A program made the position numbers and the translations under genes. Below, one piece after another: positions 1 to 64,000 of a stretch of DNA of 64,000 bases. The stretch is taken from the NCBI GenBank assembly GCA_044340325.1, contig JBIITV010000003.1, positions 2,734-66,733 on the forward strand. Reading direction: 5' to 3'. Origin of the DNA: Lysobacteraceae bacterium (GTDB lineage: Bacteria; Pseudomonadota; Gammaproteobacteria; Xanthomonadales; Xanthomonadaceae). The notes under the pieces were generated by a model. The model made no database searches. It saw nothing but the letters and a program-made list of their open reading frames with translations, and was not told the DNA's origin. How positions within the stretch are numbered: position 1 is the first letter of the stretch; each line of letters opens with the position of its first letter.

Positions 1-1733
1 TCGTAGCCGATGCGGCCACCGGTATTCAGGTTCTTCTGGAAGTAGGGATCGTCCACCGGACCGATTTTCAACCGCAGCCGGGTGCCTGCATCGAGTCTGC
101 GGCAGGTCCACCAGAAACGATTGAAGCGCCAAGGTAGTATCACGCCCGCTTCGGTTGACGATTCGCGAGCGGCATCGGCGCGGAACCGGGCGCGCATCGC
201 ATCGCCGCCAAGCCACACCATCCGGTTCTCCGCATCGATCGCATGCAGGTCGACGCGCACGTCGGTGTCGGGCACGTTGATGGCGATGCGGGCATCGAAA
301 ACGATTGTTCCGCAGATCGTCCGCGCACGCGTCAATGGTTCGCTGTGGAAAAACAACTGCGGCCGGCGCAGCGCGTCGTCATCGCGAACGTAGCTGGCAT
401 CATCGACCGGGCGCAGCGCCCAGTCCGCAGGCTGGGTGTCGCGACGCGGGTCGAAAACGAAACTTGACGGCGGTTCTGCATCGGCCGGCGCATCCGTCAA
501 TCGGCCGCTGGCGAAAGGCGTGTCGGCCGTTGCGCCGTCGGCGCGTGCGAACAGGTTCCAACGATGCGGTGCCACAGATGCCAGGTCCGGCGCCGAGCGC
601 CATTCCTCCGCGCCCATCACGTAGTAATTCACACGGTCCGCCAGCGCCTGCGGCTTCGGCTTGCCGCGCAGCACATGATCGAACCATTCGATCTGCAGGC
701 GATCCAGATCGAGCACCGCACGTGGATCGAATGTGAGGCCGCTGACGTTGTCGCGCGGATAGCGGGTGCCGGCATGGTCCCATGGCCCGATCAGCAGCAT
801 GTGCCGTCGCGCCGCATCTGTCGCAGCGTGGCGCTGGTGCTCGTCGTAATACCGCATTGAGCCCTCCTGATCGCCGTCGAAATAGCCGGTGATGGTCAGG
901 ATCGGCGGGGTCATCCGCGCGTACTGGGCGGGCGTGGGATTGACCCTGCGCCAGTAGCCGTCGTTACCCGCGTTGTCCAGCCAGCGCGTGAAATGCCCCT
1001 GCGGTGCGCCGCTGATTTCCGCGAGTCGGCTGAATGTGGTCTCGCCGCGGTGGATGCGCGCGAATTTCCCGCGCCAATAGGCTTCGTCGCCGAACAGTTG
1101 CGCATTCGAAGCGCGACCATCGACGAACGCCAGCCACTGCGCCATGTAGCTGTACGGAATGCCGCGCGGCGAGGGATAGTCCCAGCCGGGATAGACCGAT
1201 GCGGTCGGTACCGCAGCCTTCAGCGCCGGTGGCGATTCCGCGAGCGCCTGCCACTGCGCCATGCCGCGATAGGAGCCGCCCATGGTGACGACGCGGCCAT
1301 CGGACCACGGCTGGCGCGCCAGCCACGCGATCGCGTCTGCGCCGTCCGGGCCGGTGCCTTCCAGCGGAACGAAGGTACCCTCCGACGTGCCACGACCGCG
1401 GCGGTCCAGGCTGACGTAGACGTAATCGGCGGCCACGAACTTGCGCGCCCGCACTTGGGTTTCATCGGAAAGATAGGGCGTGTGCTGCAACACGACAGGA
1501 AAGCGCCCGGCTTTCGACGGCCGCCAGATGCGTGCGGACAGCGTGATGCCATCGCGCATCGGCACCCGCGCATCGAGCAGCATGTCCATCGCCAGCGGCA
1601 CCGTTTGCGGCGGTGTCGCTGATGAACCGGATTCGGTGGTCTGTGCGAACGCAACGCCGGACAGGGCTGCGAGCGTGCATGCCATCGTCAGGCTCGAGAG
1701 GGTGGGTTGGTTCGCAGAAGTCGGTGTCGGCAT
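1..1733 (-). CDS. CocE/NonD family serine hydrolase (X-Pro dipeptidyl-peptidase-like), secreted; runs off the left edge
   Basis: Manual translation from ATG at 1733: MPTPTSANQPTLSSLTMACTLAALSGVAFAQ...VPMRDGITLSARIWRP...FPVVLQHTPY...LDRRGRGTSEG...WSDGRVVTMGGSYRG (G-x-S-Y-x-G nucleophile motif). Not in the ORF track, presumably because its stop lies outside the window. Confidence 0.88.
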   Translation of the reverse strand, partial: MPTPTSANQPTLSSLTMACTLAALSGVAFAQTTESGSSATPPQTVPLAMDMLLDARVPMRDGITLSARIWRPSKAGRFPVVLQHTPYLSDETQVRARKFVAADYVYVSLDRRGRGTSEGTFVPLEGTGPDGADAIAWLARQPWSDGRVVTMGGSYRGMAQWQALAESPPALKAAVPTASVYPGWDYPSPRGIPYSYMAQWLAFVDGRASNAQLFGDEAYWRGKFARIHRGETTFSRLAEISGAPQGHFTRWLDNAGNDGYWRRVNPTPAQYARMTPPILTITGYFDGDQEGSMRYYDEHQRHAATDAARRHMLLIGPWDHAGTRYPRDNVSGLTFDPRAVLDLDRLQIEWFDHVLRGKPKPQALADRVNYYVMGAEEWRSAPDLASVAPHRWNLFARADGATADTPFASGRLTDAPADAEPPSSFVFDPRRDTQPADWALRPVDDASYVRDDDALRRPQLFFHSEPLTRARTICGTIVFDARIAINVPDTDVRVDLHAIDAENRMVWLGGDAMRARFRADAARESSTEAGVILPWRFNRFWWTCRRLDAGTRLRLKIGPVDDPYFQKNLNTGGRIGY

Positions 1734-2568
1734 GGCGGGTGCTCCTGTCAGAGGTGTGTTCTGCAAGCGACGCGCTCGAATTGCGTTGGTCGCGGCGATC
1801 AGTCCAATGTCTTCGGTCCAATGTCTTCGATTCTGCGCCGGTCGCTGCACCAGCGTCGCTGCCCTTGGCGTCGGCGAAACGGCGATTCGCTTCCATCCAG
1901 TTCGCCACCTGCCACCAGGCCGCGATGTAATCGGCGCGCTTGTTCTGGTGCTTCAGATAATAGGCGTGCTCCCAGACGTCCAGCGCCAGCAGCGGTGTGC
2001 CGCGTTCGGCGACGAGATCCATCAGCGGATTGTCCTGGTTGGGGGTCGTGGTGATCGCCAGCGAACCATCGTCGCGAAGAATCAGCCAGGCCCAGCCGGA
2101 GCCGAATACGCTCCGCGAATCGGCATCGAAGCGTTTCTGCATGTCTTCGACACTGCCGAAATCGCGTTCGATGCGCGCCTTGAGCGCGGCGCTCGGGGCG
2201 CCACCCTGGCCCGGCGGTGCCAGCAAGGTCCAGAACAGGCTGTGGTTGTAATGGCCCCCGCCGTTGTTGCGCACGGCGCTGTCGAAGGACGAGATCTCGC
2301 GTTGCAACTGCTCCAGCGACAACGCGTTCAGCTGCGGGAAATCCTTGGTCTTGGCATTGAGATTGTCGACGTAGGCGCGATGATGACGGCCATGGTGGAT
2401 CCGCATGGTTTCCGCATCGATCGCAGGTTCGAGCGCATCGACCGCATAGGGCAGTTCGGGCAGCGCGAACGGGGCGGATTCGGTCGCGTTCGTGGCGGAC
2501 AGGGCGCAGACGTACAGCGCAAGTATCAGCGCCAGCGAGCGCGATACACGTCGCAGCGAGGTGGGCAT
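1462..2568 (-). CDS. sodA: Mn-type superoxide dismutase with N-terminal signal peptide; the C-terminus reads through into the CocE gene
   Basis: HHGRHHRAYV, NNGGGHYNHSLFW (Gly-type, Mn), TPNQDNP (Gln-type, Mn), DVWEHAYY. Hydrophobic leader LALILALYVCALSA. GAGGA sits just upstream of the ATG at 2568. Confidence 0.9.
   Translation of the reverse strand: MPTSLRRVSRSLALILALYVCALSATNATESAPFALPELPYAVDALEPAIDAETMRIHHGRHHRAYVDNLNAKTKDFPQLNALSLEQLQREISSFDSAVRNNGGGHYNHSLFWTLLAPPGQGGAPSAALKARIERDFGSVEDMQKRFDADSRSVFGSGWAWLILRDDGSLAITTTPNQDNPLMDLVAERGTPLLALDVWEHAYYLKHQNKRADYIAAWWQVANWMEANRRFADAKGSDAGAATGAESKTLDRRHWTDRRDQRNSSASLAEHTSDRSTRHADTDFCEPTHPLEPDDGMHARSPVRRCVRTDHRIRFISDTAANGAAGDGHAARCAGADARWHHAVRTHLAAVESRALSCRVAAHALSFR
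1802..1829. repeat. Perfect 14-bp tandem duplication (GTCCAATGTCTTCG x2) at the SOD 3' end
   Basis: 1802-1815 and 1816-1829 are identical. With one copy the minus-strand frame reads ...ESKTLD-TGA (TGA at 1799-1801). Confidence 0.95.
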
Positions 2569-2577
2569 CGATTCGTA

Positions 2578-2651
2578 GATCCTCATGTGTCGATCCTCAT
2601 GATGTCGAGTGACTTGATGTGAAGTGACTTGATCTCAAGTGACATGATGCC
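2578..2651. repeat. Five degenerate 14-15 bp tandem units upstream of the SOD gene
   Basis: gatcctcatgtgtc / gatcctcatgatgtc / gagtgacttgatgtg / aagtgacttgatctc / aagtgacatgatgcc. Confidence 0.8.
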
Positions 2652-2701
2652 GAGTCTCAGGCACTGAACCGCATCGTGGCCCAGTCCCGTCCTGGCAGGC
2701 C

Positions 2702-4069
<1,368 letters not shown>

Positions 4070-4154
4070 GTGGGTGCGGTTCCGTTGCGTTCGCGTTGTG
4101 TGTGTTGTCAGGCTTGGATCGATGTTGAGGCTGCGGTGCCGGGATGCGTCCGGT

Positions 4155-5774
4155 TCAATTCGGCTGAAGACCGGCGCGTCCGTTTTCGATGGTGAAGCGG
4201 CCCAACGTCTCGATCTGCGCGTCACGGGCTTTCACCGTGTCCAGTGCGCGGATGGCCAGGTGGGCATCGCGGTCCAGGGTGAGCAGGCAATAGCCGCGCC
4301 GGTCGCTGCGCGCGAAATGGAAGTGCGGGTTGTTGCGCAGGGCGCGGTCGAAGTCGACCTGCGCCGCGCCCTGCGATGTGATCGAGGTGCCGCAGACTTC
4401 GCTGGCGATCGCCGGCGCGCGCGGATCCCACGGGTCGCGCTTCAAGTCGGCCAGTACCGTCGCGTGGATATCGCCGCCGACCACCAGTGGATTGGATGGC
4501 TTCAGACGCGCGATCGTGTCGTACAGCCGCTGTCGCGCGCGCGGGTAACCGTCCCAACCGTCCGTGCGCACCGGCCGCGCAGGGCCGGGGTCGTCGTCGC
4601 GTGCGCTCATCAGTGTCTGCTGCGCCATCACGTTCCAGCGGCTTCGGCTGGTGGCGAGGCCATCGTAGAGCCATCGCTCCTGAGCCATGCCCAGCAGCGA
4701 CGCCCGCGGGTCATCGATACCCGCGCATTCCGCGATCTCGACCGTCCTGCCGCCGCCGCCTTTCAGCGGATCCGGGCAGGCCTGCGATGTGCGGTACTGG
4801 CGCCCATCCAGCATGAAGATCCGTGCGGTGTCGCCCCAGTCGACGACGGTATGCAGGCGCATCCCGCCATCGACGCGCGGCCTCATCGTCGCTGGCAACG
4901 GCATGTGCTCGTAGTAGGCTTGATACGCCGCTGCGCGGCGCAGAAGAAAACGCGGGTCGAGGTATTCCGAACGCTCACCGGCCAGATCGTTGTCGACTTC
5001 GTGATCGTCCCACACCACCAGCCATGGCATTGCCGCGTGCGCGCGCTGCAACAGCGGATCGCGCTTGTACTGCGCGTGGCGGATCCGATAGTCCTCCAGC
5101 GCGATCGGCTCGGCATTGCTGTGTCGGCGCACCAGCTCGTCGCCCCATGAGCTTTCGTAGATATAGTCTCCGAGGAACACCATCAGATCCGGCGCGTCTT
5201 CGATCAGATGACGATACGCATGGTAGTAGCCCTGTTCGTAGTGCTGGCACGAACCGATCGCGAAGCGCAGCGGCGTCGCACCGCTGCCCGGCGCGGGGGC
5301 GGTCAAGGTGCGCCCGGTCGGGCTGATGTCGTCGCCGGCGATGAAGCGATACGCATATGTGCGCCCGGGGCGCAGCCCGCGCACATCCACATGCACGCTG
5401 TGCGCCAGTTCCGGCACGGCACGCTGCTGACCGGAAGCGACGATGCGCGAGAAGCTTTCGTCTTCGGCGACTTGCCAGGTCACCGTGACGATTTCGTCGC
5501 GGGCCATGCCGCCATCGGCTTGCAGCGGCAGCGGCGCGAGTCGCGTCCAAAGCGTAGCGCCGTCGGCAACTGGATAGCCGGAGGCGACGCCCAGCGTGAA
5601 CGGATCGCCGACGAAGCGCACGCGTGCGACTTGCTGCGCACGCAGCGACGACGGCAGCATCGACAGCGCCGCGAGCGACAGCGAGGCGTGCAGAAATCGA
5701 CGGCGGGCATGTGCCGGATCCCGACCGTCTTCCTGCCTGATCAAGGTGAGCGCGCGATGAAGCAAGTGTTTCAT
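4155..5774 (-). CDS. phoD: Alkaline phosphatase D family protein, Tat-exported
   Basis: RRRFLH Tat motif; [25 protein letters not shown] and GDIH motifs. Confidence 0.92.
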
Positions 5775-5783
5775 GGCGTTTGA

Positions 5784-6470
5784 TCAGCGCTCGACCGAAC
5801 GGCTTCTTGGCGCATGGATCAGCGACAGGAATTCGCGCCGTGTTGTCGGGTCGTCGCGAAACGCGCCGAGCAGATGACTCGTCACCATGGTCACACCCGG
5901 CTTGTGGACGCCCCGCGTGGTCATGCACTGGTGCGCCGCTTCGACGACGACCGCAACGCCCAGCGGTTTGAGTTCCTCGTGAATGATCTGTGCGATCTGA
6001 CCGGTCAGCGTTTCCTGGATCTGCATGCGTTTGGCGTAGACATCGACGACGCGCGCGAGCTTGGAAATGCCGACCACGCGTCCGGCGGGCAGATAACCGA
6101 TGTGGACTTTGCCCAGGATCGGAACAAGATGATGCTCGCAGTGGGTTTCCAACCGGATATCGCGCAGGACGATCATCTCGTCGTAGCCCGCGACTTCTTC
6201 GAAGGTCGTCCGCAGCAGCGCGGCGGGGTCTTCCCGATAGCCGGCGAAGAATTCTTCATAGGCACGCGCAACCCGGTCCGGTGTTCCAACCAAGCCTTCC
6301 CGCTCCGGGTCGTCGCCCGCCCATGCGATCAGTGTCCTGACCGCGCTTTCGGCTTCGGTACGGCTTGGCCTTGCCTGCCGCCGGGGCTCGGTGAGGTCGC
6401 TCGGCACGGCTGCGTTCTGGTCGGCGGACATGTCGTCGACAGCTGCAGGGCCGAATGCGTTCGAGGTCAT
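5784..6470 (-). CDS. folE: GTP cyclohydrolase I, type IA (Zn-dependent)
   Basis: [16 protein letters not shown] and HQCMTTRG zinc-ligand motifs, [13 protein letters not shown]. Start codon uncertain by about 13 codons. Confidence 0.95.
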
Positions 6471-6507
6471 TGGGGAGGGCCGGAGGCTGTGCTTGAAGAG
6501 GCATTAA

Positions 6508-6522
6508 TGTAATGTTATAACA
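6508..6522. promoter_or_regulatory. Zur-type operator between divergent operons
   Basis: TGTAATG-T-TATAACA matches the proteobacterial 7-1-7 Zur consensus (TGTTATDNHATAACA) and lies in an AT-rich intergenic patch. Flanking genes (COG0523, DUF1826, folE) are typical of zinc-limitation regulons. Confidence 0.8.
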
Positions 6523-6589
6523 TATGCATTGAGTCTGTAATCGTCCACCTGCCTCATGCCCTCCGGCACCGCTGATTTCAGAGCCCCGA

Positions 6590-6808
6590 ATGATCCCTGA
6601 CAGTTATCCCGCATGGCGGCAGTGCATCGAGATCGACTGCGGTATCCCGCTGACCGAGCGCTTCATTCGCGAACGGATCGTTGCGCTGCAAGATCTGCGC
6701 GATTTCCGCACCGAACAGTTCCTCCGCTGCTACGGGCAGGCGCATCTCGACCGTGTCCGTGCGTGGTTCGCACAGGCGTTGAGCGAGTTCACTGCTGGCA
6801 CAGCATGA
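6590..6808 (+). CDS. Small conserved hypothetical protein (72 aa)
   Basis: IPDSYPAWRQCIEIDCGIPLT...CYGQAHL. Its stop overlaps the next start (ATGA). It resembles a small protein I recall from zinc-limitation clusters (not verified). Confidence 0.7.
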   Translation: MIPDSYPAWRQCIEIDCGIPLTERFIRERIVALQDLRDFRTEQFLRCYGQAHLDRVRAWFAQALSEFTAGTA

Positions 6809-7473
6809 GCGTGCAGCCGCGAACGATGTTGCCAGCCGAAGCCTGCGTCGGCTCGCTGCCGGAGTCGCTGTTGCGCATCCGTGAGCCTCAGCGCCGTCTC
6901 GCGATCTGGGAGCGCCGCATTCCTGCCGGTATCGTCGCTTGGCTGGGCCGCCACTTCCGGCCGCAGGACGACAGCGGCGGTTGCTCGTTCTTGCCTTCGG
7001 CCAATCCGGGTATCGCACTGGATGCGCTACTGGATCAGATCCTTCTCGCCGATGGTCTTGAGCCGCAGTCCTGTACGCCGTTCCAGCAGTGGCGGCGAGA
7101 CCTCCTGGATCTGATCGCACTCGCCAAAGAGATCGCACCGCAGACGCCCAGACTGATGCTGCGGCTGCAGCGTCTGGAGAATGCCGGCTGCCCGCTGTTC
7201 CACGTCGACCAGGTGCCACTGCGATTGCTCTGCGTCTATGTCGGTGCCGGCACCGAATGGTTGCCCGAAGATGCTCTTGACCGCTCGCGGCTGGGAACGG
7301 GTACCAACGCATCCGTGCGCGATTGGGCTGCAGTGCAGTGCATCGGCACCGGCCATGTTGCGATCATCAAAGGCGATCGCTATCCGGGCAATGTTGGCCG
7401 CGGTCTGGTGCATCGTTCCCCGGAAGCCTCCGCCGCGCAGCCCCGGATACTGGCTGCGATCGATTTCGGTTGA
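6805..7473 (+). CDS. DUF1826 domain protein
   Basis: CPLFHVDQVPLRLLCVYVGAGTEWL and KGDRYP...GLVHRSP motifs; ATGA coupling to the upstream gene. Confidence 0.85.
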   Translation: MSVQPRTMLPAEACVGSLPESLLRIREPQRRLAIWERRIPAGIVAWLGRHFRPQDDSGGCSFLPSANPGIALDALLDQILLADGLEPQSCTPFQQWRRDLLDLIALAKEIAPQTPRLMLRLQRLENAGCPLFHVDQVPLRLLCVYVGAGTEWLPEDALDRSRLGTGTNASVRDWAAVQCIGTGHVAIIKGDRYPGNVGRGLVHRSPEASAAQPRILAAIDFG

Positions 7474-7677
7474 TGCGGGCAGAGGGGTTCACCCCATGCT
7501 GTGCTGTCGCGGGCGCGGCGATGGGCTCATGGCTGCTTCGGTCCATGACCGATGACCCGTCTCAGACGCGGCCCCGTGCAATAACATCCATCAGTCGTCA
7601 ATCATGCCGTCGATCACGTCGTCGCACTGCGGAGCTCCGCACGCTACGGCCACGGTCCATCTTCCGGGAGTCGTCAC

Positions 7678-10224
7678 GTGAGTCTTTCCGTTTTGCGCCG
7701 CCAGCGCACCCTCTCCTTGCGGGCGTGCATGGCTGCCCTGCTGACAGGGGCACTGCTGGCTTTGACGACCGTTTGCCTGCCGATGGCGGATGCTGCGGCA
7801 CAGACCCTGCGCCAGACCAAGGCGCCTTTCCATGACGCCTTCCGCCAGCTCGAAGGCGAAGACTGGCCAACGCCCACCGATTATCGCAACGCTGCAGGCG
7901 CACCGGGATATCGATACTGGCAGCAGAAAGTGGATTACGACATCCGCGCACGTCTGGATGAGTCTGCGAAAACCGTCGATGGCCAGGCGCGCATCACCTA
8001 TCGCAACCATTCGCCCGATCCATTGCCGTATCTATGGCTGTTGCTGGACCAGAACAACTACAAGCGCGATTCGCTCGCCGAGCTCACCCGCACGGTCAGC
8101 GGCGACGACATCGCCTTGAATGAAGTGCGCCGCGCCAAACGCTTTCAGGAGTGGGAAGGCGGTTTCGCCATCCGCGCAGTGCGCGATGCGTCGGGCCGCG
8201 CACTGACCTTCAGCGTGGTCGACAGTTTGATGCGGATCGAGTTGCCGCAGCCGGTGGCGGCCAACGGCGGCACTACCGAGTTCGAGATCGAATGGTCGTT
8301 TCCGATGGTCGAGAACAAAGTGATCGGTGGCCGCAGCGGCTATGAATGTTTCACCGCAAAGGGCGAGGACGGCAACTGCATTTTCCAGGGCGCGCAGTGG
8401 TTCCCACGGTTGGCGGTGTACTCCGACTACGAAGGCTGGCACAACAAGGCCTTTCTGGGATCCGGCGAATTCACCCTGGAGTTCGGCGACTACACCCTGG
8501 CCTTGACCGTCCCCGCAGATCACGTGGTCGCCAGTACCGGCGAGCTTCAAAACTCCGAACGGGTCTTGAACGCCGCGCAGCGCGAGCGCCTGCGGCGCGC
8601 ACGCGACGCGCGCGAGCCCGTCTATGTGGTCACCCCGGAAGAAGCCCTGGCTGCTGAAAAAACCAAGGTCGGCGGGGAAAAGACCTGGGTCTTCAAAGCC
8701 GACAATGTGCGCGATTTCGCCTGGTCGTCGTCGCGCAAATTCGTCTGGGATGCGCTGGGAGTACGTCAGAACTCCAGCGAGCAGCCGCTGGTCATGGCGA
8801 TGTCGTTCTATCCCAAGGAAGCCCGTCCGCTGTGGGATGGGTATTCGACCAAAGCGATCGCGCACACGCTCGACGTCTACTCGCGCTTCACGTTCCCGTA
8901 TCCGTACCCCACGGCGCAGTCGGTGAACGGCCCGGTCGGCGGCATGGAGTATCCGATGATCACCTTCAACGGCCCGCGCCCGGTGAAGGACAAGAAGACC
9001 GGCAACCTCACCTACACAGAGCGCGCGAAGTACGGTTTGATCACGGTCGTGATCCATGAGATCGGGCATATCTATTTTCCGATGATCGTCAATTCCGACG
9101 AACGCCAGTGGACCTGGATGGACGAAGGCCTCAACACCTTCTTGCAGTTCCAGGCCGAAAAACTCTGGGACGCGAAGTATCCGTCGCGTCGCGGCGAGCC
9201 CAAGGACATCGTCGAGTACATGGTTTCGAAGGATCAGGTCCCGTTGATGACGCAGTCCGATTCGCTGCTGCAGTTCGGCGCCAACAGCTACGCCAAGCCC
9301 GCCACTGCCCTGGTGGTGCTGCGCGAAACGGTGATGGGGCGCGAACGGTTCGACCGTGCCTTTCGCGAGTATTCGCAGCGTTGGTACATGAAACATCCAA
9401 CGCCCTACGATTTCTTCCGCACCATAGAAGAATCCTCCGGCATCGATCTGGACTGGTTCTGGCGCGGCTGGTTTTACTCCACCGATCACGTCGATATCAG
9501 CCTGGACAACGTCGTCCGCTGGCGGCTGGACAGCGGCCAGCCGAAGAAGGAATCGGACTGGCGGCGCGGACAGCGCGAACGGCAGCCTGAATCCCTGACC
9601 GCGCAGCGCAACGACGAAAAGACCGTTGTCCAGCGCGATCCCGCGACCCGGGACTTCTACAACGCCACCGACGAGTTCACGGTTACCGCCGAAGCCGAGC
9701 GCAAGGCTGCCACCGCACAGGAAGCGTTGACGCCGGAAGAACGCGAGGCGCGGGCGGTCATCGACAGCTTCTACCGTTTCACCTTCGCCAATCGCGGCGG
9801 TCTGGTGATGCCGGTGATTCTCAAGCTGGATTTCAGCGACGGTTCCGAGCGGATCTGGCGGATTCCGGCTGAAATCTGGCGGCGCAACACACAGCAGGTC
9901 ACCTGGGAACTGGTCACGGCCAAGACCGTTGTCCGCGCCGAAATCGACCCGCTGTGGGAGACCGCCGACGCCGATCGCGATAACAATGTGTACAGCCGCG
10001 AGATCGAGCCGCGCACGTTGAAGATCCGCAAGCCGGAAGAGATCGAGAACCGGATGAAGGATGCCGATCTCAAGGTCGAACCCGGTTCGCTGACGCCGTT
10101 GTCGGCACCGAAAGCCGACGCCAAGCCCAAGAGCAAACCGGCCGATTCGGAAAACAAACCTGTTGAGTCCAATGCCCCTGCAGCCCCTGCGCCTGCCGCT
10201 ATGACCGAAACCGCAACGCCATGA
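7678..10224 (+). CDS. M1 family metallopeptidase, secreted
   Basis: GGMEYP exopeptidase motif, VIHEIGH (HExxH), WMDEG third ligand, signal peptide. Start may be the ATG at 7726. Confidence 0.92.
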   Translation: MSLSVLRRQRTLSLRACMAALLTGALLALTTVCLPMADAAAQTLRQTKAPFHDAFRQLEGEDWPTPTDYRNAAGAPGYRYWQQKVDYDIRARLDESAKTVDGQARITYRNHSPDPLPYLWLLLDQNNYKRDSLAELTRTVSGDDIALNEVRRAKRFQEWEGGFAIRAVRDASGRALTFSVVDSLMRIELPQPVAANGGTTEFEIEWSFPMVENKVIGGRSGYECFTAKGEDGNCIFQGAQWFPRLAVYSDYEGWHNKAFLGSGEFTLEFGDYTLALTVPADHVVASTGELQNSERVLNAAQRERLRRARDAREPVYVVTPEEALAAEKTKVGGEKTWVFKADNVRDFAWSSSRKFVWDALGVRQNSSEQPLVMAMSFYPKEARPLWDGYSTKAIAHTLDVYSRFTFPYPYPTAQSVNGPVGGMEYPMITFNGPRPVKDKKTGNLTYTERAKYGLITVVIHEIGHIYFPMIVNSDERQWTWMDEGLNTFLQFQAEKLWDAKYPSRRGEPKDIVEYMVSKDQVPLMTQSDSLLQFGANSYAKPATALVVLRETVMGRERFDRAFREYSQRWYMKHPTPYDFFRTIEESSGIDLDWFWRGWFYSTDHVDISLDNVVRWRLDSGQPKKESDWRRGQRERQPESLTAQRNDEKTVVQRDPATRDFYNATDEFTVTAEAERKAATAQEALTPEEREARAVIDSFYRFTFANRGGLVMPVILKLDFSDGSERIWRIPAEIWRRNTQQVTWELVTAKTVVRAEIDPLWETADADRDNNVYSREIEPRTLKIRKPEEIENRMKDADLKVEPGSLTPLSAPKADAKPKSKPADSENKPVESNAPAAPAPAAMTETATP

Positions 10225-10757
10225 ATGCCATGCGCGCGTCGATCGCAAGAACCACGGCCATTGTTCTCATGCGCTGTATCGTTGTGCTGTCGCTGCTGGT
10301 GGTCAGTGGCATCGGGTTCGCGCATCGCGGCAACGACATGCTGAGCGTGATCGAGATCGACGCGGCGACCGGACATCTGCTGGTCACCCATCACTTCGCC
10401 GCTCACGATCTGGAACCAGCGCTGCTGCGGATCGCATCGGACGTGCAGCCCAGCCTGGATGACCCCGCTGCACAGGCGGCGTTGATCCGCTACACCGGCA
10501 CGAACTTCTCGCTGTCCGATGGCGGCGAACGAGCCGTGCCGCTGCGCTTCGAAGCGATCAAGCTCTCGGGCGACGATGTGCGGTTGGTCTATCGCGGCAC
10601 CCTGCCGCTGCCGGCGAAGACGCTGCAGATCGATTCGCGGCTGTTGAACGGTCTGTATCCGGACGAAACCCATCAGATCAACATCCGCCGTGCCGGCATC
10701 ACCCGATCGGTGCTGCTGCGCGGCGGGTCTGAAACGCAGCAGGTGCTGTTCGAATAG
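10221..10757 (+). CDS. DUF6702-like secreted protein
   Basis: Signal peptide ending GFA-H, then HHFAAHDLE and HQINI. Coupled to the M1 gene by an ATGA overlap. Confidence 0.7.
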   Translation: MNAMRASIARTTAIVLMRCIVVLSLLVVSGIGFAHRGNDMLSVIEIDAATGHLLVTHHFAAHDLEPALLRIASDVQPSLDDPAAQAALIRYTGTNFSLSDGGERAVPLRFEAIKLSGDDVRLVYRGTLPLPAKTLQIDSRLLNGLYPDETHQINIRRAGITRSVLLRGGSETQQVLFE

Positions 10758-11027
10758 TCTTCATGCCAGGATGAAGGCTTCAATGACTGGAGTGCGAATT
10801 CGCAGGCTCTCGGCGTTGCGTTTGAACAAAGCCTGCAACTGGCGATGGCTTCGATCCGAACTTGTGTTCAGTTCACTGTTGCCGTTGTTGGAAAGGAAAC
10901 GCCAGCGCGCGTCCATGCGCGCCAGCGCTCCCGAGGGCAGTACGTCAGCGTGCCGGCCTGCGATCCGCATGGCGCCTGAGCGCCCGTCGGTACGATCGGG
11001 CCGCAGCGCTGCTTCCGGTGCGAAGCG

Positions 11028-11936
11028 TCAGGGAATCTGGCAGTTCTTTTCATTGGGTGAGCAGACATATTCGTAGCGCAGCACGCGCGCGGTGGCGTTG
11101 ATGCCGCCGAGCCTGCGGCCGCTCGATCCCGGACCGGAGTTGCGCATGACGTTGGCGATGAACGCGTCTCCCTGCGCTACATCTCCCGTCTGTGGGCCGC
11201 ACCGAGCGTCGTTGCCCGACACCGCGCGACAGGAGGCCGTCGCGATGACGCGGCCGCCCTGGGTCACTGTGGTCGAGGTGTCCCAATCGTCGGCGACCAC
11301 GCGCACTTCGAAAGGCGCCGAACTCAGCGGAAGGGCGATGTCGTAGCCGCAGCGGTTGGCCGGCGATGTGGTCTGGCAGACCAGACCCGGGCCGCTCAGA
11401 TTCACGGTGAAGTTCTCGAAGATCATGCAGGGATAGCGGGTGTCGCGACACATCGGTGTGCCCGCAGGCCAGAAGGTCGGGCCGCGGCCCGACAGGGCCT
11501 GGTAGAGGGCGTTGATGCTGACCTGGCCCGAGCCTACCGCAGCGCTGACATATTCGCCGTAGGTGAACGCCGACGTCGCACTCGCGCCGTAGCCCATGCT
11601 GCCGAGCAGACTTTCCATCGACGCCCCGCGCACCGAGACCGCGATGTGGTCGAGGCCGGCATTGGTGTTGAGGAAGCCGTCGTGGACGATGGTTGCCGTC
11701 AATTCGCTCTGGTCGCCCTGGGCCCAGTTCGGCCCGTTGACGAACAGGACCGCGTCGTTCGGATCGCTGTAGGGGATCATGGGCGACTGGCCCACGGCGG
11801 CAACGCGCGAGACCTGGATCAGCTGCCAACTGCCGGCCAGCACAGGCAGGGCGAGCGCGAGCAGCAGGGTGGCGCCGGCTGCCACTGCGGCGGGACGACG
11901 CAGGGCCGACGGAAGTCTTGTGTTCAAGAGATTCAT
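11028..11936 (-). CDS. Hypothetical secreted Cys-containing protein
   Basis: MNLLNT...LLLALALPVLA signal peptide; natural codon usage; several Cys (CRDTRYPC, CQTTSPANRC, CSPNEKNC); AAGGA upstream of the start. Confidence 0.75.
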   Translation of the reverse strand: MNLLNTRLPSALRRPAAVAAGATLLLALALPVLAGSWQLIQVSRVAAVGQSPMIPYSDPNDAVLFVNGPNWAQGDQSELTATIVHDGFLNTNAGLDHIAVSVRGASMESLLGSMGYGASATSAFTYGEYVSAAVGSGQVSINALYQALSGRGPTFWPAGTPMCRDTRYPCMIFENFTVNLSGPGLVCQTTSPANRCGYDIALPLSSAPFEVRVVADDWDTSTTVTQGGRVIATASCRAVSGNDARCGPQTGDVAQGDAFIANVMRNSGPGSSGRRLGGINATARVLRYEYVCSPNEKNCQIP

Positions 11937-12022
11937 AGAGTCCTTCGCATGGATGGCCGGCCGTATGGACCGCAGGGGGAACCACGCGGCGCCTGGGGAT
12001 GTGCGCCGCATGGGAGCCCGTT

Positions 12023-12275
12023 ACGCGACGGGCTCGCATTCCTCAGCGGATTGCGAAGGAAAACAGGATCAGGCGCGAACGCCTGCGGGCCGCATCAGTC
12101 CGGCAATGCCGCAAGCCTTCTCGCGGACAGCGACATTTCCCTGAGATCCACGGCGGCAACATCGAGATACGCGCCATCGTCTGGAACGTTGTAGTCGAGC
12201 AATCCCATCGAGAACGTGTTGGCCCATTGTTCCGGCAAAGCGACCGAGTACAGCACGGCATTGTCCGGACCGACC
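12023..12275. repeat. Left copy of the mosaic direct repeat (blocks A/B/C) shared with 18108-18549
   Basis: A: 12023-12069 vs 18108-18154 (about 42/47). B: 12069-12086 vs 18295-18312 (18/18). C: 12091-12275 vs 18365-18549 (about 181/185). Confidence 0.95.
12095..12275 (-). pseudogene. 3' remnant of the secreted protein gene at 18369-19313
   Basis: Translates to VGPDNAVLYSVALPEQWANTFSMGLLDYNVPDDGAYLDVAAVDLREMSLSARRLAALPD, nearly identical to that gene's C-terminus; no 5' part present. Confidence 0.9.
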
Positions 12276-12369
12276 GATGCAGCTGCGGCCACCCACCATC
12301 AAGACGTCACCACGCAGTGGGTAGCGGCAAAGAAAAAGAGAAGGGCGCTGTAGAGGATGGCAATATTAA

Positions 12370-12384
12370 AGTTATGTTATAACG
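12370..12384. promoter_or_regulatory. Second Zur-type operator, upstream of the TonB-dependent receptor
   Basis: AGTTATG-T-TATAACG, same 7-1-7 pattern as 6508-6522, in an AT-rich patch. Confidence 0.72.
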
Positions 12385-12500
12385 TACTAGTTGACATGCA
12401 AGTATGCCGATCCCGCTTTCCAAGCCCGCCGAAGGAATGCCATCGGCGGTGCCGACCGATTCGATCGCGCAATTCATTCCGTTTCCTGCAAGAGGTCTTG

Positions 12501-14528
12501 ATGCAAAGGGTATTCACGAAATCAGCGTTGAGCATCTGTGTGTTGCTGGTGCCGGCCTCGGTGGTTGCCGCACAGTCCATCGCGCCGGATGATGCGAGCG
12601 CCGAACGCTTGGACACCGTCGTGGTGATCGGCGAGCGCGGCAAGCGCCAGGCCGATGCCGGCCTTGCCGGCTCGCTCGACACCATCGCCCGCAGCGCGCT
12701 GGAGTACGAGCATGTCGACGACACCAGCGAGCTGTTCAACAAGCTGCCGGGCGTGTATCTCTCGCGTTTCAACCAGGGACTGATCAATTCCGATCTATCG
12801 ATCCGTGGGTTTTCCGGTGATGGCGAAACGCCGCATGCCAAGTTGTTGATCGATGGCATTCCATCCAATCTGCACAATGGCTTCAGCGAGATGGATCAAT
12901 TGTTCCCGATCGGTATCGAGTCGATCGCGGTCTTCAAAGGCACCAGCGACCCGGGCGTCGGCTTGTTCAACATTGCCGGCAATTACCGCATCGAAACGCG
13001 CAGCGACACAGCCGCGCGCGAACTCGAGGTTTCGGTCGGCAGTTTCGATACCCGTGAACTGCAGGGCTATGCGGGTTTTGAGCACGGCGCACTGAAGCAC
13101 AGCTATTTCGCAGGCTATCGCGAGGCCGGCGGCTATCGCGACCATACCGATCTGGAGAAGTACGCGCTGTCGGGTCGGTGGTCCTATGCGCTGGGCGATC
13201 GGACAGCGCTGGCGTTGATCGCACGCGCCGCCGGTTATGAAGGCGATGCCCCGGGATATTTGACCAAGGCGGAATCCAGACGCCTACCGCAGTCGTCTGC
13301 TGAGTATGCCAATCAGGATGGTGGAGACAAACGCACGCGCCACGCCAGTCTGCATTTCGATCATCGATTCGGCGACACCATCGCGCTATCGGCGAAAGCC
13401 TATCTGCAGACCTTCGAGCGCGAGCGCTGGGTGCGCTTTTCCGCCGCCTCCGCGCTTCAGAACCGATACGACGATCAGGATCATCGCGGTGTGATCGCTA
13501 CGTTATCGTGGGACATCGACACGCGCTGGCGGCTGGATGGCGGTGTCGATGCCGAGTTCCAGGACATCATCGAGCAGCGGTTCGGAACGATCGGCCAGGT
13601 GCGGGTACGCGATCCTGCGAACGTGTTGCGCAATCGCGCCTATACATTCGACACGAGCGGTGCGTTCGCACGCATCGGTATGCGCGAAGAAGGCCGATAC
13701 GGCTGGAACGTGGCGATACGCGCGGACCGGATCGATGGCGATTACACGCAGTTCAACGCCGCAGGCGTACCGTCGACGCGCGAAATCTACCGCTTCGGCA
13801 CCATTCTGCAGCCAAAGTTCAACGGATTCGTCAATCTTGGCGAAGACCTGCAGCTGTTCGCAAACGCTGGGCGTTCCTTCCAGCATCCGTTCGGTGCGGA
13901 TGCCTATACTGCAGGCGATCGCGGTGCGCGCGATGTCTCCGTCAACGACGGTTGGGAGCTTGGCGCGAAATGGCGCTCGACGGATGCGCTGGAGCTGCGT
14001 CTGTCGTACTGGGAGCAGAAGGCGAAGGACGAATTCGTGGTGGTCGACGGCGTCGTGCAGAATGTCGGCCGCACCGCGCGCGATGGTCTGGACTTCGCAT
14101 TCAACTGGAGTGCCGGCGAGCGCTGGTACGTGTGGGGCAACTTGACTACGGTCGACAGCCGTATCGAGCGCCCGGCGCAGAACCGCGAAGCCTATATCGG
14201 CAATGCATTGCGCGGCGTGCCGACGCGGACCGGCTCGCTGGGTGTGGACTTCGATCCTACAGATGCGATCACCGCACGCGTGCATGTGGACCATCAGGGC
14301 GACTATCACGTCAACGAAGCCAATCTGGGTGGCCGTTTCGGTGACTACACACTCACCCATGCGAGTCTCGACTGGCGTCTCGGCTGGGGGACATTGGGAT
14401 TTCAGGTCCAAAATCTGTTCGATCGCTATTACGAATATGTGTTCGACTTCAGCGAGAACGGCACTGGAACCATCCATTCGCCGGGAGATGGTCGCGCGTT
14501 CGGCGTGTCGTTGAAGCTGGAGTTCTGA
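12501..14528 (+). CDS. TonB-dependent receptor, probably zinc-limitation induced
   Basis: Signal peptide, DTVVVIG TonB-box-like segment, plug (LSIRGF...LLIDGIP), terminal NLFDRYY...SLKLEF with C-terminal Phe. Confidence 0.93.
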   Translation: MQRVFTKSALSICVLLVPASVVAAQSIAPDDASAERLDTVVVIGERGKRQADAGLAGSLDTIARSALEYEHVDDTSELFNKLPGVYLSRFNQGLINSDLSIRGFSGDGETPHAKLLIDGIPSNLHNGFSEMDQLFPIGIESIAVFKGTSDPGVGLFNIAGNYRIETRSDTAARELEVSVGSFDTRELQGYAGFEHGALKHSYFAGYREAGGYRDHTDLEKYALSGRWSYALGDRTALALIARAAGYEGDAPGYLTKAESRRLPQSSAEYANQDGGDKRTRHASLHFDHRFGDTIALSAKAYLQTFERERWVRFSAASALQNRYDDQDHRGVIATLSWDIDTRWRLDGGVDAEFQDIIEQRFGTIGQVRVRDPANVLRNRAYTFDTSGAFARIGMREEGRYGWNVAIRADRIDGDYTQFNAAGVPSTREIYRFGTILQPKFNGFVNLGEDLQLFANAGRSFQHPFGADAYTAGDRGARDVSVNDGWELGAKWRSTDALELRLSYWEQKAKDEFVVVDGVVQNVGRTARDGLDFAFNWSAGERWYVWGNLTTVDSRIERPAQNREAYIGNALRGVPTRTGSLGVDFDPTDAITARVHVDHQGDYHVNEANLGGRFGDYTLTHASLDWRLGWGTLGFQVQNLFDRYYEYVFDFSENGTGTIHSPGDGRAFGVSLKLEF

Positions 14529-14530
14529 TC

Positions 14531-15268
14531 ATGCGCGCAGCGGATTCGAGGCCCATGGTCGTGGTCGAACGGTTGCATTTCGGCTACAGCGATACGATGG
14601 TGCTGGACGGGATCGATCTGCAGGTGATGCCCGGCGAGGTGTTTGCCATTCTCGGCGGCAACGGCGCCGGAAAATCCACGTTGCTGAATTTGATGCTGGG
14701 CCTGCTGCGCCCCAACGACGGCCGGATCTTGATCGGCGGCCGTGATCCGGCAGTCGATCCCGAAGGCGTTCGCCGCGTCCTCGCCTATGTGCCCGAAACG
14801 GCTGCGGTGTACCCGCACCTCAGCGGCATCGAGAACCTGCGTTACTTTCTCGACATCGCCGGTGTCCGTAAAGCCAGGGGCGACATCGTGGCTGCGCTGG
14901 AGACGGTGGGCCTGCAGTCCCAGGCATGGGACCGACGCGCCAGCGATTACTCCAAGGGCATGCGTCAGAAGCTGGTGTTGGCCTTGGCACTTCTGCGCGA
15001 CGTGCAACTGCTGCTGATGGATGAGCCGGGCTCTGGTCTGGATCCCGACGCGGATGCTCAGCTCGCGTCGCTGATCGCGAAAATGCGCGACGAAGGCCGC
15101 AGTGTGGTGCTGGTGAGTCACGATCTGCAAGCGGTGTCTGCGCTGGCGGATCGCTATGTGTTTCTCGCTGCGGGCGGGATCGCGCGTCAGGGGCGGGATC
15201 TGTCCGAGGTCGGCCGCGATCTTGCCGCGCTGCATGCGCTGTATGCGCGGCATGTGGTGCGCGAGTGA
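14531..15268 (+). CDS. ABC transporter ATP-binding protein (ABC-2/exporter class)
   Basis: GGNGAGKST Walker A, YSKGMRQK signature, LLLMDEP Walker B, VSHD. Confidence 0.95.
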   Translation: MRAADSRPMVVVERLHFGYSDTMVLDGIDLQVMPGEVFAILGGNGAGKSTLLNLMLGLLRPNDGRILIGGRDPAVDPEGVRRVLAYVPETAAVYPHLSGIENLRYFLDIAGVRKARGDIVAALETVGLQSQAWDRRASDYSKGMRQKLVLALALLRDVQLLLMDEPGSGLDPDADAQLASLIAKMRDEGRSVVLVSHDLQAVSALADRYVFLAAGGIARQGRDLSEVGRDLAALHALYARHVVRE

Positions 15269-16695
15269 GCATGTCCATGCTCGGACAGGCGCGAATCATC
15301 GCTGCTGCGGAATGCCGACGGCTGTTGCGGGATCGGTCTGTCGTGTATGCATTCGCCATCGTCCTGCTGCTCGGCGTCGTTTCGTTGGTCGTCACATATC
15401 AGCGTCACGCGCAGCTGCAGGCGCAACAAACCGCGTACGCGGCCATTGCCGACACGCAGTGGCAGGCGCAGCCGGACCGTCATCCGCATCGCGTTGTGCA
15501 TTCCGGCGATTTCGTATTCAAGCCGTCGTCGCTTCTGGCATCGTTGGACTGGGGTGTGGAATCGCACACCGGTCGATCGCTGTTTCTGGAAGGGCATCGG
15601 CAGAACACCGCCAACTTCAGTGAAACCGGACAGGCAGGCGCATTGCTGCGTTTCGGTCAACTCACACCTGCGATGGTGATCCTGCAGCTGTTGCCGCTGG
15701 TGCTGATATTCGCAGGGTTCGGCGCAGTCGCCGGCGAACGGCAATCAGGCGTGCTGCGCACCTTGATTGTCTCCGGTGCGCGTGGGCAGTCTGTGCTGGT
15801 CGGAAAGTACTTCGCGCTGCTGCTGCCCGCCGTTGCCGCTCTGTCGCCGCTGCCGGTCGCAATGATGTGGATGGGCGTCTCCGATACCGATCAACTGTTG
15901 CGCGCTGCGTTGCTGTGCGCGACCTATGCGGTGTATCTGGCGTTGTGGTGCGCGATGATTACGGCGATATCGTCGCTGTCGCGAAGTGCATATGCTGCGT
16001 TACTGACATTGCTGTGTCTATGGATGGTGTGGTGTGTGGCGATGCCGCGCGCTGGTCCGACCTTCGCTGCACTGTCGCATCCGGCGCCGAGCCGCGCGGT
16101 CATGGACATGCGCGCCGAGCAGGCGCTGAAGAAGATCGGCGACAGCCACAATCCGGACGATCCGCATTTCGCGGCTTTCCGTGCGCGGACGTTGGCCCGC
16201 TACGGTGTCGAGAGGATCGAGGATCTGCCGGTGAACTACGGCGGATTGCTGATGATCGAGGGCGAACGTCTTACCAGCGAGGTCTATGCACGCGAAGTCG
16301 AAGCGCTGAACGCGCGACATGCAGAACAGAATCGTCTGGTGGATGCATGGGCATGGTTCGCGCCAGCGATGGCGGCCGGTGTGGCTTCACGGTCGCTTGC
16401 GGGCACCGACGCAGATCATTACCGTCATTTCGTGGCAGCAGCCGAGCGCCGGCGCTATGCGCTGGTGCAATCGCTGAACCATCTTCACGCCGAGAAAATC
16501 GCCTACCGCAACGATCGCGAACAGCGCCTGCACGCCGGTCACTGGGATAAGGTGCCGCGCGAGGAATACGCCGCGCCAGGTCTCGGATTCGCCGCGGCAA
16601 GGCTATGGCCGGCATTGTTGGCGCTGCTGCTGTGGTCCGCGCTATCGGGTGCGCTGTTGCTCTGGTGCGGGCAGCGTCTGGCGCGCAGCGCATGA
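15265..16695 (+). CDS. ABC-2-type permease, DUF3526-like
   Basis: Multiple TM helices, AGERQSGVLRTL motif, periplasmic QPDRHPHRVVHSG and SHNPDDPHF. Confidence 0.85.
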   Translation: MSMSMLGQARIIAAAECRRLLRDRSVVYAFAIVLLLGVVSLVVTYQRHAQLQAQQTAYAAIADTQWQAQPDRHPHRVVHSGDFVFKPSSLLASLDWGVESHTGRSLFLEGHRQNTANFSETGQAGALLRFGQLTPAMVILQLLPLVLIFAGFGAVAGERQSGVLRTLIVSGARGQSVLVGKYFALLLPAVAALSPLPVAMMWMGVSDTDQLLRAALLCATYAVYLALWCAMITAISSLSRSAYAALLTLLCLWMVWCVAMPRAGPTFAALSHPAPSRAVMDMRAEQALKKIGDSHNPDDPHFAAFRARTLARYGVERIEDLPVNYGGLLMIEGERLTSEVYAREVEALNARHAEQNRLVDAWAWFAPAMAAGVASRSLAGTDADHYRHFVAAAERRRYALVQSLNHLHAEKIAYRNDREQRLHAGHWDKVPREEYAAPGLGFAAARLWPALLALLLWSALSGALLLWCGQRLARSA

Positions 16696-18080
16696 TTCGG
16701 TCGCCTTCGATGCAGGAGATGATGATCCACGAGCTTCGTCTGCTGTTGCGCTCGCAATGGGTACGGGCGGCATTGCTGGCGACTGCCGTCGCTGTGGCGG
16801 TTTCGCTGTGGCTGGGTTGGGCGGTCGTGGCGAAACGTCAGCTCGATGTCGAGCAGGCGTCTGCGCTGCAGTCCGCACAGCATGACGATTATCTGAGCCG
16901 CTATCCGCAGGGTTTGCCGGATGCAGGCGATGTGGCCTACTACACATTCCACGTGGTTTCCGATTCGCCAGGCCCATTGGCGTGGTTGTCGCTGGGCGAT
17001 CGCGATACGCGACCTGCGGTGCAGCGGATACGGATGCTGGCCCTGCAGTCGCAGATCTACGACGGTGAGGCCAACAATCCGGAGCAGTCCGCTGCGGGCA
17101 CATTCGATTTTGGGTTCGCGGTGGTATTCCTGCTGCCGCTGCTGTGCATCTGCCTGTGCCACGACTTGGCTACCCAGGACCGCGAACATGGGCGCGACAA
17201 GCTGCTGTCGTCGCTGATCGCGTCCACGCGCAGCTACTGGTCGCGGCGGATCGCGGCGCGCTATCTGTTGGCGTGCGCTGCCGCTCTGTTGCCGTTGTTG
17301 CTGTTTTGCGCAGCGACCGGCAATTGGCCGCCGGCGCTGTGGCTGGTTATCCTGGCTGTCGCGCTGTATGCCGCCGTGTGGACGGCGGCCTGCGCATGGA
17401 TCAGTCTGCGGTGGCGGACATCCACATCGATGGCCAATGCAATGGCCATGCTGGCGCTGTGGGTCGCGACCACCATGGCGCTGCCCGCGCTGGCGGGTTC
17501 GCTGGTCGCGCTGTGGTCGCCGATGCCGTCGGGCAGCGAAATCGCGCTGGCGCACCGAAAACTTTTGAACGATGCGTGGGACCTGCCGAAGGAAGCCACA
17601 TTCGAGGCGTTTTTCGACGCGCATCCGGAGTGGCGCGGGACGCCGCCGGTGACCGGAAGATTTCATTGGAAGTGGTACTACGCCTTCCATCATGTGGCCG
17701 ACCTGCACGTCGAACCGAAAGTAGCTGCGGCCGATGCGGCGATGCGCGCCCGCGCCCGTTCCGGCGCGCGTATCGGCCTGCTGTTACCGCCGGTGGCGAT
17801 GCAGCGACTGATGGATGGTTTCGCCGACAACGGCATGGAGCGCCTGGCCGATCAGCGCGCGGCGGTGCGCGCATTCCATGATCGGCTGCGCTTGCATTTC
17901 TATCCGTTCCTGTTCGAAGAGCGACCATTCACTGCGGAGGATTTTGCGGCGATGCCCGTTCCGCATGCCGCGCCGGATCGGATCCGGCACGCACCTTTGT
18001 CGTGGATCGGGCTGATGCTGTTGTTGTCGCTCGTGCTGATCGCACTGTCGCGACAAATCTCGCGGCGATCATTCGCGTGA
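16692..18080 (+). CDS. Second ABC-2-type permease, DUF3526-like
   Basis: FDFGFAVVFLLPLL, DREHGRDKLL, FHWKWYYAFHH; ATGA coupling to the first permease. Confidence 0.85.
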   Translation: MIRSPSMQEMMIHELRLLLRSQWVRAALLATAVAVAVSLWLGWAVVAKRQLDVEQASALQSAQHDDYLSRYPQGLPDAGDVAYYTFHVVSDSPGPLAWLSLGDRDTRPAVQRIRMLALQSQIYDGEANNPEQSAAGTFDFGFAVVFLLPLLCICLCHDLATQDREHGRDKLLSSLIASTRSYWSRRIAARYLLACAAALLPLLLFCAATGNWPPALWLVILAVALYAAVWTAACAWISLRWRTSTSMANAMAMLALWVATTMALPALAGSLVALWSPMPSGSEIALAHRKLLNDAWDLPKEATFEAFFDAHPEWRGTPPVTGRFHWKWYYAFHHVADLHVEPKVAAADAAMRARARSGARIGLLLPPVAMQRLMDGFADNGMERLADQRAAVRAFHDRLRLHFYPFLFEERPFTAEDFAAMPVPHAAPDRIRHAPLSWIGLMLLLSLVLIALSRQISRRSFA

Positions 18081-18107
18081 ATGCGGGTATTGTCGAACCC
18101 GCTGGCC

Positions 18108-18549
18108 ACGCGACGGGCTCCCTTACCTCAGCGGTTTGCGGAGGAAAACAGGATTGGCAGCCTGGTGATGCAGCCGTGGATGGGTGTGTCGGCGAAGCTA
18201 GCGCGTAAGCGATTGCGTCGCCGTGAGCACGTCCGGGCATGTGCTGGATGTACGAACTGAAATACCTCCTTGATGGAGGCATTTCAGCAAACTGTCAGGC
18301 GCGAACGCCTGCTTGCCGGCGCTCCGTACGAAGACGCGCGCAACACCGATGCATCTTGGCGGATCGCATCAGTCCGGCAATGCCGCAAGCCTTTTGGCGG
18401 ACAGCGACATTTCCCTGAGATCCACGGCGGCAACGTCGAGATACGCGCCATCGTCTGGAACGTTGTAGTCGAGCAATCCCATCGAGAACGTATTGGCCCA
18501 TTGTTCCGGCAAAGCGACCGAGTACAGCACGGCATTGTCCGGACCGACC
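18108..18549. repeat. Right copy of the mosaic direct repeat
   Basis: Same A/B/C blocks, order and orientation as 12023-12275, but with 140-bp and 52-bp spacers that are absent or reduced on the left. Confidence 0.95.
18257..18287 (-). terminator. 13-bp stem hairpin downstream of the minus-strand secreted-protein genes
   Basis: Minus strand ctgaaatgcctcc-atcaa-ggaggtatttcag. The single mismatch is a G-U pair only on the minus strand. The U-tract is weak. Confidence 0.5.
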
Positions 18550-19313
18550 ACTTCGAGTACGGAATCGATGCTGCGGTAGAAGCCGTCGCCCGCATAGAAA
18601 GACCCGTTGACGCTCTGGGTCCAGCGCAGCGCGATGCCGGTTGCGCCCGATGGGCTTTGCAGCGGAATGATGGCCACCACGTCATCGATCAGCGCCGGTT
18701 TGGTGCCGTCCGGAATGGCGCGCGATTCGATCACTTCGAGTCTCGCCGGGCCTTCCTTGTCGCGCTGGATCTTGCGCACGCGGTAAATGGCCGATGCGGA
18801 TTTGGCCGTGCCCGGGTCTGTCTGCGTGCTGCGGTTGAAATCCAGCTGCACCACGTCGAACCAGTCGTCCTGGTTGGCGGGCGATACATCCCTGATCTCG
18901 AAACGCAGCGTGTATTCGACGCGGAGGCCCTGCTCTGCGACGGCCGGCATCCATGGAAGCGCGACGATGCCGAAGCCGCTCTTCGGCGCGTACAGCGGAC
19001 TCAGCTGCAGATTCCCGTCGGACGTGTGGCCCGTCAGAATCGGCAGTCGATCCTGGCATTTGCCGGTGCTCGGCTGCCGGGATGTTGTCGCCCGCTGCGC
19101 CGGTGCGATGAGTCCGATCAGGTCCTGATGGCCGGCGAACGTGTAGCTGGCTTTGAACCACAGCGGGGTTGCGGAGGCAGATCCCGAGACAGATGCGGAC
19201 GCAGTGCGGCCATCAAGCGGGTCCAGCTCGACAGGTTCCATCGGGCATGGCGGGAAGGCCAAGGCAGTCGGAGCCCAGGCCAGCAGCAGTGCGAGGGGGA
19301 GATGGCGTTTCAT
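18369..19313 (-). CDS. Hypothetical secreted protein, paralog 1 (mature N-terminus FPPCP)
   Basis: MKRHLPLALLLAWAPTALA signal peptide; beta-rich; roughly 60% identical by eye to 19381-20328. Confidence 0.85.
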   Translation of the reverse strand: MKRHLPLALLLAWAPTALAFPPCPMEPVELDPLDGRTASASVSGSASATPLWFKASYTFAGHQDLIGLIAPAQRATTSRQPSTGKCQDRLPILTGHTSDGNLQLSPLYAPKSGFGIVALPWMPAVAEQGLRVEYTLRFEIRDVSPANQDDWFDVVQLDFNRSTQTDPGTAKSASAIYRVRKIQRDKEGPARLEVIESRAIPDGTKPALIDDVVAIIPLQSPSGATGIALRWTQSVNGSFYAGDGFYRSIDSVLEVVGPDNAVLYSVALPEQWANTFSMGLLDYNVPDDGAYLDVAAVDLREMSLSAKRLAALPD

Positions 19314-19335
19314 GATGAGAATCCTCAAGAATGTG

Positions 19336-19363
19336 GGAATCCTGCAGTAGGTGAAGAGCGCAT
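19336..19363 (-). promoter_or_regulatory. Conserved leader motif of paralog 1 (second copy at 20347-20374)
   Basis: GGAATCCTGCAGT-NN-GTGAAGA-N-CGCAT (plus strand), 25/28 identical, about 20 bp upstream of both paralog starts. Confidence 0.45.
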
Positions 19364-19380
19364 GAGCTGCGCGCGTCGCA

Positions 19381-20328
19381 TCAGTCCGGAAATGCTGGAA
19401 GCGTACTGGCGGACAGCAGCATTTCGCTGAATTCGACAGCGGCATTTCCGGGACGGGCGCTGTCGCCGGGAACGTTGTAGTCGAGCAATCCCATCGAAAA
19501 CGTATTGGCCCATTGTTCCGGCAAGGCGACCGAATACAGCACCGTGCCGCTGGGACCGACCACCTCGAACACGGAATCGATGTTTCGGTAAATGTCACTG
19601 CCCGCCCCGAGAAATCCGTTTTCGGCCTGTGTCCAGCGAAGCGCGATGGGGGTCGCGCCATGTGCGCTCTGCAGCGGAATGACGGCAACGACGCGATCCG
19701 GCAGCGCCGTATCTTGGCCGGAATTCGAGGCGTTGGTGTTTGAGGACATCCGCGATTCGATCACTTCGAGCGTCGCCGGGCCTTCCCTGTTGCGCTGGAT
19801 CTTGCGCACACGGTAAATGGCCGATGCCGATTTGGCCGATAGCGGCCCTGTCTGCGCGCTGCGGTTGAAATCCAGTTGCACCACGTCGAGCCAGTCGCCC
19901 CGCTGGGCCGGCGACGTATCCGCGATCTGGAAGCTCAGCGTGTATTGGAGGCGGAGGCCGTGGCCTGCGACGGCCGGCATCCATGGAAGCACGACGATTC
20001 CGAAGCCGCCTTTGGGCGCATACGCCGGACTGAGCTGCAGAAGGCCGGTGGAGGTGTGGCCCTCTGGAATCGGTAGTGTGCCATCGCACAGGCCGGTGCC
20101 CGGCTGTCGGGGTCCCTGCAATACCAATGAGATCAGGCGGATCATGTCCGGATGACCGACGAGCGTGTAGCCGGCTTTGAACCACAGCGGGGTTGCCGAT
20201 GCAGATGCGGGCGCAATGGGGCCATCAAGCGGGCCCAGTTCGACTGGTTCCAGCGGGCATGGCGGAAAGGCCAGGGCGGCCGGAGCCCAGGCCAGCAGCA
20301 GTGCGAGGGGGAGGTTGCGTTTGAACAT
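19381..20328 (-). CDS. Hypothetical secreted protein, paralog 2
   Basis: MFKRNLPLALLLAWAPAALA-FPPCP; shares IYRVRKIQR and SVALPEQWANTFSMGLLDYNVP with paralog 1. Confidence 0.85.
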   Translation of the reverse strand: MFKRNLPLALLLAWAPAALAFPPCPLEPVELGPLDGPIAPASASATPLWFKAGYTLVGHPDMIRLISLVLQGPRQPGTGLCDGTLPIPEGHTSTGLLQLSPAYAPKGGFGIVVLPWMPAVAGHGLRLQYTLSFQIADTSPAQRGDWLDVVQLDFNRSAQTGPLSAKSASAIYRVRKIQRNREGPATLEVIESRMSSNTNASNSGQDTALPDRVVAVIPLQSAHGATPIALRWTQAENGFLGAGSDIYRNIDSVFEVVGPSGTVLYSVALPEQWANTFSMGLLDYNVPGDSARPGNAAVEFSEMLLSASTLPAFPD

Positions 20329-20483
20329 GAAACTCTCCAAGCGTGAGGAATCCTGCAGTGAGTGAAGACCGCATATCCTGTGCGCGCCCTGTGTATCGCC
20401 GGCCGGAGTCGTCTGGGGCCGGGTGTTGTGGATCGTTTTGTGTGCAGCCAGTCTGGTTAATCGTATTACGGCCTCAAACAGGA

Positions 20484-23144
20484 TCACCGTTCGTCGGCCC
20501 GTAGCGCGCTGTCGCGCCTGACGGCGAGCATCGCGCTTGCCACCGCCTCGGGCATCGGCTCCGCGCGCTCGCGCCACAGCGCATCCACCAGGAGGAGCTG
20601 CTCGTCGGCATCCGCTGGCCGCTGTATCGCGATCGCGGCTTTCGCAAGCTCCAGCCGCAGTGTGCTCAGGATTTGAGCATCGGCTGCGTCCTCGGGTTCC
20701 CCGGGCGGTGCTGACAACTGCTCCACGCATTCATGGTGACGTCCCAGCGCATTGAGCGTTTCCGCCCAGGTGCGTTCGAACTTGCGGACATCGGCGTGGG
20801 CGCGCGACGACACCTTGCGTCCGATCTCCACCGCCTGCGCCAAGTGCGGTTCGGCCAGGTCAGGGCGTTTGCGCAGATCGATGTGGAACTTGGCCATCGT
20901 GTATTCGGCGTTGGCGCGGGCGGTGGAGACCGGGGGCATCTTCGCGAGCTGGATCGCATACCCCTTGCGCATCAGTGCCTCCTGCTCGCGTGGAACATCG
21001 ATCACGCCGACCGACCAGATATAGGCGCTTGCGGCTGCCAGCGATTCATTGCCGTAAAGCGTCTCGGCGGTGCGCCGCCACTGCGCGATCACCTCAATGA
21101 GGGTCGTGCGGTCGGTGCCGCGTTTCTTCAGTTCGCGCGCGATCAGTTGCAGCGCAAGGATCTGCAGCGCTGGATCGTACTTGCCGAGTGCGCTTCGATC
21201 GATGCCCTCGATGACGCGGCGCGCATCGTCGAAGTATCCGGCGCTCAGCAGCGCCTTGCCCAGCTCGATGCGCAGTTTGAGTCTGTCAGCGTCGTCGAGC
21301 TCGGTCGCGTAGCGTTGCCAGGCGTCTTGGAGCGTCCGCGCCGCGCGCAGGAACTCCGATCGCCGGGCATACAGACTCTGCTGTTGATAGGCCACCATCA
21401 CCTTCGTTTGCGGGGTCATGGCAAGCTGTCGCAACTCCGCGATCTGCGCATCCAGTCGCGCGCTGTCCTCGTTCAACACGATGTCATTGGACAAACGCAG
21501 CGACTGCATGCGCCATCGGACGTCAGGGTCGGAAGCGGCGAGGGCTTCGATCGCCGCGGCATGCGCGCGATATGTCGCGTCGCTCTCTCGCATCAGACCT
21601 ATGCCGGCATCGCTTTCCGCCAGCAGCAACGCCAATTCGGCCTGGACATCCTGCTGCCCGTCCAGCGAGTCGAGCCTGCGTTTGCCGCGTTCGATCAATT
21701 CGCGGGCCAATAGCCCGCCTTCGGACGCTTTGCCGGGATCGGCCTGTTCGAAGGTTTCGCGCATGAATGTCGCGACCGCGCGCGCGCGATCGCGATCGAT
21801 ATCCGAGCGCATCCTTGCCGCCTGCGCCGCATCGCGTTGGGTGCGCAATGCCGCCGCTTGCCAGAGCGTGACCGCCAGTGCGATCAGCACGCTGCACAGT
21901 GCGAGTGCCGCGAAGGCCACGCCGACACGATTGCGGCGCACGAATTTCCGCAACCGGTACACCATGTGGTTGCCGGAAATCGATATCGGATGCCCCGACA
22001 GCCACGCGCGCAGATCGCGCGCCAGATCGCCGACTTCCGCGTAGCGTTCGCTGGCGTCCTTGCGCAGACAGTGGGCCACGATCGCATCCAGTTCGCCGCG
22101 CAGCGCCTGCATCGCGACCGCAGGCTGTGCGGCGCCCGGCGACGGTTCGCTCGCGGCGCGTTCCCGCTGCAGGGTATCGCTCATGCGCGGCGGTACGGTG
22201 TCCAGGATCGCACGCTGCAGTTCGGCCGGGTCGCGGTGCGGCCGCGCGAACGGCAGTACGCCGCAGAGCAGTTGATGCAGCAGCGCGCCGAGCGCGTATA
22301 CATCCACCGCCACCGTGGCGCGTTCGCCGCGAAGTTGCTCGGGCGCAGCGGTCATCGGCGAGAAGATCAGGTCCTGCACGGCGGTGTGCCCGCTGTCGGC
22401 CATCGCCGCCAGCGACTTTGCGATTCCGAAGTCCAGCAGCTTGACCGCGCCGTGCGCATCGATCATGACATTGCTGTCTTTGAGGTCGCGGTGGATCACC
22501 AGATTGCGGTGCGCGTACTGCACCGCATCGCACAGCTGCAGAAACAGCGCGATCCGTTCGCGAAGACCGCTGTTGTTGCGCTCGCACCAGGCGCACAGGC
22601 TTTCGCCGGGCACGTACTCCATCGCCAGCCACGGCGTACCGTCCGCCAGCTCGCCGCCGTCGACGATGGTGCAGATGTTGGGATGCCGCAGCTGCGCAAG
22701 GATCCGGCGCTCCTGCGCGAAGCGCTCGCGGCTCTGCGCGTCGATCGCGAAGCGCGGCATGACCTTGATCGCGACCTGCTGCTCGAAATCGCTGCGGCGT
22801 TCGGCCAGATACACCACGCCCATGCCGCCGCGGCCGATCTGGCGCACGAGCCGGAACATGCCCATATCGCTGATATCGCCTACCGGATCGGACATCGCCG
22901 TCGTCACCACGCTGCGCGCGGTGTGCATCCCGTAAGCGTCGTCGATCGCCAGCAGACGTCGCAGCCGCGACGCCAGCGCGGGATGGCTGAGATCGAGTTC
23001 GCGCAATCGCTGCGTCTGTTGCTCGGGTTCGAGCTCGCACAAGGACTCGAACAGTCGCACTTCATCGATCCCGCCTTTCAACATCGCAGCGTCCGACATC
23101 GCGCCTGCCGCAGACGCGATGTCGTCGTCGATCCCTTCACGCAT
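20484..23144 (-). CDS. Hanks-type Ser/Thr protein kinase with TM helix and extracytoplasmic TPR-like region
   Basis: IGRGGMGVVY, VAIK, HRDLKDSN, DFGIAK, APEQ, then a TM segment (VGVAFAALALCSVLIALAVTLWQA) and a helical C-terminus; overlaps the ECF stop. Confidence 0.93.
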   Translation of the reverse strand: MREGIDDDIASAAGAMSDAAMLKGGIDEVRLFESLCELEPEQQTQRLRELDLSHPALASRLRRLLAIDDAYGMHTARSVVTTAMSDPVGDISDMGMFRLVRQIGRGGMGVVYLAERRSDFEQQVAIKVMPRFAIDAQSRERFAQERRILAQLRHPNICTIVDGGELADGTPWLAMEYVPGESLCAWCERNNSGLRERIALFLQLCDAVQYAHRNLVIHRDLKDSNVMIDAHGAVKLLDFGIAKSLAAMADSGHTAVQDLIFSPMTAAPEQLRGERATVAVDVYALGALLHQLLCGVLPFARPHRDPAELQRAILDTVPPRMSDTLQRERAASEPSPGAAQPAVAMQALRGELDAIVAHCLRKDASERYAEVGDLARDLRAWLSGHPISISGNHMVYRLRKFVRRNRVGVAFAALALCSVLIALAVTLWQAAALRTQRDAAQAARMRSDIDRDRARAVATFMRETFEQADPGKASEGGLLARELIERGKRRLDSLDGQQDVQAELALLLAESDAGIGLMRESDATYRAHAAAIEALAASDPDVRWRMQSLRLSNDIVLNEDSARLDAQIAELRQLAMTPQTKVMVAYQQQSLYARRSEFLRAARTLQDAWQRYATELDDADRLKLRIELGKALLSAGYFDDARRVIEGIDRSALGKYDPALQILALQLIARELKKRGTDRTTLIEVIAQWRRTAETLYGNESLAAASAYIWSVGVIDVPREQEALMRKGYAIQLAKMPPVSTARANAEYTMAKFHIDLRKRPDLAEPHLAQAVEIGRKVSSRAHADVRKFERTWAETLNALGRHHECVEQLSAPPGEPEDAADAQILSTLRLELAKAAIAIQRPADADEQLLLVDALWRERAEPMPEAVASAMLAVRRDSALRADER

Positions 23145-23709
23145 GCGAGTCCGGCTCCGCGTCGAAATGATCGATCAACCACGCCCGGGCATAGCGGTAA
23201 TGCCGGATCACGGTCGCGCGGGACAGCCCCATCGCTTCGGCGATCTGTTCGTTGGTGAGGCCGGCGAAGAATTTCAGTTCGACCACCTGCGCGGCCGCTT
23301 CGTGCTGATCGGACAGCACGGTGAGCGCCGCGTCCACCGCGATCCAGTCCACGGTATCGTCCAGCGGTGCCGCCGCTTCGTTCTCGATCTTTTCAAGCCG
23401 CTCGAACGGCAGGCCGCTGCCGCGCTTGTCCGCGCTGCGCCGGCGCAGATAGTCGACCACGATGTTGCGGACGATCCGCGCTGCCAGCGCATAGAAATGC
23501 TCGCGGTTGTTGAACCGGCCCGGAAACTCGTGCATCAGCGCGATGTAGGCGTCCTGGGCCAGGTCCGACGCCTGCAGGGTCAAACCGCTGCGGCCCTGCA
23601 ACTGATAGGCGGCCAGACGCTCAAGCTTGGGCCAGAGCGCGGCGGCCAAAGCTTCCAGCTCGGGCTTCTCCACCGATGCGCGTCGATTGATCAGATCGGT
23701 GAGATTCAT
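23137..23709 (-). CDS. ECF sigma factor of the kinase-associated type (TIGR02999/ECF43-like)
   Basis: LQASDLAQDAY (typical family pattern LQPTALVHEAY), REHFYALAARIVRNIVVDY, VVELKFFAGLTNEQIAEAMGLSRATV HTH. Confidence 0.88.
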   Translation of the reverse strand: MNLTDLINRRASVEKPELEALAAALWPKLERLAAYQLQGRSGLTLQASDLAQDAYIALMHEFPGRFNNREHFYALAARIVRNIVVDYLRRRSADKRGSGLPFERLEKIENEAAAPLDDTVDWIAVDAALTVLSDQHEAAAQVVELKFFAGLTNEQIAEAMGLSRATVIRHYRYARAWLIDHFDAEPDSHA

Positions 23710-23898
23710 AGGACTTGCCCACGCTTGCCACGGGAAAGGGGGGTGCGGTCGCCGGCCGGCCGTTGGATTGAGCGGCCATGCGACATGGAAAACGGACGAA
23801 ACATCTTCCATGCGGGTCCGCTGGCGTCTCCTGGCGCCTGCCGGCCCGCCCTGCCAGTGCCGGGTGAAGCCGGAGCGATGATATCGCGTCGGCCCGCC

Positions 23899-26094
23899 TC
23901 AGTCCGCCACGGCGCCGAGTTCCCGCAGCAGGGCCTGGGCGTGTTCCACCCGGTCGAGCTGCCACAGCAGATAGCGGATGTCGACGCTGATATTGCGCGA
24001 CACCGCCGGGTTGAAGCCGAAGTCGCCGGCCACGTTTTCCCAGACCCGGTCGAAATTGATCCCGACCAGCGCTCCGCGCCCGTCGATGACCGGGCTGCCG
24101 GAGTTGCCGCCGCTGGTGTCGCCGTCGGCGAGGAAGTTCACCGGCACATCCTCCAGCGCCGCGCTGCGCCAGCGGCCGCCCGGCTCGCGCGCTGCTTCGC
24201 GCACCGCCGCCGGGACGTCGAACGGTTCGGTGCCGGTATGTTTGTCCAGCACCCCCGTCAGCGTGGTGAACGGCGTATAGCGCACGCCGTCGCGCGGCGC
24301 ATAGCCCTGCACATGGGCGAAGCTGATGCGCAGCGTGCCGTTGGCGTCCGGGGCGATGGGCGTGCCCGCTTGCGCCGCCACTGCGCGCCGCCAGACGGGG
24401 CGATGGAGCGCGCTGCGGGCGTTCCAGCCGCGTTCGCGTTCGCGCAGTGCGCGCAGGTCGGCGCTCCAGGCGATGCCGAAGTCCAGCAGCGGATCTCCGC
24501 GCGCAGTGAGCGCATCCGGACTGTCGCCCAGCATCGCGCCGCGCGCATCCGCGTCGAGCAGCGGCGTCGCCGCATACATGTCGGCGATGGCGCGATCGAT
24601 CTGTTCGCTCGACATACCGCCGAAACGCGCATCGACCGACGCGATGCGCTGGCCCTGCGGCAGCGCCAGCGCGCGCCGCACCAGCGCCGCGAAGATGCGC
24701 TGATCGGCAGCGGCGAAGTAGTGGCTTTGTTCGCGGCGCACACGTTCGCGCAGCTTCGCCCGATCGGCATCGGTGAAGCCCGCCGCACGCGTCGCATCGG
24801 GCTTCGCGCGCTCGTGCGCGTTCTGCGCGAGCGTGGCGCCGTAATACAGGCCCTTGGGCAGCGGCGGAATGCCCCCGGCAACGGTTTCCACGCCGAGCGG
24901 ACTCAGATTCAGCAGAAAATCGCGCTCCCAGGTGCGCTCGCGTTCGGCCAGTACGTTCTGCAGGCCCGCATGCGCGTCCACCGCATCGCGATGCGCATCG
25001 TCTGCGGCGGCCCAGGCCAGCACCGCCGCGTCGCGTACGCGCTGAGTGTCCACCATGCGGCCGCGATCCAATCCGGCGATCTGGCCCTGCGCGTTCTTGT
25101 AGCGGTTGTGGATGCTCTTGAGATTCGCGGCGACCGCGATCCGGCCCTGCGCATCGTCGGCGCTGCTCTTTTCAAGGTGCGCGATCCATTCGCCGAACAC
25201 GTCCTCGCGGCGCACGAAGAAGCGCTCGCGGCGTTCGCGCATTTCCTCGGCGATCAGCGCGCGGTAGGTGATGCCCGGATAGCCCAGCACCATCACGAAA
25301 TCGCCTTCGTCCAGTCCGCGCGTGGACAGCGGGAAAAAGAACTCGGGCGTGTACGGCCGATTGGTTTCTGCGCGGTCGGCCGGACGGCCATCGCTGCCCA
25401 CCCAGGCGCGGGCGATGGCGAAATCGCCGGTATGGCGCGGCCACGACCAGTTATCGGTCTCGCCGCCGTATTCGCCGATCGCCCGCGGCGGCGCATAGAC
25501 CAGGCGGATGTCGCGCAGCTCGATCGATTCGATCAGCGTGTAACTCACGCCGTCGTCGAACGCGGAGACTTTGCATTTGGTGTCGGGCTGCTGCTGGCAA
25601 GTGCCCACCAGCGCTTTCTGCGCCGCATCGATCGCCTGCAGTCGCGCCAGCGGATCGGCACCGTCCGGCACTGCGGCCAGCATCTTCGCGGTGACATCGG
25701 TGAAGCGTTTCGGGATCTCCACCCGGATCGTGCTGCCCGGCAACTCTTCGGCCTGCGTGCGCGCCAGGAATCCCGTCGTGATGAGGTCGCGCTGCGGCGT
25801 GCTGTGTTCCTGCACCAGCCCGAACAGGCAGTGATGGTTGGTCACGATCAGCCCGGTGGCGGAGACGAATGCGCCGGAGCAGCCGGCGACGTTGACCGTG
25901 CCGGTCAGCAGGCCGGTGCCGCGCTTGCCGTCCCACAGCGCTGCCGGCGGCAGCTTCAGCCCCTGCCGCTTCAACCATTTCGGATCGATATCGAGCACCT
26001 GCTGCGGCGTCCATTTGCCGTCGAGGGCGAGGGCCGGGAAGGCGGCCGGGGCGGCGACGAGGAGGGTGCAGAGGGCGAGGAGTGTCTTGTTCAT
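23899..26094 (-). CDS. S46 family dipeptidyl peptidase (DPP7/DPP11-like), secreted
   Basis: DGKWTP N-terminus, TNHHC, NWSWPRHTGDF, DTSGGNSGSP catalytic Ser motif. Confidence 0.93.
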   Translation of the reverse strand: MNKTLLALCTLLVAAPAAFPALALDGKWTPQQVLDIDPKWLKRQGLKLPPAALWDGKRGTGLLTGTVNVAGCSGAFVSATGLIVTNHHCLFGLVQEHSTPQRDLITTGFLARTQAEELPGSTIRVEIPKRFTDVTAKMLAAVPDGADPLARLQAIDAAQKALVGTCQQQPDTKCKVSAFDDGVSYTLIESIELRDIRLVYAPPRAIGEYGGETDNWSWPRHTGDFAIARAWVGSDGRPADRAETNRPYTPEFFFPLSTRGLDEGDFVMVLGYPGITYRALIAEEMRERRERFFVRREDVFGEWIAHLEKSSADDAQGRIAVAANLKSIHNRYKNAQGQIAGLDRGRMVDTQRVRDAAVLAWAAADDAHRDAVDAHAGLQNVLAERERTWERDFLLNLSPLGVETVAGGIPPLPKGLYYGATLAQNAHERAKPDATRAAGFTDADRAKLRERVRREQSHYFAAADQRIFAALVRRALALPQGQRIASVDARFGGMSSEQIDRAIADMYAATPLLDADARGAMLGDSPDALTARGDPLLDFGIAWSADLRALRERERGWNARSALHRPVWRRAVAAQAGTPIAPDANGTLRISFAHVQGYAPRDGVRYTPFTTLTGVLDKHTGTEPFDVPAAVREAAREPGGRWRSAALEDVPVNFLADGDTSGGNSGSPVIDGRGALVGINFDRVWENVAGDFGFNPAVSRNISVDIRYLLWQLDRVEHAQALLRELGAVAD

Positions 26095-26382
26095 GTCCCG
26101 GAGTTTAAGACACGGCCGAATACCCGGGTGCGGTCCGGCGGTCGTCTCCGCCCGGCACCGCATCTCCGCATTTGAGGCTGATGCTTTCATGCGCATGGAG
26201 GTACAGACCACTGCTGAAAGCGTTCGTATTGCCCGCTGCCGCAGCGCGCCGCAATGCGCAATGCACGGCCGTCCGCGTCGAACCGTGTCGTTTCATCGTG
26301 AATCTGTATGACGCCGAACCGCATTCCCCCGTCGCCATGGGCGACGGAATGCGCCGCCGCAGCCCGTGTTAACACTGCGCCG

Positions 26383-27291
26383 ATGCATACCCCCAAATCG
26401 CCATTCCAGAATCGATTGTTGGCCGCGCTGCCGGACGATGCCCGGCAGCGGATCGTACCGGCTCTGGAATACGTACCGCTGCCGCTGGGTCGTGTGCTGT
26501 ACGAGTCGGGCGATGTGCTCAAGCATGTGTATTTCCCGACCGATGCGATCGTCTCGCTGCTGTACGTCATGGAGAACGGTGCTTCCGCGGAAATTTCCGT
26601 CGTCGGCAACGAAGGGCTGGTCGGGATCGCCCTGCTGACGGGCGGCGACAGCACGACGAGCCGCGCACTCGTACAGAGCGGCGGATTCGCGTACCGGCTG
26701 CCGGCACAGCAGATCAAGGACGAGTTCGCGCGCCATGGCGATCTGCAGCGGTTGGCGCTGCGCTATATCCAGTGCCTGATGACGCAGATGGCGCAGACCG
26801 CCGCCTGCAACCGGCATCACTCGATCGACCAGCAGCTGTGCCGCTGGCTGCTGCTGTCGCTGGACCGGCTGCCGGACAATCAATTGACCATGACCCAGGG
26901 GTTGATCGCCAACATGCTGGGCGTGCGCCGCGAAGGCGTGACCGAAGCGGCCGGACGATTGATGAAATTGAAAGCGATCGAGTACAGCCGGGGTCGTATC
27001 ACCGTACTCGACCGGCCGCTGGTGGAGCGGCTCAGCTGCGAGTGCTATGCCGTTGTCCGCAGGGAAACCGACCGCATCCTGCCGCCGATGCCGACGGACG
27101 CTGCGCATGAGGGTGTCCCGAACAATGCGCCGAACAATGCGCCGAACAATGCACATAACATCGCGACGCGGAACCGGATCCGCGCCTGCGCTCAGCGCGC
27201 GGCACCCACCCGCCAGATCGCGTTGCCGACGTCGTCGGCGACCAGCAGTGCGCCTTTGCGATCCAGCGTTACGCCCACGGGCCGTCCGTAG
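26383..27291 (+). CDS. Crp/Fnr family transcriptional regulator with extended low-complexity tail
   Basis: [18 protein letters not shown] cNMP-like domain, [30 protein letters not shown]. Confidence 0.92.
27118..27153. repeat. 12-bp tandem repeat x3 (CCGAACAATGCG) encoding PNNA
   Basis: Read directly at 27118-27153. Confidence 0.9.
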
Positions 27292-28541
27292 GCCTGGCCT
27301 TTGGCGTTGACGAAGCCCGTGAGCACATCGATGGGCGCACCGGCCGGCACGCCGCGATCGAAGGGTACGAAGATCACCCTGTAGCCGCTCAGTACTTTGC
27401 GGTTCCATGAGCCGTGTTGGCCGATGAACATGCCGTGCGCGAAGCGCGCAGGCAGGGTGGTGCCGACGGAAGACGCCAGACCCAGCGACGCCGTATGCGC
27501 ACCCAGCGCGTAGTCCGGCACGATCGCGCCTGCGACCAGATCCGGACGCTGCGGCTGCATCCGCACGTCGATGTGCTGGCCGTAGTAGCTGTACGGCCAG
27601 CCGTAGAAACCGCCCTCGCGCACCGAGGTCATGTAATCGGGCACCAGATCGTCGCCGATCTCGTCGCGCTCGTTCACGACTGTTCACAGCAGGCCGGTGT
27701 CTTCGGCCCATGCCAGACCGTTGGGATTGCGCAGCCCGGACGCGAACACGCGGTGCGCACCGCTGGCGGCATCCACCTCCCAGATCGCTGCGCGCTCGGC
27801 TTCGACCATCATCCCGCGTTCGCCGACGTTGCTGTTCGAGCCCACGGTGACGTAGAGCGTACGGCCGTCGGCGCTGGCGATCAGATTCTTGGTCCAATGA
27901 TGATTGATCGGCCCGGCGGGCAATGCGGCGACCACCACGCCGGCGGCGGCGATGTGCAGATCGCCGGAGGCATAGGGAAACAGCAGCACGGCATCGGAGG
28001 CGGCGACGTACAACCTGTCGTCCACCAGCGCCATGCCGAACGGCGAATTCAGTCCGGCGATCAGCACCGAGCGCAGATCCGCGGCGCCATCACCATCGGT
28101 GTCGCGCAGCAGCGTGATGCGATTGGCGCTGGGCGCGGCTGCGCCAGCGCGTTTCATCGCCAGACCCATGAACCATCCGCGCAGGCCGTTGCCATCCTCG
28201 GGTTTGGGCGGCGCATTGGTTTCCGCAACCAACACATCGCCGTTCGGCAGCACATATAGCCAGCGGGGGTGATCCAGCCCGCTGGCGAATGCATTGACTT
28301 GCAGGCCTTGCGCCGCAGTTGGCGCAAGTCCGGGGGGCCAGCCCACGGCAGGCGCGATGTTGACGACCGGAAGCCATTGCTTTTTCGGCGTCGGGAGCGT
28401 CGGCTGCGGACCGATGCTGTCCGCAGGCGAGCCGGTTGCGCTTTCACCGGCGCAGGCTGCGGTCGACACTGCGACAAACAGGCACAGCGCGGCCGAGCGC
28501 AGCGAGAGACGCAGGTCGATGTCGAAACGCGCGCTGTTCAT
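27192..28541 (-). pseudogene. Glucose/sorbosone dehydrogenase family gene interrupted by one in-frame TGA
   Basis: ORFs 27684-28559 and 27192-27677 are in the same frame. The junction reads [23 protein letters not shown], where this family normally has Trp (LWTVVNERD). Confidence 0.88.
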
Positions 28542-28545
28542 GGCG

Positions 28546-29928
28546 TCACTTCGGCGCATCGATCTGCGCCGTCCGCACCAGTTTCTTGTTCACGAATTCA
28601 TGGATCCCCATGCGTCCCAGCTCGCGCCCGTAGCCGGAGAGCTTGATGCCACCGAACGGCAGGTCGGCATCGGCCCAGTCGAGGTTGTTGATGAACATCA
28701 TCCCGGTGTCGACCGCGCTCGCCACGCGCTTGCCGCGCGCCGTATCCTGCGTCCATACCGAGCCGCCCAGACCAAGGTCGGAATCGTTCGCCAATGCGAT
28801 CGCCTCGTCTTCATCCTTCACCCGGTAAAAACACACCACCGGGCCGAAAAACTCGTTGCGATAGGCAGGGTTGTCGGGTGCGATGTCGGTCAGGATCGTG
28901 GTCTGCATGAACGCGCCGGGCCCATCGATGCGCTGGCCGCCCATCAGCAGGCGCGCGCCGTGCGCTACGGCTTCATCCACCTGCGCCAGCAGCTGTTCCA
29001 GCGCGGCTTCGGTGGACAGCGGGCCGTGGGTGGTGGTCGCATCCATCGGATCGCCGGTCTTCAATGCTTCCAGTGCGGTTTTGAACGTCTCGAGAAAAAC
29101 ATCCGCGACCGCATCCAGCACGATGAAGCGCTTGGCCGCGCAGCAGGTCTGGCCGGCGTTGTACATCCGGCCCCACACCGCCCAGGGAACGGTGTGGTCC
29201 AGGTCGGCGTCTTCCAGCACGATGAAGGCATCGCTGCCGCCCAGCTCCATCGACGACTTCTTCAGGTTCTGCCCGGCGCGGGCGGCGATCGCACGGCCCG
29301 CCGACGCGCTGCCGGTCAAGGCCACGCCGCGCACGCGCGGATCGTCGATGACGCGGTCCGACTGTTCGTAGGAAATGAAGAGATTGGTGTAGGCGCCTTC
29401 CGGCGCGCCCGCATCGCGCAGAAGTTTTTCGAAGGCGATCGCGCACTGCGGTACGCAGCCGGCATGTTTGACCACCAGCACGTTGCCGGCCATCAGCTGC
29501 GGTCCGGCGACCCGCGCCAGCTGGTAATACGGGAAGTTCCAGGGCTCGACGCAGAACAGTACGCCAAGCGGGCTGTATTCCATATGCGCGTCGCCGACCT
29601 TGGGCTGCAGCGGCGTCGGCGCGAGGAACGCCTCGGCACGCGCGGCGTAGTAAGCGAGGATATCGGCGCTGAACAGCACTTCGCCGCGCGCTTCGTCGAT
29701 GCGCTTGCCCATTTCCTGCGTCGCCAGCGTCGCGAAGGCGTCGACCTGCGCGCGCAGCAGCGCGGCGGCCCTGTTCAACACGGCCGCGCGTTCGGCATAG
29801 GATGTGGTCTTCCAACGCTGCCAGCAGCCATCGGCAGTGGCGAGCGCGCCCCCCAGTGCTTCATCGCTGATCAGCGGAAAACTCTGCAGCAAGATGCCGT
29901 CGTTCGGGTTGATGCTCTGGTAGCTCAT
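28546..29928 (-). CDS. NAD-dependent succinate-semialdehyde dehydrogenase-like aldehyde dehydrogenase
   Basis: PWNFP, LTGS, MELGGSD, NAGQTCC, EFFGP motifs. Confidence 0.92.
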   Translation of the reverse strand: MSYQSINPNDGILLQSFPLISDEALGGALATADGCWQRWKTTSYAERAAVLNRAAALLRAQVDAFATLATQEMGKRIDEARGEVLFSADILAYYAARAEAFLAPTPLQPKVGDAHMEYSPLGVLFCVEPWNFPYYQLARVAGPQLMAGNVLVVKHAGCVPQCAIAFEKLLRDAGAPEGAYTNLFISYEQSDRVIDDPRVRGVALTGSASAGRAIAARAGQNLKKSSMELGGSDAFIVLEDADLDHTVPWAVWGRMYNAGQTCCAAKRFIVLDAVADVFLETFKTALEALKTGDPMDATTTHGPLSTEAALEQLLAQVDEAVAHGARLLMGGQRIDGPGAFMQTTILTDIAPDNPAYRNEFFGPVVCFYRVKDEDEAIALANDSDLGLGGSVWTQDTARGKRVASAVDTGMMFINNLDWADADLPFGGIKLSGYGRELGRMGIHEFVNKKLVRTAQIDAPK

Positions 29929-29994
29929 GCGGATGTTCTCAGTGTGCGATCGTGAAACGGAGTGGAAAACTGGAATCGACATCGCATGCTGGCA

Positions 29995-31032
29995 TCAGGC
30001 TTCGATAATCACTTTCAGCGCGTGGGTCGTCGCCGCGTTCGCGAAGGTCTCGTAGGCGTCGAGGATCTGGTCGAACTTGAAGCGGTGGGTGATCAAAGGC
30101 TTGGGATCCAGCGTGTGCGCGCACAGGGTCTTCAGCAGCATCGGCGTGCTGACGGTGTCGACCAGGCGCGTGGTGATGGTGATGTTGCGGTCCCAGAGTT
30201 TTTCGAGATGCAGATCGACCTTGGTGCCGTGCACGCCGATGTTGGCGATATGTCCGCCTGCGGCGACGATCTGCTGGCACAGCTCGAACGTGGCGGCGAC
30301 GCCCACCGCTTCGATGGCGGTGTCCACGCCGCGGCCCCCGGTGAGTGCCATCACCGCTTCGGCGGCTTGGCCATCGCTGCTGTTGACGGTGGCGGTGGCG
30401 CCGAACGTCTTGGCGACGGCGAGGCGACCGTCGTCGAGGTCGATCATGATGATCTCGGCGGGCGAATAGAATTTCGCAGTAAGCAGCGCCGCCAGACCGA
30501 TCGGCCCGGAACCGACGATGGCGACGGTGCCGCCGGGCTGTACGCGGCCGTTGAGCACGCCGCATTCCAGGCCGGTCGGCAGGATGTCGCTCAGCATCAC
30601 CAGCGCTTCCTCGTCGGCGCCGGCGGGAATCGCGTACAGGCTCATGTCGGCGTGCGGAATGCGCACGTATTCGGCCTGGGTGCCGTCGATGGTGTTGCCC
30701 AGAATCCAGCCGCCGGTTTCGCAGTGCGAATACATCTGCCGGCGGCAGTAGGCGCATTTCCCGCAGGCGCTGACGCAGGAGATCAGCACCGCGTCGCCGG
30801 CCTTGAACGCGGTGACGGCAGGTCCGACCGCATCGACCACGCCTACGCCTTCATGGCCGAGGATCCGGCCGGGTTGGCAGCTCGGCACGTCGCCTTTGAG
30901 AATATGCAGATCGGTACCGCAGATGGTCGTGCGGGTCACTCTGACGATCGCATCGGTCGGCGCGTCGATCGTCGGCTTGGGGCGATCCTCCACCGCTTTT
31001 TCGTGCGGGCCGAGATAAACGAGTGCTTTCAT
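29995..31032 (-). CDS. Zinc-dependent alcohol dehydrogenase (MDR family)
   Basis: ICGTDLH, GHEGVG, CGKCAYC...C structural Zn, GSGPIG. Confidence 0.93.
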   Translation of the reverse strand: MKALVYLGPHEKAVEDRPKPTIDAPTDAIVRVTRTTICGTDLHILKGDVPSCQPGRILGHEGVGVVDAVGPAVTAFKAGDAVLISCVSACGKCAYCRRQMYSHCETGGWILGNTIDGTQAEYVRIPHADMSLYAIPAGADEEALVMLSDILPTGLECGVLNGRVQPGGTVAIVGSGPIGLAALLTAKFYSPAEIIMIDLDDGRLAVAKTFGATATVNSSDGQAAEAVMALTGGRGVDTAIEAVGVAATFELCQQIVAAGGHIANIGVHGTKVDLHLEKLWDRNITITTRLVDTVSTPMLLKTLCAHTLDPKPLITHRFKFDQILDAYETFANAATTHALKVIIEA

Positions 31033-31270
31033 GTCGATGCTCTCATGTCGATGTGCCTCGCCGGGCACGTGCGTAGCGGACATCCACAGTGGCAACGACG
31101 ACCAGAGCGATCTGTCTGTTCGCCCACATAGCGACATCGTCCTGCGGCGACCGTTCAGGCTGCGCATCCCGGTTGCGTGGCCCATCGAACCGACAACCGC
31201 GCGCTGCAGCAGGTACGATCCGCCCACATCATCCATGGACGCTGTCGTCCATCATCAGGAGGGCATCGCC

Positions 31271-32305
31271 ATGCATCAGAGCGCCACCGTCAACCGTCGC
31301 ATCCTGCTCGACCGCCGCCCCGTGGGCGCGCCGACCGCGACCGATTTCCGCATCGAAACCGCAGCGGTGCCGCAGCCAACGGCGGGCGAGCTGCGGCTGC
31401 GCACGCTGTTTCTCTCGCTCGACCCCTACATGCGCGGACGCATGAGCGATGCGCCCTCTTACGCCGCGCCGGTGGGCATCGGCGAGGTGATGGTGGGCGC
31501 GACGGTGTCGGTGGTGGACGCTTCGGAACATCCGGATTTCGCGCCCGGCGACCGTGTGCTCGCCATGTCTGGCTGGCAGGACTACGCAATCTCCGACGGC
31601 AGCGGCCTGATGCGGTTGCCGAAGGACGATCCGCAGCCGTCGCGCGCGCTGGGGGTGTTGGGCATGCCCGGGTTCACCGCGTACATGGGGTTGCTCGACA
31701 TCGGTCAGCCGCAGCCCGGCGAGACCGTTGTGGTTGCGGCGGCCAGCGGCGCCGTCGGTTCGGCGGTGGGCCAGATCGCGAAGCTCAAGGGCTGTCGCGC
31801 GGTGGGTATCGCCGGTGGCGAAGCGAAGTGCCGGTATGTCGTCGACGAACTCGGCTTCGACGCTTGCATCGATCACCACGGCGACGATCTGCCGGCGCGA
31901 CTTGCGGCGGCGTGCCCGAAGGGCGTCGATGTGTATTTCGAAAACGTCGGCGGTGCGGTGTTCGACGCGGTGCTGCCGCTGCTCAATGCGCGCGCCCGCG
32001 TCCCGGTGTGCGGCCTGATCGCCAGTTACAACAACACCGCGCTCCCGCCAGGTCCGGATCGACTCGGCCTGCTGGTCGGCACGTTGCTGCGCAAACGCAT
32101 CAGGATGCAGGGCTTCATCATTTTCGAGGACTATGCGCCGCGTTATCGCGAGTTCGCCACCGCGATGCGGGCCTGGGTCGACGATGGCAAGGTGAAATCG
32201 CGCGAAGACATCGTGCAGGGACTGGAGCACGCGCCCGACGCGTTCATCGGCCTCTTGCAGGGCAGGAACTTCGGCAAGCTGGTGATCGGGGTCGCCGAGG
32301 CATGA
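31271..32305 (+). CDS. NADP-dependent oxidoreductase (CurA/YncB, prostaglandin reductase-like)
   Basis: LSLDPYMRGRM, GMPGFTAY, AASGAVGS, YFENVGG, NFGKL. Confidence 0.92.
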   Translation: MHQSATVNRRILLDRRPVGAPTATDFRIETAAVPQPTAGELRLRTLFLSLDPYMRGRMSDAPSYAAPVGIGEVMVGATVSVVDASEHPDFAPGDRVLAMSGWQDYAISDGSGLMRLPKDDPQPSRALGVLGMPGFTAYMGLLDIGQPQPGETVVVAAASGAVGSAVGQIAKLKGCRAVGIAGGEAKCRYVVDELGFDACIDHHGDDLPARLAAACPKGVDVYFENVGGAVFDAVLPLLNARARVPVCGLIASYNNTALPPGPDRLGLLVGTLLRKRIRMQGFIIFEDYAPRYREFATAMRAWVDDGKVKSREDIVQGLEHAPDAFIGLLQGRNFGKLVIGVAEA

Positions 32306-32400
32306 GGTCATCGGAGCCGGGGGCGGACCTGTCATCGGCCCGGTGTTGTAGCGTGGAGCCGCTGTGGCATGATCCAGCCAGAACATCAGGACCTTGGCCG

Positions 32401-33357
32401 ATGACGACCGTTTCACCCCGGCATGGATGGCGGTACCGTGCACGGCTCGCACGCGTGGTGGCAGCGCTGGCATGCGCCGCCGCGCTGTGGCCGGCGCTGG
32501 CGATGGCGCAGGAAGAACCCTGGGTGCCGCTGGACCGCGCGCCGGACGATATCGAACGCCTGCTGCTGGGGCTCAAGACCGCCGAAACCGGCCTGCCGCT
32601 GGCGGTACGTCGCGGCATGCTGCGACGCGTGGAGGCCATCGACGTGGCGCGCGCGGACGGGCCGCCGGACCGCTACCTGCGCATGAAGCACGAAGCCGAC
32701 GGCATGTATTTCAGCGCCACCGTGCGCAGCTTCGCCGGCAGTCGCAGCGAAGACACGGTCTATCTGCTGCAGTCCGGCAGCGAGATCGATGGCTGCGCAG
32801 GGCTCAAGGCGCTGCTGACCCCAGGCGAACGCGTCGGCCGCAAATTCTGCGTGTTCGACGAAGCGCAGGGCGCTGCCCGCATCCATCCCGATGCCGACGA
32901 ACGCTTCGGCTTTTCCGCCTATCGCCTCGATGGCCGTGGACGTGCCCGCAACGTCACCCGCCGGGTATTGCCCGACGATCCGCTGCTGGCTCTGCGCGAT
33001 CGCACCGAGTACGCAGTGCACGATGAGACCGGCGCGCATCGCGGCGTTTCGGTGGACATGAGCCGTTTGTCCGAGGCGCCGGTGCTGCGGCTGTATGCCG
33101 ATCTGGGCGACGGAGTCGGCTTGCCGCGCACCCATCCGCGCGCCTTCACCGCCGGCTATCCGGGGCCGGCCCACACCGCGCATTTCGGATTCCTGGTGTG
33201 GAACGGCCAGCGGTTCGAGCTGCGCAACGCGGTGCCGCGCGCGCTGTGGCCCTGCACCTTCGACGCCAGTTTCTCGCCCAGCGGCCAGAGTTGTCTGGAC
33301 CGCGACCCCGACCCATTTATCGCCCCGTTCATCGTGCCTGCCACCGACGCGCCCTGA
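32401..33357 (+). CDS. Secreted putative T4SS immunity protein (X-Tfi-like)
   Basis: Signal peptide (ALWPALAMA-QE); C-terminal AHFGFLVWNGQRFELR...LWPC; 28 bp upstream of the effector-like gene. Confidence 0.65.
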   Translation: MTTVSPRHGWRYRARLARVVAALACAAALWPALAMAQEEPWVPLDRAPDDIERLLLGLKTAETGLPLAVRRGMLRRVEAIDVARADGPPDRYLRMKHEADGMYFSATVRSFAGSRSEDTVYLLQSGSEIDGCAGLKALLTPGERVGRKFCVFDEAQGAARIHPDADERFGFSAYRLDGRGRARNVTRRVLPDDPLLALRDRTEYAVHDETGAHRGVSVDMSRLSEAPVLRLYADLGDGVGLPRTHPRAFTAGYPGPAHTAHFGFLVWNGQRFELRNAVPRALWPCTFDASFSPSGQSCLDRDPDPFIAPFIVPATDAP

Positions 33358-33385
33358 CGCGCGTCTTTCGCAGAAGGAAATCGTC

Positions 33386-34963
33386 ATGACCGAACCTTTC
33401 GACATCAGCGCCAGCGCCGACCGGGTGGTCGCGCTGCTCAACGCCAACCGTGCCGCAGATGCAATACGCCTGCTGGAACAGCAGCGCCAGGACCAGCCGC
33501 AGGCGATCCAGGAATCGCTGGACCGGATGGTCTCCTATCGCGGCCGCGATGCCATCGGCCGGCTGCAGCAGGATGTCATCCGCAGCATGGACCCGCTGGC
33601 CGATCCCGACGCCGCCCTGGTCCACACCGGGATGGCCCGATTGGGGAACGCCGGCGGTGCGCCGCGCTTCCCCACCGAAACCGAAGTGGGTGCGCTCACC
33701 GCCACCCAGCGCTACGACGTGTACGCCAGCATCATCGAAACCCGCGGCAACGATGCCGCGCGCGAATCGCTGCGCAACGGCGACCGCGTCGTGCTCGGCC
33801 TGCGTCAGGAAAACTCGACCGTCGATTCCGCCACCCGCGATGCGCCCGGCCAGGTCGCAACCGACAATCCGGCGACCAGGGTCAATGAATCGCGGCTCGG
33901 CACCGGTGTCTACGACGACCGCATTGTCGTGCTTGGCCAGCGCACGCCGCCGGGCGGTGAGCCTCAAGTCTGGCAGTTCAACCACTCCACCACCGAACCC
34001 ACCGCGCAGTACGACGCGCATGCCCAGGGCCGCACCCGCGAAGAGCCCTACACCCACGTCCAGCGTCGGCGCGGCGAGGGCGAGGACGTGAATGGCGACC
34101 GTGTGGCCGACATGGGCCGTCTGCGCGAAGGCACCGTCGAAATGCTGGCCACCACCCACCCGCGACCGGGCGGCGGGCGGGACGACTTCTCGCTGCGGCC
34201 CACGCCAGAAGCGGTGACCGCCAGCCCCCAAGGCGTGCAGCGCGACACCAATGCCGACGGCCGCTTCGATGCCAACGACCCCAACGGCCTGCAGCCGCTG
34301 AACAACACCTTCAAGATCCACCGTGGTTCGGCGGGCAACACCGACTCCGCCGGCTGCCAGACCATTCGCGGCGCGGACTACGACACCTTCGTCGATGCCG
34401 TGCGCGGTAATCCCGGCCAGACCCGCTGGCAGTACGTGCTGACCAATACCGATCCCGGCCAGCAGCCGGTGCAGGGCCTGCAGGCGCCTGGTGTGCAACC
34501 GCAGGGCGCGCAGCCGCAGGGCGTGCCCGAAGGCCAGGCGCCGCGTGGCCCGCAGCCGCCGCCGGAGCTGCAGCTGGCGCCGCCGGCGCCAGCGAACGAC
34601 CGTACCAGCGCGTTGCCCCGCGATTCGCTGATGGAGCGGATCGAACAGAGTCTCGACCGCAGCGGTACTGCGCAGAGCATGAGCGCCGAACAGCGCGACA
34701 ACGTGCTTGCGGCGTCGTACAACGCGCTCTCGCGGTTGCCGCGCGTCGATCACATCGGCGTCTACAACGGCAACGTCGTCGGCACCTATGCGCCCAGCGG
34801 CCTCGGCACCGAACCTATGCACAACGTCCCGGTGGACATCGCCCGCGTGCAGAACACGCCAGCGGCGCAGAGTCTTGCCTCGGCCGAACGCAGCCAGCAG
34901 GAACGCACGCAGATCGCGCAGCAGGTCGAAGAACCCCGCAGCATGGGCGCGCGCGCCGCTTAG
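33386..34963 (+). CDS. Putative T4SS antibacterial effector (X-Tfe-like) with a His-Cys catalytic motif and a divergent XVIPCD-like C-terminus
   Basis: No signal peptide; KIHRGSAGNTDSAGCQT (H-x-S-x-G-C); Q/P/G-rich linker; C-terminal RVDHI...NTPAAQSL with a Q-rich tail. Confidence 0.7.
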   Translation: MTEPFDISASADRVVALLNANRAADAIRLLEQQRQDQPQAIQESLDRMVSYRGRDAIGRLQQDVIRSMDPLADPDAALVHTGMARLGNAGGAPRFPTETEVGALTATQRYDVYASIIETRGNDAARESLRNGDRVVLGLRQENSTVDSATRDAPGQVATDNPATRVNESRLGTGVYDDRIVVLGQRTPPGGEPQVWQFNHSTTEPTAQYDAHAQGRTREEPYTHVQRRRGEGEDVNGDRVADMGRLREGTVEMLATTHPRPGGGRDDFSLRPTPEAVTASPQGVQRDTNADGRFDANDPNGLQPLNNTFKIHRGSAGNTDSAGCQTIRGADYDTFVDAVRGNPGQTRWQYVLTNTDPGQQPVQGLQAPGVQPQGAQPQGVPEGQAPRGPQPPPELQLAPPAPANDRTSALPRDSLMERIEQSLDRSGTAQSMSAEQRDNVLAASYNALSRLPRVDHIGVYNGNVVGTYAPSGLGTEPMHNVPVDIARVQNTPAAQSLASAERSQQERTQIAQQVEEPRSMGARAA

Positions 34964-35003
34964 CGCGGCACGCCGCGCCTGCGCAGACGTGCCGGCGGCG
35001 GAA

Positions 35004-35297
35004 TCAATCCGCCGGTTTGGCGGCAGCGGCGTCGTCCTTCGCGGGTGCGACGCCTTTCGCTTCCGGCGGACGGATCGACTTCAACGTATGGGTGTTGCCG
35101 AGGACTTCGATCATGCCGCCGGCGCGCTGGAAGGCGGCCAGATCGTCGGCGATCTTCTCGTGGGTCAGCGTGCTGCGTTTGTCTTCTTTCGGCTTGCGGA
35201 ACAGATCCACGGTCGACGAAGACGATGTCGTGGCTGGCTTCGGTGCCGGCACCGGTGCGGCGGCGGCGGGAGCAGGGTCGGATTGCTTGCGTGTCAT
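35004..35297 (-). CDS. Small hypothetical protein of a type seen in Xanthomonadales
   Basis: IADDLAAFQRAGGMIEVLGNT core flanked by Ala/Pro/Lys-rich ends. Confidence 0.65.
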   Translation of the reverse strand: MTRKQSDPAPAAAAPVPAPKPATTSSSSTVDLFRKPKEDKRSTLTHEKIADDLAAFQRAGGMIEVLGNTHTLKSIRPPEAKGVAPAKDDAAAAKPAD

Positions 35298-35307
35298 CGG
35301 CGTGGTC

Positions 35308-35628
35308 TCAACTCATCAGAGCGATCGGAACGGCAGGATGCGCGTTGGCGGCTTCAGCACGCACATCGCGGCAATACGGACCGGCCATCGCGAATTTGCG
35401 GCAGATGGTCGGGCGGGTGTCATAGATGCCGCAGTTCATGCGCGCACTGTTCAGTGCGACGCACCAGCCGTCGGCGTCGCGCGCCATCACCGTCACGCCC
35501 TGCGCATTGCGCTCGGTCAGGTGCGCCGGAATCGCGTCTTCCTCGAACAGCACCACAGTGAGACGACAGCAGAGGGCATCGCAACGGCTGCAGTGCACGC
35601 CCTTTTCGCGGGCGGCGGTGGGAATCAT
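35308..35628 (-). CDS. YkgJ family cysteine-cluster (putative Fe-S/Zn) protein
   Basis: CSRCDALCC...WC...CGIYDTRPTICR...C. Confidence 0.88.
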   Translation of the reverse strand: MIPTAAREKGVHCSRCDALCCRLTVVLFEEDAIPAHLTERNAQGVTVMARDADGWCVALNSARMNCGIYDTRPTICRKFAMAGPYCRDVRAEAANAHPAVPIALMS

Positions 35629-36068
35629 CGGGACACCGCGTCGGCGACGTTGTCCGGCTGAAAGACAGGAGGGATGGAGCGTGCGGGCATGATGGCTCCC
35701 GAAGGGCGTCACCCCGGGCGGGGTGTTGACGCGGTAAAGGGAGCGGAGCGAGCCGGATGGAGACTGCAGGCCGGACGGACGGGCCGTATTGCAATTCGGG
35801 ACGCAACGCGCGAATGCAGCGTTTGCGCAGCCATCCTACAGCAAGGACCGAATCCGCGCCCGGGCGTTCAGGTTTCGCGGCGATCCGGGCTGCGGCGTCT
35901 TAGGCAGGCAGTGGCGTATCGTCGGCCGCAATCCTATGCTCGGCCTTCGCGCCTCCCTGCGGTTCGCCAGGCTTTCACGCGATTCGCCTTCGCAGTGGCA
36001 TCACGTCATGGGTGGGCGTCTCGAACTGTCCGGATTGCCAAGCCCAGTGGCGTATCGCAGATGAAGAC

Positions 36069-36767
36069 ATGACCTTGCATATCGGAATCGTCGGTTGCTC
36101 TGCCGAAGGCGCGGCACTGTGCTACAGGACAATCTGCAGTGAAGGCCCCGCGCTGCTCGGTGCGCATGCGCATCCCGAAGTCACGCTGCATACGCCGTCT
36201 CTCGCCGAGTACGTGAAGCATCTGGATCGCGGTTACATCGATGGCGTCGGCGAACTGATGCTCGCCTCGGCACACGCGCTGCAGCGTGCAGGCGCCGATC
36301 TGCTGATCTGCCCGGACAACACCATCCATCAGGCATTCGACTACGTGCAGCCGCGATCGCCATTGCCCTGGCTGCACATCGCCGAAGTGGTCGCATCCAC
36401 CGCGCGCGAACGCGGTTACCGCCGGCTCGGCCTCACCGGCACGCACTGGCTGGTGGACAGCGACGTGTATCCGCAGAAGTTGAGCGCGCAGGGGCTCGAG
36501 TGCGTGAAACCCGATGCGCCGGATCGCGCAATGATGGGCCGAATCATCATGGACGAACTGGTCTGCGGTATCGTCAAGCCGGACAGCATTGCCGTGCTGC
36601 AATCCGTGATCCAGCGATTGAAAGATCGACAGTGCGACGCGGTGATCCTGGGCTGCACCGAACTTCCGCTGGTGCTGGACGACCACAACTCGGCGCTGCC
36701 GACGCTGGATTCCACCCGCCTGCTGGCGCGCGCCGCGTTGCGGAAGGTAGTCATCGGTCATGCGTAA
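36069..36767 (+). CDS. Aspartate/glutamate racemase family protein
   Basis: IGIVG, ICPDNTIH, LGLTGT, ILGCTELP. Confidence 0.88.
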   Translation: MTLHIGIVGCSAEGAALCYRTICSEGPALLGAHAHPEVTLHTPSLAEYVKHLDRGYIDGVGELMLASAHALQRAGADLLICPDNTIHQAFDYVQPRSPLPWLHIAEVVASTARERGYRRLGLTGTHWLVDSDVYPQKLSAQGLECVKPDAPDRAMMGRIIMDELVCGIVKPDSIAVLQSVIQRLKDRQCDAVILGCTELPLVLDDHNSALPTLDSTRLLARAALRKVVIGHA

Positions 36768-36842
36768 GGCGGGTTTGTCATCGCTCGATGGAGCGGTGCC
36801 GGACCCGGCCGGCACGATGATCGCCTCACAGTATGGCTGCGG

Positions 36843-37979
36843 CTATTCCGGCTTTCCGACGAAGTCCGCGAATGTTTTCTTCCGCCACAGCGGCATCAGC
36901 GTCTGCGCCACGATGCCGGTGGGCACGGTTTCCAGCGTCATCACCCCGTATTCGTCCGGCCACACATTCGCGGGCGGCCGTTTGAATGTCCCCATCAGCA
37001 TGTCGACCACCGGCAGATGGATGGCGTAATTCACGTCCATACAGTCGGCTTGGCGCGCATGATGCCAGTGGTGATACCGCGGTGTGACCAGCACATACTC
37101 CAGCCAGCCGAAATTGATCCGCAGATTGGCATGCGCCAGCACCGCCTGGATGCCGACCAGAATGACGTACGCATTGATCGCCGGCGCCGAAAATCCCAGC
37201 ACCACCAGCGGCATCAGGACCGCCGAGCGGGTCGCTACGATTTCGATCAGGTGGATCCGTGAACCGGCCAGCCAGTCCATGTGCCGGCTGGAATGATGCA
37301 CCGCATGGAAACGCCAGAGGAACGGTACGCGGTGATAGATGCGATGCAGTCCAGCCTGGAACAGATCGGCGACCAACACCGCAAGGATGAACTGCAGCCA
37401 GATCGGCAGCGACTGGATCACCGCCTTCAAGCCTTCGCTGGCGATCAATGCATCCATGGTCGTGGTCGATGCGGTCACTGCGATCAGGATGAACTGCACC
37501 AGCAGATGGCTGACGAAGTAATACGCCAGATCCGTCCGCCATTCCGGCCGCAGCGGCGATTGGTCGCGGATGTGCAGCATCCGCTCGATCGGAACGAAGA
37601 CGATCGTCGAGAAGAACAGCGAGAACACGAACCAGTCGAGCCCAAGAGAATAAGGGGTCGATTCGATCGTATCGAAATGGACGGTGGCGCCGCCCGCCAG
37701 CACCGCCAGCGCCGCCGAAATCACCCCGGTCAGCGCGATGCGCCGGTTGCGGTTGCGCAGGATCGCGATCGTGCCCATCACGAACGCCGCGATCAATCCT
37801 ACCAGCAGCAGGTTGCGCGCCAGTGCTTCCGTATAGACCGCACGGAATTCCTTGCTGGTGAGTAGGTCCGGAAAGTGGAAACACAGCACGCCCATCAGCG
37901 ACAGGATCCCGAGGCCGGCCGACATGTGCGCCAGCCAGGATCGCGCCGGATTCGGTGCGACGGTGTCTTTGTAGGCCAT
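36843..37979 (-). CDS. Sterol desaturase / fatty acid hydroxylase family membrane protein
   Basis: His boxes HRIYH, FHAVHHS, RYHHWHH; multiple TM helices. Confidence 0.9.
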   Translation of the reverse strand: MAYKDTVAPNPARSWLAHMSAGLGILSLMGVLCFHFPDLLTSKEFRAVYTEALARNLLLVGLIAAFVMGTIAILRNRNRRIALTGVISAALAVLAGGATVHFDTIESTPYSLGLDWFVFSLFFSTIVFVPIERMLHIRDQSPLRPEWRTDLAYYFVSHLLVQFILIAVTASTTTMDALIASEGLKAVIQSLPIWLQFILAVLVADLFQAGLHRIYHRVPFLWRFHAVHHSSRHMDWLAGSRIHLIEIVATRSAVLMPLVVLGFSAPAINAYVILVGIQAVLAHANLRINFGWLEYVLVTPRYHHWHHARQADCMDVNYAIHLPVVDMLMGTFKRPPANVWPDEYGVMTLETVPTGIVAQTLMPLWRKKTFADFVGKPE

Positions 37980-38201
37980 GTGCCTGTCCAGCGCTTGGGA
38001 GTGGCCGCAGTGTAGGTCGCGTCCTGGAGCGCGACAATATAGGCGGGCGAAGCGCGTCCGGAAGGCGCCGCTTTGCCGCAGTAGGCACGCGCCTATTGTG
38101 CTGGGTTGCGCTCGTTGGCGAGCCCTTCAAGGCCGGTGAGTTGCATTGTCGATAGCGGGGTGCGACAAAGGTTGCCGCTGCGGTTCGTCCTGCGCGATGC
38201 T

Positions 38202-38252
38202 TTCCTTAGCCCCGCGTGCGGTGAGAGGATGCCCGCAGGGCGGGTGAGGGGC
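38202..38252. repeat. Degenerate REP-like element (CCTTCTCCCC...GGTGAGGGG family)
   Basis: ttccttagccccgcgtgcggtgagagg...gcgggtgaggggc resembles 52598-52704. Confidence 0.45.
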
Positions 38253-38494
38253 TGCCCTCGAAGTGGGCTAACACCAGCATGCGTTCAATCTGTGTCTGCG
38301 TAGCGTTCTATTGGGTGGGGTGTGATCAAGCCCGTCGCAAAGTAAACCTCGGTATTCAATAGATTCTTTGAAAGCAGTAATCGACTTTGATCGTTTAGCT
38401 AAGTCGCTAAGCGTCGCGATAACGGTTATGACTATAGATTGATAAAAGACTTGCAGGATTTTTAGTCTCTTGGGCTGAAGTAGGGAGAGGGATA

Positions 38495-39379
38495 GTGGCT
38501 AATGCGGTTTTCACGGCGTCGGAAAGCAGTGCATATGACGATCAAATTGAGCGACGGTATCACTTCCCAAAAACCTATCTCAGGCAGGTTGAGAGCGCTG
38601 TCGGAGATTTGATCGTCTATTACGAGCCACGACGTACGACTGGACCTTCGAGTGCAACTGGAAGGCAGGCGTACTTTGCGACTGCGCGGGTTGTTGATAT
38701 ACGGCCAGATCTTGACCGTAAAGACCATTTTTATGCGGATGTTGAGGATTTTATTGAGTTTGATAAGCCGATTTCATTCAGGGTCGATGAGATCTATTAC
38801 GAGTCGTTGCTGAAGAAAGCCGACGGTTCAGCCAACAAAGGTGCATTCGGAAGATCTGTCCGAAATATCCCAAGCGATGAGTTTGAGCGCATTTTAAGGG
38901 CTGGATTTTCAACGCCGCTGGAGCCATGGGAGATTGCGGATAGAGTTGCGGAAACGCCTGCAGAATACGCAATTAGGCCCATCATTGAGCGTGTTGTTTC
39001 GAGGCCATTTCGTGATGCCGCCTTCCGGCGGCATGTCAGAAATGTTTACGGTAATCGTTGCGCTGTGACGGGATTGAGGCTTGTCAACGGAGGCGGGAGG
39101 CCAGAGGTGCAAGCGGCGCATATTCGACCGGTCGAAGCTGATGGACCAGATACTGTCCGCAATGGCATCGCATTGACAGGGACAGCGCATTGGCTATTCG
39201 ACAGGGGGCTGATCTCATTCTCTGACAATCACGAGGTGTTGATTTCGTCGCACGGCGTCCCTGATGATGTGGATAAATTGATTCCACGGGAAAGAAAATT
39301 ACTACTGCCAGAAAACCCAGATTGGCAGCCTCACAGAGTCTATCTTGGTTGGCACCGTGAAAAGATATTCAAATGGTAA
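38495..39379 (+). CDS. HNH endonuclease, COG3440-like putative restriction nuclease with an N-terminal recognition domain
   Basis: FRDAAFRRHV...CAVTG...QAAHIRP...DTVRNGIAL...HWLFDRGL; N-terminal YDD...YHFP...DLIVYYE. Confidence 0.85.
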   Translation: MANAVFTASESSAYDDQIERRYHFPKTYLRQVESAVGDLIVYYEPRRTTGPSSATGRQAYFATARVVDIRPDLDRKDHFYADVEDFIEFDKPISFRVDEIYYESLLKKADGSANKGAFGRSVRNIPSDEFERILRAGFSTPLEPWEIADRVAETPAEYAIRPIIERVVSRPFRDAAFRRHVRNVYGNRCAVTGLRLVNGGGRPEVQAAHIRPVEADGPDTVRNGIALTGTAHWLFDRGLISFSDNHEVLISSHGVPDDVDKLIPRERKLLLPENPDWQPHRVYLGWHREKIFKW

Positions 39380-39466
39380 CTTAAGGCCATTGATGACTGG
39401 TTGATGCATCGCGATGCGAGATCGTTTTCGTCTAAATTCCTTCGATATCGAAAATCAATTATCCGC

Positions 39467-39766
39467 ATGAGTTCTTCAGTTGAATTAATTTCAGAAGTGG
39501 ATTTTCATGATTCTTGGGGCGTTATTACCAAGGAGTCTGGAGACTTGTTCCAATATTCTGAAGTTTCTAGCCATGCTCCGAATCTTGTATGGACGATTGT
39601 AGAGTCTGGTTGCCACGACGATGAAAATTGGTATGCAATCCCGGGGATTCATCATGTCAATCGTTTGGGGTTTGTGCTTACCCAGCGAGAATGGATGGAT
39701 GCATCAGTCCAAGCCATTTACTTCGAAAACGATATGCAGTGTGACGATGAGGTTCAAGAAAGCTAG
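39467..39766 (+). CDS. Small acidic hypothetical protein
   Basis: VWTIVES...WYAIPGIHHVNRLGFVLT; same low-GC islet. Confidence 0.6.
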   Translation: MSSSVELISEVDFHDSWGVITKESGDLFQYSEVSSHAPNLVWTIVESGCHDDENWYAIPGIHHVNRLGFVLTQREWMDASVQAIYFENDMQCDDEVQES

Positions 39767-39844
39767 GGGTTATTGTTGCGGCACTTCTCTCTTGGTGAAT
39801 CAAGCAGATGGGTCCGTCCTCTATCGATTTTGATACATGAAGAT

Positions 39845-41581
39845 TCAAAACACCCACGTCTCTCCACCATTCAACGTCGCCCGTTCGCCCAGCATCTTTT
39901 TCGCGCCGGTCAGCTGTTCGGCACGCTCGCCACGCAGCGCTTCCGGCACATCGAACGTGACAGCCTTCGCTGGGTCAAGGTTGATCACCACCCAGGTCTC
40001 GAGGCCATTGCCCAGGGCCTGCATCACCCATGCGTTGGTTTCCGCAACCGGGAAATAGCGTAGTTCCTGCGGTTGCTGCAGGTTTGGGTTCTGCTTGCGC
40101 ACGGCGAGCAAGCGTTTGTAGTGGTTGTACAGCGAAGCCGGGTCGGCCTGCTGTGCGGCGACGGAGTGGCCTTTGCCGCGCAGGGTTTTCCAGTATTTCG
40201 ACCACCATGCGCCCTGGTCGCCGCGATAGCCCTGTGGTGCAGGCAGGTCGATCCAGTTGCGGTCGGTGGCGTTGAAGCCTGCGTTGGCGTCGTCTGTCCA
40301 TTGCATCGGTGCGCGGCGATAGCGGTCTTCGCCGGTCTTGTACTGCGACATCCCGATCTCTTCGCCGTAATACAGATACGCGGTGCCGGGGGAGGTCAGC
40401 AGCAGGCTGGCGGCGATGCGCGCCTTGCCGACGCCGCCCTCCAGCGTATGCATGATCCGGTTCTGGTCGTGGTTGGTGAGGAACGGCGAGAAATAGCCCA
40501 TCGGCGCGGCGGCGGCGCGCTGCTGGAGATTGGTCCACAGGCTGTCGCGTTTCTTGCCGATGTCGGTATTGCTGAGCGTGCCGAAGTCGGCGCGGCGCAT
40601 GGCGTTCGGATTGAGGATGTCGATGACGATATTGCCGAAGTCGAAATCGAAGGCGGCGTCCAGACCCTTGCCGCCGTCGCGGTAGCGGCCGCTCGTTTCC
40701 AGTGCGGCCCATGCTTCGCCGACCAGCAGGGCGTCGGGGTTGATGGCTTTGACGCGCTGAGTGAAACCGGTCCAGTAGTCGAGCGTGGCCTGCGTATCCG
40801 CCTGCTGCGGGAGCGGGCCGTCTTCGATGGCGTAGCGCACGGCATCCAGACGGAAGCCGTCGACGCCTTTCTTCAGCCAGAATGCGGCGAGCGCATCGAG
40901 TTCGGCGACGACCTTCGGGTTGCGCAGATTCACATCGGGCTGCGAACTGCCGAACGCGCCGTAGTAATACGCCTTGCGGGTGTCGTTCCAATGCCACACT
41001 GCTTCGGGATTCGGCTGGTCCGACCATGCCTGCCCCCAGCCTTCCGGCCGCTGGTCGCGCCAGATGAAATAGTCCTCATAGCCCGCTTCCCTGCGCGCGG
41101 ACTTGAGGAACCAGTCGTGCTGATCGGAGATATGGTTCAACACCAGATCCAGAATGACCTTGATCCCGCGCTTGTGCGATTCGGCGATGAAATGCTCGAA
41201 CTCGGCCATCGTGCCGTAGTCGCGTTCGACGCTGTAGAAATCCTGGAAATCGTAGCCATGGTACGACGGCGCTTCGAATATCGGCGTGAGCCAGATCGCA
41301 TTCACACCGAAGTCTTTGAGGTCATCGAGCTTCGAGGTCATGCCGTTGAAATCGCCGTTGCCGTCACCGTCCGAATCCTTGAACGAGCGCGGCCAGATCT
41401 CGTAGACCGTGGCGGAATCCCACCATCGCTGGGTGCCGGGATCGAAGCGCAATGACTGATATCCGGAAGTGGGCGCTGCCGGCGCGGTGGCCGTCATCGG
41501 CGGCGGCGCATCGAGGCTTGTCCGCGTCGCGCAGCCGAACAACAGGGTGGTGCAGAGCAACAGGGGCGCTATGGATTTCAC
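39845..41581 (-). CDS. GH13 alpha-amylase family lipoprotein
   Basis: LLFGC lipobox, YHGYD, DLVLNH, GFRLDA, VGEAW, FLTNHD catalytic motifs. Confidence 0.92.
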   Translation of the reverse strand: MKSIAPLLLCTTLLFGCATRTSLDAPPPMTATAPAAPTSGYQSLRFDPGTQRWWDSATVYEIWPRSFKDSDGDGNGDFNGMTSKLDDLKDFGVNAIWLTPIFEAPSYHGYDFQDFYSVERDYGTMAEFEHFIAESHKRGIKVILDLVLNHISDQHDWFLKSARREAGYEDYFIWRDQRPEGWGQAWSDQPNPEAVWHWNDTRKAYYYGAFGSSQPDVNLRNPKVVAELDALAAFWLKKGVDGFRLDAVRYAIEDGPLPQQADTQATLDYWTGFTQRVKAINPDALLVGEAWAALETSGRYRDGGKGLDAAFDFDFGNIVIDILNPNAMRRADFGTLSNTDIGKKRDSLWTNLQQRAAAAPMGYFSPFLTNHDQNRIMHTLEGGVGKARIAASLLLTSPGTAYLYYGEEIGMSQYKTGEDRYRRAPMQWTDDANAGFNATDRNWIDLPAPQGYRGDQGAWWSKYWKTLRGKGHSVAAQQADPASLYNHYKRLLAVRKQNPNLQQPQELRYFPVAETNAWVMQALGNGLETWVVINLDPAKAVTFDVPEALRGERAEQLTGAKKMLGERATLNGGETWVF

Positions 41582-41635
41582 CGAGCGTATCTCCGGGTGT
41601 CGAATTCGATGGACATCATGAACAGGCTATCAAGA

Positions 41636-42049
41636 TCAGTCGCGCTGCCCGAAGAGCCGCATGCACAGCGCCACACCCAGGCCCCACGCGCCGTTGAGCA
41701 GCAAAGCGCCGCCGATCAGCGTGCCGTTGAGCGCGATGCCCTTGATCGGGAACACCACGAACCACGCGACCAGGCTGGGCAACACCGCGCCGAGCGCCAG
41801 CGCCAGCAGCCAGTGCGCGGTGCCCGTGCGTTTGCGGATCAGCGCCCATAGTGCGATGCCCCACAGACCGCCCCAGAAGGCGAGCGAAATGACTTTAGGC
41901 ACGCCCAGCGGCGGGGTGGGCTCCATGTTCCAGGCGGCCACCGGAATTTTTCCGGCGAGGTGCAGCAACTGCAGCAGACCCTGATGGAAGAGCAGCGTGG
42001 CGATGAATCCGGCGATGAAGGCGAACAGCAGCGTTTTCGGTTTGAACAC
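41636..42049 (-). CDS. Small membrane protein
   Basis: Four hydrophobic segments; FHQG and SLAFWGGLWG; GTG start at 42049. Confidence 0.75.
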   Translation of the reverse strand: MFKPKTLLFAFIAGFIATLLFHQGLLQLLHLAGKIPVAAWNMEPTPPLGVPKVISLAFWGGLWGIALWALIRKRTGTAHWLLALALGAVLPSLVAWFVVFPIKGIALNGTLIGGALLLNGAWGLGVALCMRLFGQRD

Positions 42050-42231
42050 GGGGCGGCTCCGGCCGGCGATGTGGCCGACAGAATACGCCGAGGCGAGGCC
42101 GGGAGCATGCGCGCTCGCCGCCGGTGCGGAACGGGAGGCTGGACGGACTGGCCGGATAGATGGGCTGGATAGAATGGTGCAGCGCAAGGCGCCGTTCCTG
42201 CGTACCGATGCCGTCGATCCAGAGCCATCAC

Positions 42232-42819
42232 ATGACCAGCGACCTGCCTGCCGATGCCGTTCACCCGAAAACCCGCGCCGCCTGGCGCGCATGGCTGATC
42301 AAGCATCACGGCACCAGCGCCGGCGTCTGGCTGGTCAGCTACAAGAAGGCGACCGGGTTGGCGCGCTTCGAATACGACGTTGCCGTGGAGGAAGCGCTGT
42401 GCGTCGGCTGGGTGGACAGCAAGCCGCGCAAGCTCGACGACGCGCGTTCGATGCTGTGGTTCGCGCCGCGCAAGCCCGGCACCGGCTGGTCGAAGCCGAA
42501 CAAGACGCGCATCGCGCGATTGACCGCTGCCGGGTCGATGCTGCCGGCCGGTCTGGCCAAAGTCGAAGCCGCGAAACGCGACGGCTCATGGACCAAACTC
42601 GATGCGGTGGAAGCGCTGGAAGTGCCGCCCGATCTCGCCGCCGCATTGAAGCGTCATCCGCCGGCGGCCGAGCACTTCGAGGCGTTTCCGCGTTCGGTGA
42701 AGCGCGGCATTCTCGAATGGATCGTGCAGGCCAAGCGCGCCGAGACCCGCGCGAAACGCATCGATGAGACGGCGACCCTCGCGGCGCGCAACGAGCGCGC
42801 GAATCAGTGGCGGAAATGA
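42232..42819 (+). CDS. YdeI/OmpD-associated family protein
   Basis: WRAWL, EEALCVGWVD, WSKPNK, PPDLAAAL, AKRAETRAKRI. Confidence 0.88.
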   Translation: MTSDLPADAVHPKTRAAWRAWLIKHHGTSAGVWLVSYKKATGLARFEYDVAVEEALCVGWVDSKPRKLDDARSMLWFAPRKPGTGWSKPNKTRIARLTAAGSMLPAGLAKVEAAKRDGSWTKLDAVEALEVPPDLAAALKRHPPAAEHFEAFPRSVKRGILEWIVQAKRAETRAKRIDETATLAARNERANQWRK

Positions 42820-42887
42820 GGCGCCGGATACGCGATCTGCATCATCGGAATCCCTCTCGAATGGAAAAAACGGATCAGAAATCCGTT

Positions 42888-42965
42888 TGTCATCCCGAGC
42901 GCAGCGAGGGATCTGTTTTCAGGCTGTTTCGCACAAGCAGATCCCTCGCTGCGCTCGGGATGACA
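42888..42965. repeat. Perfect 28-bp inverted repeat (REP-like), possible bidirectional terminator
   Basis: TGTCATCCCGAGCGCAGCGAGGGATCTG at 42888-42915, reverse complement at 42938-42965, between convergent genes. Confidence 0.93.
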
Positions 42966-43013
42966 GCGTGAAAAAAGCTATTGAGATGGGTTCCACGCAT
43001 TTCATGGCCGGCT

Positions 43014-43988
43014 TCATTGCGCAGCAGGATCGCGCCACACCATGTAGACGTTGGCACGGTCGTAATGCGAGTCGGGTTTGGTCGAATGCTGATGCTCGAA
43101 ACCCATGCTTTCGTAAAGACGCACCGCAGGCGTCAGTTTGCTGTTGGTTTCCAGGAAGAGCCGGCGGCCATCGCGACGGCGGAATTCGGCGATGGCCGCT
43201 TCCATCAGCGCGCGACCGATGCCGAGGCCCTGACGCTGTTCGTCGACCGCCATCTTGGTGAGTTCGTAGACACCGCTGTGCTCCCCGCCATCGGCTTCGG
43301 GCATCAGCGCGCAGGTGCCGACGACATCCTCTCCCAGCATTGCGAACAGGATGCTGCCGCCGGGCTGCAGGATTTCGGTTTCCGGATTCGACAGCACGCG
43401 GTGGTCGATTTCTTCGACATAGAAATATTTGCGCAGCCAGGCTTCGTTGAGCCGGTAGAAGTGTTCGCGCAGCGCCGCGCGGAACGGCACGATCCGCAGG
43501 GCGGAGCGATCCTGCGCGGCCGCACGCGCAACGATGGTGTCGGTCAGCGTCGGTGTGAGCACGCGTTCGAATGCGGCCAGCGTGTGCAGCAGATCGATGC
43601 CCTGTTCGTCGCAGTGCTGGGCGAACAGAGCCTCGATCGCGCGCCACAGCGGTTTGGCGGCGCGCAGATTCGATTCGGCCAACGGTGTCAGCGCCAGACG
43701 ACGTCGGCGCTTGTCGGCCGGGTCGACGACGACCTCCAGCCAGCCCTGATCGGTCAATTTGTCGGCCAGCTGGCTGACGGCGGAATGGGTCTGGCCGATG
43801 GCCTCGGCGATCTCGCCGACGGTCTGTGGGCCGCGATCGTGCAGGATTCGCAGCAGCGGCAGCCAACGCCCCTGCAGATCGACGCCGGTTTGCCGATAGA
43901 CCTCGTCGGCGGTGGCGTAGAGGCGGTCGCTGACCGCGCGCATGCGGCTGCCGAGGGCGACGAGGCCGAGCTGGGCGATGTATTCCAT
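43014..43988 (-). CDS. MarR-family wHTH fused to a GNAT acetyltransferase
   Basis: QTVGEIAEAIGQTHSAVSQ...DKRRRRLALT, then YELTKMAV...GLGIG...LETN...AVRLYESMGF. Confidence 0.92.
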   Translation of the reverse strand: MEYIAQLGLVALGSRMRAVSDRLYATADEVYRQTGVDLQGRWLPLLRILHDRGPQTVGEIAEAIGQTHSAVSQLADKLTDQGWLEVVVDPADKRRRRLALTPLAESNLRAAKPLWRAIEALFAQHCDEQGIDLLHTLAAFERVLTPTLTDTIVARAAAQDRSALRIVPFRAALREHFYRLNEAWLRKYFYVEEIDHRVLSNPETEILQPGGSILFAMLGEDVVGTCALMPEADGGEHSGVYELTKMAVDEQRQGLGIGRALMEAAIAEFRRRDGRRLFLETNSKLTPAVRLYESMGFEHQHSTKPDSHYDRANVYMVWRDPAAQ

Positions 43989-44060
43989 GGCAATGAATTC
44001 AGTTGTTATGTAACTCCTAACATATTATCCGGAGGTGGTTTGCGCAAGCGGGCCGCCGGC

Positions 44061-45386
44061 TCAGTTGCGCAGCTTGAGGAACCGGTTCAAACCCAGCGCC
44101 CCCAGGGTGCACACCGCGCCCGACAGGAGGTAAGCGCCCAGGAACGCGAGGCCGAAATAGGCGCACAGGCCCAGCGCCACCAGTGGCGCGAAGGCGGCGC
44201 CGATCAACCAGGCCAAGTCGGAAGTCAGCGCCGCGCCGGTGTAGCGGTACCGCGCGCCGAGATTGGCGGTGACTGCGCCGGCGGCCTGCCCGTAGGACAG
44301 CCCCAGCAGCACGAAGCCGACCAGGATGAAGGTGTTCTGCCCGGCGATGCCGCCGCCCAGCAGGGTCGGCGCGAAGCCGCTGAACATCGCGATGATGGCG
44401 GCCAGCCCCGCCAGGGTGCGCGGCCGCCCCAGACGGTCGGCGATCAGCCCCGAGGCCACGATGCCGCCGGCGGCCAGGAACGCGCCGACCACCTGCACCA
44501 TCAGGAATGCGCTGATCGAGCGGTCCGAGTACAGCAGGATCCACGACACCGGAAACACCGTCACGATATGGAACAGCGCATAGCTGGCCAGCATCGCGAA
44601 GGCGCCGATGACCACATCGCGGCCCTTCTCGCGCATCAGCTCCACCACCGGCGTCGGTTCCAGTTCGAACTCGCCGTACTGCTGCGCGTATTCGTCGGTC
44701 ACCACCAGACGCAGGCGTGCGAACAGCGCGACCACGTTGATGATGAACGCAGCGAAGAACGGATAGCGCCAGCCCCAGTCGAAGAAGTCCGCGCTGGAGA
44801 GGCTGGTATGCAGATAGGCGAACAGCGATGCGGCGATGATGAAGCCCAGTGGCGCGCCGAGCTGGCCCAGCATCGCGTACCAGCCGCGCCGGTCTTTGGG
44901 CGTGTTCAGCGCCAGTAGCGAGGGCAAGCCGTCCCACGATCCGCCCAGCGCGATGCCCTGGCCGATGCGGAACAGTGTGAGCAGTGCGATCGACCATGCG
45001 CCGAGTGTTTCGAAACGCGGCAGGAACGCGATGCCCGCCGTGCAGGTCCCCAGCATGAACAGCGCGATGGTCAGCTTGGTGCTGATGCCCCAGCGCCGCT
45101 GGATCTCCATGAACGCGATGGTGCCGAACGGACGGGCGATGAACGCCAGCGCGAAGATCGCAAACGCGTAGAGCGTACCGACAAGTGGACTTGCATCGGG
45201 AAAGAACACGGCCGGAAACACCATCGCCGAGGCGATGCCGTAGACGAAGAAGTCGAAGTTCTCCGAAGTGCGGCCGATGATCACGCCCACCGCGATTTCT
45301 CCCGGCGCCACTTTGGCGTGCCGGGCGGCCTGGGCGTCCGTCTGCGCCACGGGAGAATGCGCGAGGGGAGCGTGGGAAGGTGTCAT
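44061..45386 (-). CDS. MFS transporter (MHS-like), divergent from cyoA
   Basis: ENFDFFVYG, ARPFG, RIGQGIALGGSW; about 12 TM helices. Confidence 0.92.
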   Translation of the reverse strand: MTPSHAPLAHSPVAQTDAQAARHAKVAPGEIAVGVIIGRTSENFDFFVYGIASAMVFPAVFFPDASPLVGTLYAFAIFALAFIARPFGTIAFMEIQRRWGISTKLTIALFMLGTCTAGIAFLPRFETLGAWSIALLTLFRIGQGIALGGSWDGLPSLLALNTPKDRRGWYAMLGQLGAPLGFIIAASLFAYLHTSLSSADFFDWGWRYPFFAAFIINVVALFARLRLVVTDEYAQQYGEFELEPTPVVELMREKGRDVVIGAFAMLASYALFHIVTVFPVSWILLYSDRSISAFLMVQVVGAFLAAGGIVASGLIADRLGRPRTLAGLAAIIAMFSGFAPTLLGGGIAGQNTFILVGFVLLGLSYGQAAGAVTANLGARYRYTGAALTSDLAWLIGAAFAPLVALGLCAYFGLAFLGAYLLSGAVCTLGALGLNRFLKLRN

Positions 45387-45605
45387 CGGAGGCAGTCGCT
45401 CGGCGAAAGGGGCGGTCGGTTCGACCACGCATGGCGCATCAGCATGCACCGCGCGTGAAGGGCGAACGTGAACAGCACGGCGCGCCCCGGATGCAAGCGT
45501 CCCACCATGGGACATTCGCGGCCATAGGACAAAACGTCCAATCGCCCACCGACGGCGCCGCGACTACGCTGCGCGCTCACCTCACTCACCCGTTCAGGTC
45601 CGCCC

Positions 45606-46670
45606 GTGTCCGCCCGCAGTGCCCACCCCCGCCGATCGTTCAAATACCTGCTGACGGCGGCTGCCCTGCCGGCGCTGGCGGGCTGCAACACGATCGTGCT
45701 GAACGCGCCCGGCGACGTGGCCGCGCAGCAGGGCGATCTGATCATCGTCGCCACGCTGCTGATGCTGATCATCATCGTGCCGGTGATAGCGCTGACGGTG
45801 CTGTTCGCCTGGCGTTATCGGGCCGGCAACGCGCAGGCCACCTACGCACCCGATTGGGATCATTCCACCCAGCTGGAACTCGCGATCTGGGCTGCGCCGC
45901 TGCTGATCATCATCGCGCTGGGCGCGATCACCTGGGTGAGTACGCACAAGCTCGATCCGTACCGGCCGATCGACCGTATCGCCAAGGGCCGCCCCGTGCC
46001 TGCCGGCGTCAAGCCGCTGGTGATCGAAGTGGTCGCGCTGGACTGGAAGTGGCTGTTCCTCTATCCGGAGCAGGGCATCGCCACGGTCAACGAAATCGCG
46101 GTGCCGATCGACCGGCCGCTGCAGTTCAAGATCACCGGGGTCACGGTGATGAATTCGTTCTACGTGCCCGCGCTCGCCGGACAGATTTACGCCATGCCGG
46201 GCATGGAAACCAAACTGCACGCGGTGATGAATTCAACGGGCGACTACCCGGGCTTTTCCGCGAACTACAGCGGCGCCGGATTCTCCGGCATGCGCTTCCG
46301 CCTCAAGGGCATGACCGATGGCGACTTCCAGCGCTGGCTGGCCGATGTGCGCCGCAGCGGCGGCGCGCTCGGGCGTGAGGAGTATCTGCAGCTGGAAAAG
46401 CCGAGCGAATTCGAGCCCGCGCGCCACTATGCGCGGGTCGATGCCGGTCTGTACGAGGCGATCCTCAACCGCTGTGTCGATCCCGCCAAAATGTGCATGC
46501 ACGAGATGATGGCGATCGACGCCAGCGGTGGGCGCGGCATCGACCGCAACGGCATCGGAACGCTGGTGGCGCGCAGCCGGGGCGATCTGCGCGGCGGACG
46601 TTTCGTGAGTTCGACGCTGTGCCGGGTCGAAGACCAGCGCTTTCCGATCTTCAAGGTGCCGCAATGGTGA
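45606..46670 (+). CDS. cyoA: Cytochrome bo3 ubiquinol oxidase subunit II
   Basis: Lipoprotein [38 protein letters not shown]; no CuA Cys motif. Confidence 0.93.
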
Positions 46671-48694
46671 TGTCTCCTATGACCGCCGCATCCGGCAACG
46701 CGCCCGTGGCCGACAGCCTGTGGCTGGGCCGTCTGTCGCTGGACGCGCTGCCGTTCCACGATCCGATCCTGATCGCGACCTTCGTCATGGTCGCACTCGG
46801 CGGCGCAGCGTTGCTGGGTGCGCTGACCTGGTTCCGGCTGTGGGGCTATCTCTGGCGCGAATGGTTCACCAGCATCGACCACAAGAAGATCGGCATCATG
46901 TACATGGTGCTGGGGCTGGTGATGCTGATGCGCGGCTTCGCCGATGCGCTGATGATGCGTGCGCAGCAGGCGATCGCCTTCAACGGCGAGGCCGGCTTCC
47001 TGCCGCCGCATCATTACGACCAGATCTTCACCGCGCACGGCGTGATCATGATCTTCTTCGTGGCCATGCCGATGGTCACCGGCCTGATGAACCTCATCGT
47101 GCCGCTGCAGATCGGCGCGCGCGATGTGTCGTTTCCGTTCCTCAACAATTTCAGCTTCTGGATGACCGCCAGCGGCGCGATCCTGATCATGATCTCGCTG
47201 TTCGTCGGCGAATTCGCGGCGACAGGCTGGCTGGCGTATCCGCCGCTGTCGGGCATCGCCTTCAGTCCCGGGGTCGGCGTGGACTACTACATCTGGGGGC
47301 TGCAGATCGCGGGCGTCGGCACGCTGCTGTCGGGCATCAATCTATTGGTGACCATCGTCAAGATGCGCGCGCCGGGCATGACCATGATGCGGATGCCGGT
47401 GTTCACGTGGTCGGCGCTGTGCACCAACGTGCTGATCGTGGCCGCGTTTCCGGTGCTGACCGCAGTGCTCGGGCTGCTGGCGCTGGATCGTTATGCAGGC
47501 ACCAACTTCTTCACCAACGATCTCGGCGGCAACGCCATGATGTACGTGAATCTGATCTGGATCTGGGGCCACCCGGAGGTCTACATCCTGATCCTGCCGG
47601 CGTTCGGTGTGTTCTCCGAAGTGGTGTCGACCTTCAGCGGCAAGCGCCTGTTCGGCTATACCTCGATGGTCTACGCGATGCTGGTGATCACCATCCTCGC
47701 CTATCTGGTGTGGCTGCATCACTTCTTCACGATGGGCTCGGGCGCCAGCGTCAACTCGTTCTTCGGCATCACCACGATGATCATCTCGATCCCGACCGGG
47801 GCGAAGATCTTCAACTGGCTGTTCACCATGTATCGCGGCCGCATCCGCTTCGAGCTGCCGATGCTGTGGACGATCGGTTTCATGATCACCTTCACCATCG
47901 GCGGCATGACCGGCGTGCTGCTGGCGGTGCCGCCGGCGGATTTCGTGCTGCACAACAGCCTGTTCCTGGTCGCTCACTTCCATAACGTGATCATCGGCGG
48001 CGTGCTGTTCGGCATGTTCGCCGGCATCAATTACTGGTGGCCCAAGGCCTTCGGCTTCACGCTGGACGTGTTCTGGGGCAAGTGTTCGTTCTGGTTCTGG
48101 TCGATCGGCTTCTTCTTCGCGTTCATGCCGCTGTACGTGCTCGGTCTGATGGGCGTGACCCGGCGCATGAGCAAGTTCGACGATCCGTCGCTGCAGATCT
48201 GGTTCGTCATCGCCGCGTTCGGCGCGCTGCTGGTGGCGCTGGGCATCGCCTGTTTCCTGATCCAGATGTTCGTCAGCATCCGTCGTCGCGAATCGCTGCG
48301 CGACCACACCGGCGACCCGTGGAACGGCCGCACGCTGGAATGGTCCACCTCGTCGCCGCCGCCGGTCTACAACTTCGCATTCACGCCGGTCGTGCACGAC
48401 AACGATGCCTGGTGGGACATGAAGCGCCGCGGCTATGTGCGGCCGGTGAGCGGCTTCAATGCCGTGCACATGCCGAAGAACACTGCGGCCGGCGTCGTGC
48501 TCGCGGGTCTGAGCACGCTGTGCGGTTTCGCTCTGGTCTGGCATATGTGGCCGCTGGTGGTGCTGTCGTTCGCGGCGCTGGTGATCGCGACGGTCGTGCA
48601 TACGTTCAATTACAAGCGCGATTACCACATCCCCGCCGATGTCGTGACCCGCACCGAGGACGCGCGCACGCACGCGTTGGCCGCTCATGTCTGA
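46664..48694 (+). CDS. cyoB: Cytochrome bo3 ubiquinol oxidase subunit I
   Basis: MRGFADA and [11 protein letters not shown] quinol-site residues, WGHPEVY, WLHHFF, AHFHNV. Confidence 0.96.
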
Positions 48695-49343
48695 CATCCT
48701 CGTTTCTTCGTCGGCCCAGCCGATGGGTGCCGGCGCTTCCGTAACGGCACCGCCGGTTTTCCACGACGCCACCGGCGCGCATCATCCGCAGAACGGCACG
48801 CTGCTGGGCTTCTGGCTGTATCTGATGAGCGACTGTCTGGTGTTCGCCAGCCTGTTCGCCGTCTACGGCGTGCTGGGTCGCAGCTACGCCGCAGGCCCGT
48901 CGGGTGCGGATCTGTTCGATCTGCCGCTGGTCGCGCTGAGCACCGCGATGCTGCTGATCTCGTCGATCACCTATGGTTTCGCGATGATCGCGATGCAGCG
49001 TCGGCGCGTCCGTCCCGTGCTGGTCTGGTTGGCGATCACCGGAGTGTTCGGGGCGGCATTCCTGGGACTGACCGGGTACGAGTTCCAGCATCTCATCCAT
49101 GAAGGTGCCGGGCCGCAGCGCAGCGCATTCCTGTCGGCGTTCTTCGCGCTGGTCGGTACGCACGCATTGCATGTGTTGTTCGGCATCCTGTGGCTGGGCA
49201 CGCTGATGGTGCAGGTCGGACGCTATGGTCTGACCGTGGAGAACCGCAGGCGGCTGATGTGCCTGTCCATGTTCTGGCATTTCCTGGACGTGGTCTGGAT
49301 CGCCGTGTTCACCTTCGTCTATCTGATGGGAGTGCTGCCATGA
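48687..49343 (+). CDS. cyoC: Cytochrome bo3 ubiquinol oxidase subunit III
   Basis: [37 protein letters not shown]. Confidence 0.95.
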
Positions 49344-49756
49344 GCGCCGAACACGTCTCCGCAACGCTGCAGAATCCGCATGAAGGCGCGCAGCACAGCG
49401 ATCACGATGACCACGACGACGATGGCGCGCACGGCACGGTCGCCGGTTACGTCAACGGCTTCATCCTGTCGGTGGTGTTGACCGCCATTCCGTTCTGGCT
49501 GGTGATGAGCGGCGGCGTGATCAGCTCAGGCGTGACCGCACTGGTCTTGCTGGTGTTCGCGGCGGTGCAGATCGTGGTGCACATGGTGTACTTCCTGCAT
49601 ATGAACACGAAGTCGGAGCACGGCTGGTCGATTCTTGCGCTGATCTTCACTGTCGTGCTGGTGGTGATCATGCTGGCCGGATCGCTGTGGGTGATGTATC
49701 ACCTCAATACCAACATGATGCCGATGTCGCCGCACGAGATGCGCAACGCGCCGTGA
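49340..49756 (+). CDS. cyoD: Cytochrome bo3 ubiquinol oxidase subunit IV
   Basis: [35 protein letters not shown]. Confidence 0.95.
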
Positions 49757-49780
49757 TGCGGCATTCGCGCAACATGATGC

Positions 49781-49816
49781 TGTCATCCCGAACCGCAGGT
49801 GAGGGATCTGCTTGTG
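49781..49816. repeat. Solo, diverged arm of the 42.9-kb inverted repeat inside the cyo operon
   Basis: tgtcatcccgaaccgcaggtgagggatctgcttgtg vs tgtcatcccgagcgcagcgagggatctgcttgtg. Confidence 0.8.
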
Positions 49817-49843
49817 TTTTCGACGTCACTGCAGTCCGTGCAA

Positions 49844-50662
49844 ATGGAACGCGATAAGTCGATCGCACGCCTGGTCCTGCTGAGCGGGTTGGCGATTTCC
49901 TTCGTCGGATTCGTCGCGCTGGGCGTGTGGCAGCTCGAGCGGCGGGCGTGGAAGCTGGATCTGATCGAACGCGTCGAATCCCGTATCCATGCGCCCGCGA
50001 CGGATCCGCCCGGGCCGGCGCAGTGGTCGTCGATCAGCGCGGCCCGTGACGAGTATCGGCATGTCGCGGTCTCTGGACGATTCCTGCACGGCGCCGATAC
50101 CCGCGTGCAGGCGGTGACCGCGATCGGCGCCGGCCACTGGCTGCTCACGCCGCTGCAGCGTCGCGATGGCAGTATCGTGCTGGTCAATCGCGGTTTCGTT
50201 CCGCCCGATTGGACGCCGCCGCCTGCGCGGGAATCCGCAGCGACGCCCGAGATCCGCGTCACCGGCCTGCTCCGGCTGACCGAGCCGGACGGCGGTTTCC
50301 TGCGCAGCAATGATCCGGCGGCCGGGCGCTGGTATTCGCGCGATGTGCAGGCCATCGCCGCCGTGCATGGCCTGCGCCGGGTCGCGCCTTATTTCATCGA
50401 TGCGGATGACCGTCGCGATGCTGCCGCTGGCGTTGCAGAGGTGTCGGGCCCCGCAGGCGGCCTGACCGTCGTGCGCTTCCGCAACCATCATCTGCAGTAC
50501 GCCTTGACCTGGTTCGCGCTGGCGTTGATGGTGGTGGCTGCCGTCTGGCGCGTGCTGCGGGAAGACCGCCGGCCGGCTCACCCCATCACGAGGTCGGCAG
50601 AGGCAGGGCAGGCGGATGCAGAGCAGGCGGATGCAGAGCAGACAGACCGCAGCGAACGCTGA
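49844..50662 (+). CDS. SURF1 family protein
   Basis: LGVWQLERRAWK, VLVNRGFV, NHHLQYALTWFALA. Confidence 0.92.
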   Translation: MERDKSIARLVLLSGLAISFVGFVALGVWQLERRAWKLDLIERVESRIHAPATDPPGPAQWSSISAARDEYRHVAVSGRFLHGADTRVQAVTAIGAGHWLLTPLQRRDGSIVLVNRGFVPPDWTPPPARESAATPEIRVTGLLRLTEPDGGFLRSNDPAAGRWYSRDVQAIAAVHGLRRVAPYFIDADDRRDAAAGVAEVSGPAGGLTVVRFRNHHLQYALTWFALALMVVAAVWRVLREDRRPAHPITRSAEAGQADAEQADAEQTDRSER

Positions 50663-50732
50663 GCAGGACGCGCCGTTGCCGGATATCGCAATCGCGCCAG
50701 ACGCATCCGTGCCGCAGCGCGACAGTGCCGGC

Positions 50733-51998
50733 ATGAAGAACATGCAGCAGCTGATACAACTGCGCTGGTTCGCGCTCGCCGGTCAGATCGCCACCATCGC
50801 GACGGTGACCTGGGGGTTCGGCATCCGCTTGCCGCTGCTGCCGATGGCGGTGGTGCTGGCGTGTCTGGCCGCGTTCAACGTGATCAGCCTGCTGCGCTGG
50901 CAGCGACGCGAGGACGTCACCGACGGCGCGCTGCTGCTCTCGCTGCTGGTGGATGTGGTCACGCTGACTGCGCTGCTGCATCTCAGCGGCGGCGTCGCCA
51001 ATCCGTTCGTGTTTCTGTATCTGCTGCAGGTGGTGCTGGGCGCGGTGCTGCTGCAGGCGCGCTCCAGCTGGGTGGTGGTGGCGGCGACCAGTCTTGGATT
51101 CATCGGCCTCATTCTGTTGCCCGGCCCGGTGGTGATTCCGGTCGACCCCACCCGCGCGCTGGCCGATCACTACGTACAGGGCCTGCTGCTGTGCTTTCTG
51201 CTCAACGCCATTCTGCTGGTGGTGTTCATCAACCGGATCAGCGCGATCCTGCGCGCGCGTGCCGCGCGTCTGGCCGATCTGCGCCAACGTGCGGTCGAAG
51301 AAGAGCACATCGTGCGCATGGGGCTGCTGGCGTCCGGCGCCGCGCACGAACTGGGCACGCCGCTGGCGACGCTGTCGGTGATCCTGGGCGACTGGCGACG
51401 GATGCCGCCGTTCACCGAGCAGCCCGAACTGCAGCAGGAGATCGACGAGATGCAGGCCCAGCTCACGCGCTGCAAGACCATCGTCAGCGGCATCCTGCGC
51501 TCGGCGGGCGACGCGCGCGGCGAAGCGCCCGAGCTGACCACGATCAACACCTTTCTCGACGCACTGGCATCGGAATGGCGCGCCACGCGTCCGGTGCGTA
51601 CATTCGACTACCGCAACAGTTTCGGCGAAGACCTGCCGATCATCTCCGACTGGGGTCTGAAGCAGATGATCCACAATGTGCTGGACAATGCGCTGGAAGC
51701 ATCGCCCGATTGGGTGGGCCTGTACGCGTCGCGCGATCAGGGCCGTCTGGTGCTGCGGGTGCGCGACGACGGCCCGGGCTTTGCGCCGGCCATGCTCGCC
51801 AGGTTCGGCAAACCGTATCAGTCCAGCAAGGGCAGGGCCGGCGGCGGCCTCGGTCTGTTCCTGTCGCTCAACGTGGCGCGCAGCCTGGGCGGCAGTATTT
51901 CCGCCTTGAATCGCGAAGCGGGCGGAGCGGTCATCACGATGCTGCTGCCGCTGTCAGCGATCATGCATGGGGACGCCTACGATGACGACCTCGCCTGA
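50733..51998 (+). CDS. regB: RegB/PrrB/ActS-type redox sensor histidine kinase (start uncertain)
   Basis: GGVANPF quinone-binding motif, AAHELGTPL H-box, DNALEA, DDGPGF, GLGL. Confidence 0.85.
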   Translation: MKNMQQLIQLRWFALAGQIATIATVTWGFGIRLPLLPMAVVLACLAAFNVISLLRWQRREDVTDGALLLSLLVDVVTLTALLHLSGGVANPFVFLYLLQVVLGAVLLQARSSWVVVAATSLGFIGLILLPGPVVIPVDPTRALADHYVQGLLLCFLLNAILLVVFINRISAILRARAARLADLRQRAVEEEHIVRMGLLASGAAHELGTPLATLSVILGDWRRMPPFTEQPELQQEIDEMQAQLTRCKTIVSGILRSAGDARGEAPELTTINTFLDALASEWRATRPVRTFDYRNSFGEDLPIISDWGLKQMIHNVLDNALEASPDWVGLYASRDQGRLVLRVRDDGPGFAPAMLARFGKPYQSSKGRAGGGLGLFLSLNVARSLGGSISALNREAGGAVITMLLPLSAIMHGDAYDDDLA

Positions 51999-52557
51999 TA
52001 CCAACTCAGTCGGGCCGCACTCATCCGAGCCGCGCAGACTGCTGGTGGTCGAGGACGACGCCGCATTCGCGCGCACGCTCTGCCGTTCGTTCGAGCGTCG
52101 CGGCTACGAAGTGCGCATGGCGGCCAATCACGACGAGATGGTCGCGCTGTTGTCCGCATGGTCGCCCGGCTATGCGGTGGTCGATCTCAAACTGCAGGCA
52201 GGCGATTCCGGTCTGACCTGCGTCCAGGCGCTGCATGCGCACGATGCGGACATGCTGATCGTGGTGCTGACCGGCTATGCCAGCATCGCCACCGCCGTGG
52301 AAGCGATCAAGCTCGGCGCCTGCAATTATCTTGCGAAGCCCTCCAACACCGACGACATCGAAGCCGCGTTCGGCCGCGCCGCCGGCGATGTCACAGTCGA
52401 ACTCACCCAGCGCCCCACCTCCATCAAGACCCTCGAATGGGAGCGCATTCACGAAACCCTCGCCGAAACCGGTTTCAACATTTCCGAAACCGCGCGGCGG
52501 CTCGGCATGCACCGGCGCACGCTGGCGCGCAAGTTGGGCAAGCATCGGGTGAAGTGA
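51982..52557 (+). CDS. regA: RegA/PrrA/ActR-type response regulator
   Basis: VEDD, VVDL, LTGYASIATAVEAIKLGA, WERIHETL, NISETARRLGMHRRTL. Confidence 0.9.
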   Translation: MTTSPDTNSVGPHSSEPRRLLVVEDDAAFARTLCRSFERRGYEVRMAANHDEMVALLSAWSPGYAVVDLKLQAGDSGLTCVQALHAHDADMLIVVLTGYASIATAVEAIKLGACNYLAKPSNTDDIEAAFGRAAGDVTVELTQRPTSIKTLEWERIHETLAETGFNISETARRLGMHRRTLARKLGKHRVK

Positions 52558-52597
52558 GCTTGTCGCTCGCGCGCGGCACTGGAGATCGACAGGGCGT

Positions 52598-52704
52598 TCC
52601 TTCTCCCCGCATGCGCACCGCTTCGCCACCGCAGGCGGGAGAAGCAAAGCCGCATTTGCTCTTCCTTCTCCCCGTGCATCGCACGGGGAGAAGGAAAGCC
52701 GCAT
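52598..52704. repeat. Two tandem REP-like hairpin units; the second is a perfect 16-bp stem
   Basis: ttccttctccccgtgc-atc-gcacggggagaaggaa (52662-52696). Both units end in aaagccgcat. Confidence 0.85.
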
Positions 52705-52920
52705 CGGCGCCAGGTGACCGCCTGCGGCTTCGCCAAGTCGGACAGGCCGGATCAGGGGGGGCGGTGCCGGTCGGCATTCTCATCCCGGCGCCCGAGGCCA
52801 CCGTGCCCCTCCGGACACGGCCGAAACTCCCCCTAAACTTCTGTCCCGAACCCTGGATTAACGCGATGACTTGGGCGAATTCGCCCGCGCCTCATCAGCA
52901 TTCATCTAAGGAATCGAGCC

Positions 52921-55900
52921 ATGGTCGCTGTTTTCACCGGAACGGGTCTGGGCCTGTACAACACCTCGTACACCCAGTTGGGATTTACGACCGGCGGCAG
53001 CGGCGGCCTTGGGCAGAGCCGCGAGAGCCAGTACGTCAATCTCTCGACCGGCAATCTGGTGCTGCAGGATCTGGACGAAAGTCTGTTCGTCCGCGGCCTG
53101 AATGCCTCGTTCCTGCGCACCTACAACAGCCGGGGCACGGTGGCGGGGCAGGGCCAGGACGGCTGGGTGACGGGGTTCGAGCGCAACGTGACGCTCACCG
53201 GGACCCTCAACGCGGCCGGCAGCACGATGACGCTGACCACCGGCGACGGCCAGAGCGTGGTCTTCGTCTACTCGGGCACCGCCAACCGCTACACGACGAC
53301 CGGCGGCGACGGCGCCCACGACACGCTGATCTGGAATGCCACCAACCTCAACTGGACCTACACCGAAGGCAGCACCCGGCGCGAAGAGCTGTATGCCGAT
53401 CACGCCAACGCCACGCTGAAGGGGCGTCTGACCCGGATCCGGGATCTGAAGAGCGACGGCACCACGCCCGCGCAATACGACATCGTCTACGACGCCAGCA
53501 ACCGGATTTCCGAAGTGCGGTCGATCGACGGCACGGTGCTGGTCGGGCAACGCGACTCAATCGTGTTCACCTACAACGCGGCCGGCCAGCTGGCCTCGAT
53601 CAGCACCCGCGAAGGCGGTGTGCTCAAGGGGCAGGTGAGCTACGGCTACGAAAACGGCGACGGTAGCGGCCGCCTGGCTTGGGTGCAGACCGATCTGACC
53701 CCCGAGATCACGACCGACAACACCTGGGACGGCACCACCGCCGCCAACAATGACGGCAAGCGTTTCCGCACCAGCTACACCTACGTCAGCGCCACGGCCA
53801 GCGATCTGCGCATCGCCAGCGTCAGCACCAGCGACGGGGTGACGGTGGGCTACACCTATGAAGCCGACGGCAGCGGCGGCTTCCGGGTGAAAACGGTCAC
53901 CCAGGGCAGCGGCGGCGCGGCCCAGACCACGACCTTCACCTACGGCGCGACCACGACCGATGTGGTCGACGGCGCCGGCCGCACCTGGACCTACGAATAC
54001 GACGCCAACAAGCAGCTGATCGCGATGCTGGAGCCTGCGGTGAGCGGGCTGCGCCAGAAGACCAGCTACACCTACGACGCCTCCGGCAATCTGACCCGCG
54101 TCAGCCAGGCGCCGAGCGCCGGCAATGCGGCGGTGCTGGACACCGTGTTCCGGTACGACGCCAACGGCAACCGCACCCTGCAGCGCGATCTGCTGGGCAA
54201 TACCGTCGCCTGGACCTACAACGCGTCCAATCAGGTCACCGCCGAAACCCGCTACACCGTGGCCGATGCCGACGGTCTGGATCCGACCCACGTCGGCACC
54301 ACCAATGTGCCTTCTGGCGCGCTGGTCACGCGCTACATGTACGACGGCCGCAATCGCGTGCGTTTCGTGCTCAATGCCGCAGGCGAAGTGCGCGAGGTGA
54401 CCTATGCCGCCAACGGCAATGGCGTCGGTCAGGTCGCGACCGAGCGCCGGTATCTCGGCGCCACCTATACCGGCACCACCTACACCGAAGCGGCGCTCAA
54501 CACTTGGGCGACCGACGCGGCGGCGCTGCGCAAGTCCAACAGCGCGTTGACCGAATACACCTACGATGCCAAGGGTCGTCTCTCGCAGACCACCGCCTAT
54601 GCGGCCGTCACCGCCGATGTCGCCGGCACCGGCGTGCTGGATGCCAGCGCCGAGATCGCGCGTTACACCTACAGCGCGCAGGGCCTGCTGCTGCAGAAAC
54701 TCACCGTACGCGGTGCGGCGCGCACGGTGACGGGCGCGGCGCCGACCACCAGCGAGATCGTCGATTACATCTACGACGGCATGGGTCGCCTGCTCAGCCA
54801 GCTGAGCCGCGGCGCGGACATCGCAGCGATGCCGGATCCGCGTCTCGATCCCACAGGGTATGCGACGTGGATGGCGGCGAACGACGGCGCGACCGTGCTC
54901 ACCGCCTATGCCTACACCGACTCGGCCAATCAGATCCGGGTGACCTTCGATACCGGCGCGGCCCGCACCGCGACCCACAACAGCGCCGGCCAGATGGTGT
55001 CGGCCAGCGATGTCGGCGTGGTGTCCGGCAGCCCCGTCATCCGCACCACCCAGAGCTTCTACGACAACACCGGTCGTCTGCGCGCCACCCAGGATGCCAC
55101 CGGCGCGCGCATGTACTACTTCTACGACCCGGCCGGGCGGTTGACGGCGGTGGTCGACGGCACCGGCGCGGTGGCGAAGACGGTCTACGACGGCGTTGGC
55201 CGGGTCGTGCAGACCGTGGCTTACGCGACCCGCGTCGACACTGCCGCGTGGCTCTCCGGCAGCACCGTGGTCAAGGACACGCTGGTGTTCGCGGCGACCG
55301 CGCCGGGGCTCACCGCGAATCAGGCCTGGGTGCAGACCGATGCGGTGAACGACCGCAGCGGCAGCCAGACCTACGACAGCGCCGGCCGACTGGCGACGCA
55401 GACCGATGCAGCAGGTCTGGTCACCACCTACGCTTACGACGGCGCCTCGCGCCTGTTGTCGGCGACCGTGGCCAAGCCCGGCGACGCGACCGTCGTGCCG
55501 CGCGTGAGCCGCATGTTCTACGACAGCGCCGACCGCATGGTCGCAACGCTCGATACCGCCGGGTATCTGACCGAGACGCTCTACGACGCCGGCGGCCGTG
55601 CGGTGCAGACCATCCGCTACGCGACGCAGACCAGCAGCGCATTCTGGGCGACCGGGACGCTGGCGCAGCTGCGCCCGGCCGCCAATGCGGCCAACGACCA
55701 GACCACGCGGCTGTTCTACAACGCGCGCAGCCAGCAGATTGGCATGCTCGACGCCGAAGGCCATCTGACCGAGTTCGTCTACGACGACGCCAACAACCAG
55801 CGCGCGGTGAAGGCCTATGCCAAGCGCCTGACCGGCCTGACCGGCACCGAGACGTTCGCCGCGCTGCGCACCAGCGCCACCACCGGCGCGCCTGCGGAAG

Positions 55901-58900
55901 CGTTCCGCCTGACCCAGCGCAGCTACAACGGCCTGGGCCAGCTGGTCACCGAGCTCAATCACGAAGGCACTGTCACCCGCTACAGCTACGACGAAGCCGG
56001 GCGACTGGTGAAAACCGAAGCGGCGCAGGGCACCACCGAGGTGCGCGAGGGCAACCGTCGCTACGACGTGTTCGGCAATGTGATCGGCGAGCTGACGGGC
56101 GAGGGTTCGACCCGTCTGATCGGCGGCATGAGCGAAGCGCAGATCGACGCCATCTACGCCCAGTACGGCGTGCGCCACAGCTATGACCTGGTCGGCCGCC
56201 GGATCGAGAGCGTCGATGCCGCCGGCAACAAGACCTGGTACTTCTACGATGCCGCCGGACGTCAGACCTTCACCGTGCGCGGCATGCACGACAGCGGCAA
56301 CGTGCAGAACGCGCAGGGCGAAGTCGTCGAGACCCGCTACAACGCCTTCGGTCAGGCGATCGACAGCATCGCCTACACCGGCCGCATCACCCTCGGCGTG
56401 CCGGGCAGCCGTGCCAGCGTGCAGACCGCGATCTCGGCGTTGAGCATCGGTACCACCGACAGCCGCACGCAGTTCCGCTACGACACCCGGGGTCTGCTCA
56501 GCGAGCGCATCGATGCGGAGAATTACCGCAATCTGTACACCTACACCGCGTTCGGCGAGCTGCGCACGCAGCAGGATCTGGAAGCGAACAACAGCGTCCG
56601 CCGCACCGTCACCAGCAGCTACGACAATCGCGGCCTGCTGAGCAACCAGACCGAAGCCGGCGGCACGCTCAGCCGCAGCATGGGCGTGGTGTACGACGCC
56701 TTCGGCCGCGCCACCACCCGCACCGATGCGCGCGGCAACACCATCACGCTCACTTACGACCGACTCGGCCGCACGGTCTCGCAGACCGCGAACAACGTCA
56801 GCGGCCGGAATGAAAGCGTGTCGACGGCTTACGACGCCTTCAGCCGCGTGGTCAGCCAGACCGATGCGCTGGGTCGTGTCACCAGTTACACCCACAGCGA
56901 CAGCGGGCGCAGCATCACCGTGCTCACTGCCGAAGGCGTGAGTGTGACCACCACCCAGAACCGCTTCGGTCAGGGGTTCACGGTCACGCAGACGCTGCCC
57001 GACGGCACCGTCGCGACCACCACGACGACCTATAACAAGGACGGCCAGGTCCTCACCGTGACCGATCCTTTGAACCGGATCAGCCGCAGCGAGTACGACG
57101 CCCGTGGTCTCACCGTGGCCACTGTCGATGGCAGCGGCCGCCGCGTCGACTACACCTACGACGCCGCCGGTCGCGTGCTGACCCGCCTTGAGGACGGCAT
57201 CGATTCCAAGACCAATCCCGGTCTCAGATTGACCACCACCTGGGTCTATGACGGCCAGGGCCGTCAGATCCAGGTGACCGATCCGAGCGGCGTGCGCACC
57301 ACGCTGAGCTACGACCGCAAGGGCAATCTGCTCGAAGCGATTCTCGACCCTGCAGGCTTGGCGCTGCGCACCACGTACACGTGGGATCGCGACGGCCGCC
57401 AGCTGACGATGACCCAGGGTGCGGGCACCGCTGCGGCGATGACCATCGCCTACGCCTACGACGCTTTCGGGCGCCGCAGCACCGAGACGGTTTCGCCGGG
57501 CGTGCTGAACCTGATCACCACCTATACCTACGACGCCAACGACAACGTCGTCAGCAAGCTCGACGCCAGCGGCCGCGTCACCCGCTTCAGCTACGACGCC
57601 GCCAATCGCCTGCGTTTCAGCGTCGATGCTTCCGGTGGCGTCAGCGAGGTGGTCTACGACGCGGCCGGCCGCGCCACGATGACCCGCACCTTTGCCAAGG
57701 TGGCGGTGATCAGCGGACTATCGGCCGCGCCGAGCGAGGCCGAGGTCGCTGCGCTGGTGACCTCGCAGACGCTCGCGAACGATGCATTGGATGAAGTGTC
57801 CTATCGCATCTACGACCGCGACGGTCGTTTGACGATGACCGTCGACGGCACCGGTAGCGTGATCGAGATCGTCTACGACAGCGCCGGCCGCAAAGTGCTG
57901 GAGCGCCGCTATGCCCAGTCCGCAGCGCTGACCACAACCCTGCGCGGGCAGCTGCAGGCCGGTGCCGCCACGGTCGCCACACTGCGTGCCGCTGCCGGTG
58001 CGAACGCTGCGAAGGATGTACAGACCCGCTACGTCTACGACGCTGCGGGGCAAGTGGTGTTCATGCTCGACGCCATGGGTGCGGTCACCCGCAACTGGTA
58101 CGACGCCGCCGGGCGCGTGGTCGCATCGCGCCGCTATGCGACCGCAGTGAATTTCGCCAGCGTCACCGACACCACCAGCGTCGCGACGCTGCAGGGCCTG
58201 GTGATCGAAAACCTTGCCGATCAGGGCGAGTACCGCGTCTACGACGGCGCCGGTCGCGTGGCCTATCTGATCGATCTGGCCGGCACCTTGCAGCAGATCG
58301 GCTACGACGGCGCGGGCCGGATGACGGTCACCCGCACCTACGCCACGCTGTTCTCGGTCAGTACCACGTTGCGCGACGCGCTGCGTGCGGGCACCGCCAC
58401 GGTCGCCGACTTCTCCACATTCGCCACCACCAACGAAGCGGCTGCGCGCGCCCAGGCGATGGTCTACGACAGCGCCGGTCGCGCCCGTTACTCGGTGACG
58501 CGTTCGGCTGCGGGTATCGCCCAGGTCTCGGAGACCCAGTACGACGCCGCCGGTCGCGTAGTCGCGAGCGTGCAGTACGGTGTCAACATCGGCTTCAGCA
58601 CGAGCTACAGCGAGGCCGGCGTAGCGGCGGCGTTGAGCACCGCGCTGAGCCCCGATCCGCTGACCCGCGCAAACCAGATCCGCACCCAGCGCATCGTCTA
58701 CGACACCGCCGGACGCCAGCGCTTCATGCTCGATGCCACCGGCGCACTCGCCGAGTGGCGCTACGACGGCGCCGGCCGGGTCACGGACACCATCGCCTAC
58801 GGGCAACGTCCTCCGGCCACCACCACCACCGAGACCGGTCTCAGCGCCTGGGCCGCTGCCCAGCCCGCCGCCGACGTGCGCCGCACGCAGTCCGCCTACG

Positions 58901-61900
58901 ATGCTTCCGGCCGCCTGCAGGTGCGCACCGACGCGCTCAACAAGACCGAGAGTTTCACCTACGACGGCGCCGATCGCCTGCTGACCCGCACCGACCGCAA
59001 CAACGCGGTCTGGACTTACCAGTACGACGCCGCCGGCCGTCGCACTGCGGAGATCACGCCGCAGGTGTCGGTGAGCAGCGTCAACAGCGCTGGTGTGCTC
59101 GTTCCCGAGCCGGCGCCGCGCTCGATCGTCACCCGCTTCACCTACGACGCGCTCGGCAACGTCCGCACCCGTACCGACAACGCCGATGCGCCGGTCACCG
59201 CCGACCGCCGCACCACCACCTACGTCTACGACAACCGCGGCTACCAGGTCAGCACCATCTTCCCGGATGCCGGCAGCTACAACGTGACCACCAATGCGCT
59301 GGACGCCACCGGCGTGCAGGCGACGATCGAGATCACCTACAACGCCCTCGGCCAGGCGGTGGTGCAGAAGGACGTCCGCAACAACTTCAGCTACAAGACC
59401 TACGATGCGCTGGGCCGGGTGACCTACGAGGTCGACCAGGAAAACAACGTCAGCACATACACCTACAACGCGTTCGGTGAAGTGAGCTCGATGCGTCGCT
59501 TCGCGACGGCGCTCAATACCGGGGTGATCGCCGGCTGGACGGCCGGCCAGGCGCTGAGCGCGGCGCAGCTGCAGACCGTGGGCGCGATCGTCGCCAACGC
59601 CAACGACCGCACCATCGACACTGCGTACACCGCGTTGGGCCAGAAGGCCAGCGTGACCCAGCCGCAGGTGACCTACTACCGCAACGACGGCAGCGCCGCC
59701 AGCGGTTCGCCGGTGAAGACCTTCGCCTACAACGCCTTCGGCGATCTGGTCACGGAATCCGATCTTCTGGAAGGCGTGCCCAACAGCGGCAGCGAAGTCT
59801 GGGCCACCGCCTATCGCTACTACGATGCGCTGGGCCGCAATACGTTGACCGTGGACGCACTGGGTTATGTCACCGAGACCAAGTACAACGCCACCGGCGA
59901 AGCGATCGAGACCATCGAGTACGCGCGCGCGCTGAGCCAGACCCCGAACGTCAACACCCGTCCGGGCCTGCCGGCGCCGGGCGATGCCAGCACCGGCGAC
60001 AACCGCATCAGCCGCTGGGGCTACGACGCGCTGGGCCGCAAGACCAGCGAGATCTCGGTGCGCCAGTACCGCCGCATCGACGGCAGCACCGGTACCAGCG
60101 ATGTCACCGCAATCTATGGTTACGACAACGAAGGCCGGGTCACTTCGATCACCGACCCCACCGGCGTCACCACCACCACCTACGACGCGATCGGCCGTAC
60201 CACCTCGGTGCAGGAGCCGACCCGCGCAACGGTGGTGCAGGGCGTGGATACCTTCCTCGGCGGTAGCGCCACGCGCGATCTCACCTCGATCGCGCTGTAC
60301 GAACAGCGCTCGCCGTACACCACGATGGCCTACGACGCTTTCGGCAATGCGGTGGCGGTGCGGCGTTACGCCAACGGCAAGAACGGCGCCAACGCCGCCG
60401 TGGCCGACGACAGCCGCGATCAGGTCCAGCTGATGCGCTACGACTGGCAGGGCCGCGCGGTGTGGGAGCGCGACGGCGAAGGTGCCGTCGTCACCCGCAG
60501 CTTCGACGCTGCCGACAACATCACCGGCGTGCGCTACACGCTGACCGGCAACGAAGGCCGCAGCGCGATCGTGCGGGTGAGCAACACCTACGACAAGACC
60601 GGTCGCCAGAAGACCACGCTGACCGAACGCGATCTGTATTTGAACGGCGTGACCCAGAACACCACTGTCGTCGATACCGGCGAGACGGTGACCTACAACG
60701 CCTTCGGTGAGATCACCGGCAAGACCATCAACGGCCTCACCGGCGGACTGGCCTATGCCTACGACGCCGCCGGCCGGCTGATCTCATCCAACGACAGCGG
60801 TGCGGTGCGCAACTTCGGCTACAACCTCGCCGGGCATCAGGTGCGCACCAGCCAGAACGCATACCTGAGCGCCACCGACGGCGTGGTGGTGGCGGTCACC
60901 TTCAACCGCGTCGACAAGCTCGGCCGGATATTGGAAGTGAAGCTGCCGTCGCACAATGCCAGCACCGCGACCACCAGCACCATCACCCAGCGGGTCGACC
61001 GCTGGGGCAATGTGGTGCAGATCATCGACGCGCGCGGCTACCAGACCGACTACGAATACAACAGCCTCAACCAGCTGGTGCGCGAGACACGCCCGCTGGT
61101 GAAGGTGGTGGCGGAAAACGGCGGCGTCAGCTGGCTGCGTCCGGTCAACCAGTGGTACTACGACGCGCTGGGCCGTCTGGTCGCGACCCGCGACGCCAAC
61201 GGCAATCTGCGCAGCAACGAATACGACGCCACCGGCCGCATGACCGCGTCCCGCGACGCCTACGGCAACACCACCCGGCACGCCTACGATGCGCTGGGCA
61301 ACCAGCGGCTGATGCAGAACGCGCTGGGCTATCTGACGTTCAAGGAATACGACCGTCGCGGTCAGATCACCGCGATCGGCGACTATCTGCCCGCCAGCAA
61401 CGGCACGACCCGCGAAAAGACTTCTCTGCAGCGCTATGTGCTGAACCAGAACGGCGACCGCATCGAAGTGAAGAACGCGCTGAACTTCGCGGCGCAGTAC
61501 GACTACGACAGCCGCAAGCAGTTGATCCGCAGCAAGACCGCGATGGGCGTGGTGATGGAATACGCCTACGACGCGGCAGCGCGCAAGGTCCGTGAGCGCA
61601 ATGGCCTGTCGCTGCCGGTCAATGCGCCGACCTATGTGGATCGCGAGAGCGAGACGGTGCGGCTCAATGAACTGAGCTGGGACTACGACGTGTTCGGTCG
61701 GGTGATCGACCACAACAACCTCAGCGGCCGCGACAGCGACTACGCCTACAACGCCAGCTCCGGTCAACTGACCGGCGAGACCGCCGCCGGCGGTTCGGGC
61801 ATCCTCACCGGCAACGGCAGCAAGACCATCAGCTACTACGCCAATGGGCGTATCCGCCAGGTGATCGAGGGCGCCACCACCTATCGTTACGAATACGACG

Positions 61901-64000
61901 CGGCCGGCAACCGCACCGTGGAAGAAGTGACCACCGCCGACACCTACGGGATGCAGGTGCGTACGCTGACCCGCACCACCTACGACAGCAACAACCGGGT
62001 CGAACGCGTGACCCAGGACGATGTGCTGACCGGCAAGCGCGTCTTCGATCTGATCACCGAGTACGACGCCAACGGCAACCGCCGCCATGTGCGCGCGGTG
62101 TCGGGCTACGGCCCGAACGTCGACGGCATTCCGGTGGACAACAGCGCGCCGGTGACGATCCGCACGGTCGACGACCGCACCGTGCGCAAGGGACTGACCT
62201 CGCAGTTCCGGCTGCTGTTCACCGACATCTTCCGCGACGCCGAACAGGACGCGCTGAGTTTGACCATCGCCCAGGGCAGCGGCGCCCCCCTGCCGGCATG
62301 GCTGGTGGCAACCCGCGATGCGAACACCGGCGAGATCGTGTTCACCGCGAATCCTTCGGCCGGCCTGGCCGACCAGGACATCGTGGTCAGGCTGACCGCG
62401 ACCGAGACCGCGAACACGCTCAATACGGTCAGCACCACCTTCACCGTCCGGGTGCGCAGCAACACTGCGCCTGCGCTGATCCAGGCGGGCGATATCGCGC
62501 TGCGGGTGAAGACCAGCCAGCCGTGGAACAAAGACCTGATCGCCAGCGACTACTTCCGCGACGCGGACGTGGGCGATGTGTTGAGCCTGAGCATCGAGAA
62601 TGCGCTGCCGTCCTGGCTGGCCATCGATGCCAGCAATCCCGGCGTGATCCGTCTCAGCGGCACGCCCACCGCTCCGAGCACATTCACCGTGCGTCTGCGC
62701 GCCACCGATCAGCAGGGCGCGTTCGTGGTCAAGCAGTTCGTGATCACGACGGCGCCGAACAGTGCGCCGTCGGTCGTGGCCGCGCCGACCCCGGTCGATG
62801 CGATCATCAGCCGCCAGTTCGACTGGACGCGCGATCTGTCGCAGGTGTTCACCGATCTCGACGGCGACCGCATGCAGGTCACCGCAAAGCTGAGCAACGG
62901 CGCCGCGCTGCCGGCGTGGATGTCGTTCCAGTACCTCTACGACCAGGCCACGCCGGAGATCAAGTTCAGCGGCAATGTGCCGACCGATGAAGTGAACGGC
63001 CGCGTTTACAGCATCGTGCTGACCGCGACCGATGTGGAAGGCGCCGCGACCACCACCACGCTCACGGTCAATGTCTTCGCCAACCGGGCGCCGGCACCGA
63101 CCGCCACTACGTTCGTCCTGCCGCCGCTTCGCGTCAATGACAACTACAGCCGGACCTTCCCGATCTCTGCGTTCTTCAACGACCCCGAGAACGACACGCT
63201 CAGCCTCGATACCGTGTTCCCGCAGGGTTCGACCTTGCCGGCGTGGTTGCGGATGGCGGTCGACTACACCGCGAAGACCGTGACCTTCTCGGGCCGTCCG
63301 ACCGTCAACACGCAGGCCGGCAGCTTCGCATTCGACGTGCGGGCGACCGACATCGCCGGGCTGACCGGCGTGAAGTCCTTCTCGATCGTGGTCGGTACCG
63401 ACAACGCGCCGGCGCGCAGCGCCGTGCCGCTGGCCGATCGCACCCTCAGCATCAACCGCAGCTTCACCTACACCCTGCCGGACGGCCTGTTCACCGACGC
63501 CGACGGCGATGCGTTCACGCTGAGCGCGTCGATGGTGGTGCAGGTGACCGAGATCGAGCCGGGTACGCCGACCTTCAACTGGGTCGACTATCAGCCGCTG
63601 CCGAGCTGGCTGACCTTCAACGCCGCCACCCGCACCTTCAGCGGCACCGTGCCGGCGAACGAGCCGGTCGGCAACTTCACCGTACGCGTGCAGGCGGTGG
63701 ACAGTCGTGGTCGTGTCAGTGCCGCCGACAATAATTTCGTCGGCGGCGCCAACAACAGTGCCGACGGCGATATCCGCTTCAACGTTCAGACCTGGACGAA
63801 TACAGCGCCGTTCTACAACGTCGGCACCCTGCCCAATCGCACCCTGGTGCATGGTGGTGCGGTGAACTTCGCGATGCCGGGCGGTGCGTTCACCGAGCCG
63901 GATGGCGACGCGATGACCTACAGCGCGCAGGTGCTGATCGGCAGCACCTGGACCAACATCAGCGCGCTGGGCCTGAGCATCAATGCGAGCACCGGTCAGA
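52921..64000 (+). CDS. Giant YD/RHS-repeat protein with tandem Ig/cadherin-like (He_PIG/CADG-type) domains; partial, runs off the right edge
   Basis: Frame 1 was open and protein-like wherever I spot-checked from ATG 52921 to 64000 (>3690 codons). N-terminal VNLSTGNLVLQD...LRTYNS (DUF6531-like). Dozens of YDAAGR-type repeats. N-x-A-P...LP(S/A)W(L/M) domains from about 62140. Confidence 0.92.
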   Translation, partial: MVAVFTGTGLGLYNTSYTQLGFTTGGSGGLGQSRESQYVNLSTGNLVLQDLDESLFVRGLNASFLRTYNSRGTVAGQGQDGWVTGFERNVTLTGTLNAAGSTMTLTTGDGQSVVFVYSGTANRYTTTGGDGAHDTLIWNATNLNWTYTEGSTRREELYADHANATLKGRLTRIRDLKSDGTTPAQYDIVYDASNRISEVRSIDGTVLVGQRDSIVFTYNAAGQLASISTREGGVLKGQVSYGYENGDGSGRLAWVQTDLTPEITTDNTWDGTTAANNDGKRFRTSYTYVSATASDLRIASVSTSDGVTVGYTYEADGSGGFRVKTVTQGSGGAAQTTTFTYGATTTDVVDGAGRTWTYEYDANKQLIAMLEPAVSGLRQKTSYTYDASGNLTRVSQAPSAGNAAVLDTVFRYDANGNRTLQRDLLGNTVAWTYNASNQVTAETRYTVADADGLDPTHVGTTNVPSGALVTRYMYDGRNRVRFVLNAAGEVREVTYAANGNGVGQVATERRYLGATYTGTTYTEAALNTWATDAAALRKSNSALTEYTYDAKGRLSQTTAYAAVTADVAGTGVLDASAEIARYTYSAQGLLLQKLTVRGAARTVTGAAPTTSEIVDYIYDGMGRLLSQLSRGADIAAMPDPRLDPTGYATWMAANDGATVLTAYAYTDSANQIRVTFDTGAARTATHNSAGQMVSASDVGVVSGSPVIRTTQSFYDNTGRLRATQDATGARMYYFYDPAGRLTAVVDGTGAVAKTVYDGVGRVVQTVAYATRVDTAAWLSGSTVVKDTLVFAATAPGLTANQAWVQTDAVNDRSGSQTYDSAGRLATQTDAAGLVTTYAYDGASRLLSATVAKPGDATVVPRVSRMFYDSADRMVATLDTAGYLTETLYDAGGRAVQTIRYATQTSSAFWATGTLAQLRPAANAANDQTTRLFYNARSQQIGMLDAEGHLTEFVYDDANNQRAVKAYAKRLTGLTGTETFAALRTSATTGAPAEAFRLTQRSYNGLGQLVTELNHEGTVTRYSYDEAGRLVKTEAAQGTTEVREGNRRYDVFGNVIGELTGEGSTRLIGGMSEAQIDAIYAQYGVRHSYDLVGRRIESVDAAGNKTWYFYDAAGRQTFTVRGMHDSGNVQNAQGEVVETRYNAFGQAIDSIAYTGRITLGVPGSRASVQTAISALSIGTTDSRTQFRYDTRGLLSERIDAENYRNLYTYTAFGELRTQQDLEANNSVRRTVTSSYDNRGLLSNQTEAGGTLSRSMGVVYDAFGRATTRTDARGNTITLTYDRLGRTVSQTANNVSGRNESVSTAYDAFSRVVSQTDALGRVTSYTHSDSGRSITVLTAEGVSVTTTQNRFGQGFTVTQTLPDGTVATTTTTYNKDGQVLTVTDPLNRISRSEYDARGLTVATVDGSGRRVDYTYDAAGRVLTRLEDGIDSKTNPGLRLTTTWVYDGQGRQIQVTDPSGVRTTLSYDRKGNLLEAILDPAGLALRTTYTWDRDGRQLTMTQGAGTAAAMTIAYAYDAFGRRSTETVSPGVLNLITTYTYDANDNVVSKLDASGRVTRFSYDAANRLRFSVDASGGVSEVVYDAAGRATMTRTFAKVAVISGLSAAPSEAEVAALVTSQTLANDALDEVSYRIYDRDGRLTMTVDGTGSVIEIVYDSAGRKVLERRYAQSAALTTTLRGQLQAGAATVATLRAAAGANAAKDVQTRYVYDAAGQVVFMLDAMGAVTRNWYDAAGRVVASRRYATAVNFASVTDTTSVATLQGLVIENLADQGEYRVYDGAGRVAYLIDLAGTLQQIGYDGAGRMTVTRTYATLFSVSTTLRDALRAGTATVADFSTFATTNEAAARAQAMVYDSAGRARYSVTRSAAGIAQVSETQYDAAGRVVASVQYGVNIGFSTSYSEAGVAAALSTALSPDPLTRANQIRTQRIVYDTAGRQRFMLDATGALAEWRYDGAGRVTDTIAYGQRPPATTTTETGLSAWAAAQPAADVRRTQSAYDASGRLQVRTDALNKTESFTYDGADRLLTRTDRNNAVWTYQYDAAGRRTAEITPQVSVSSVNSAGVLVPEPAPRSIVTRFTYDALGNVRTRTDNADAPVTADRRTTTYVYDNRGYQVSTIFPDAGSYNVTTNALDATGVQATIEITYNALGQAVVQKDVRNNFSYKTYDALGRVTYEVDQENNVSTYTYNAFGEVSSMRRFATALNTGVIAGWTAGQALSAAQLQTVGAIVANANDRTIDTAYTALGQKASVTQPQVTYYRNDGSAASGSPVKTFAYNAFGDLVTESDLLEGVPNSGSEVWATAYRYYDALGRNTLTVDALGYVTETKYNATGEAIETIEYARALSQTPNVNTRPGLPAPGDASTGDNRISRWGYDALGRKTSEISVRQYRRIDGSTGTSDVTAIYGYDNEGRVTSITDPTGVTTTTYDAIGRTTSVQEPTRATVVQGVDTFLGGSATRDLTSIALYEQRSPYTTMAYDAFGNAVAVRRYANGKNGANAAVADDSRDQVQLMRYDWQGRAVWERDGEGAVVTRSFDAADNITGVRYTLTGNEGRSAIVRVSNTYDKTGRQKTTLTERDLYLNGVTQNTTVVDTGETVTYNAFGEITGKTINGLTGGLAYAYDAAGRLISSNDSGAVRNFGYNLAGHQVRTSQNAYLSATDGVVVAVTFNRVDKLGRILEVKLPSHNASTATTSTITQRVDRWGNVVQIIDARGYQTDYEYNSLNQLVRETRPLVKVVAENGGVSWLRPVNQWYYDALGRLVATRDANGNLRSNEYDATGRMTASRDAYGNTTRHAYDALGNQRLMQNALGYLTFKEYDRRGQITAIGDYLPASNGTTREKTSLQRYVLNQNGDRIEVKNALNFAAQYDYDSRKQLIRSKTAMGVVMEYAYDAAARKVRERNGLSLPVNAPTYVDRESETVRLNELSWDYDVFGRVIDHNNLSGRDSDYAYNASSGQLTGETAAGGSGILTGNGSKTISYYANGRIRQVIEGATTYRYEYDAAGNRTVEEVTTADTYGMQVRTLTRTTYDSNNRVERVTQDDVLTGKRVFDLITEYDANGNRRHVRAVSGYGPNVDGIPVDNSAPVTIRTVDDRTVRKGLTSQFRLLFTDIFRDAEQDALSLTIAQGSGAPLPAWLVATRDANTGEIVFTANPSAGLADQDIVVRLTATETANTLNTVSTTFTVRVRSNTAPALIQAGDIALRVKTSQPWNKDLIASDYFRDADVGDVLSLSIENALPSWLAIDASNPGVIRLSGTPTAPSTFTVRLRATDQQGAFVVKQFVITTAPNSAPSVVAAPTPVDAIISRQFDWTRDLSQVFTDLDGDRMQVTAKLSNGAALPAWMSFQYLYDQATPEIKFSGNVPTDEVNGRVYSIVLTATDVEGAATTTTLTVNVFANRAPAPTATTFVLPPLRVNDNYSRTFPISAFFNDPENDTLSLDTVFPQGSTLPAWLRMAVDYTAKTVTFSGRPTVNTQAGSFAFDVRATDIAGLTGVKSFSIVVGTDNAPARSAVPLADRTLSINRSFTYTLPDGLFTDADGDAFTLSASMVVQVTEIEPGTPTFNWVDYQPLPSWLTFNAATRTFSGTVPANEPVGNFTVRVQAVDSRGRVSAADNNFVGGANNSADGDIRFNVQTWTNTAPFYNVGTLPNRTLVHGGAVNFAMPGGAFTEPDGDAMTYSAQVLIGSTWTNISALGLSINASTGQ

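Follow-up and report, generated by a model that had tools for sequence, protein, structure and literature searches.

A candidate Zur operator between divergent genes joins exported PhoD, Mn-type superoxide dismutase and hydrolase genes to a COG0523 core in a Lysobacteraceae bacterium

Two divergent strings of genes fill the first 10,757 positions of the 64,000-nucleotide stretch of Lysobacteraceae DNA analyzed here (the window). Genes for a GTP cyclohydrolase (folE), a PhoD phosphatase, a COG0523 GTPase, a superoxide dismutase (SOD), and an S15 hydrolase (cocE) run leftward, and genes for a conserved 72-amino acid protein (hyp72), DUF1826, an M1-family peptidase, and DUF6702 run rightward. The earlier note had placed a Zur-type box between these strings, and this claim is borne out by a perfect 12-bp palindrome (ATGTTATAACAT, 6512-6523) that is conserved in relatives. 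The extended form of this candidate operator (TGTAATGTTATAACATATGC) covers 6508-6527, and the ATG codons of folE (6470, minus strand) and hyp72 (6590) lie 41 and 66 bp downstream of the 12-bp palindrome, respectively. The AT-rich inverted repeat matches the Zur motif of the lineage and would rarely arise by chance. By our own estimate, about 0.02 (~0.017) perfect copies are expected per 4.75-Mb genome, and only three sites with at most one mismatch occur in the whole genome of that size: position 6512 of the window, position 12374 of the window, and one on contig C72. Likewise, the 64-kb window holds two matches with at most two mismatches versus 0.30 expected. The −10-like hexamer TATAAC lies inside the box on both strands, and on the plus strand it follows TTGAAG (6493-6498) after 17 nt. 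A stricter consensus scan called no promoter at the box region.

The second Zur-type box in the window (ATGTTATAACGT, 12374-12385) stands ahead of a cassette, spanning about 12.4-18.1 kb, that encodes a TonB-dependent receptor (TBDR), an ABC ATPase, and two DUF3526 permeases. The ABC ATPase XC3788 of Xanthomonas campestris, which is of the type found in this cassette, is a direct Zur target (PMC2490734). There are two Fur-family genes in the genome, and one of them, on C86, encodes two CxxC pairs and was assigned as Zur-like by inspection. This gene adjoins a TonB receptor gene that carries a Zur-like half box.

The orthologous intergenic region contains the 6512-6523 box in two congeners, in two metagenomic relatives, and in four further members of the Xanthomonadales, and the identical 12-mer is present at orthologous or related promoters in eight other lineages. 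The lineages that keep the box are L084, L108/L109, L110/L111, L087, L092, L093, L102, and L136. Across the Xanthomonadales, a common core places hyp72-DUF1826 and the gene for a ZigA-type COG0523 GTPase on opposite sides of the box. In the window, this GTPase (2702-4069, minus; PF02492, 1e-51; PF07683) is the conserved anchor of the leftward operon. Its translation and Pfam matches reveal a G3E-type GTPase with a GFLGAGKTT P-loop, a CXCC motif (GCICC), and a CobW_C domain. The match to the NCBIfam ZigA model (NF038288) is split into two stretches by an insertion and scores 580.9 bits, below the cut-off of 600, and the protein is consequently designated only ZigA-like rather than a ZigA equivalog. 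Orthologs with 64-76% identity occur throughout the order. Many of them share the box, and most lack folE or phoD as neighbors. The X. campestris protein XC0267 was matched to this gene by family and by 66-67% identity in genomes of the same family. It is a direct Zur target that has been footprinted and is derepressed 15-fold in a zur mutant (PMC2490734).

On the other side of the core, hyp72 (6590-6808, plus) carries invariant Cys12, Cys17, and His52 residues and yielded no hits in Pfam or NCBIfam. Its orthologs (43-88% identity) reside beside COG0523 genes across the order. An ATGA junction couples its translation to that of DUF1826 (6805-7473, plus; PF08856, 6e-42), which has the invariant pattern H133-x-D135...H203-R-S-P in alignment. 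A structural model of DUF1826 (pLDDT 87.7) matches 2-oxoglutarate oxygenases in Foldseek (E values from 3e-7 to 1e-5, probability 1.00), with a TM score of only about 0.5. The protein is therefore predicted to adopt a double-stranded beta-helix like that of Fe(II)/2-oxoglutarate dioxygenases, with an HxD...H triad. A DUF1826 gene is known to be Zur-regulated in Francisella novicida (PMC5786701).

The first gene leftward of the box is folE (5784-6470, minus; PF01227, 9e-73), which occupies this position in four lineages. It encodes GTP cyclohydrolase I of type IA, the zinc-dependent class, and the Cys/His/Cys zinc ligands appear intact when the protein is aligned to 4UQF (CEHH and HQCMTTRG). 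A comparison of four cluster copies (window, L084, L108, and L110) found these ligands in each of them. The earlier note had counted folE among the staples of Zur regulons, and this assignment fails for the gene present here. The usual zinc-independent isoform under Zur control is FolE2 (type IB, PF02649), which is ruled out by the PF01227 match and the zinc ligands. A PF02649 gene does exist on C159, and no box was detected at it. The cluster folE is a second copy, 58% identical to the housekeeping copy on C186. In Bacillus subtilis, the COG0523 GTPase ZagA is functionally tied to a zinc-dependent FolE IA under zinc limitation (bioRxiv 10.1101/594382). By analogy, the extra FolE IA is most likely a client of, or a dosage partner for, the COG0523 chaperone. 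The coexistence of several FolE isoforms in one genome is shared with B. subtilis and with the FolE_IA/IB set of C. metallidurans (PMC10882993). However, the Zur-induced isoform in those systems is the metal-promiscuous IB enzyme, whereas here the boxed copy is IA and the IB gene lacks a box.

Next in the leftward string is phoD (4155-5774, minus; PF09423, 3.7e-97; PF16655), whose product is a predicted Tat-exported alkaline phosphatase/phosphodiesterase with PhoD_N and PhoD domains and a twin-arginine leader (RRRF). The SCQ, GDYIYE, WDDHEV, and GDxHA blocks of B. subtilis PhoD (2YEQ, 3e-114) are retained, which suggests that the Fe/Ca-type site is conserved. This agrees by homology with the contrast, drawn in the earlier note, between an Fe/Ca enzyme and the zinc enzyme PhoA. 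The protein nevertheless scores 456 against the NCBIfam cut-off of 1000 for the Bacillus-type equivalog. A search of the same genome for phoA and sodC located PhoA, the zinc counterpart of PhoD, on C130 and C52, and SodC on C137.

PhoD is rare in the genus (4 of 43 genomes). In three of these four genomes, and in the single metagenomic relative with phoD, the gene belongs to a string that begins just downstream of a Zur-type box, which is perfect in every case except G005, where it is degenerate. Three gene orders are represented: folE-phoD-COG0523 (window, G021, and L108), phoD-COG0523-sod, in which phoD directly follows the box-like palindrome (G005), and ABC-DUF3526-esterase-phoD-S15 (G334). 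Four lineages have phoD directly ahead of COG0523. The linkage is not confined to this strain, as synteny comparison finds cluster arrangements in congeners and metagenomic relatives. The four island-bearing genomes are all fragmented assemblies of 269-930 contigs. The 5′ junction of phoD spans 9 nt in the window and consists of 4-nt overlaps in G334, which leaves no space for a promoter of its own. Among the 80 closest PhoD homologs elsewhere, none is Zur-linked. Zinc control of a PhoD enzyme without visible phosphate control would be unusual.

The SOD gene (1462-2586, minus; PF00081, PF02777) encodes an Fe/Mn-family enzyme that is probably of the Mn type, as judged by its scores with the MnSOD and FeSOD models (226 versus 165 bits). 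The GGGH and NQD motifs and a hydrophobic leader, judged by eye to be of the Sec type, are conserved in an alignment of eight sequences. The proposal of a secreted Mn-SOD is thus upheld by the Mn-type residues and the leader, in a genome that also has SodC and a cytoplasmic SOD elsewhere. The exported SOD is present in 2 of 43 genomes of the genus, whereas SodC is present in 37 of 43. COG0523-sod adjacency occurs in four lineages. The C-terminus of the SOD is not normal in the window. The open reading frame encodes 374 amino acids, as opposed to 235-260 in relatives, and its tail of ~125 residues, which looks out of frame, overlaps the start of the S15 gene by about 270 nt. The SOD gene has a tandem 14-nt repeat (GAAGACATTGGACC and GAAGACATTGGACT; 1801-1828, minus) at its 3′ end, and the TGA at positions 1799-1801 does not fall in the SOD frame here. 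In a relative with 92% identity (L133), both repeat copies are present and a TGA within the second is in frame, which yields a SOD of 260 amino acids. The 374-residue form is present in three samples, and its tail may impair the SOD and interfere with translation of S15.

The last leftward gene encodes an S15 CocE/NonD-family serine hydrolase (1-1733, minus; PF02129, 3.6e-43; TIGR00976, 254.7 bits) with an N-terminal signal peptide and an AGGAG sequence 8 nt before the ATG at 1733. The full-length protein has 608 amino acids, with its stop codon 94 nt beyond the left edge of the window, and its nearest solved structure is cocaine esterase (1e-36). An S15 gene also follows SOD in L108. The leftward genes are closely spaced, with gaps of 9 nt (folE-phoD), 85 nt (phoD-COG0523), and 115 nt (COG0523-sod), and with sod overlapping S15. 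A scan of these gaps found no promoter-like or terminator-like sites. The only hairpin lies after S15, outside the window, where it is shared with a convergent amtB-glnK pair and marks the predicted end of the leftward operon.

Rightward of DUF1826, after 204 nt, is the gene for an exported M1-family metallopeptidase (7678-10224, plus; PF01433, 2.5e-13). Its translation includes GGMEYP and HEIGH-X18-E, and retention of the HEXXH-X18-E signature suggests an intact zinc peptidase. Its orthologs in other families of the order share 50-56% identity, and almost all of them lack the box. An M1 gene follows DUF1826 in L108 as well. The DUF6702 gene (10221-10757, plus; PF20420, 3e-16) overlaps the M1 stop codon (ATGA), and its product has an N-terminal hydrophobic anchor or leader. 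Of 16 loci in other genomes, 11 likewise have DUF6702 directly after M1. The 204-bp gap makes co-transcription of M1-DUF6702 from the box region uncertain, as does the usual occurrence of these two genes as a separate module that lacks a box.

The slot downstream of the Zur-boxed COG0523 gene is filled differently in other Xanthomonadales, by exported zinc peptidases (M28 and M3) or by DUF5916. In L110, a TBDR-ABC-DUF3526 cassette directly follows DUF1826 in the same divergon, and in L136 a cassette of this type precedes esterase-PhoD-S15. In the congener G334, the esterase-PhoD-S15 trio is located behind a Zur-boxed ABC/DUF3526 transporter and not behind the chaperone. More distant orthologs of the exported SOD reside with TBDR, M28, M3, and ABC-DUF3526 genes or with TBDR-PepSY_TM, and these loci carry no such Zur-type box. 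One of them (L112) has the order TBDR-M28-SOD-M3-ABC-DUF3526, and no Zur box was seen in L112-L116.

We lean, by a modest measure, toward the explanation that a Zur-repressed bidirectional promoter region controls a zinc-starvation island whose exported PhoD and Mn-SOD back up zinc enzymes. Judging from the motif and from orthology, zinc-loaded Zur would bind the palindrome at 6512-6523 and thereby cover the TATAAC −10-like hexamers of both divergent promoters, such that a drop in zinc would permit transcription of both arms. In a small subclade of the genus, the COG0523 operon appears to have gained a second, zinc-requiring FolE IA along with exported enzymes that are presumed zinc-free by homology: the Tat-PhoD (Fe/Ca), the Sec-exported Mn-SOD, and the S15 serine hydrolase, with a PF00756 esterase in relatives. 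Most likely, PhoD and Mn-SOD would back up PhoA and SodC when periplasmic zinc is scarce. The earlier note had proposed that the operon swaps zinc-dependent exported enzymes for zinc-independent ones. This proposal is partly supported. PhoD, Mn-SOD, and S15 are predicted to be exported and zinc-independent by homology, and by homology the PhoD/PhoA and Mn-SOD/SodC pairs would fit the expectation for zinc-sparing paralogs. It does not extend to FolE IA and M1, which are predicted to need zinc, and the island is therefore not uniformly zinc-free. The back-up explanation is favored by the rarity and conservation of the box, the Zur-like gene on C86, the Zur regulation of XC0267 and of the Francisella DUF1826 gene, the close leftward spacing, the repeated placement of PhoD behind Zur-type boxes, the zinc-dependent counterparts in the genome, and the ZagA-FolE precedent. 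Counting against it are the zinc peptidases that fill the corresponding slot in sister lineages, the boxless loci of the more distant SOD orthologs, the unusual zinc control of a PhoD, the abnormal SOD tail, the degenerate box of G005, and the fragmentation of the island-bearing assemblies.

The same genes might instead serve to mine zinc rather than to spare it, an explanation that we consider improbable but deserving of attention. In this scenario, the exported hydrolases (PhoD, the PF00756 esterase, S15, and M1/M3/M28) would cleave zinc-holding organic phosphate esters, esters, and peptides in the periplasm or the extracellular space. The freed metal would enter through the TonB receptor and ABC/DUF3526 transporter under Zur control, and Mn-SOD would shield the envelope. 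Acquisition fits the G334 trio as well as sparing does, given its position directly behind the transporter genes with 4-nt overlaps, and the cassette in the L110 divergon and the SOD-containing string of L112 point the same way. Zinc mining would also account for the zinc peptidases in the regulon, which sparing does not, and the export signal on every cargo protein is in its favor. However, these peptidases would themselves require zinc, a SOD has no obvious role in metal release, L112-L116 lack the box, and our literature search turned up no known precedent. More doubtful still is the idea that the COG0523 GTPase serves its neighbors, FolE IA and possibly Tat-PhoD, in which case the clustering would reflect the logistics of metallation rather than enzyme replacement. 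Proteins that use the Tat pathway are folded and loaded with cofactors before export, and PhoD would thus acquire its metals in the cytoplasm. This idea gains from the recurrent placement of folE IA, with its zinc ligands, directly after the box and of phoD next to COG0523, each in four lineages, and from the known chaperone-client pairing of ZagA and FolE (bioRxiv 10.1101/594382). Yet most COG0523 orthologs in the order have no such neighbors, phoD of G334 has no COG0523 gene nearby, and SOD, S15, and M1 have Sec-type export signals and so could not be loaded by a cytoplasmic GTPase. Moreover, PhoD would use Fe/Ca, and no COG0523 protein is known to handle these metals.

Finally, phoD, sod, S15, and M1-DUF6702 could be passengers that were inserted by rearrangement and that retain their own promoters (responsive, for example, to PhoB or an oxidative-stress regulator), a possibility to which we assign the least weight. 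Their linkage to the box would then have no function related to zinc. Only 4 of 43 genomes carry the island, a patchy distribution, and its makeup is a mosaic that differs among lineages. M1-DUF6702 stands alone as a module elsewhere, promoters could fit within the 115-nt and 204-nt gaps, the SOD frame looks damaged here, and the absence of Zur linkage among the 80 PhoD homologs is also as expected for passengers. Against this, PhoD has come to lie behind a Zur-type box repeatedly, in three gene orders, including one in which phoD directly follows a box-like palindrome (G005), its 5′ junction is too tight for a separate promoter, and the leftward gaps are devoid of promoter-like or terminator-like sites.

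Returning to a zinc-starvation island, its core resembles the subfamily 1 Zur-regulated COG0523 clusters (YciC/ZagA of B. subtilis, ZigA of A. baumannii, and XC0267 of X. campestris), which were surveyed by Haas et al. 2009 (PMC2770081) and share with it a Zur box ahead of a CXCC-type GTPase, a DUF1826 neighbor, and metalloenzyme paralogs in the cluster. The cargo differs from that described there, as it consists of Tat-PhoD, a signal-peptide Mn-SOD, an S15 hydrolase (plus the esterase in relatives), and FolE IA rather than IB, and none of these is named among the COG0523 cluster partners in the passages of the survey consulted. As with ShyB of V. cholerae (PMC6381278) and ZrlA of A. baumannii (PMC7812711), zinc starvation is predicted to induce exported or periplasmic enzymes that sustain envelope function as zinc enzymes fail. 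However, ShyB and ZrlA are zinc-binding cell-wall peptidases, whereas the candidates here come from other metal classes (an Fe/Ca PhoD, an Mn-SOD, and metal-free serine hydrolases), with PhoA and SodC as their proposed targets. Marine microbes face a metal trade-off between PhoA and PhoX/PhoD, with zinc-free alkaline phosphatases used where zinc is limiting. That case is usually described as a phosphate-regulated or ecological replacement, in contrast to a phosphatase gene that sits behind a predicted Zur operator with no room for its own promoter.

The suggestion in the earlier note that this is not a described unit must accordingly be divided. The hyp72-DUF1826 and COG0523 core around the box is an already known kind of unit, and Zur-controlled envelope back-ups are not new in concept, as ShyB and ZrlA illustrate. 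What is new is the cargo of exported enzymes (PhoD, Mn-SOD, and hydrolases) joined to this known Zur/COG0523 core. Judging from their sequences, these exported enzymes may stand in for zinc enzymes or may help to mine zinc.

The Zur-type box that an earlier note had proposed between two divergent gene sets is upheld by our analysis, as it proves to be a perfect palindrome, ATGTTATAACAT (positions 6512-6523), that is conserved in relatives. Given the base composition, chance alone would yield about 0.017 perfect copies in the 4.75-Mb host genome, and only three sites in that genome match the box with no more than one mismatch. Another of these, at 12374, heads a cassette (12374-18080) encoding a TonB receptor, an ABC ATPase, and two DUF3526 permeases. 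The remaining site, GATGTCATAACATTG, carries one mismatch and precedes an OprO/P-like porin gene on another contig (C72, 843-862). A position-weight scan of the genome, built from nine orthologous boxes, adds only one weaker site, located on contig C86 ahead of a TonB receptor gene that adjoins a gene for a Zur-like Fur-family protein. This latter gene (region 4900-7774 of C86) encodes two CxxC pairs and follows gltX, and the half-box at the adjoining receptor reads GAGAATGTTATAATGTTCCA. A weak Zur-like site near an S15 paralogue on contig C95 was set aside, as 2.7 kb separate the two, the surrounding AT-rich stretch is unrelated, and the paralogue itself belongs to an operon of the formaldehyde-detoxification type.

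The genes called in both arms of the divergon are likewise borne out by Pfam, NCBIfam, and the translations. On the minus strand, the leftward arm encodes a GTP cyclohydrolase, FolE (5784-6470; PF01227), a PhoD protein with a twin-arginine leader (4155-5774; Pfam), a ZigA-like COG0523 GTPase (2702-4069) with GFLGAGKTT and GCICC motifs and a score of 580.9 bits, below the ZigA cut-off of 600, an Fe/Mn superoxide dismutase (SOD) with a 39-residue hydrophobic leader (1462-2586; Pfam), and an S15 CocE/NonD hydrolase with its own leader (from 1733 leftward; Pfam/NCBIfam) whose gene extends 94 nt beyond the window edge. The plus-strand arm begins with hyp72, a 72-aa ORF (6590-6808) whose stop codon overlaps the start of the DUF1826 gene (6805-7473; Pfam) as ATGA. 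An M1 peptidase gene (7678-10224; HEIGH-X18-E and GGMEYP motifs) lies 204 nt beyond, and its stop overlaps the start of a DUF6702 gene (10221-10757), again as ATGA. Leftward junctions measure 9 nt (folE-phoD), 85 nt (phoD-COG0523), and 115 nt (COG0523-sod), the sod frame overlaps the S15 gene, and none of these junctions contains a terminator-like site. A hairpin 3′ of the S15 gene is shared with the convergent amtB-glnK pair, and thus the leftward string ends after S15. A consensus promoter and terminator scan of the region yielded nothing decisive. However the palindrome is read, it contains TATAAC, which is present on both strands, and TTGAAG lies 17 nt upstream on the plus strand. We therefore infer that a bound repressor would sit over the probable -10 elements of the two divergent promoters.

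The same 12-mer is kept in several relatives. In the congener genome G021, hyp72 and DUF1826 lead away from the box on one side, and folE, phoD, and the COG0523 gene on the other. One metagenomic relative (L108/L109) carries a hypothetical gene, DUF1826, M1, and DUF6702 in one direction and folE, an esterase gene, phoD, COG0523, sod, and S15 in the other, followed by the amtB-glnK flank also seen in the window. A second metagenomic relative (L110/L111) carries DUF1826, TBDR, ABC, and two DUF3526 genes opposite folE, COG0523, and sod. In four further Xanthomonadales lineages (L087, L092, L093, and L102), the box is flanked only by hyp72, with or without DUF1826, and COG0523. The congener G005 has phoD, COG0523, and sod behind a degenerate palindrome, GAAATGTTACTTTATAACAGTAAC. 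The COG0523 proteins of same-family genomes are 66-67% identical to that of the window. In Xanthomonas campestris 8004, a strain with neither ZnuA nor ZnuB, footprinting places Zur on an AT-rich box at the COG0523 gene XC0267, and a zur mutant shows 15-fold derepression of this gene; the ZnuC-like ABC ATPase gene XC3788 is likewise Zur-bound and derepressed (PMC2490734). Furthermore, a DUF1826 gene is under Zur regulation in Francisella novicida (PMC5786701). Given the conserved box and these data, the core divergon (hyp72-DUF1826 and COG0523 on either side of the box) is a known kind of unit, and its predicted control by Zur is well supported. The ABC ATPase of the 12374-18080 cassette is of the type to which XC3788 belongs.

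The earlier note did not recognize the arrangement as a described unit. This does not hold for the core, but it does for the additional cargo, since our literature searches found no description of a Zur-linked PhoD and no paper joining Zur, PhoD, and COG0523; the papers that bring Zur, PhoD, and zinc together are on unrelated subjects. The linkage is also not unique to this strain, as a phoD string stands behind a box in G021, L108, and the congener G334, in addition to the degenerate case of G005. PhoD is encoded in four of 43 genomes of the genus (the host, G021, G005, and G334), the exported SOD was detected in two (the host and G005), a count to be read with the fact that the G021 contig stops inside COG0523, and DUF1826 occurs in three of 25 genus genomes sampled; every genome with the island is a fragmented assembly. 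In G334, a perfect box precedes a one-strand string of genes for an ABC ATPase, two DUF3526 proteins, a PF00756 esterase, PhoD, and S15, whose ORFs overlap at every junction, by 4 nt at three of them and by more at the remaining two. Taken together, the window, G005, and G334 provide three distinct arrangements in which phoD lies shortly behind a Zur-type box. A separate promoter would not fit ahead of phoD in the window, where the gap is 9 nt, or in G334, where the genes overlap, and in G005 phoD is the first gene behind the palindrome. In L108 (5858-8543), where the esterase gene sits between folE and phoD, the Tat leader of the esterase is almost identical to that of the window PhoD, which suggests that insertion of the esterase gene was accompanied by duplication of the leader.

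Among the best 80 PhoD homologues of other taxa in a species-representative genome collection (45-61% identity), none has folE, COG0523, SOD, or DUF1826 neighbors, and none carries a Zur-like box in the 1.5 kb upstream; therefore, the Zur link is not a general property of PhoD. The only one of these 80 loci with any cluster-like neighbor is from an Obscuribacteraceae MAG (L043, 10085-13594), where an S15-family gene (25% identity) lies about 1 kb downstream of the PhoD homologue on the same strand. Similarly, phoD, sod, S15, and folE are present in none of 20 neighborhoods of COG0523 orthologues fetched from the order.

The proposal that the cluster encodes zinc-free envelope enzymes is only partly supported. 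By homology, it fits PhoD, the Mn-type SOD, and S15, but not FolE, the M1 peptidase, or the zinc peptidases of sister lineages. The PhoD protein matches that of Bacillus subtilis (2YEQ) at 3e-114 with the Fe/Ca-site blocks conserved, the SOD scores as an MnSOD and has Mn-type GGGH and NQD motifs, and both S15 and the PF00756 esterase are serine hydrolases. All four carry predicted export signals, and their metal assignments are predictions from homology. The genome also encodes two PhoA-family proteins and one SodC, as well as a housekeeping FolE IA and a cytoplasmic SOD. Because nearly all genomes of the genus encode SodC (37 of 43), the exported Mn-SOD is an add-on rather than the sole enzyme.

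The cluster folE, which had been counted as a staple of Zur regulons, is of type IA and not FolE2, and its zinc-ligand motifs, CEHH and HQCMTTRG, are preserved in each of the four cluster FolE copies compared. FolE2 (type IB) is encoded after ubiG-like housekeeping genes on another contig (C159, 38304-39176). We considered it as the Zur-controlled isoform and rejected this, as no site on that contig exceeds the position-weight threshold and the 400 nt upstream of the gene are GC-rich. In X. campestris, the YciA/FolE2-like gene XC2471 is the Zur target (PMC2490734). Judging from these sequences, the isoform with a Zur box in this genome is FolE IA, the zinc-type enzyme, which inverts the usual situation.

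The zinc peptidase module was correctly recognized, and M1 is an intact gluzincin. Elsewhere in Xanthomonadales, the gene after a Zur-boxed COG0523 encodes an exported zinc peptidase of family M28 (L086) or M3 (L087, L093), or else a DUF5916 protein (L090, L092). The M1-DUF6702 pair recurs widely as a two-gene module in other families of the order, nearly always without a box; in the window, it is a candidate for control by the 6512 box across the 204-nt gap. At one locus of the module (L125; G164:C1:3428500-3443500), a weak COG0523-like match (24% identity across 194 residues) comes before the pair, and two near-identical boxes, GATATGTTGTATCAT, flank it at 6368 and 9815; these may be sites for another regulator or divergent Zur sites.

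The sod gene has an unusual 3′ end. Two tandem 14-nt copies (1815-1828 and 1801-1814, minus strand) leave a TGA at 1799-1801 out of frame, such that the ORF runs to 1462 across the S15 start and encodes 374 aa. This form was found in three independent samples (JGI 3300059473, JGI 3300042312, and SRR27419349), and it is therefore real in this population rather than an assembly slip. A 92%-identical relative (L133) has both copies with a TGA within the second, giving 260 aa, which weakens the notion that the duplication is private and recent and removed an ancestral stop. The tail, which may impair the enzyme, weakens the case for a benefit of the SOD to this particular strain. More distant orthologues of the exported SOD (L112/L113 and L115/L116; 65-67% identity) lie in TBDR-M28-SOD-M3-ABC-DUF3526 strings or after TBDR and PepSY_TM genes, with neither a ATGTTATAACAT-type box nor a Fur-box match at these loci. 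Their context hints at a general tie between this exported Mn-SOD and TonB-dependent metal uptake. A paper on the two MnSODs of Stenotrophomonas maltophilia contains nothing on zinc or export, and one on the ZepA exoproteome makes no mention of phosphatases, SOD, or peptidases.

The observation of a box between two divergent gene sets is confirmed, and several readings of the cargo can be weighed. The one we favor, with somewhat better than even confidence, is that Zur represses an island whose COG0523 chaperone would serve FolE IA as a probable client, and whose exported zinc-independent enzymes would stand in for PhoA and SodC. The chaperone portion resembles the ZagA-FolE pair (10.1101/594382), in which a COG0523 chaperone has a FolE client; the window copy is FolE IA. 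More tentatively, and short of an even chance, PhoD (Fe/Ca) in place of PhoA (Zn) and Mn-SOD in place of Cu/Zn-SodC might form an envelope metal-swap set that is governed by Zur rather than by phosphate or oxidative-stress control, and that travels as mobile cargo between the COG0523 operon and the TonB/ABC-DUF3526 importer of Xanthomonadaceae. Envelope-level Zur back-ups already exist in ShyB (PMC6381278) and ZrlA (PMC7812711), and therefore the concept is not new; what is new in the island is its enzymes and wiring.

The main rival holds that the exported hydrolases liberate zinc held in organic complexes, which the adjacent TonB/ABC importer would then take up. We consider this unlikely. 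It is the sole reading that also fits the zinc peptidases and the G334 arrangement. Because exported hydrolases, including zinc peptidases, recur behind Zur boxes beside such an importer, the pattern suggests that some Zur cargo mines zinc in this manner. It is quite improbable that the chaperone serves a broader set of clients including the Tat-exported PhoD, and we regard it as very doubtful that the cargo genes are simply passengers.

Two useful by-products emerge from the analysis. DUF1826 has long been an unknown member of Zur regulons. Its AlphaFold model (pLDDT 87.7) matches Fe(II)/2-oxoglutarate dioxygenases (E 3e-7 to 1e-5, TM ~0.5), and an alignment of eight sequences reveals invariant H133-x-D135, H203-R-S-P, C129, and C143 residues. 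It is thus a predicted Fe(II)/2OG-oxygenase-like protein, with a small conserved Cys/His partner in hyp72, which could be assigned to no family and has invariant Cys12, Cys17, and His52 residues; across the order, the two occur together with Zur-boxed COG0523. The other by-product is the Zur-boxed zinc-type FolE IA in place of FolE2. In the usual description, a Zur regulon comprises uptake systems, a COG0523 chaperone, and zinc-free paralogues that act in the cytoplasm. Should PhoD and the exported Mn-SOD truly respond to zinc, metal sparing would reach phosphate scavenging and periplasmic oxidative defense, and zinc supply would be linked to phosphorus acquisition in soil and freshwater Xanthomonadaceae.

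Follow-up and report, generated by a model that had tools for sequence, protein, structure and literature searches.

A putative zinc-uptake cassette lies between two copies of a native gene end in a Lysobacteraceae genome

Within a 64,000-nucleotide stretch of a Lysobacteraceae genome (GenBank assembly GCA_044340325.1, contig JBIITV010000003.1), which we refer to as the window, a putative metal-uptake operon lies between direct repeats, raising the question of how the operon came to occupy this place and of what event the repeats are the trace. Alignment confirmed the original prediction that three blocks, termed A, B and C, occur on both sides of the cassette in the same order and orientation (Table 1). 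Blocks A′ and A are identical at 42 of 47 bp (89%), B′ (12070–12086) and B (18296–18312) are 100% identical over 17 bp, or 18 bp if the shared T before them is counted, and C′ and C contain 4 mismatches in 185 bp (97.8% identity). The period from C to C is 6274 bp, with 5819 bp (12276–18094) separating the left and right copies. We find that the homology extends ~9 nt to the left of the limit first proposed, by way of a hairpin at 12014–12035 that aligns with 18095–18120, and that its right edge is sharp, at 12275/12276 in one copy and 18549/18550 in the other. The whole repeat measures 266–455 bp and carries scattered mismatches and indels, without a short identical core that stands out.

Table 1. 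Features at and around the repeat, in window coordinates. Primes denote the left copy.
Feature	Position	Strand	Remarks
Gene X	11028–11936	minus	302-aa secreted protein of unknown function; abuts left repeat copy; start per JGI call
Left outer hairpin	12014–12035		GC-rich; GAGCCCGT-tacgcg-ACGGGCTC; outer end of duplicated segment
Block A′	12023–12069		Contains conserved motif TCAGCGnnnTnCGnAGnAAACAGGATCA
Native terminator of Y transcription unit, left copy	12060–12085	minus	Intact; stem CAGGCG-TTCG-CGCCTG (block B′), tail ATCCTGTTTT
Block C′	12091–12275	minus	Dead 3′ fragment of Y1; stop at 12095–12097
Sole novel (apparently illegitimate) junction	12275–12276		Y1 homology to cassette-side DNA
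Zur-type operator-like box	12371–12386		GTTATGTTATAACGTA; upstream of receptor gene
TonB-dependent receptor	12501–14528	plus	Pfam Plug and beta-barrel domains; start per JGI gene call
ABC ATPase	14531–15268	plus	
ABC-2/DUF3526 permease 1 (perm1)	15265–16695	plus	
DUF3526 permease 2 (perm2)	16692–18080	plus	
Right outer hairpin	18095–18120		Degenerate: two mismatches and 4-bp indel
Block A, right copy	18108–18154		
141-bp family member	18155–18295	plus	Dispersed, structured, MITE-like; sits between native terminator stem and T-run
Block B, right copy	18296–18312		Native terminator stem
48-bp stretch, right copy only	18313–18360		GC microhomology at edges
Block C, right copy	18365–18549	minus	Part of intact Y1
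Y1	18369–19313	minus	314-aa secreted protein, concanavalin-like beta-sandwich fold
Y2	19381–20325	minus	Tandem paralog of Y1

That an assembler had joined two strain haplotypes would be one trivial answer, since the genome is a fragmented draft of 269 contigs, an inferred metagenome bin, and two short contigs terminate within block C. We regard such an artefact as scarcely credible, however. The junction at 12275/12276 offers no shared sequence at which an assembler path could switch, and both junctions are reproduced in four independent metagenome assemblies. Contigs from ENA ERZ27272098, JGI 3300034103 and Logan SRR27419349 match the window at 100% identity over the left copy and again over the right-hand run from perm2 through A, the insert and B into C, and a 137-kb JGI contig spans the whole region with the gene order unchanged. 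Sample JGI 3300059473 likewise contains this sequence. Misassembly had been named at the outset as one finding that would refute the reading of the repeat, and the contigs of these three other samples, from other assemblers, support both copies.

In the repeated segment, the 3′ coding end of Y1 is joined by a terminator stem, by a second hairpin and by a T-run that includes a conserved motif. Blocks A and B occur at these two sites only in the 4.75-Mb assembly, and the motif TCAGCGnnnTnCGnAGnAAACAGGATCA is found twice genome-wide, while block C is present at these two sites and, at ~82% identity, in the paralog Y2, but nowhere else. The same motif lies downstream of Y in six congeners (G008, G011, G012, G015, G017 and G024), and a hairpin at the position of the outer hairpin covaries in six congeners, also downstream of Y. 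Given this conservation of block A and the hairpin behind Y, the repeated DNA is native to the Y1 flank, comprising the 3′ end and terminator region of that gene. The left copy was correctly recognized as a dead 3′ fragment of Y1, as it retains the last 59 codons and the stop, with 58 of the 59 residues identical. A single jelly-roll domain draws its final beta-strands from these residues, so the fragment is not expected to fold by itself, and a 65-aa open reading frame over C′ is for the same reason unlikely to be a stand-alone domain. Y1 is fast-evolving and genus-specific, with nearest homologs ~50% identical. We also considered a degraded continuation of Y past 12275 and rejected it, given that the homology stops cleanly there.

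In one respect the original prediction was mistaken. It held that the left copy lacks the terminator hairpin; in fact, the native stem B′ and the T-run are retained there, and the hairpin noted on the right belongs to the 141-bp MITE-like insert, which splits the native terminator. The left copy represents the empty site for this element, whose boundary can be shifted by 1 nt (a T). The family has at least 12 copies in this genome, and congeners vary from having none to having 25 or more. We observed no target-site duplication at 18154/18296, the two ends of the element are not inverted repeats when compared, and an Rfam search with it returned no match. The mosaic look of the repeat is due to this separate small mobile element together with the 48-bp indel. 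It is the dead copy that has the better-preserved terminator and hairpin, which no model accounts for simply and which weighs against the capture account favored below.

The S46 peptidase, ECF sigma factor, Ser/Thr kinase and Y genes keep their synteny in those congeners that we inspected. Behind Y, these genomes have anything from a spacer of ~0.6 kb to unrelated genes spanning more than 9.5 kb, and the present genome has ~16.6 kb. By this comparison, the space past the Y terminator is a variable slot, with cargo that differs between species. Gene X has no match in Pfam or NCBIfam and no homolog among 24 congeners. Its homologs (74–78% identity) are found at other loci; of three contigs that we inspected, two have the homolog between a radical-SAM gene and a 2OG-Fe oxygenase/rpmB-rpmG. 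The idea that X is a diverged Y paralog was tested and rejected.

The cassette is similarly scattered in its distribution. Its marker gene, perm1, is missing from 23 of 24 congeneric species, and the cassette is patchy in the order (27 of 301 genomes), in keeping with the earlier view that it arrived at the site or was trapped there. The nearest relative, in a Lysobacteraceae MAG (L073), has a receptor that is 70% identical and a different chromosomal neighborhood, and the core of the operator-like box recurs upstream of it; in the present genome, the box has a single other match at ≤1 mismatch, at window position 6512. Cassette relatives occupy other contexts, without such repeats, and this genome holds one copy. 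A compositional sign of foreign origin was sought and rejected, as the cassette falls at the 56th percentile of the genome, a typical value that fits a donor from the species gene pool. Our literature search for DUF3526 found no papers. The cassette is a four-gene, putatively zinc-regulated uptake unit, and it is foreign to the site.

The differences between the two copies are unevenly distributed. In the coding part of C and C′, we count 4 differences in 181 nt, of which three are synonymous and one replaces K with R (dS 0.07, dN 0.0075). Outside the coding part, 9 of 81 nt differ (11%) and there are three indels. Over these 13 differences in total, non-coding divergence is five times the coding value (Fisher p = 0.004), the synonymous excess has p = 0.047 and neutral decay in situ gives p ~0.02–0.09. 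This pattern fits two functional alleles, to judge from the sequences. Gene conversion may also have acted in the Y family, where Y1 and Y2 share a 74-bp tract of 96% identity within block C, and such conversion could give an old duplicate the look of a young allele.

Signs of an element that might have moved the cassette by its own means are absent from the surroundings. The original prediction had reported no integrase or transposase nearby, and our Pfam scans, which covered the genes called from 1 to 29 kb, likewise reveal no integrase, recombinase or transposase domain. The window contains no tRNA gene, and the cassette has no flanking pair of IS copies, the flanks being gene-end DNA. Insertion as a composite transposon or by an IS was rejected on account of these gene-end flanks and the missing transposase. 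The idea that older scars of a like kind lie elsewhere in the window was also tested and rejected.

The structure is best read as the ordinary scar of a gene capture that took place without a mobile-element enzyme. The account that we favor, and to which we give about an even chance, is that one homologous exchange, together with an illegitimate join at 12275/12276, fused two alleles of the slot, with either side as the incoming one. We infer that the species would have contained one allele with X behind the Y1 terminator and another with the Zur-box receptor–ABC cassette in that place. Exchange between the DNA of these two alleles would have proceeded through homology-facilitated illegitimate recombination (de Vries and Wackernagel 2002, PMC122324; Prudhomme et al. 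2002, PMC122325) or, equivalently, by a single crossover of a Campbell-type circle. In the favored polarity, the cassette would have brought in a Y1 3′ end and terminator of its own, and the resident Y1 3′ end and terminator (12014–12275) would have been displaced beyond it. As the duplication would arise in the exchange itself, it would be a by-product of capture and not the footprint of transposition. We favor this account because the repeat is native Y flank, the site is a variable slot and the cargo is accessory; because there is a single non-homologous junction with allele-like divergence and no integrase, transposase, IS or tRNA; and because the topology matches the published model of homology-facilitated displacement. 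The initial suggestion that recombination had duplicated flanking DNA is borne out insofar as the repeat is duplicated Y1 flank, whereas its choice of the cassette as the incoming side is compatible with the data in the same way as entry of the block on the X side. We found no conspecific genome or contig carrying a parental allele or an empty site; all other contigs match the window at 100% identity.

The reverse polarity, which we consider unlikely, would make the cassette the resident by the Y1 terminator, perhaps once contiguous with the CobW–DUF1826 zinc genes. The M1 peptidase–DUF6702–X block would then have entered from the left along with a piece of the Y1 terminator and 3′ end of another allele, and its right end would have been joined illegitimately at 12275/12276. 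The order CobW–DUF1826–receptor–ABC–permeases is conserved in Methylophaga, Methylophilus and Methylotenera, and here DUF1826 (ending at 7473) is parted from the receptor by 4.8 kb of unrelated genes and the fragment; M1 peptidase–DUF6702 and X are, moreover, each housed elsewhere in relatives. This polarity depends on an undemonstrated common left anchor, however, and in the closest cassette relative the 10 kb upstream contain neither CobW nor DUF1826, which indicates that the cassette also travels alone. A duplication in situ, with a 266-bp copy of the Y1 end pasted 6 kb away and then left to decay while conversion kept C similar, seems to us quite improbable. It might have come about by templated break repair or by tandem duplication of 12276–18549 and subsequent loss of one cassette. 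A tandem duplication of this interval would create precisely the junction of 18549 to 12276, and the possible Y1/Y2 gene conversion inside block C would be in keeping with this history. Yet tandem duplication predicts two cassettes where the genome has one, so that a second, precise illegitimate deletion would be required; the left copy is without the 141-bp element and the 48-bp stretch; and the non-coding divergence is fivefold the coding one, with three of the four coding changes synonymous.

We also weighed the remnant of an integrative island that had targeted the 3′ end of Y1, with the repeats as attL and attR and the integrase lost or acting in trans, an origin that we hold to be very improbable. 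The layout does resemble that of islands at gene 3′ ends, in that the direct repeats consist of the 3′ end of the target gene, with the regenerated, intact gene to one side of the insert and a partial 3′ copy displaced to its far end. The genes scanned from 1 to 29 kb include none with an integrase or recombinase domain, however, and the known 3′-end islands with att repeats differ in having an integrase, a tRNA gene and a short exact core, in place of which we see a long (266–455 bp), imperfect repeat with scattered mismatches. The occurrence of cassette relatives in other contexts without such repeats further argues against this origin.

Returning to capture by exchange between alleles, its closest published counterparts are homology-facilitated illegitimate recombination and the ‘sequential displacement’ described at T6SS effector-immunity, Rhs and CDI loci, where older 3′ ends are driven downstream as modules are added (Kirchberger et al. 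2017, PMC5361080). Like these systems, the locus has a conserved anchor gene with foreign DNA beside it, no recombinase of its own, one homologous and one apparently illegitimate end and an old 3′ end orphaned downstream. It differs from them in that the cargo is a metal-uptake operon and not a toxin–immunity pair, and in that the orphaned fragment hardly departs from the new 3′ end; in those loci it is a different variable tail. In addition, the event here is reconstructed after the fact from a single genome. The succession of homology, insert and homology in direct orientation, reversible by the same recombination, is also that of a Campbell-type single crossover, although there is no replicon or vector backbone and a circle would first need an illegitimate join of 18549 to 12276.

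The locus provides a probable, clean and well-bounded natural example of operon capture without a mobile-element enzyme, shows how a gene-end duplicate may arise as a by-product of capture and marks a variable slot adjoining a conserved ECF sigma–kinase module. Whether the Y terminator region is a recurrent, recombinase-free capture site in the genus, with cargo stacked beside ECF sigma–kinase–Y, is more doubtful. Under such a scheme, repeated anchor-mediated additions would push older cargo outward, the 16.6-kb patchwork would comprise the Zur divergon, M1 peptidase–DUF6702, X and then the cassette, and the most recent layer would be the 6.3-kb unit next to Y1, which could still undergo excision or amplification. 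On sequence grounds, the two copies could recombine with each other, deleting or amplifying the 6274-bp unit, in line with the original suggestion that RecA might act on the repeat in this way under zinc stress. A metagenome scan for the four possible pairings of C with its flanks (the normal left and right ones, the excision product and the circle or tandem junction) gave 0 hits, the known positives also going unreturned. The arrangement is like that of amplifiable direct-repeat units in placing a selectable uptake function in a 6.3-kb unit between direct repeats; it is unlike them in that the repeats are short and in that it is known from assembled sequence alone, not from a change in copy number. 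The longest perfect tract between the two copies is 57 bp, and excision and amplification should therefore be rare. Were the copy number of the unit found to shift under zinc limitation, the locus would exemplify adaptive amplification in nature.

We found the three repeat blocks in the same order and orientation on both sides of the cassette, as the original prediction had it. Blocks A and B occur only twice in the whole 4.75-Mb assembly, both times at this locus, and the hairpin immediately left of A is also similar between the copies (12014-12035 and 18095-18120). At the other end similarity stops cleanly at 12275/12276, equivalent to 18549/18550, and protein-level searches past 12275 found no degraded continuation of Y1, a secreted-protein gene (18369-19313, minus strand). 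The left copy of C encodes the last 59 residues of Y1 and its stop codon, with 58 of the 59 residues identical, which bears out its description as a dead 3' fragment. In the right copy, B and C are separated by an extra 48 bp, the outer hairpin has a 4-bp indel, and a 141-bp insert (18155-18295) is placed exactly between the terminator stem and the T-run; these differences give the repeat its mosaic appearance. The left copy shows the site exactly as it is without the insert, and there is no target duplication.

Features of the repeat, the cassette and the dispersed insert (window coordinates unless a contig is named)
Feature	Position	Right copy	Remark
Block A	12023-12069	18108-18154	42/47 identical
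Block B	12070-12086	18296-18312	identical
Block C	12091-12275	18365-18549	181/185 identical
X	11028-11936		(-); function not assigned; left of repeat
TonB-dependent receptor	12501-14528
ABC ATPase	14531-15268
ABC-2/DUF3526 permease 1	15265-16695
DUF3526 permease 2	16692-18080
Other genes left of repeat			69-aa ORF; DUF6702; M1 peptidase; DUF1826; FolE, PhoD, CobW, SOD; S15 peptidase
Other insert copies, source genome (G000)	C201:23917-24054; C32:4449-4583; C189:35270-35409; C125:6828-6966; C130:8879-9000; C87:6550-6695; C154:31661-31752 and 32078-32168

That the repeat is an assembly artefact is extremely improbable. Exact-protein look-ups recovered four short contigs, which come from three further samples and are all 100% identical to the window: two (L051, L052) cover 8718-13107, the entire left copy plus both flanks, and two (L053, L054) cover permease 2, A, the insert and B, reaching into C. 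In addition, a 137-kb JGI contig has its genes arranged as in the window, with the small ORF over the left C among them. The 12275/12276 junction contains no shared sequence that would let an assembler cross from one path to another.

On the Y strand, the repeated segment runs from the Y1 3' coding end through a short spacer, the block B stem (CAGGCG-TTCG-CGCCTG) and the block A T-run within a conserved motif to a second GC-rich hairpin. The left copy had been said to lack the terminator hairpin; instead, it keeps the native stem followed by ATCCTGTTTT, which together score as an intrinsic terminator, and the hairpin seen on the right is the last one of the 141-bp insert. The motif TCAGCGnnnTnCGnAGnAAACAGGATCA and its adjoining covarying hairpin are located downstream of Y in six congeners, at ~100-160 nt in five of them and at ~0.8 kb in the other (G017), so the repeat is native Y-flank DNA and no part of the cassette. 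This conserved non-coding element after the fast-evolving Y spans 12014-12069 in the window and recurs at loci L034, L035, L036, L037, L040 and L048; at this position congener G015 carries GATCCTGTT-type units, five in tandem. The intact element stands on the dead fragment beside X, and the version attached to intact Y1 is disrupted.

The S46 peptidase-ECF sigma-Ser/Thr kinase-Y block is syntenic in the congeneric species inspected, and the DNA after Y is variable. In some congeners this slot holds about 0.6-1.2 kb and then homologs of genes that adjoin the window on its left; in others it holds a receptor-like gene of roughly 715 aa, and in yet others unrelated genes that extend over more than 9.5 kb. 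In G020 Y is followed immediately by the S15 peptidase gene, and in the source genome the slot takes up about 16.6 kb. Because five congeners carry the receptor-like gene directly 3' of Y (G009, L031; G010, L033; G012, L036; G022, L032; G024, L035), outer-membrane receptors may be recurrent cargo of the slot; the gene is about 55% identical to C22:18370-19593 of the source genome. Permease 1 is absent from 23 of 24 congeners, and none of the 24 has X; three have the M1 peptidase gene, in other contexts. Homologs of X with 74-78% identity are located elsewhere, between a radical-SAM gene and rpmB-rpmG in two of three contigs inspected.

Since the layout amounts to a single novel junction plus a duplicate of the native flank, we favour, with moderate confidence, a merging of two different slot alleles through a single homologous exchange and a single illegitimate join, the cassette being the DNA that came in. 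The process would be either homology-facilitated illegitimate recombination or the Campbell-type crossover of a circular molecule. The predicted arrival by a recombination that duplicated flanking DNA is partly supported, its terminator-loss detail aside. The same model has been put forward for displaced 3' ends in T6SS, Rhs and CDI loci (PMC5361080, which cites PMC122324 and PMC122325); these resemble the Y1 scar, and the structure is a further example of an already known recombination-scar type. The mirror polarity, in which the cassette was resident and the other side came in, is doubtful.

Between the copies, 4 of 181 coding nt differ, three of the changes being synonymous and one K-to-R (dS 0.07, dN 0.0075), against 9 of 81 non-coding nt and three indels (Fisher p = 0.004 for the contrast between the two parts; synonymous excess p = 0.047, on small counts). 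This pattern, small as the counts are, agrees with two alleles having diverged at a time when each was a functional gene. In-situ duplication of the Y1 end followed by decay is unlikely: a simple model of neutral decay gives p about 0.02-0.09, again on small counts, but gene conversion in the Y family could possibly mimic the allelic pattern, since Y1 and its tandem paralog Y2 are 96% identical over a 74-bp tract within C (18457-18530 and 19469-19542; ~80-85% elsewhere in the genes), which may itself reflect conversion between them. An integrase-dependent island that has since lost its integrase is improbable; in line with the original note, the genes that were scanned from 1 to 29 kb showed no integrase or transposase domain. 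The window contains no tRNA gene. Recombination between the two C copies would lead to loss or amplification of a 6274-bp unit, events expected to be rare because the longest perfect tract is 57 bp.

Y1 and Y2 are secreted and belong to no Pfam family. The predicted structure is a single beta-sandwich (pLDDT 77, pTM 0.81), so the left C fragment should not fold alone; weak matches to lectins and PL7-type lyases (TM about 0.3) support the general fold class only.

The cassette is present in 27 of 301 genomes of the order, and its tetranucleotide composition is typical of the source genome (56th percentile). Its closest relative, in a Lysobacteraceae MAG (receptor 70% identical), lies beside genes syntenic with a different contig of the source genome and has the same operator-like core in front. 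The genes for the receptor, the ABC ATPase and the two DUF3526 permeases stay together as a conserved unit (12371-18080; L071, L073-L090), which adjoins CobW and DUF1826 in some Lysobacterales and in Methylophaga, Methylophilus and Methylotenera, where the order is CobW, DUF1826, receptor, ABC, permeases. A literature search found no mention of DUF3526. The operator-like box GTTATGTTATAACGTA at 12371 has its sole other genome match with at most one mismatch at 6512. This second Zur-type box, TAATGTAATGTTATAACATATG (6500-6525), is in the divergent promoter that separates folE-phoD-cobW-sod from a 72-aa ORF/DUF1826.

The family of the 141-bp insert has at least 12 copies in the source genome and from 0 to 25 or more in each congener; three genomes that belong to other families within the order have copies too. 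An Rfam search with the element returned no match. Its fold comprises four hairpins, with compensatory changes at 13 pairs among copies; candidate identities are a MITE-like element, a REP-like element and a multi-copy small RNA. The last hairpin resembles a bidirectional terminator, and six copies carry an additional 5' hairpin, TGAAAYACCTGC-GACA-GCAGGTTTTCAG.

Follow-up and report, generated by a model that had tools for sequence, protein, structure and literature searches.

The window analysed here, a 64,000-nucleotide stretch of DNA from a Lysobacteraceae bacterium, carries a sigma factor gene and a membrane kinase gene followed by two tandem genes for secreted proteins, together with candidate promoters and the remnant of a further gene copy. 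The features on which our argument rests are the following:

23137-23709, minus strand: ECF43-type sigma factor, 190 aa (PF07638 3e-32, unrounded 3.4e-32; TIGR02999 141.9 bits)
20484-23144, minus strand: receptor Hanks-type Ser/Thr kinase, 886 aa (Pkinase 1e-44)
20460-20486, minus strand: candidate promoter of paralog 1, TGATCC-N17-CGAT, one mismatch, -35 box overlapping the kinase stop codon
19381-20328, minus strand: FPPCP paralog 1, 315 aa, signal peptide 1-20
19357-19383, minus strand: candidate promoter of paralog 2, TGATGC-N17-CGCT, -35 box overlapping the paralog 1 stop codon
18369-19313, minus strand: FPPCP paralog 2, 314 aa, signal peptide 1-19, predicted ConA-like jelly roll
18130-18156, minus strand: decayed downstream promoter element, CAATCC...CGCT, PWM score 19.6
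12095-12275, minus strand: remnant of the 3' end of paralog 2 (final 58 codons and the stop), DNA identity to 18369-18548 about 98%
12045-12071, minus strand: exact TGATCC-N17-CGCT, the top-scoring site genome-wide, after a terminator-like hairpin at 12070-12085
11028-11936, minus strand: secreted Cys-rich protein, 302 aa, no family match, next predicted sigma target

The sigma factor and kinase genes overlap by 8 bp, as had been seen on first inspection, and of the 12 orthologous loci examined, 10 have the kinase ATG at the same place, 5 nt ahead of the sigma stop. The sigma product scores above the TIGR02999 cut-off (126.15 bits); a start at the upstream ATG at 23811 was dropped because the orthologs align from MNLTDL. 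No anti-sigma gene was found near it in a Pfam scan; an S46 peptidase gene lies on its upstream side and the kinase gene follows. These results sit well with the sequence-only reading, which had assigned the pair to the kinase-activated ECF factors that lack an anti-sigma factor, and the pair does show the hallmarks of ECF43. Within region 2.2 (LQASDLAQDAY), Ser48, encoded at 23566-23568, occupies the position equivalent to the phospho-Thr of EcfK and EcfP, and the QASD motif is unchanged in 16 orthologs. Compared with DAED, the acidic motif that ECF43 factors replace in region 2.2, the first Asp has become Gln and the acceptor is Ser instead of Thr, while the last acidic residue is kept. The ECF43 consensus at this place is QTTA and EcfK has QATE, with Thr in 88% of ECF43 members (PMC13147305).

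Two characterised pairs, both ECF43, provide the closest comparisons. EcfK/PknS of Xanthomonas citri, which controls a T6SS, comes from the same bacterial order, likewise combines a TIGR02999/PF07638 sigma factor with the lack of an anti-sigma gene, and has an acidic residue after the phospho-acceptor as in QASD, although its acceptor is Thr rather than Ser. PknS and the kinase in the window are also alike in having an N-terminal extension, a single transmembrane helix and a periplasmic TPR-type domain. The settings differ, however: EcfK/PknS lies in the T6SS cluster whereas the window pair adjoins a secreted family predicted to be ConA-like, and secreted proteins, not a secretion machine, make up the predicted regulon here. 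The Vibrio parahaemolyticus pair EcfP/PknT, which acts in the polymyxin response, follows the logic that would apply here, with a sigma factor that is inactive until the adjacent kinase phosphorylates region 2.2; its targets differ, and its STTA motif has no acidic residue. By analogy with these systems, the sigma factor in the window is probably switched on by the neighbouring membrane kinase. The Asp adjoining Ser48 could nevertheless leave it partly independent of the kinase and, given QASD instead of the STTA of EcfP, some basal activity is conceivable.

The kinase retains all of the HRD, DFG and VAIK motifs and is organised into an N-terminal extension of about 97 aa, a kinase domain (98-368), a transmembrane helix (407-428), the only one in a hydropathy scan, and a periplasmic solenoid (430-886). 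An AF2 model of residues 429-886 (pLDDT 85) is all-helical with 24 helices, and its best Foldseek matches are the TPR domains of APPBP2, LGN, Rap and KLC (TM up to 0.61). Pfam TPR models did not match the periplasmic domain; on the strength of the model, this part of the kinase is predicted to be a TPR-like solenoid in which helical hairpin repeats wind into a superhelix. The resemblance to peptide-binding TPR receptors (Rap/RRNPP, LGN and APPBP2) lies at the level of the fold only, and those receptors are cytoplasmic whereas the TPR-like domain here is attached to a kinase and faces the periplasm. A survey of 63 other genera of the family found no ortholog of the sensor domain, a comparison that did not extend to EcfK/PknS.

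The two genes after the kinase are 66% identical to each other. Both products have a Sec-type leader ending in A-x-A, so that the mature N-terminus is FPPCP, and two cysteines (C23 and C86) are unchanged in 21 aligned members of the family; the pair of FPPCP-starting paralogs with two conserved cysteines is thus borne out as first described. Identity within the family is 30-50%, and conservation is concentrated at the N-terminus, where 12 of the first 24 residues are conserved at 90% or more, against about 19% elsewhere. The invariant polar residues among the 21 members are Y134, D153, Y177, R178, R180, K181, E196 and Q233. Loci carry one or two copies, reflecting repeated duplication and loss, with a dN/dS of 0.61. 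A third partial copy had been reported at 12.1 kb, and it does exist, but as a 3' remnant (12095-12275) instead of a gene. It marks the original junction of the locus, before a 6-kb TonB-receptor/ABC cassette arrived. The decayed promoter element at 18130-18156 corresponds to repeat D5, is 89% identical to 12023-12069, and now faces the end of a convergent ABC operon.

In a profile search of representatives the FPPCP family amounts to 64 clusters among 1.8 billion proteins, and neither that search nor Pfam, NCBIfam and PDB profile searches returned relatives outside it. It is an orphan family without an annotated domain, confined to one GTDB genus of Lysobacteraceae. This genus is environmental and poorly studied, being mostly known from metagenome bins, with at least one cultured member, Lysobacter hankyongensis JCM 18204, in which the module is present (locus L012). 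Our search of the literature found no description of the FPPCP family, of the TGATCC-N17-CGCT motif or of a Lysobacter/Thermomonas ECF-kinase regulon.

Could the paralogs be secreted proteins with no relation to the regulatory pair, placed beside it by coincidence? That the family has no annotated domain would fit such a coincidence. On the other hand, FPPCP directly follows the sigma-kinase pair in all 24 related loci with enough upstream DNA, and this order is fixed despite paralog identities of only 30-50% and accompanied by a common promoter motif. FPPCP and the ortholog of the kinase sensor occur in an identical set of 10 of the 301 family genomes, and FPPCP is present in 39 of the 43 genus genomes, the kinase ortholog being missing from the same remaining four, which makes co-occurrence and joint absence perfect across both sets. 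In genome G307, the S46 gene is directly followed by the response-regulator gene that comes after FPPCP at loci L023 and L025, a clean three-gene difference. Conserved linkage, on which the sequence-only reading had made its proposal depend, is therefore present across 39 species, with the three genes missing together. The linkage is far beyond chance, and we regard a mere coincidence of neighbours as scarcely credible. The arrangement does not represent a general sigma-kinase-secreted protein architecture, an idea that we rejected given that the four further ECF43-like sigma-kinase pairs in the genome are without a comparable downstream gene.

An ECF-style motif, TGATCC-N17-CGCT, lies ahead of each paralog, of the next secreted gene and of unlinked genes for secreted proteins. 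In 26 related loci, 50 exact copies lie on the gene strand and 3 on the opposite strand, the genome-wide rate predicting about 1.5 per strand, and a site just past the kinase stop, as at 20460-20486, is found in about 22 of the 26. Within the window itself both paralog promoters carry one mismatch each, a stringency at which the window has 9 sites against 8 expected and hence no excess over chance. Three module-carrying genomes of the genus each contain 4-7 copies of a further version, TGATCCTGT-N14-CGCT, against about 0.3 copies per genome in 118 from other genera; the two high-quality genomes of the genus that lack the module contain 1 and 0 copies. The enrichment in module-carrying genomes is about 18-fold. 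Genome-wide counting of the bare motif was rejected as evidence for a regulon because the background of the 10-base motif is high (27, 39 and 49 matches at spacers of 16, 17 and 18 nt), and our regulon claims thus rest only on the PWM, the T-rich-spacer versions and ortholog footprints. A second box, GCGCA-N5-TGCG(G/C)TCTTC, lies 45-55 nt before the start codons and occurs in full only at the two paralogs in this genome. It overlaps the motif spacer and -10 box at paralog 2 and falls in the 5' UTR at paralog 1, and it was rejected as a promoter for want of a consistent -35 partner.

The existence, placement and conservation of TGATCC-N17-CGCT can be read directly from these genomes, and its tie to this sigma factor we infer from co-localisation and co-occurrence. 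The sigma gene itself has no such motif upstream, and therefore the usual ECF autoregulation cannot supply that tie. This absence would also suit a different explanation, namely that the motif is recognised by another sigma factor (ECF11-like or one of the other ECF43 factors) and that transcription reaches the paralogs by read-through from the sigma-kinase operon or proceeds without this sigma factor. Known ECF11 RpoE/ChrR promoters read TGATCC-N16-CGTA (PMC5507510), so that the -35 hexamer is identical and the bipartite ECF layout is common to both; the four other ECF43-like pairs in the genome could have the same specificity as this one; and read-through is possible because the -35 box adjoins the kinase stop with no terminator between. 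Yet the motif here has a 17-nt spacer and CGCT or CGAT as its -10 element, instead of 16 nt and CGTA, and it precedes genes for secreted proteins rather than the oxidative-stress genes of ECF11. ChrR (Cupin_7) was not found in the genome, for which reason we rejected an ECF11/ChrR origin of the motif, and TGATCC-N16-CGTA was not found before any sigma gene. Furthermore, in every species the motif clusters beside the sigma-kinase pair, and how often it occurs in a genome tracks the presence of the module. Control of the motif by another sigma factor is, in our view, very unlikely.

Under control by the adjacent sigma factor, the shared promoter motif suggests that the sigma-kinase pair drives the paralogs together with a wider set of secreted enzymes. 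The predicted targets are for the most part proteins with signal peptides, including an S8 subtilase (1e-46) and a protein with a zincin motif. At one unlinked gene, encoding a 468-aa secreted protein, both boxes are kept in 9 species and at its paralog with a divergent spacer. The gene next to the module varies: other species have an S8 subtilase or a different orphan secreted family there, and no homologs of the 11028-11936 product or of the unlinked targets were found in the 26 related loci. As promoters front each paralog as well as other secreted genes, the paralogs would chiefly be output. The sequence-only reading had left open whether they are the output or the ligand-presenting input of the signalling system; the first option gains from the conserved ECF-type motif ahead of each paralog, while for the second there are weak hints only, in the TPR-like sensor, the invariant mature N-terminus and a mirror-tree signal.

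The paralogs had also been described as being of unknown fold, a description that structure prediction would correct. The AF2 model of paralog 2 (pLDDT 78, pTM 0.81) is a two-sheet jelly roll, and Foldseek against PDB and BFVD retrieved ulvan and alginate lyases, GH16 enzymes and legume lectins at TM 0.35-0.45, with a Foldseek probability of about 1.0 for 6d2c, 1vav, 8bjo, 5ocq and legume lectins but a sequence identity of about 10%. The predicted fold is accordingly that of the ConA-like lectin/glucanase superfamily (PL7/PL28 lyases, GH16, legume lectins), far from every solved structure and, given the low TM values and the lack of any Pfam, NCBIfam or PDB sequence match, a resemblance at fold level only. 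No His is invariant among the 21 members, which means that the PL7 His/Tyr catalytic set is not kept, and the PL7/PL28 catalytic residues (His base, Tyr acid, Arg/Gln) were not recovered as a set among them. With fold matches below TM 0.5 in addition, an enzymatic role is unsupported. Judging from the fold, the paralogs probably act outside the cytoplasm by binding glycans or anionic ligands, or possibly as enzymes.

An alternative role for the paralogs is that of input, in which the mature protein, or its FPPCP N-terminus, would dock in the TPR groove of the kinase as a co-receptor, ligand presenter or feedback inhibitor. Among the targets, FPPCP alone is invariably linked to the kinase and lost together with it, the sensor domain resembles the peptide-binding TPRs of APPBP2, LGN, Rap and KLC, and the N-terminus is conserved (12 of 24 residues at 90% or more) in an otherwise divergent family. 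In a mirror-tree comparison, FPPCP distances correlate more closely with those of the sensor (partial r 0.61, given S46) than with kinase-domain (0.44) or sigma-factor (0.32) distances, although this signal may merely reflect two fast-evolving proteins that saturate alike. Moreover, the promoter type of the paralogs is common to ordinary secreted enzymes, and a variable copy number and a dN/dS of 0.61 suit an outward-facing effector better than a fixed signalling partner. We consider an input role unlikely; it would be compatible with an output role, as sigma-dependent transcription of the paralogs would close a feedback loop. Its most specific form, in which FPPCP is a dedicated periplasmic partner whose N-terminal peptide sets kinase activity from within the TPR groove, strikes us as quite unlikely. 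If it were true, recognition of an external glycan (for example from prey, a competitor or phage) would fall to the fast-evolving jelly-roll body, which would report it to the kinase; this would give the first extracytoplasmic co-sensor described for a sigma-phosphorylating kinase and a self-contained sense-and-feedback circuit.

The reading that we prefer, and hold to be somewhat probable, is that the sigma factor, the kinase and one or two copies of the secreted ConA-like protein form a signalling module in which the kinase-phosphorylated sigma factor transcribes a secretome regulon. An extracytoplasmic cue would be sensed by the periplasmic TPR-like solenoid; the envelope or predator cue proposed earlier is pure analogy. 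The kinase would then phosphorylate the sigma factor, most likely, by homology to EcfP and to T51 of EcfK, on Ser48 of the QASD motif, and the activated factor would bring RNA polymerase to TGATCC-N17-CGCT promoters. The paralogs would be the sole invariant member of a regulon that varies between species.

To our knowledge, EcfP and EcfK are the only kinase-activated ECF sigma factors to have been studied in depth, and for their kinases we know of no description of the signal or of the way in which it is sensed. What is new here is an orphan family with its range, its absolute linkage to a sigma-kinase pair and its predicted jelly-roll fold, together with the TPR-like kinase sensor and the promoter motif. 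The QASD motif offers a natural Ser/Asp variant of the phospho-switch, and an invariably linked secreted protein is the first candidate, be it as main effector or as periplasmic partner of the TPR sensor. With TGATCC-N17-CGCT as a candidate promoter code, the regulon becomes predictable across the genus, and its predicted content of orphan secreted proteins, an S8 protease and a zincin-like protein suggests an inducible programme of extracellular attack or scavenging.

The relevant genes of the window, whose G+C content is about 65%, all lie on the minus strand:

23899 to ~26100, minus strand: S46 dipeptidyl-peptidase gene (DPP7/DPP11-like), 189 nt before the sigma gene
23137-23709, minus strand: ECF sigma gene, 190 aa (PF07638, TIGR02999)
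20484-23144, minus strand: Ser/Thr kinase gene, 886 aa (Pkinase, 1e-44), overlapping the sigma gene by 8 bp
19381-20328, minus strand: paralog 1 of the FPPCP family, tandem ORF after the kinase
18369-19313, minus strand: paralog 2 of the FPPCP family, second tandem ORF

The sequence-only reading had described the 8-bp ECF/kinase overlap, two tandem paralogs starting with FPPCP and containing two conserved cysteines, and a third, partial copy at about 12.1 kb, and all of these are present. The sigma protein matches PF07638 and exceeds the curated TIGR02999 cut-off, and neither tandem ORF has a match in Pfam or NCBIfam. The kinase ATG lies 5 nt ahead of the sigma stop, an arrangement shared by 10 of 12 orthologous loci, and this suggests that sigma and kinase are translationally coupled.

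ECF43 sigma factors carry QTTA in place of the acidic DAED motif, and in the studied kinase-activated systems EcfP/PknT and EcfK/PknS the threonine at the acceptor position of the sigma factor is phosphorylated, the EcfK motif being QATE (PMC13147305, PMC8999054). The window sigma, in contrast, has Ser48 followed by Asp at that place, and its region 2.2 reads LQASDLAQDAY in 16/16 orthologs examined. The kinase has intact catalytic motifs and a PknS-like architecture (N-terminal extension, kinase domain, one TM helix and a periplasmic part, here of 455 aa); the AF2 model of the periplasmic part is a helical-repeat solenoid (pLDDT 85) whose nearest structural matches are peptide-binding TPR proteins. 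Four further ECF43-like sigma-kinase pairs occur in the same genome, none with an FPPCP-like neighbour. With these five pairs and some 20 Hanks-type kinases in all (contigs C87, C117, C171 and C179 plus about 15 further loci), the signalling repertoire is kinase-rich for a gammaproteobacterium with a 4.75-Mb genome.

The 26 loci obtained by scanning one genome per species all belong to Lysobacteraceae; they come from Thermomonas and Lysobacter bins and from L. hankyongensis. Conserved linkage of the FPPCP genes to the ECF-kinase pair, for which the earlier reading had proposed a synteny survey, was borne out: the order S46 peptidase, sigma, kinase and one or two FPPCP genes was found in all 24 loci with sufficient upstream DNA, while identity to the window proteins ranged over 85-97% for sigma, 61-76% for the kinase and 30-47% for FPPCP. 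In a sample of 301 genomes representing 64 genera of the family, FPPCP was confined to the window's own GTDB genus, and the 10 genomes with an ortholog of the kinase periplasmic domain were exactly those with FPPCP. Of 43 species of the genus, 39 carry FPPCP; the kinase ortholog is missing from the remaining four as well. In G307, a genus genome without the module, an OmpR-type regulator directly follows the S46 ortholog, and the same regulator (96% identical) comes after FPPCP in loci L023 and L025; given these shared flanks, sigma, kinase and FPPCP differ as one three-gene block. The G307 locus (C27:1-9000) consists of the S46 gene, 36 nt, and then genes for the regulator and a histidine kinase; this two-component pair also lies downstream of FPPCP in L023 and L025. 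The S46 gene, which is on the same strand and upstream of sigma wherever enough upstream DNA is available, is kept where the module is absent and is thus a stable neighbour, not a module member.

The two paralogs are 66% identical and both have a Sec-type leader with an A-x-A end, so that the mature protein starts with FPPCP. Across 21 aligned family members two cysteines are invariant. FPPCP clusters number 29 in a word-indexed search among 5.8 billion proteins and 64 when a full HMM is run against 1.8 billion representatives, where the edge is sharp and distant relatives are absent; the own genome holds only the two copies and the fragment. By these searches the family is a true orphan. Its fold, which had been called unknown, can nevertheless be placed: the AF2 model from the family alignment (pLDDT 78, pTM 0.81) is a beta sandwich of two sheets, which Foldseek places among ConA-like lectin/glucanase folds (PL28 ulvan lyase, PL7 alginate lyases, GH16 enzymes, legume lectins, PE-like toxin receptor domains) at TM-scores of only 0.35-0.45, so that the predicted fold class is known, yet far from every solved member. 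No histidine is invariant among the 21 members, and therefore the catalytic set of PL7 alginate lyases is not retained; the basic strand YRVRKxQ is conserved, a hint of an anionic ligand. The family is fast-evolving (dN/dS of 0.61 for the window paralogs), with at least three independent duplications in its tree. Its best-conserved stretch is the signal peptide LPLALLLAWAPxALA with the first five mature residues (the first 24 codons); such strong conservation is atypical of Sec leaders and could stem from binding of a partner by this peptide, from a special route of export or from constraint at the RNA level.

A bipartite-word search upstream of FPPCP genes uncovered the motif TGATCC-N17-CGCT, with 50 exact occurrences on the gene strand of the 26 loci against 3 on the opposite strand, where the genome-wide rate predicts about 1.5 per strand. 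About 22 loci have it immediately behind the kinase stop; other sites separate tandem FPPCP copies or lie past the last FPPCP gene, ahead of the next gene. In the window the candidate promoters are:

20460-20486, minus strand: paralog 1, CGAT -10 box, -35 box overlapping the kinase stop
19357-19383, minus strand: paralog 2, -35 box TGATGC
12045-12071, minus strand: next target gene (11028-11936), exact motif match

The gene after FPPCP differs by species: in 7 loci it codes for an S8 subtilase, in another 7 for a member of an orphan secreted family (256-300 aa) and in 3 for a 152-aa secreted protein. The secreted subtilase (L001, L006-L011; ~684 aa, about 1 kb downstream of FPPCP, motif upstream) has a fervidolysin-like prodomain and C-terminal repeats YGRYW...RYANGPC; the orphan family (L003, L012, L015-L017, L020, L022; motif upstream) carries FRIESEAQFVRDYGD and has no Pfam match. 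From position and co-occurrence we infer that the motif belongs to the module's sigma, although it was not found upstream of the sigma gene itself. ECF11 RpoE/ChrR promoters, TGATCC-N16-CGTA (PMC5507510), have an identical -35 box; the own genome contains neither ChrR nor a case of that pattern before a sigma gene. A second box, GCGC(A)-N5-7-TGCG(G/C)TCTTCAC, which holds a short palindrome, lies upstream of both paralogs (20370-20395, 19355-19380), its only two sites in the genome, with related boxes in other species; the paralog 1 copy falls in a predicted 5' UTR of ~125 nt and is possibly an RNA element.

In a genome-wide PWM scan the site at 12045-12071 ranks first, followed by about 10 further good sites, mostly ahead of signal-peptide proteins without a family match and including one protein with a zincin motif. 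For one such gene (C155:5752-7155), both boxes, 100-180 nt upstream, are kept in its paralog and in orthologs from eight other genus species, while the spacer diverges. The tandem paralogs at C155:2603-7155 are 72% identical, encode a 468-aa secreted protein without a family match, and each have the motif before them. The stricter pattern TGATCCTGT-N14-CGCT occurs 4-7 times per genome in three module-carrying genus genomes, 1 and 0 times in two high-quality genus genomes without the module, and on average about 0.3 times in the 118 genomes that represent 63 other genera, mostly as a single coding coincidence; these counts track the presence of the module.

Of paralog 2, the partial copy (12095-12275) retains only the final 58 codons, with DNA ~98% identical to the intact gene. 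Direct repeats (12023-12275 and 18108-18548) bracket a plus-strand cassette (12276-18107) encoding a TonB-dependent receptor and an ABC transporter with two DUF3526 permeases. Since the 47-nt element of the 12045-12071 site is repeated with the fragment on both flanks, its copy at 18130-18156 having decayed (CAATCC), it looks as if insertion, or integration by one crossover, brought the cassette in between paralog 2 and the gene that follows in the regulon (11028-11936).

The paralogs had been proposed as either the output or a ligand-presenting input of the system, and it is the output half that the promoter evidence, the motif upstream of them, supports. A role as feedback element or co-sensor of the kinase is also conceivable on three weak hints, namely that conservation within this rapidly evolving family is highest in the signal peptide and mature N-terminus, that the kinase sensor domain resembles peptide-binding TPRs, and that FPPCP distances, given S46, correlate more strongly with the sensor domain (partial r 0.61) than with the kinase domain (0.44) or sigma (0.32), although two fast-evolving proteins may correlate trivially. 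The module is real, conserved and of a known kind, an ECF43 sigma with its kinase; new in it are a secreted ConA-like partner confined to one genus, a candidate promoter code and a predicted secretome regulon.

Follow-up and report, generated by a model that had tools for sequence, protein, structure and literature searches.

Genes A and B, which lie next to each other in the window (the whole 64-kb stretch of Lysobacteraceae DNA that was analysed), probably constitute an X-T4SS immunity-effector operon, with a toxin that would be a highly diverged Tlde1/YkuD-type L,D-peptidase attacking the peptide stems of peptidoglycan. That the two genes form an effector-immunity pair of an X-T4SS had been proposed in a first-pass annotation of this DNA. 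The proposal was supported by a gene B family whose members are often named after the XVIPCD, by profile matches to XVIPCD structures, by the presence of a T4SS in the genome, the lack of which had been named as a refuting result, and by the co-occurrence of the two families in several genera.

The gene pair and the predicted exported product of gene A

The upstream frame had been described as coding for a secreted protein and the downstream one for a cytoplasmically made protein carrying a His/Cys motif, and the translations agreed with both descriptions, the signal peptide of gene A being recognised by eye. The two genes are separated by a gap of 28 nt, from which they are likely to form one operon. 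The promoter/terminator scan detected neither a sigma-70-like promoter nor an intrinsic terminator between or after them, and an Rfam scan across the whole 64-kb window returned no family. The N-terminus of the gene B product contains no hydrophobic segment and its start methionine is common to the homologues. Searches of Pfam and NCBIfam assigned no family to either protein, at E <= 1 for the whole proteins or E <= 10 for the single domains, and phmmer comparison of both proteins with the PDB sequences gave nothing meaningful.

Table 1 Features of the gene A-gene B pair, with positions counted from the first nucleotide of the window.
Feature	Position	Strand	Residues and remarks	Basis
Gene A, candidate immunity protein (X-Tfi-like)	32401..33357	+	318 aa	ORF and translation
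Predicted Sec signal peptide of gene A	32401..32505	+	residues 1-35 (AMA/Q)	by eye from translation
Shine-Dalgarno-like AAGGA	33374..33378	+	8 nt upstream of the gene B ATG	read from the sequence
Gene B, X-T4SS effector candidate (X-Tfe-like)	33386..34963	+	525 aa, without signal peptide	translation
N-terminal all-helical domain	33386..33775	+	residues 1-130	secondary structure of the model
Toxin domain, predicted beta-rich Tlde1/YkuD-like cysteine peptidase fold with large inserts	33776..34453	+	residues 131-356	domain model (pLDDT 94), Foldseek, hhalign
First DxNxD...D loop, putative Ca2+ site	34085..34111	+	DVNGDRVAD	conservation counts
Second DxNxDG loop, putative Ca2+ site	34241..34279	+	RDTNADGRFDAND, in the insert preceding the catalytic His	conservation
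Candidate catalytic motif	34310..34366	+	FKIHRGSAGNTDSAGCQTI; H312 34319-34321, S321 34346-34348, C324 34355-34357	
Disordered Gln/Pro/Gly-rich linker	34454..34615	+	residues 357-410, containing QPQGAQPQGV	pLDDT < 50 at residues 359-406
Divergent XVIPCD-like alpha/beta domain	34616..34924	+	residues 411-513, followed by a Gln-rich tail	Foldseek and hhalign

The N-terminus of the gene A product shows, by eye, five arginine residues within residues 7-18, the hydrophobic stretch VVAALACAAALWPALAMA and then a glutamine. In the alignment of the family, homologues from other genera have signal peptides or lipoboxes at the matching position, with lipoboxes present in distant members. Two cysteine residues, C132 and C285, are invariant, and the C-terminal part forms a conserved block, HFGFLVWNGxRFELR...WPC. 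None of the 57 homologues contains a Pfam domain, and the family profile found no match in the PDB, solved X-Tfi structures included. The gene A product would be exported and probably disulfide-bonded.

For X-Tfes, the immunity genes lie upstream as a rule (PMC6759196). Members of the gene A family were found linked to the effector family at loci L003, L047 and L049 and on another contig of the same genome (C75), and one of them is part of a second paralogous pair in this genome. They adjoin it also in a 74%-identical relative, in which the pair is flanked by the same genes. It is highly improbable, in our opinion, that gene A is adjacent by chance and codes, instead of an immunity protein, for an accessory factor or for some exported protein without relation to the toxin. 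Such a reading could draw on the absence of Pfam, NCBIfam and PDB similarity, and on a remote toxin-domain relative without XVIPCD (L133) whose neighbour gene is not homologous to the gene A family. Against it, the two families travel together across Lysobacteraceae, Xanthomonas, Stenotrophomonas and Vulcaniibacterium in spite of a variable gene order, the gene A family standing upstream of the effector as a tandem duplicate in X. campestris and downstream of it in S. maltophilia; in X. phaseoli both genes of the pair are frameshifted together; and the predicted export of the gene A product to the periplasm fits the site where a cell-wall toxin would act.

The gene B family, its C-terminal domain and the secretion system

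We found 294 homologues of gene B, many of them named "XVIPCD domain-containing protein". The AlphaFold model of the full-length protein has a pLDDT of 86. The helical N-terminal domain is kept in the family, with a conserved motif QPxxVQExLDR, and also in some relatives that lack the XVIPCD, and the length of the linker is variable across the family. The family profile matched the solved XVIPCD structures 9p3h, 7r6s and 7mu9, over the XVIPCD only. The Foldseek search with the full-length model gave the XVIPCD of 7r6s as top match (probability 1.0) and found the XVIPCD alone, for which reason the toxin domain was modelled separately. Alignment of the C-terminus of the gene B clade with canonical XVIPCD by hhalign gave E = 1e-4. 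The Pfam model PF20410 (XVIPCD), searched down to E <= 10, matched neither gene B nor the closely related P0003, P0007 and P0021, and a member of the family from S. maltophilia reached 83.6 bits on the same model. The XVIPCD-like C-terminus is presumed to be the VirD4 recognition signal, with the uncertainty that comes from so divergent a domain.

The absence of virB and virD4 genes from the window, noticed at the outset, was borne out, and the whole-genome Pfam search located VirD4, VirB4 and VirB10 on contigs C6/C107 and C211, away from the contig of the window (C59). The genome contains one VirB/VirD4 system, comprising VirB1-4, VirB7-11 and VirD4, with a locus split over the three contigs: VirD4 on C6/C107, VirB1-B4 on C107, and a VirB7-like protein, B8, B9, B10 and B11 on C211. 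This split ruled out a location of the VirB genes beside the VirD4 fragment on C6. VirB8 carries a Pro/Gln-rich extension of ~100 aa and the VirB7-like lipoprotein a TcpQ/N0-like domain (24.8 bits, which is below the Pfam cut-off), both being features of the X-type. The genome thus encodes a VirB/VirD4 system of the X-type, and it contains 17 further XVIPCD matches above the Pfam cut-off. The pair had been called an orphan, and it does lie away from the virB locus, but there is nothing unusual in this, such a location being normal for pairs of this kind.

The pair resembles in several respects the X-Tfe/X-Tfi pairs XAC2609/XAC2610 of X. citri and Smlt3024/Smlt3025 and TfcB of S. maltophilia: the effector is signal-less, with a C-terminal XVIPCD-type domain and a Gln-rich tail (PMC6759196; PMC8740702), the adjacent gene codes for an exported or lipoprotein partner, the pairs are scattered off the virB locus, and the genome contains an X-type VirB/VirD4 system and many XVIPCD proteins. 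It differs from the known X-Tfes by a toxin domain that is not of the GH19, lysozyme, lipase, nuclease or Smlt3024 type, by an XVIPCD that in the gene B clade is too divergent for Pfam, and by the lack of similarity of gene A to solved X-Tfi structures. An assignment to the Smlt3024/Smlt3025 family was considered and rejected, because the profile matches the 444-aa protein 9p3h, which from its length we guess to be Smlt3024, over the XVIPCD only, and because P0001, P0179 and the profile match no solved immunity protein.

Matched by description, the gene B family is probably that of Smlt0113 of S. maltophilia K279a and of the split XAC1164/XAC1165 of X. citri. In X. citri a frameshift separates an N-terminal part of ~437 aa from an XVIPCD ORF (PMC6536674); a matching frameshifted copy was found in the related X. 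phaseoli (L131), and S. maltophilia strains carry a family member of 471 aa. The literature gives no recognisable domain for Smlt0113, XAC1164 and XAC1165 (PMC6759196).

We considered also that the pair may no longer be, or may never have been, a T4SS substrate, the divergent C-terminus failing as a VirD4 signal; in that case the protein would take another delivery route, or would be a self-acting wall-remodelling enzyme restrained by an exported inhibitor. For the probable family member Smlt0113, a BACTH two-hybrid assay detected no interaction with VirD4 (PMC11253643), and this negative result, together with the divergent C-terminus, counts against the T4SS reading. In favour of the alternative, PF20410 misses the gene B clade yet exceeds its cut-off at 17 other sites of the same genome, the helical and toxin domains occur without XVIPCD in the relatives P0209, P0212 and P0215, and some relatives have WXG100-like heads or occur as LysM-lysozyme fusions. 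This alternative is nevertheless very unlikely, since the C-terminal domain of gene B has an XVIPCD-like predicted fold and the profile alignment mentioned above, since the rest of the orthologous family has canonical XVIPCDs, since gene B is without signal peptide in a genome that encodes an X-T4SS, and since this genome retains two intact paralogous pairs that share the divergent tail. The preferred reading remains that of an X-T4SS substrate, and the distribution of the gene B family follows the known X-T4SS hosts, Hydrogenophaga included (hosts according to the review PMC6536674).

The central domain and its candidate catalytic motif

Gene B carries HRGSAGNTDSAGC, in which H312 (at 34319) and C324 (at 34355) are separated by 11 residues, so that the H-x11-C motif first noticed in the downstream protein is indeed present. 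Among 105 members of the family, C324 is conserved in 105/105, S321, G323 and T319 are invariant, H312 is found in 103/105, and the spacing of 11 residues between His and Cys in 104/105. In 22 remote homologues (30-47% identity), too, the motif shows no variation at its H, G, T, S, G, C and T residues. With this conservation, the motif is not a chance pattern. As read, it corresponds to H-x8-S-A-G-C-Q, an alanine replacing the second histidine of the YkuD motif.

The structural comparison was made with the model of the toxin domain alone. Foldseek against the PDB gave as best match the YkuD-fold enzyme Pgp2 of C. jejuni (6XJ7; E = 0.044, probability 0.95), and retrieved also Tlde1a and, at rank 12, Csd6 of H. 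pylori (4XZZ); the TM-scores of the PDB matches were 0.27-0.41 and none was found at E <= 0.001. Against BFVD, the matches were a phage protein (E = 2e-6), a "Lysin" (E = 1e-3) and an endolysin. The alignment of the toxin domain with Tlde1_dom by hhalign reached a score of 29.7 (P = 4.9e-4, 85 columns) and brought the catalytic His, Ser and Cys into line, the Tlde1 profile consisting of three sequences only; the scores of 30 column-shuffled controls ranged over 8.7-16.9, and the reversed alignment gave 11.9. The motif FKIHRGSAGNTDSAGCQTI aligned with F-Q-I-H-G-D...S-A-S-x-G-C of the Tlde1_dom proteins.

The Pfam model Tlde1_dom (PF10908) showed no match to the toxin domain at E <= 10 and none anywhere in the genome. 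The YkuD model (PF03734) matched five other loci of the genome, four of them above cut-off and none on C59, and hmmscan of the domain at E <= 10 was empty. Membership of the canonical YkuD family is not claimed, the hhalign comparison with a YkuD profile, for which 13 domains were taken from this genome and its relatives, giving P = 0.36, which is noise level. As the Pfam models of YkuD, Tlde1 and XVIPCD all fail on gene B, the protein counts as a divergent relative, outside the families that these models define.

At least 427 clusters (50% identity) contain the toxin domain, for which Pfam has no model. In remote homologues it is fused to LysM, PG_binding_1, Glucosaminidase, Phage_lysozyme, VgrG3-like C-terminal or CHAP domains. 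All the fusion partners found act on or bind peptidoglycan, and the target is therefore at least very probably the cell wall. The earlier assignment to a YkuD/Tlde1-like His/Cys enzyme is largely retained: the Foldseek matches to Pgp2, Tlde1a and Csd6, the lysins of BFVD, the hhalign alignment to Tlde1 and the peptidoglycan-domain fusions speak for it, and what does not stand is a classification by the Pfam YkuD and Tlde1 models or by the canonical YkuD profile.

Tlde1 (Tae5, DUF2778, PF10908) is a T6SS L,D-carboxypeptidase/transpeptidase-exchange effector, represented by Tlde1a of Salmonella (PDB 7UMA). Gene B shares with it a compact His...Ser-x-Gly-Cys arrangement on a strand-loop-strand-helix, an upstream strand, GxxxEGTxEM, which aligns with GPIPxGxYxI of Tlde1, an insert ahead of the catalytic His, at the place of the capping subdomain of Tlde1a, and the character, predicted for gene B, of an antibacterial effector with a periplasmic partner. 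Unlike Tlde1, gene B has a domain twice as large with two DxNxDG loops, a presumed T4SS-type signal instead of delivery via T6SS, and an unrelated immunity family. The spacing between His and Cys had been described as shorter than in canonical YkuD enzymes (H-x14-17-[S/T]HGC), which is true, though not unusual for Tlde1: it is 11 in gene B, 9 in Tlde1a, where the catalytic arrangement is H121/S128/C131 (bioRxiv 10.1101/2022.08.05.502956), and 13 in three Tlde1_dom proteins examined. With Pgp2 and Csd6 the domain has in common, in local alignment, the His/Cys dyad and the strand order; these two and the canonical YkuD proteins are housekeeping periplasmic enzymes, whereas gene B is a proposed toxin.

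Two loops of the DxNxD type are a further feature of the domain. In the first, D234, D238 and D242 are invariant or nearly so (n=105), and a weak FG-GAP match covers the corresponding region of a relative. In the second, R286, D287, N289, D291, G292, F294 and D298 are each conserved in 105/105, and the hhalign comparison showed that this segment is an insertion relative to the Tlde1 domains. By their sequence, both loops may bind calcium.

There is some chance, although we judge it unlikely, that the pair belongs to the X-T4SS but that the His/Cys domain has a chemistry other than that of an L,D-carboxypeptidase or transpeptidase on the peptide stem, for example that of an amidase freeing Braun lipoprotein, of a cross-link endopeptidase, or of a protease or acyltransferase on another periplasmic target. 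YkuD-fold enzymes include amidases acting on Lpp-peptidoglycan links. The toxin domain has no match to the Pfam YkuD and Tlde1 models, its TM-scores to PDB neighbours are just 0.3-0.4, and it contains large family-specific inserts, the two Ca-like loops and the invariant residues R140, D178, T203, Y209 and R286, which are missing from Tlde1. On the other side, the interpretable structural neighbours are all L,D-carboxypeptidases or phage lysins and the fusion partners found are without exception peptidoglycan-acting or -binding.

Proposed mechanism and significance

In the mechanism that we propose for an L,D-peptidase effector, the gene B product would be made in the cytoplasm, the VirD4 coupling protein would recognise its XVIPCD-like domain, and the VirB machine, whose genes lie elsewhere in the genome, would pass it into a neighbour bacterium on contact. 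In the periplasm of the target, the central domain would attack the peptide stems of peptidoglycan with C324 as nucleophile and H312 as general base, S321 positioning both, like S128 in Tlde1a. Judging from the predicted fold, the motif and the domain associations, the activity would most likely be that of an L,D-carboxypeptidase or a transpeptidase-exchange, blocking normal cross-linking. The gene A product would protect the periplasm of the producer itself, and sister cells, by neutralising the toxin.

More speculatively, the two invariant DxNxDG-type loops may point to a Ca2+-dependent folding, which would favour action outside the cytoplasm. A wider hypothesis, which we put forward as doubtful, is that the toxin domain represents a Ca2+-dependent branch of the Tlde1/YkuD superfamily, unmodelled in Pfam and mounted on at least three delivery contexts, namely XVIPCD tails for the X-T4SS, WXG100-type heads, and LysM-lysozyme wall hydrolases and phage lysins. 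The loops would act as a switch, the enzyme being off in the low-calcium cytoplasm of the producer, and the re-modelled XVIPCD of the Lysobacteraceae/Thermomonas clade would be a second VirD4 recognition class. If such a calcium switch kept the enzyme inactive in the cytoplasm, immunity would be needed in the periplasm only.

In the searchable library that was consulted, no paper paired XVIPCD with transpeptidase, or X-Tfe with carboxypeptidase. Of the X-T4SS effectors predicted in Stenotrophomonas and Xanthomonas, about half are still listed without a recognisable toxic domain (PMC6759196). For one widespread family among them, probably that of Smlt0113/XAC1164-65, the present analysis offers a specific hypothesis: the toxin would be a Cys/His L,D-peptidase directed at peptidoglycan, its proposed catalytic residues are named, and a family of exported proteins would provide the cognate immunity. 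The domain occurs in hundreds of clusters and is missed by the current Pfam models, and one divergent fold would link cell-wall enzymes of the T4SS, of the T6SS and of phage lysins.

Gene structure of the pair and its surroundings

Genes A and B are two co-directional ORFs in a region of ~68% G+C (table below), with just 28 nt from the stop codon of gene A to gene B and an AAGGA sequence located 8 nt 5' of the gene B ATG. The N-terminus of the gene A product, P0001, has an Arg-rich stretch and then VVAALACAAALWPALAMA followed by QEE, which by eye resembles a Sec signal peptide, and the gene B product, P0002, has no N-terminal hydrophobic segment. The translations agree with the secreted upstream and cytoplasmically made downstream proteins described in the first-pass annotation, and with the His/Cys motif that it reported, HRGSAGNTDSAGC, in which H312 is at 34319 and C324 at 34355. 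Searches of Pfam, NCBIfam and PDB sequences matched neither protein.

The SutA-like and CxxCxxCC neighbours downstream are also found beside a 74%-identical effector relative (locus L049), so the pair occupies a conserved position in the chromosome rather than an obvious mobile element. A sharp low-G+C island at 38200-39800 (43-52% vs about 65%) probably represents foreign DNA. An Rfam search of the whole window gave no match.

Features of the window and parts of the P0002 model
Feature	Position	Length	Basis or location
Gene A (P0001)	32401-33357	318 aa	ORF and translation
Gene B (P0002)	33386-34963	525 aa	ORF and translation
SutA-like 97-aa gene and CxxCxxCC (YkgJ-type) gene	35004-35712		downstream of the pair, minus strand
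ORF with HNH-nuclease-like C-terminus	38495-39379	294 aa	inside low-G+C island
ORF	39401-39766	121 aa	inside low-G+C island
Helical N-domain	P0002 residues 1-130		AlphaFold model
Beta-rich domain	P0002 residues 131-356		AlphaFold model
Disordered Gln/Pro linker	P0002 residues 359-406		AlphaFold model
Alpha/beta C-terminal domain	P0002 residues 414-513		AlphaFold model

The C-terminal domain of P0002 and the T4SS of the genome

Among 5.8 billion proteins searched, P0002 had 294 relatives; the named ones, from Xanthomonas, Stenotrophomonas, Lysobacter and Luteimonas, are called "XVIPCD domain-containing protein" or "X-Tfes-like", XVIPCD being the C-terminal secretion domain and X-Tfe the effector of the bacteria-killing Xanthomonadales T4SS (X-T4SS). 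The family profile (105 members) matched the solved XVIPCD structures 9p3h, 7r6s and 7mu9, only via its C-terminal third. The AlphaFold model of P0002 (pLDDT 86) has four parts, and the sole confident match of the whole model in a PDB fold search was the XVIPCD part of 7r6s. Pfam PF20410 did not match P0002 or its near relatives P0003, P0007 and P0021; the S. maltophilia member P0089 reached 83.6 bits with this model, and in a profile-profile comparison the C-terminus of the P0002 clade aligned with the canonical XVIPCD over 90 columns (E = 1e-4). We call this domain a putative divergent XVIPCD, and P0002 would be secreted through VirD4.

The first-pass annotation had named the lack of any T4SS in the genome as refuting its proposal; this refutation fails, for while the window indeed contains no virB or virD4 genes, an X-type VirB/VirD4 system, the only one located, is present in the assembly. 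VirD4 lies in two pieces, one closing contig C6 and one opening C107, the contig that also carries VirB1, B2, B3 and B4, and contig C211 carries a VirB7-like lipoprotein, VirB8, VirB9, VirB10 and VirB11. Two hallmarks of X-type systems are named in a review, features of VirB8 and VirB7 (PMC6536674); here VirB8 has a Pro/Gln-rich extension of ~100 residues and the VirB7-like protein a TcpQ/N0-like C-terminal domain, weak at 24.8 bits and below the Pfam cut-off. The genome holds a large X-T4SS effector arsenal, with 17 PF20410 matches above cut-off elsewhere. XVIPCD sites number 20 (L005-L024), the 17 above-cut-off matches being in open frames of 200-2208 aa; the frame of 2208 aa (contig C259) is of unusual length for an X-Tfe.

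Linkage of the upstream gene family with the effectors

P0001 has 57 relatives, none annotated, and several are on the same contigs as effector relatives. In L049 a 305-aa relative lies directly upstream of the effector, and in X. campestris (L047, 1932-3931 and 6081-9536) the effector is preceded by two immunity-like genes in tandem, each of 305 aa. Directly 3' of this X. campestris effector are a ParE-toxin gene, an Mrr-like restriction gene and a type I methylase, which place that pair within a defence/mobile island. A second, paralogous pair in the same genome as the window (contig C75:12301-15010, 48% and 52% identity) has the gene order and the divergent C-terminal domain of the window pair. 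X-Tfes come with an immunity gene upstream (PMC6759196), a generalisation from which S. maltophilia L003 (GCA_030236935.1, 4001-6232) departs, the effector coming first and a 270-aa lipoprotein homologous to the P0001 family (BLASTP E = 2e-8) lying 3 nt downstream. Aligned, the family has two Cys that never vary, a conserved HFGFLVWNGxRFELR...WPC block and, in most of the distant members, lipoboxes; the family profile had no match in the PDB. In X. phaseoli pv. phaseoli ATCC 49119 (L131, 1061-3797) frameshifts split both the effector and its immunity-like neighbour, the effector just past the catalytic motif, with the XVIPCD left in a separate frame. Export, co-inheritance in either order and joint decay fit a periplasmic immunity protein. 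The P0001 family may confer immunity by binding the effector, whose site of action would be the periplasm.

The X. phaseoli split matches a published account in which X. citri XAC1164 and XAC1165 are the pieces of a Smlt0113-like effector broken by a frameshift (PMC6536674), so that the P0002 family, compared by published description, is probably the Smlt0113 family. About half of the S. maltophilia K279a X-Tfes, smlt0113, 0332, 0500, 0502, 0505 and 3024, have no recognisable toxic domain (PMC6759196). One two-hybrid study saw no binding of Smlt0113 to VirD4, with the caution from its authors that the assay gives some false negatives (PMC11253643). The XVIPCD-named family, the genomic T4SS and the linkage of both families support the X-T4SS effector-immunity pair proposed at first pass, and genes A and B very probably form one.

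Conservation, fold and associations of the putative toxin domain

Among the 105 family members, C324, S321, G323, T319 and G314 never vary, 103 keep H312 and 104 have an H-C spacing of 11. Two DxNxDG-like loops, D234/D238/D242 and R286-D287-N289-D291-G292-F294-D298, are equally invariant, and the domain may be Ca2+ dependent. A separate model of residues 128-358 was very confident (pLDDT 94). Its best PDB match was C. jejuni Pgp2 (E = 0.044, probability 0.95), with three Salmonella Tlde1a entries and H. pylori Csd6 (rank 12) among the further top matches, all YkuD-fold L,D-carboxypeptidases; TM-scores were 0.27-0.41 and no match had E <= 0.001. Matches to predicted viral structures were stronger and comprised a protein of an uncultured phage (E = 2e-6, TM 0.53), a "Lysin" of a marine phage (E = 1e-3), a DUF5675 protein and an endolysin from a cyanophage.

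Of the YkuD/Tlde1 likeness suggested at first pass, profile comparison supported the Tlde1 side. A canonical YkuD profile, built from the genome and its relatives, gave hhalign noise only (P = 0.36), with IH.G and S.GC nonetheless in register in the local alignment. The Pfam YkuD model hit five other loci of the genome (four above cut-off) and not the toxin domain, and the Tlde1_dom model had zero matches there. The hhalign comparison with three Tlde1_dom proteins from other Gammaproteobacteria (L051-L053) scored 29.7 (P = 4.9e-4), against 8.7-16.9 for thirty column shuffles and 11.9 for the reversed alignment. It paired DLGRLaEGTxEM with nvGPIPxGxYeI, faLRP with l.L.P, and TFKIHrGS..NTDSAGCQTI with F.IHgd....aSxGCi; an insertion contains the second Ca-like loop. 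The catalytic residues of Tlde1a are H121, S128 and C131 (bioRxiv 10.1101/2022.08.05.502956), so the H-C spacing, indeed shorter than in canonical YkuD, is nothing anomalous but a trait in keeping with Tlde1. The domain would have L,D-peptidase chemistry.

Searched exhaustively against 1.84 billion representatives, the HMM profile of the toxin domain hit 427 clusters at E <= 1e-3, of which 277 reached E <= 1e-10. Outside XVIPCD proteins, the domain forms the very C-terminal end of longer proteins, fused to LysM (often several), PG_binding_1, Glucosaminidase, Phage_lysozyme, a VgrG3-like C-terminal lysozyme or CHAP/NlpC-P60; the motif keeps its H, G, T, S, G, C and T unchanged in 22 remote members (30-47% identity). 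All clearly annotated partners bind or cut the cell wall, except WXG100-like heads on two proteins. These fusions are the strongest indirect evidence pointing to peptidoglycan as the target. Three proteins of ~350-375 aa (P0209, P0212, P0215) share the N-terminal helical and toxin domains of the family and end straight after the latter, without XVIPCD; at one XVIPCD-less locus (L133) the 316-aa upstream neighbour is unrelated to the immunity family.

Scanning one genome per species, we found the domain in Lysobacter, Thermomonas, Xanthomonas, Stenotrophomonas, Luteimonas, Pseudoxanthomonas, Vulcaniibacterium, Dokdonella, Marilutibacter and Wohlfahrtiimonas, listed under Xanthomonadales, and beyond this order in Hydrogenophaga, Roseateles and one Sphingomonadales MAG; the closest relatives (83-88%) were Thermomonas and Lysobacteraceae MAGs, a grouping in which the source organism of the window probably falls as well. 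Copies labelled as from an actinomycete (L087, Nocardiopsis yanglingensis A18 Scaffold7, 56% identity) and a Bacteroidota MAG (L054, labelled Chitinophaga pinensis, 88%) are as query-like as Stenotrophomonas and Lysobacteraceae copies, and these contigs are probably contaminated or mis-binned.

We consider it likely that the toxin domain is a Cys/His peptidoglycan peptidase of the Tlde1 lineage, and reasonably probable that the pair is, as a whole, an X-T4SS effector-immunity pair with such an enzyme. In the literature searched, no paper pairs XVIPCD with a transpeptidase or an X-Tfe with a carboxypeptidase. The logic of pairing a cell-wall toxin with an immunity protein in the periplasm is familiar; what is new is the catalytic domain, for which no model exists, the immunity family, and the delivery system, to which this fold had not earlier been tied.
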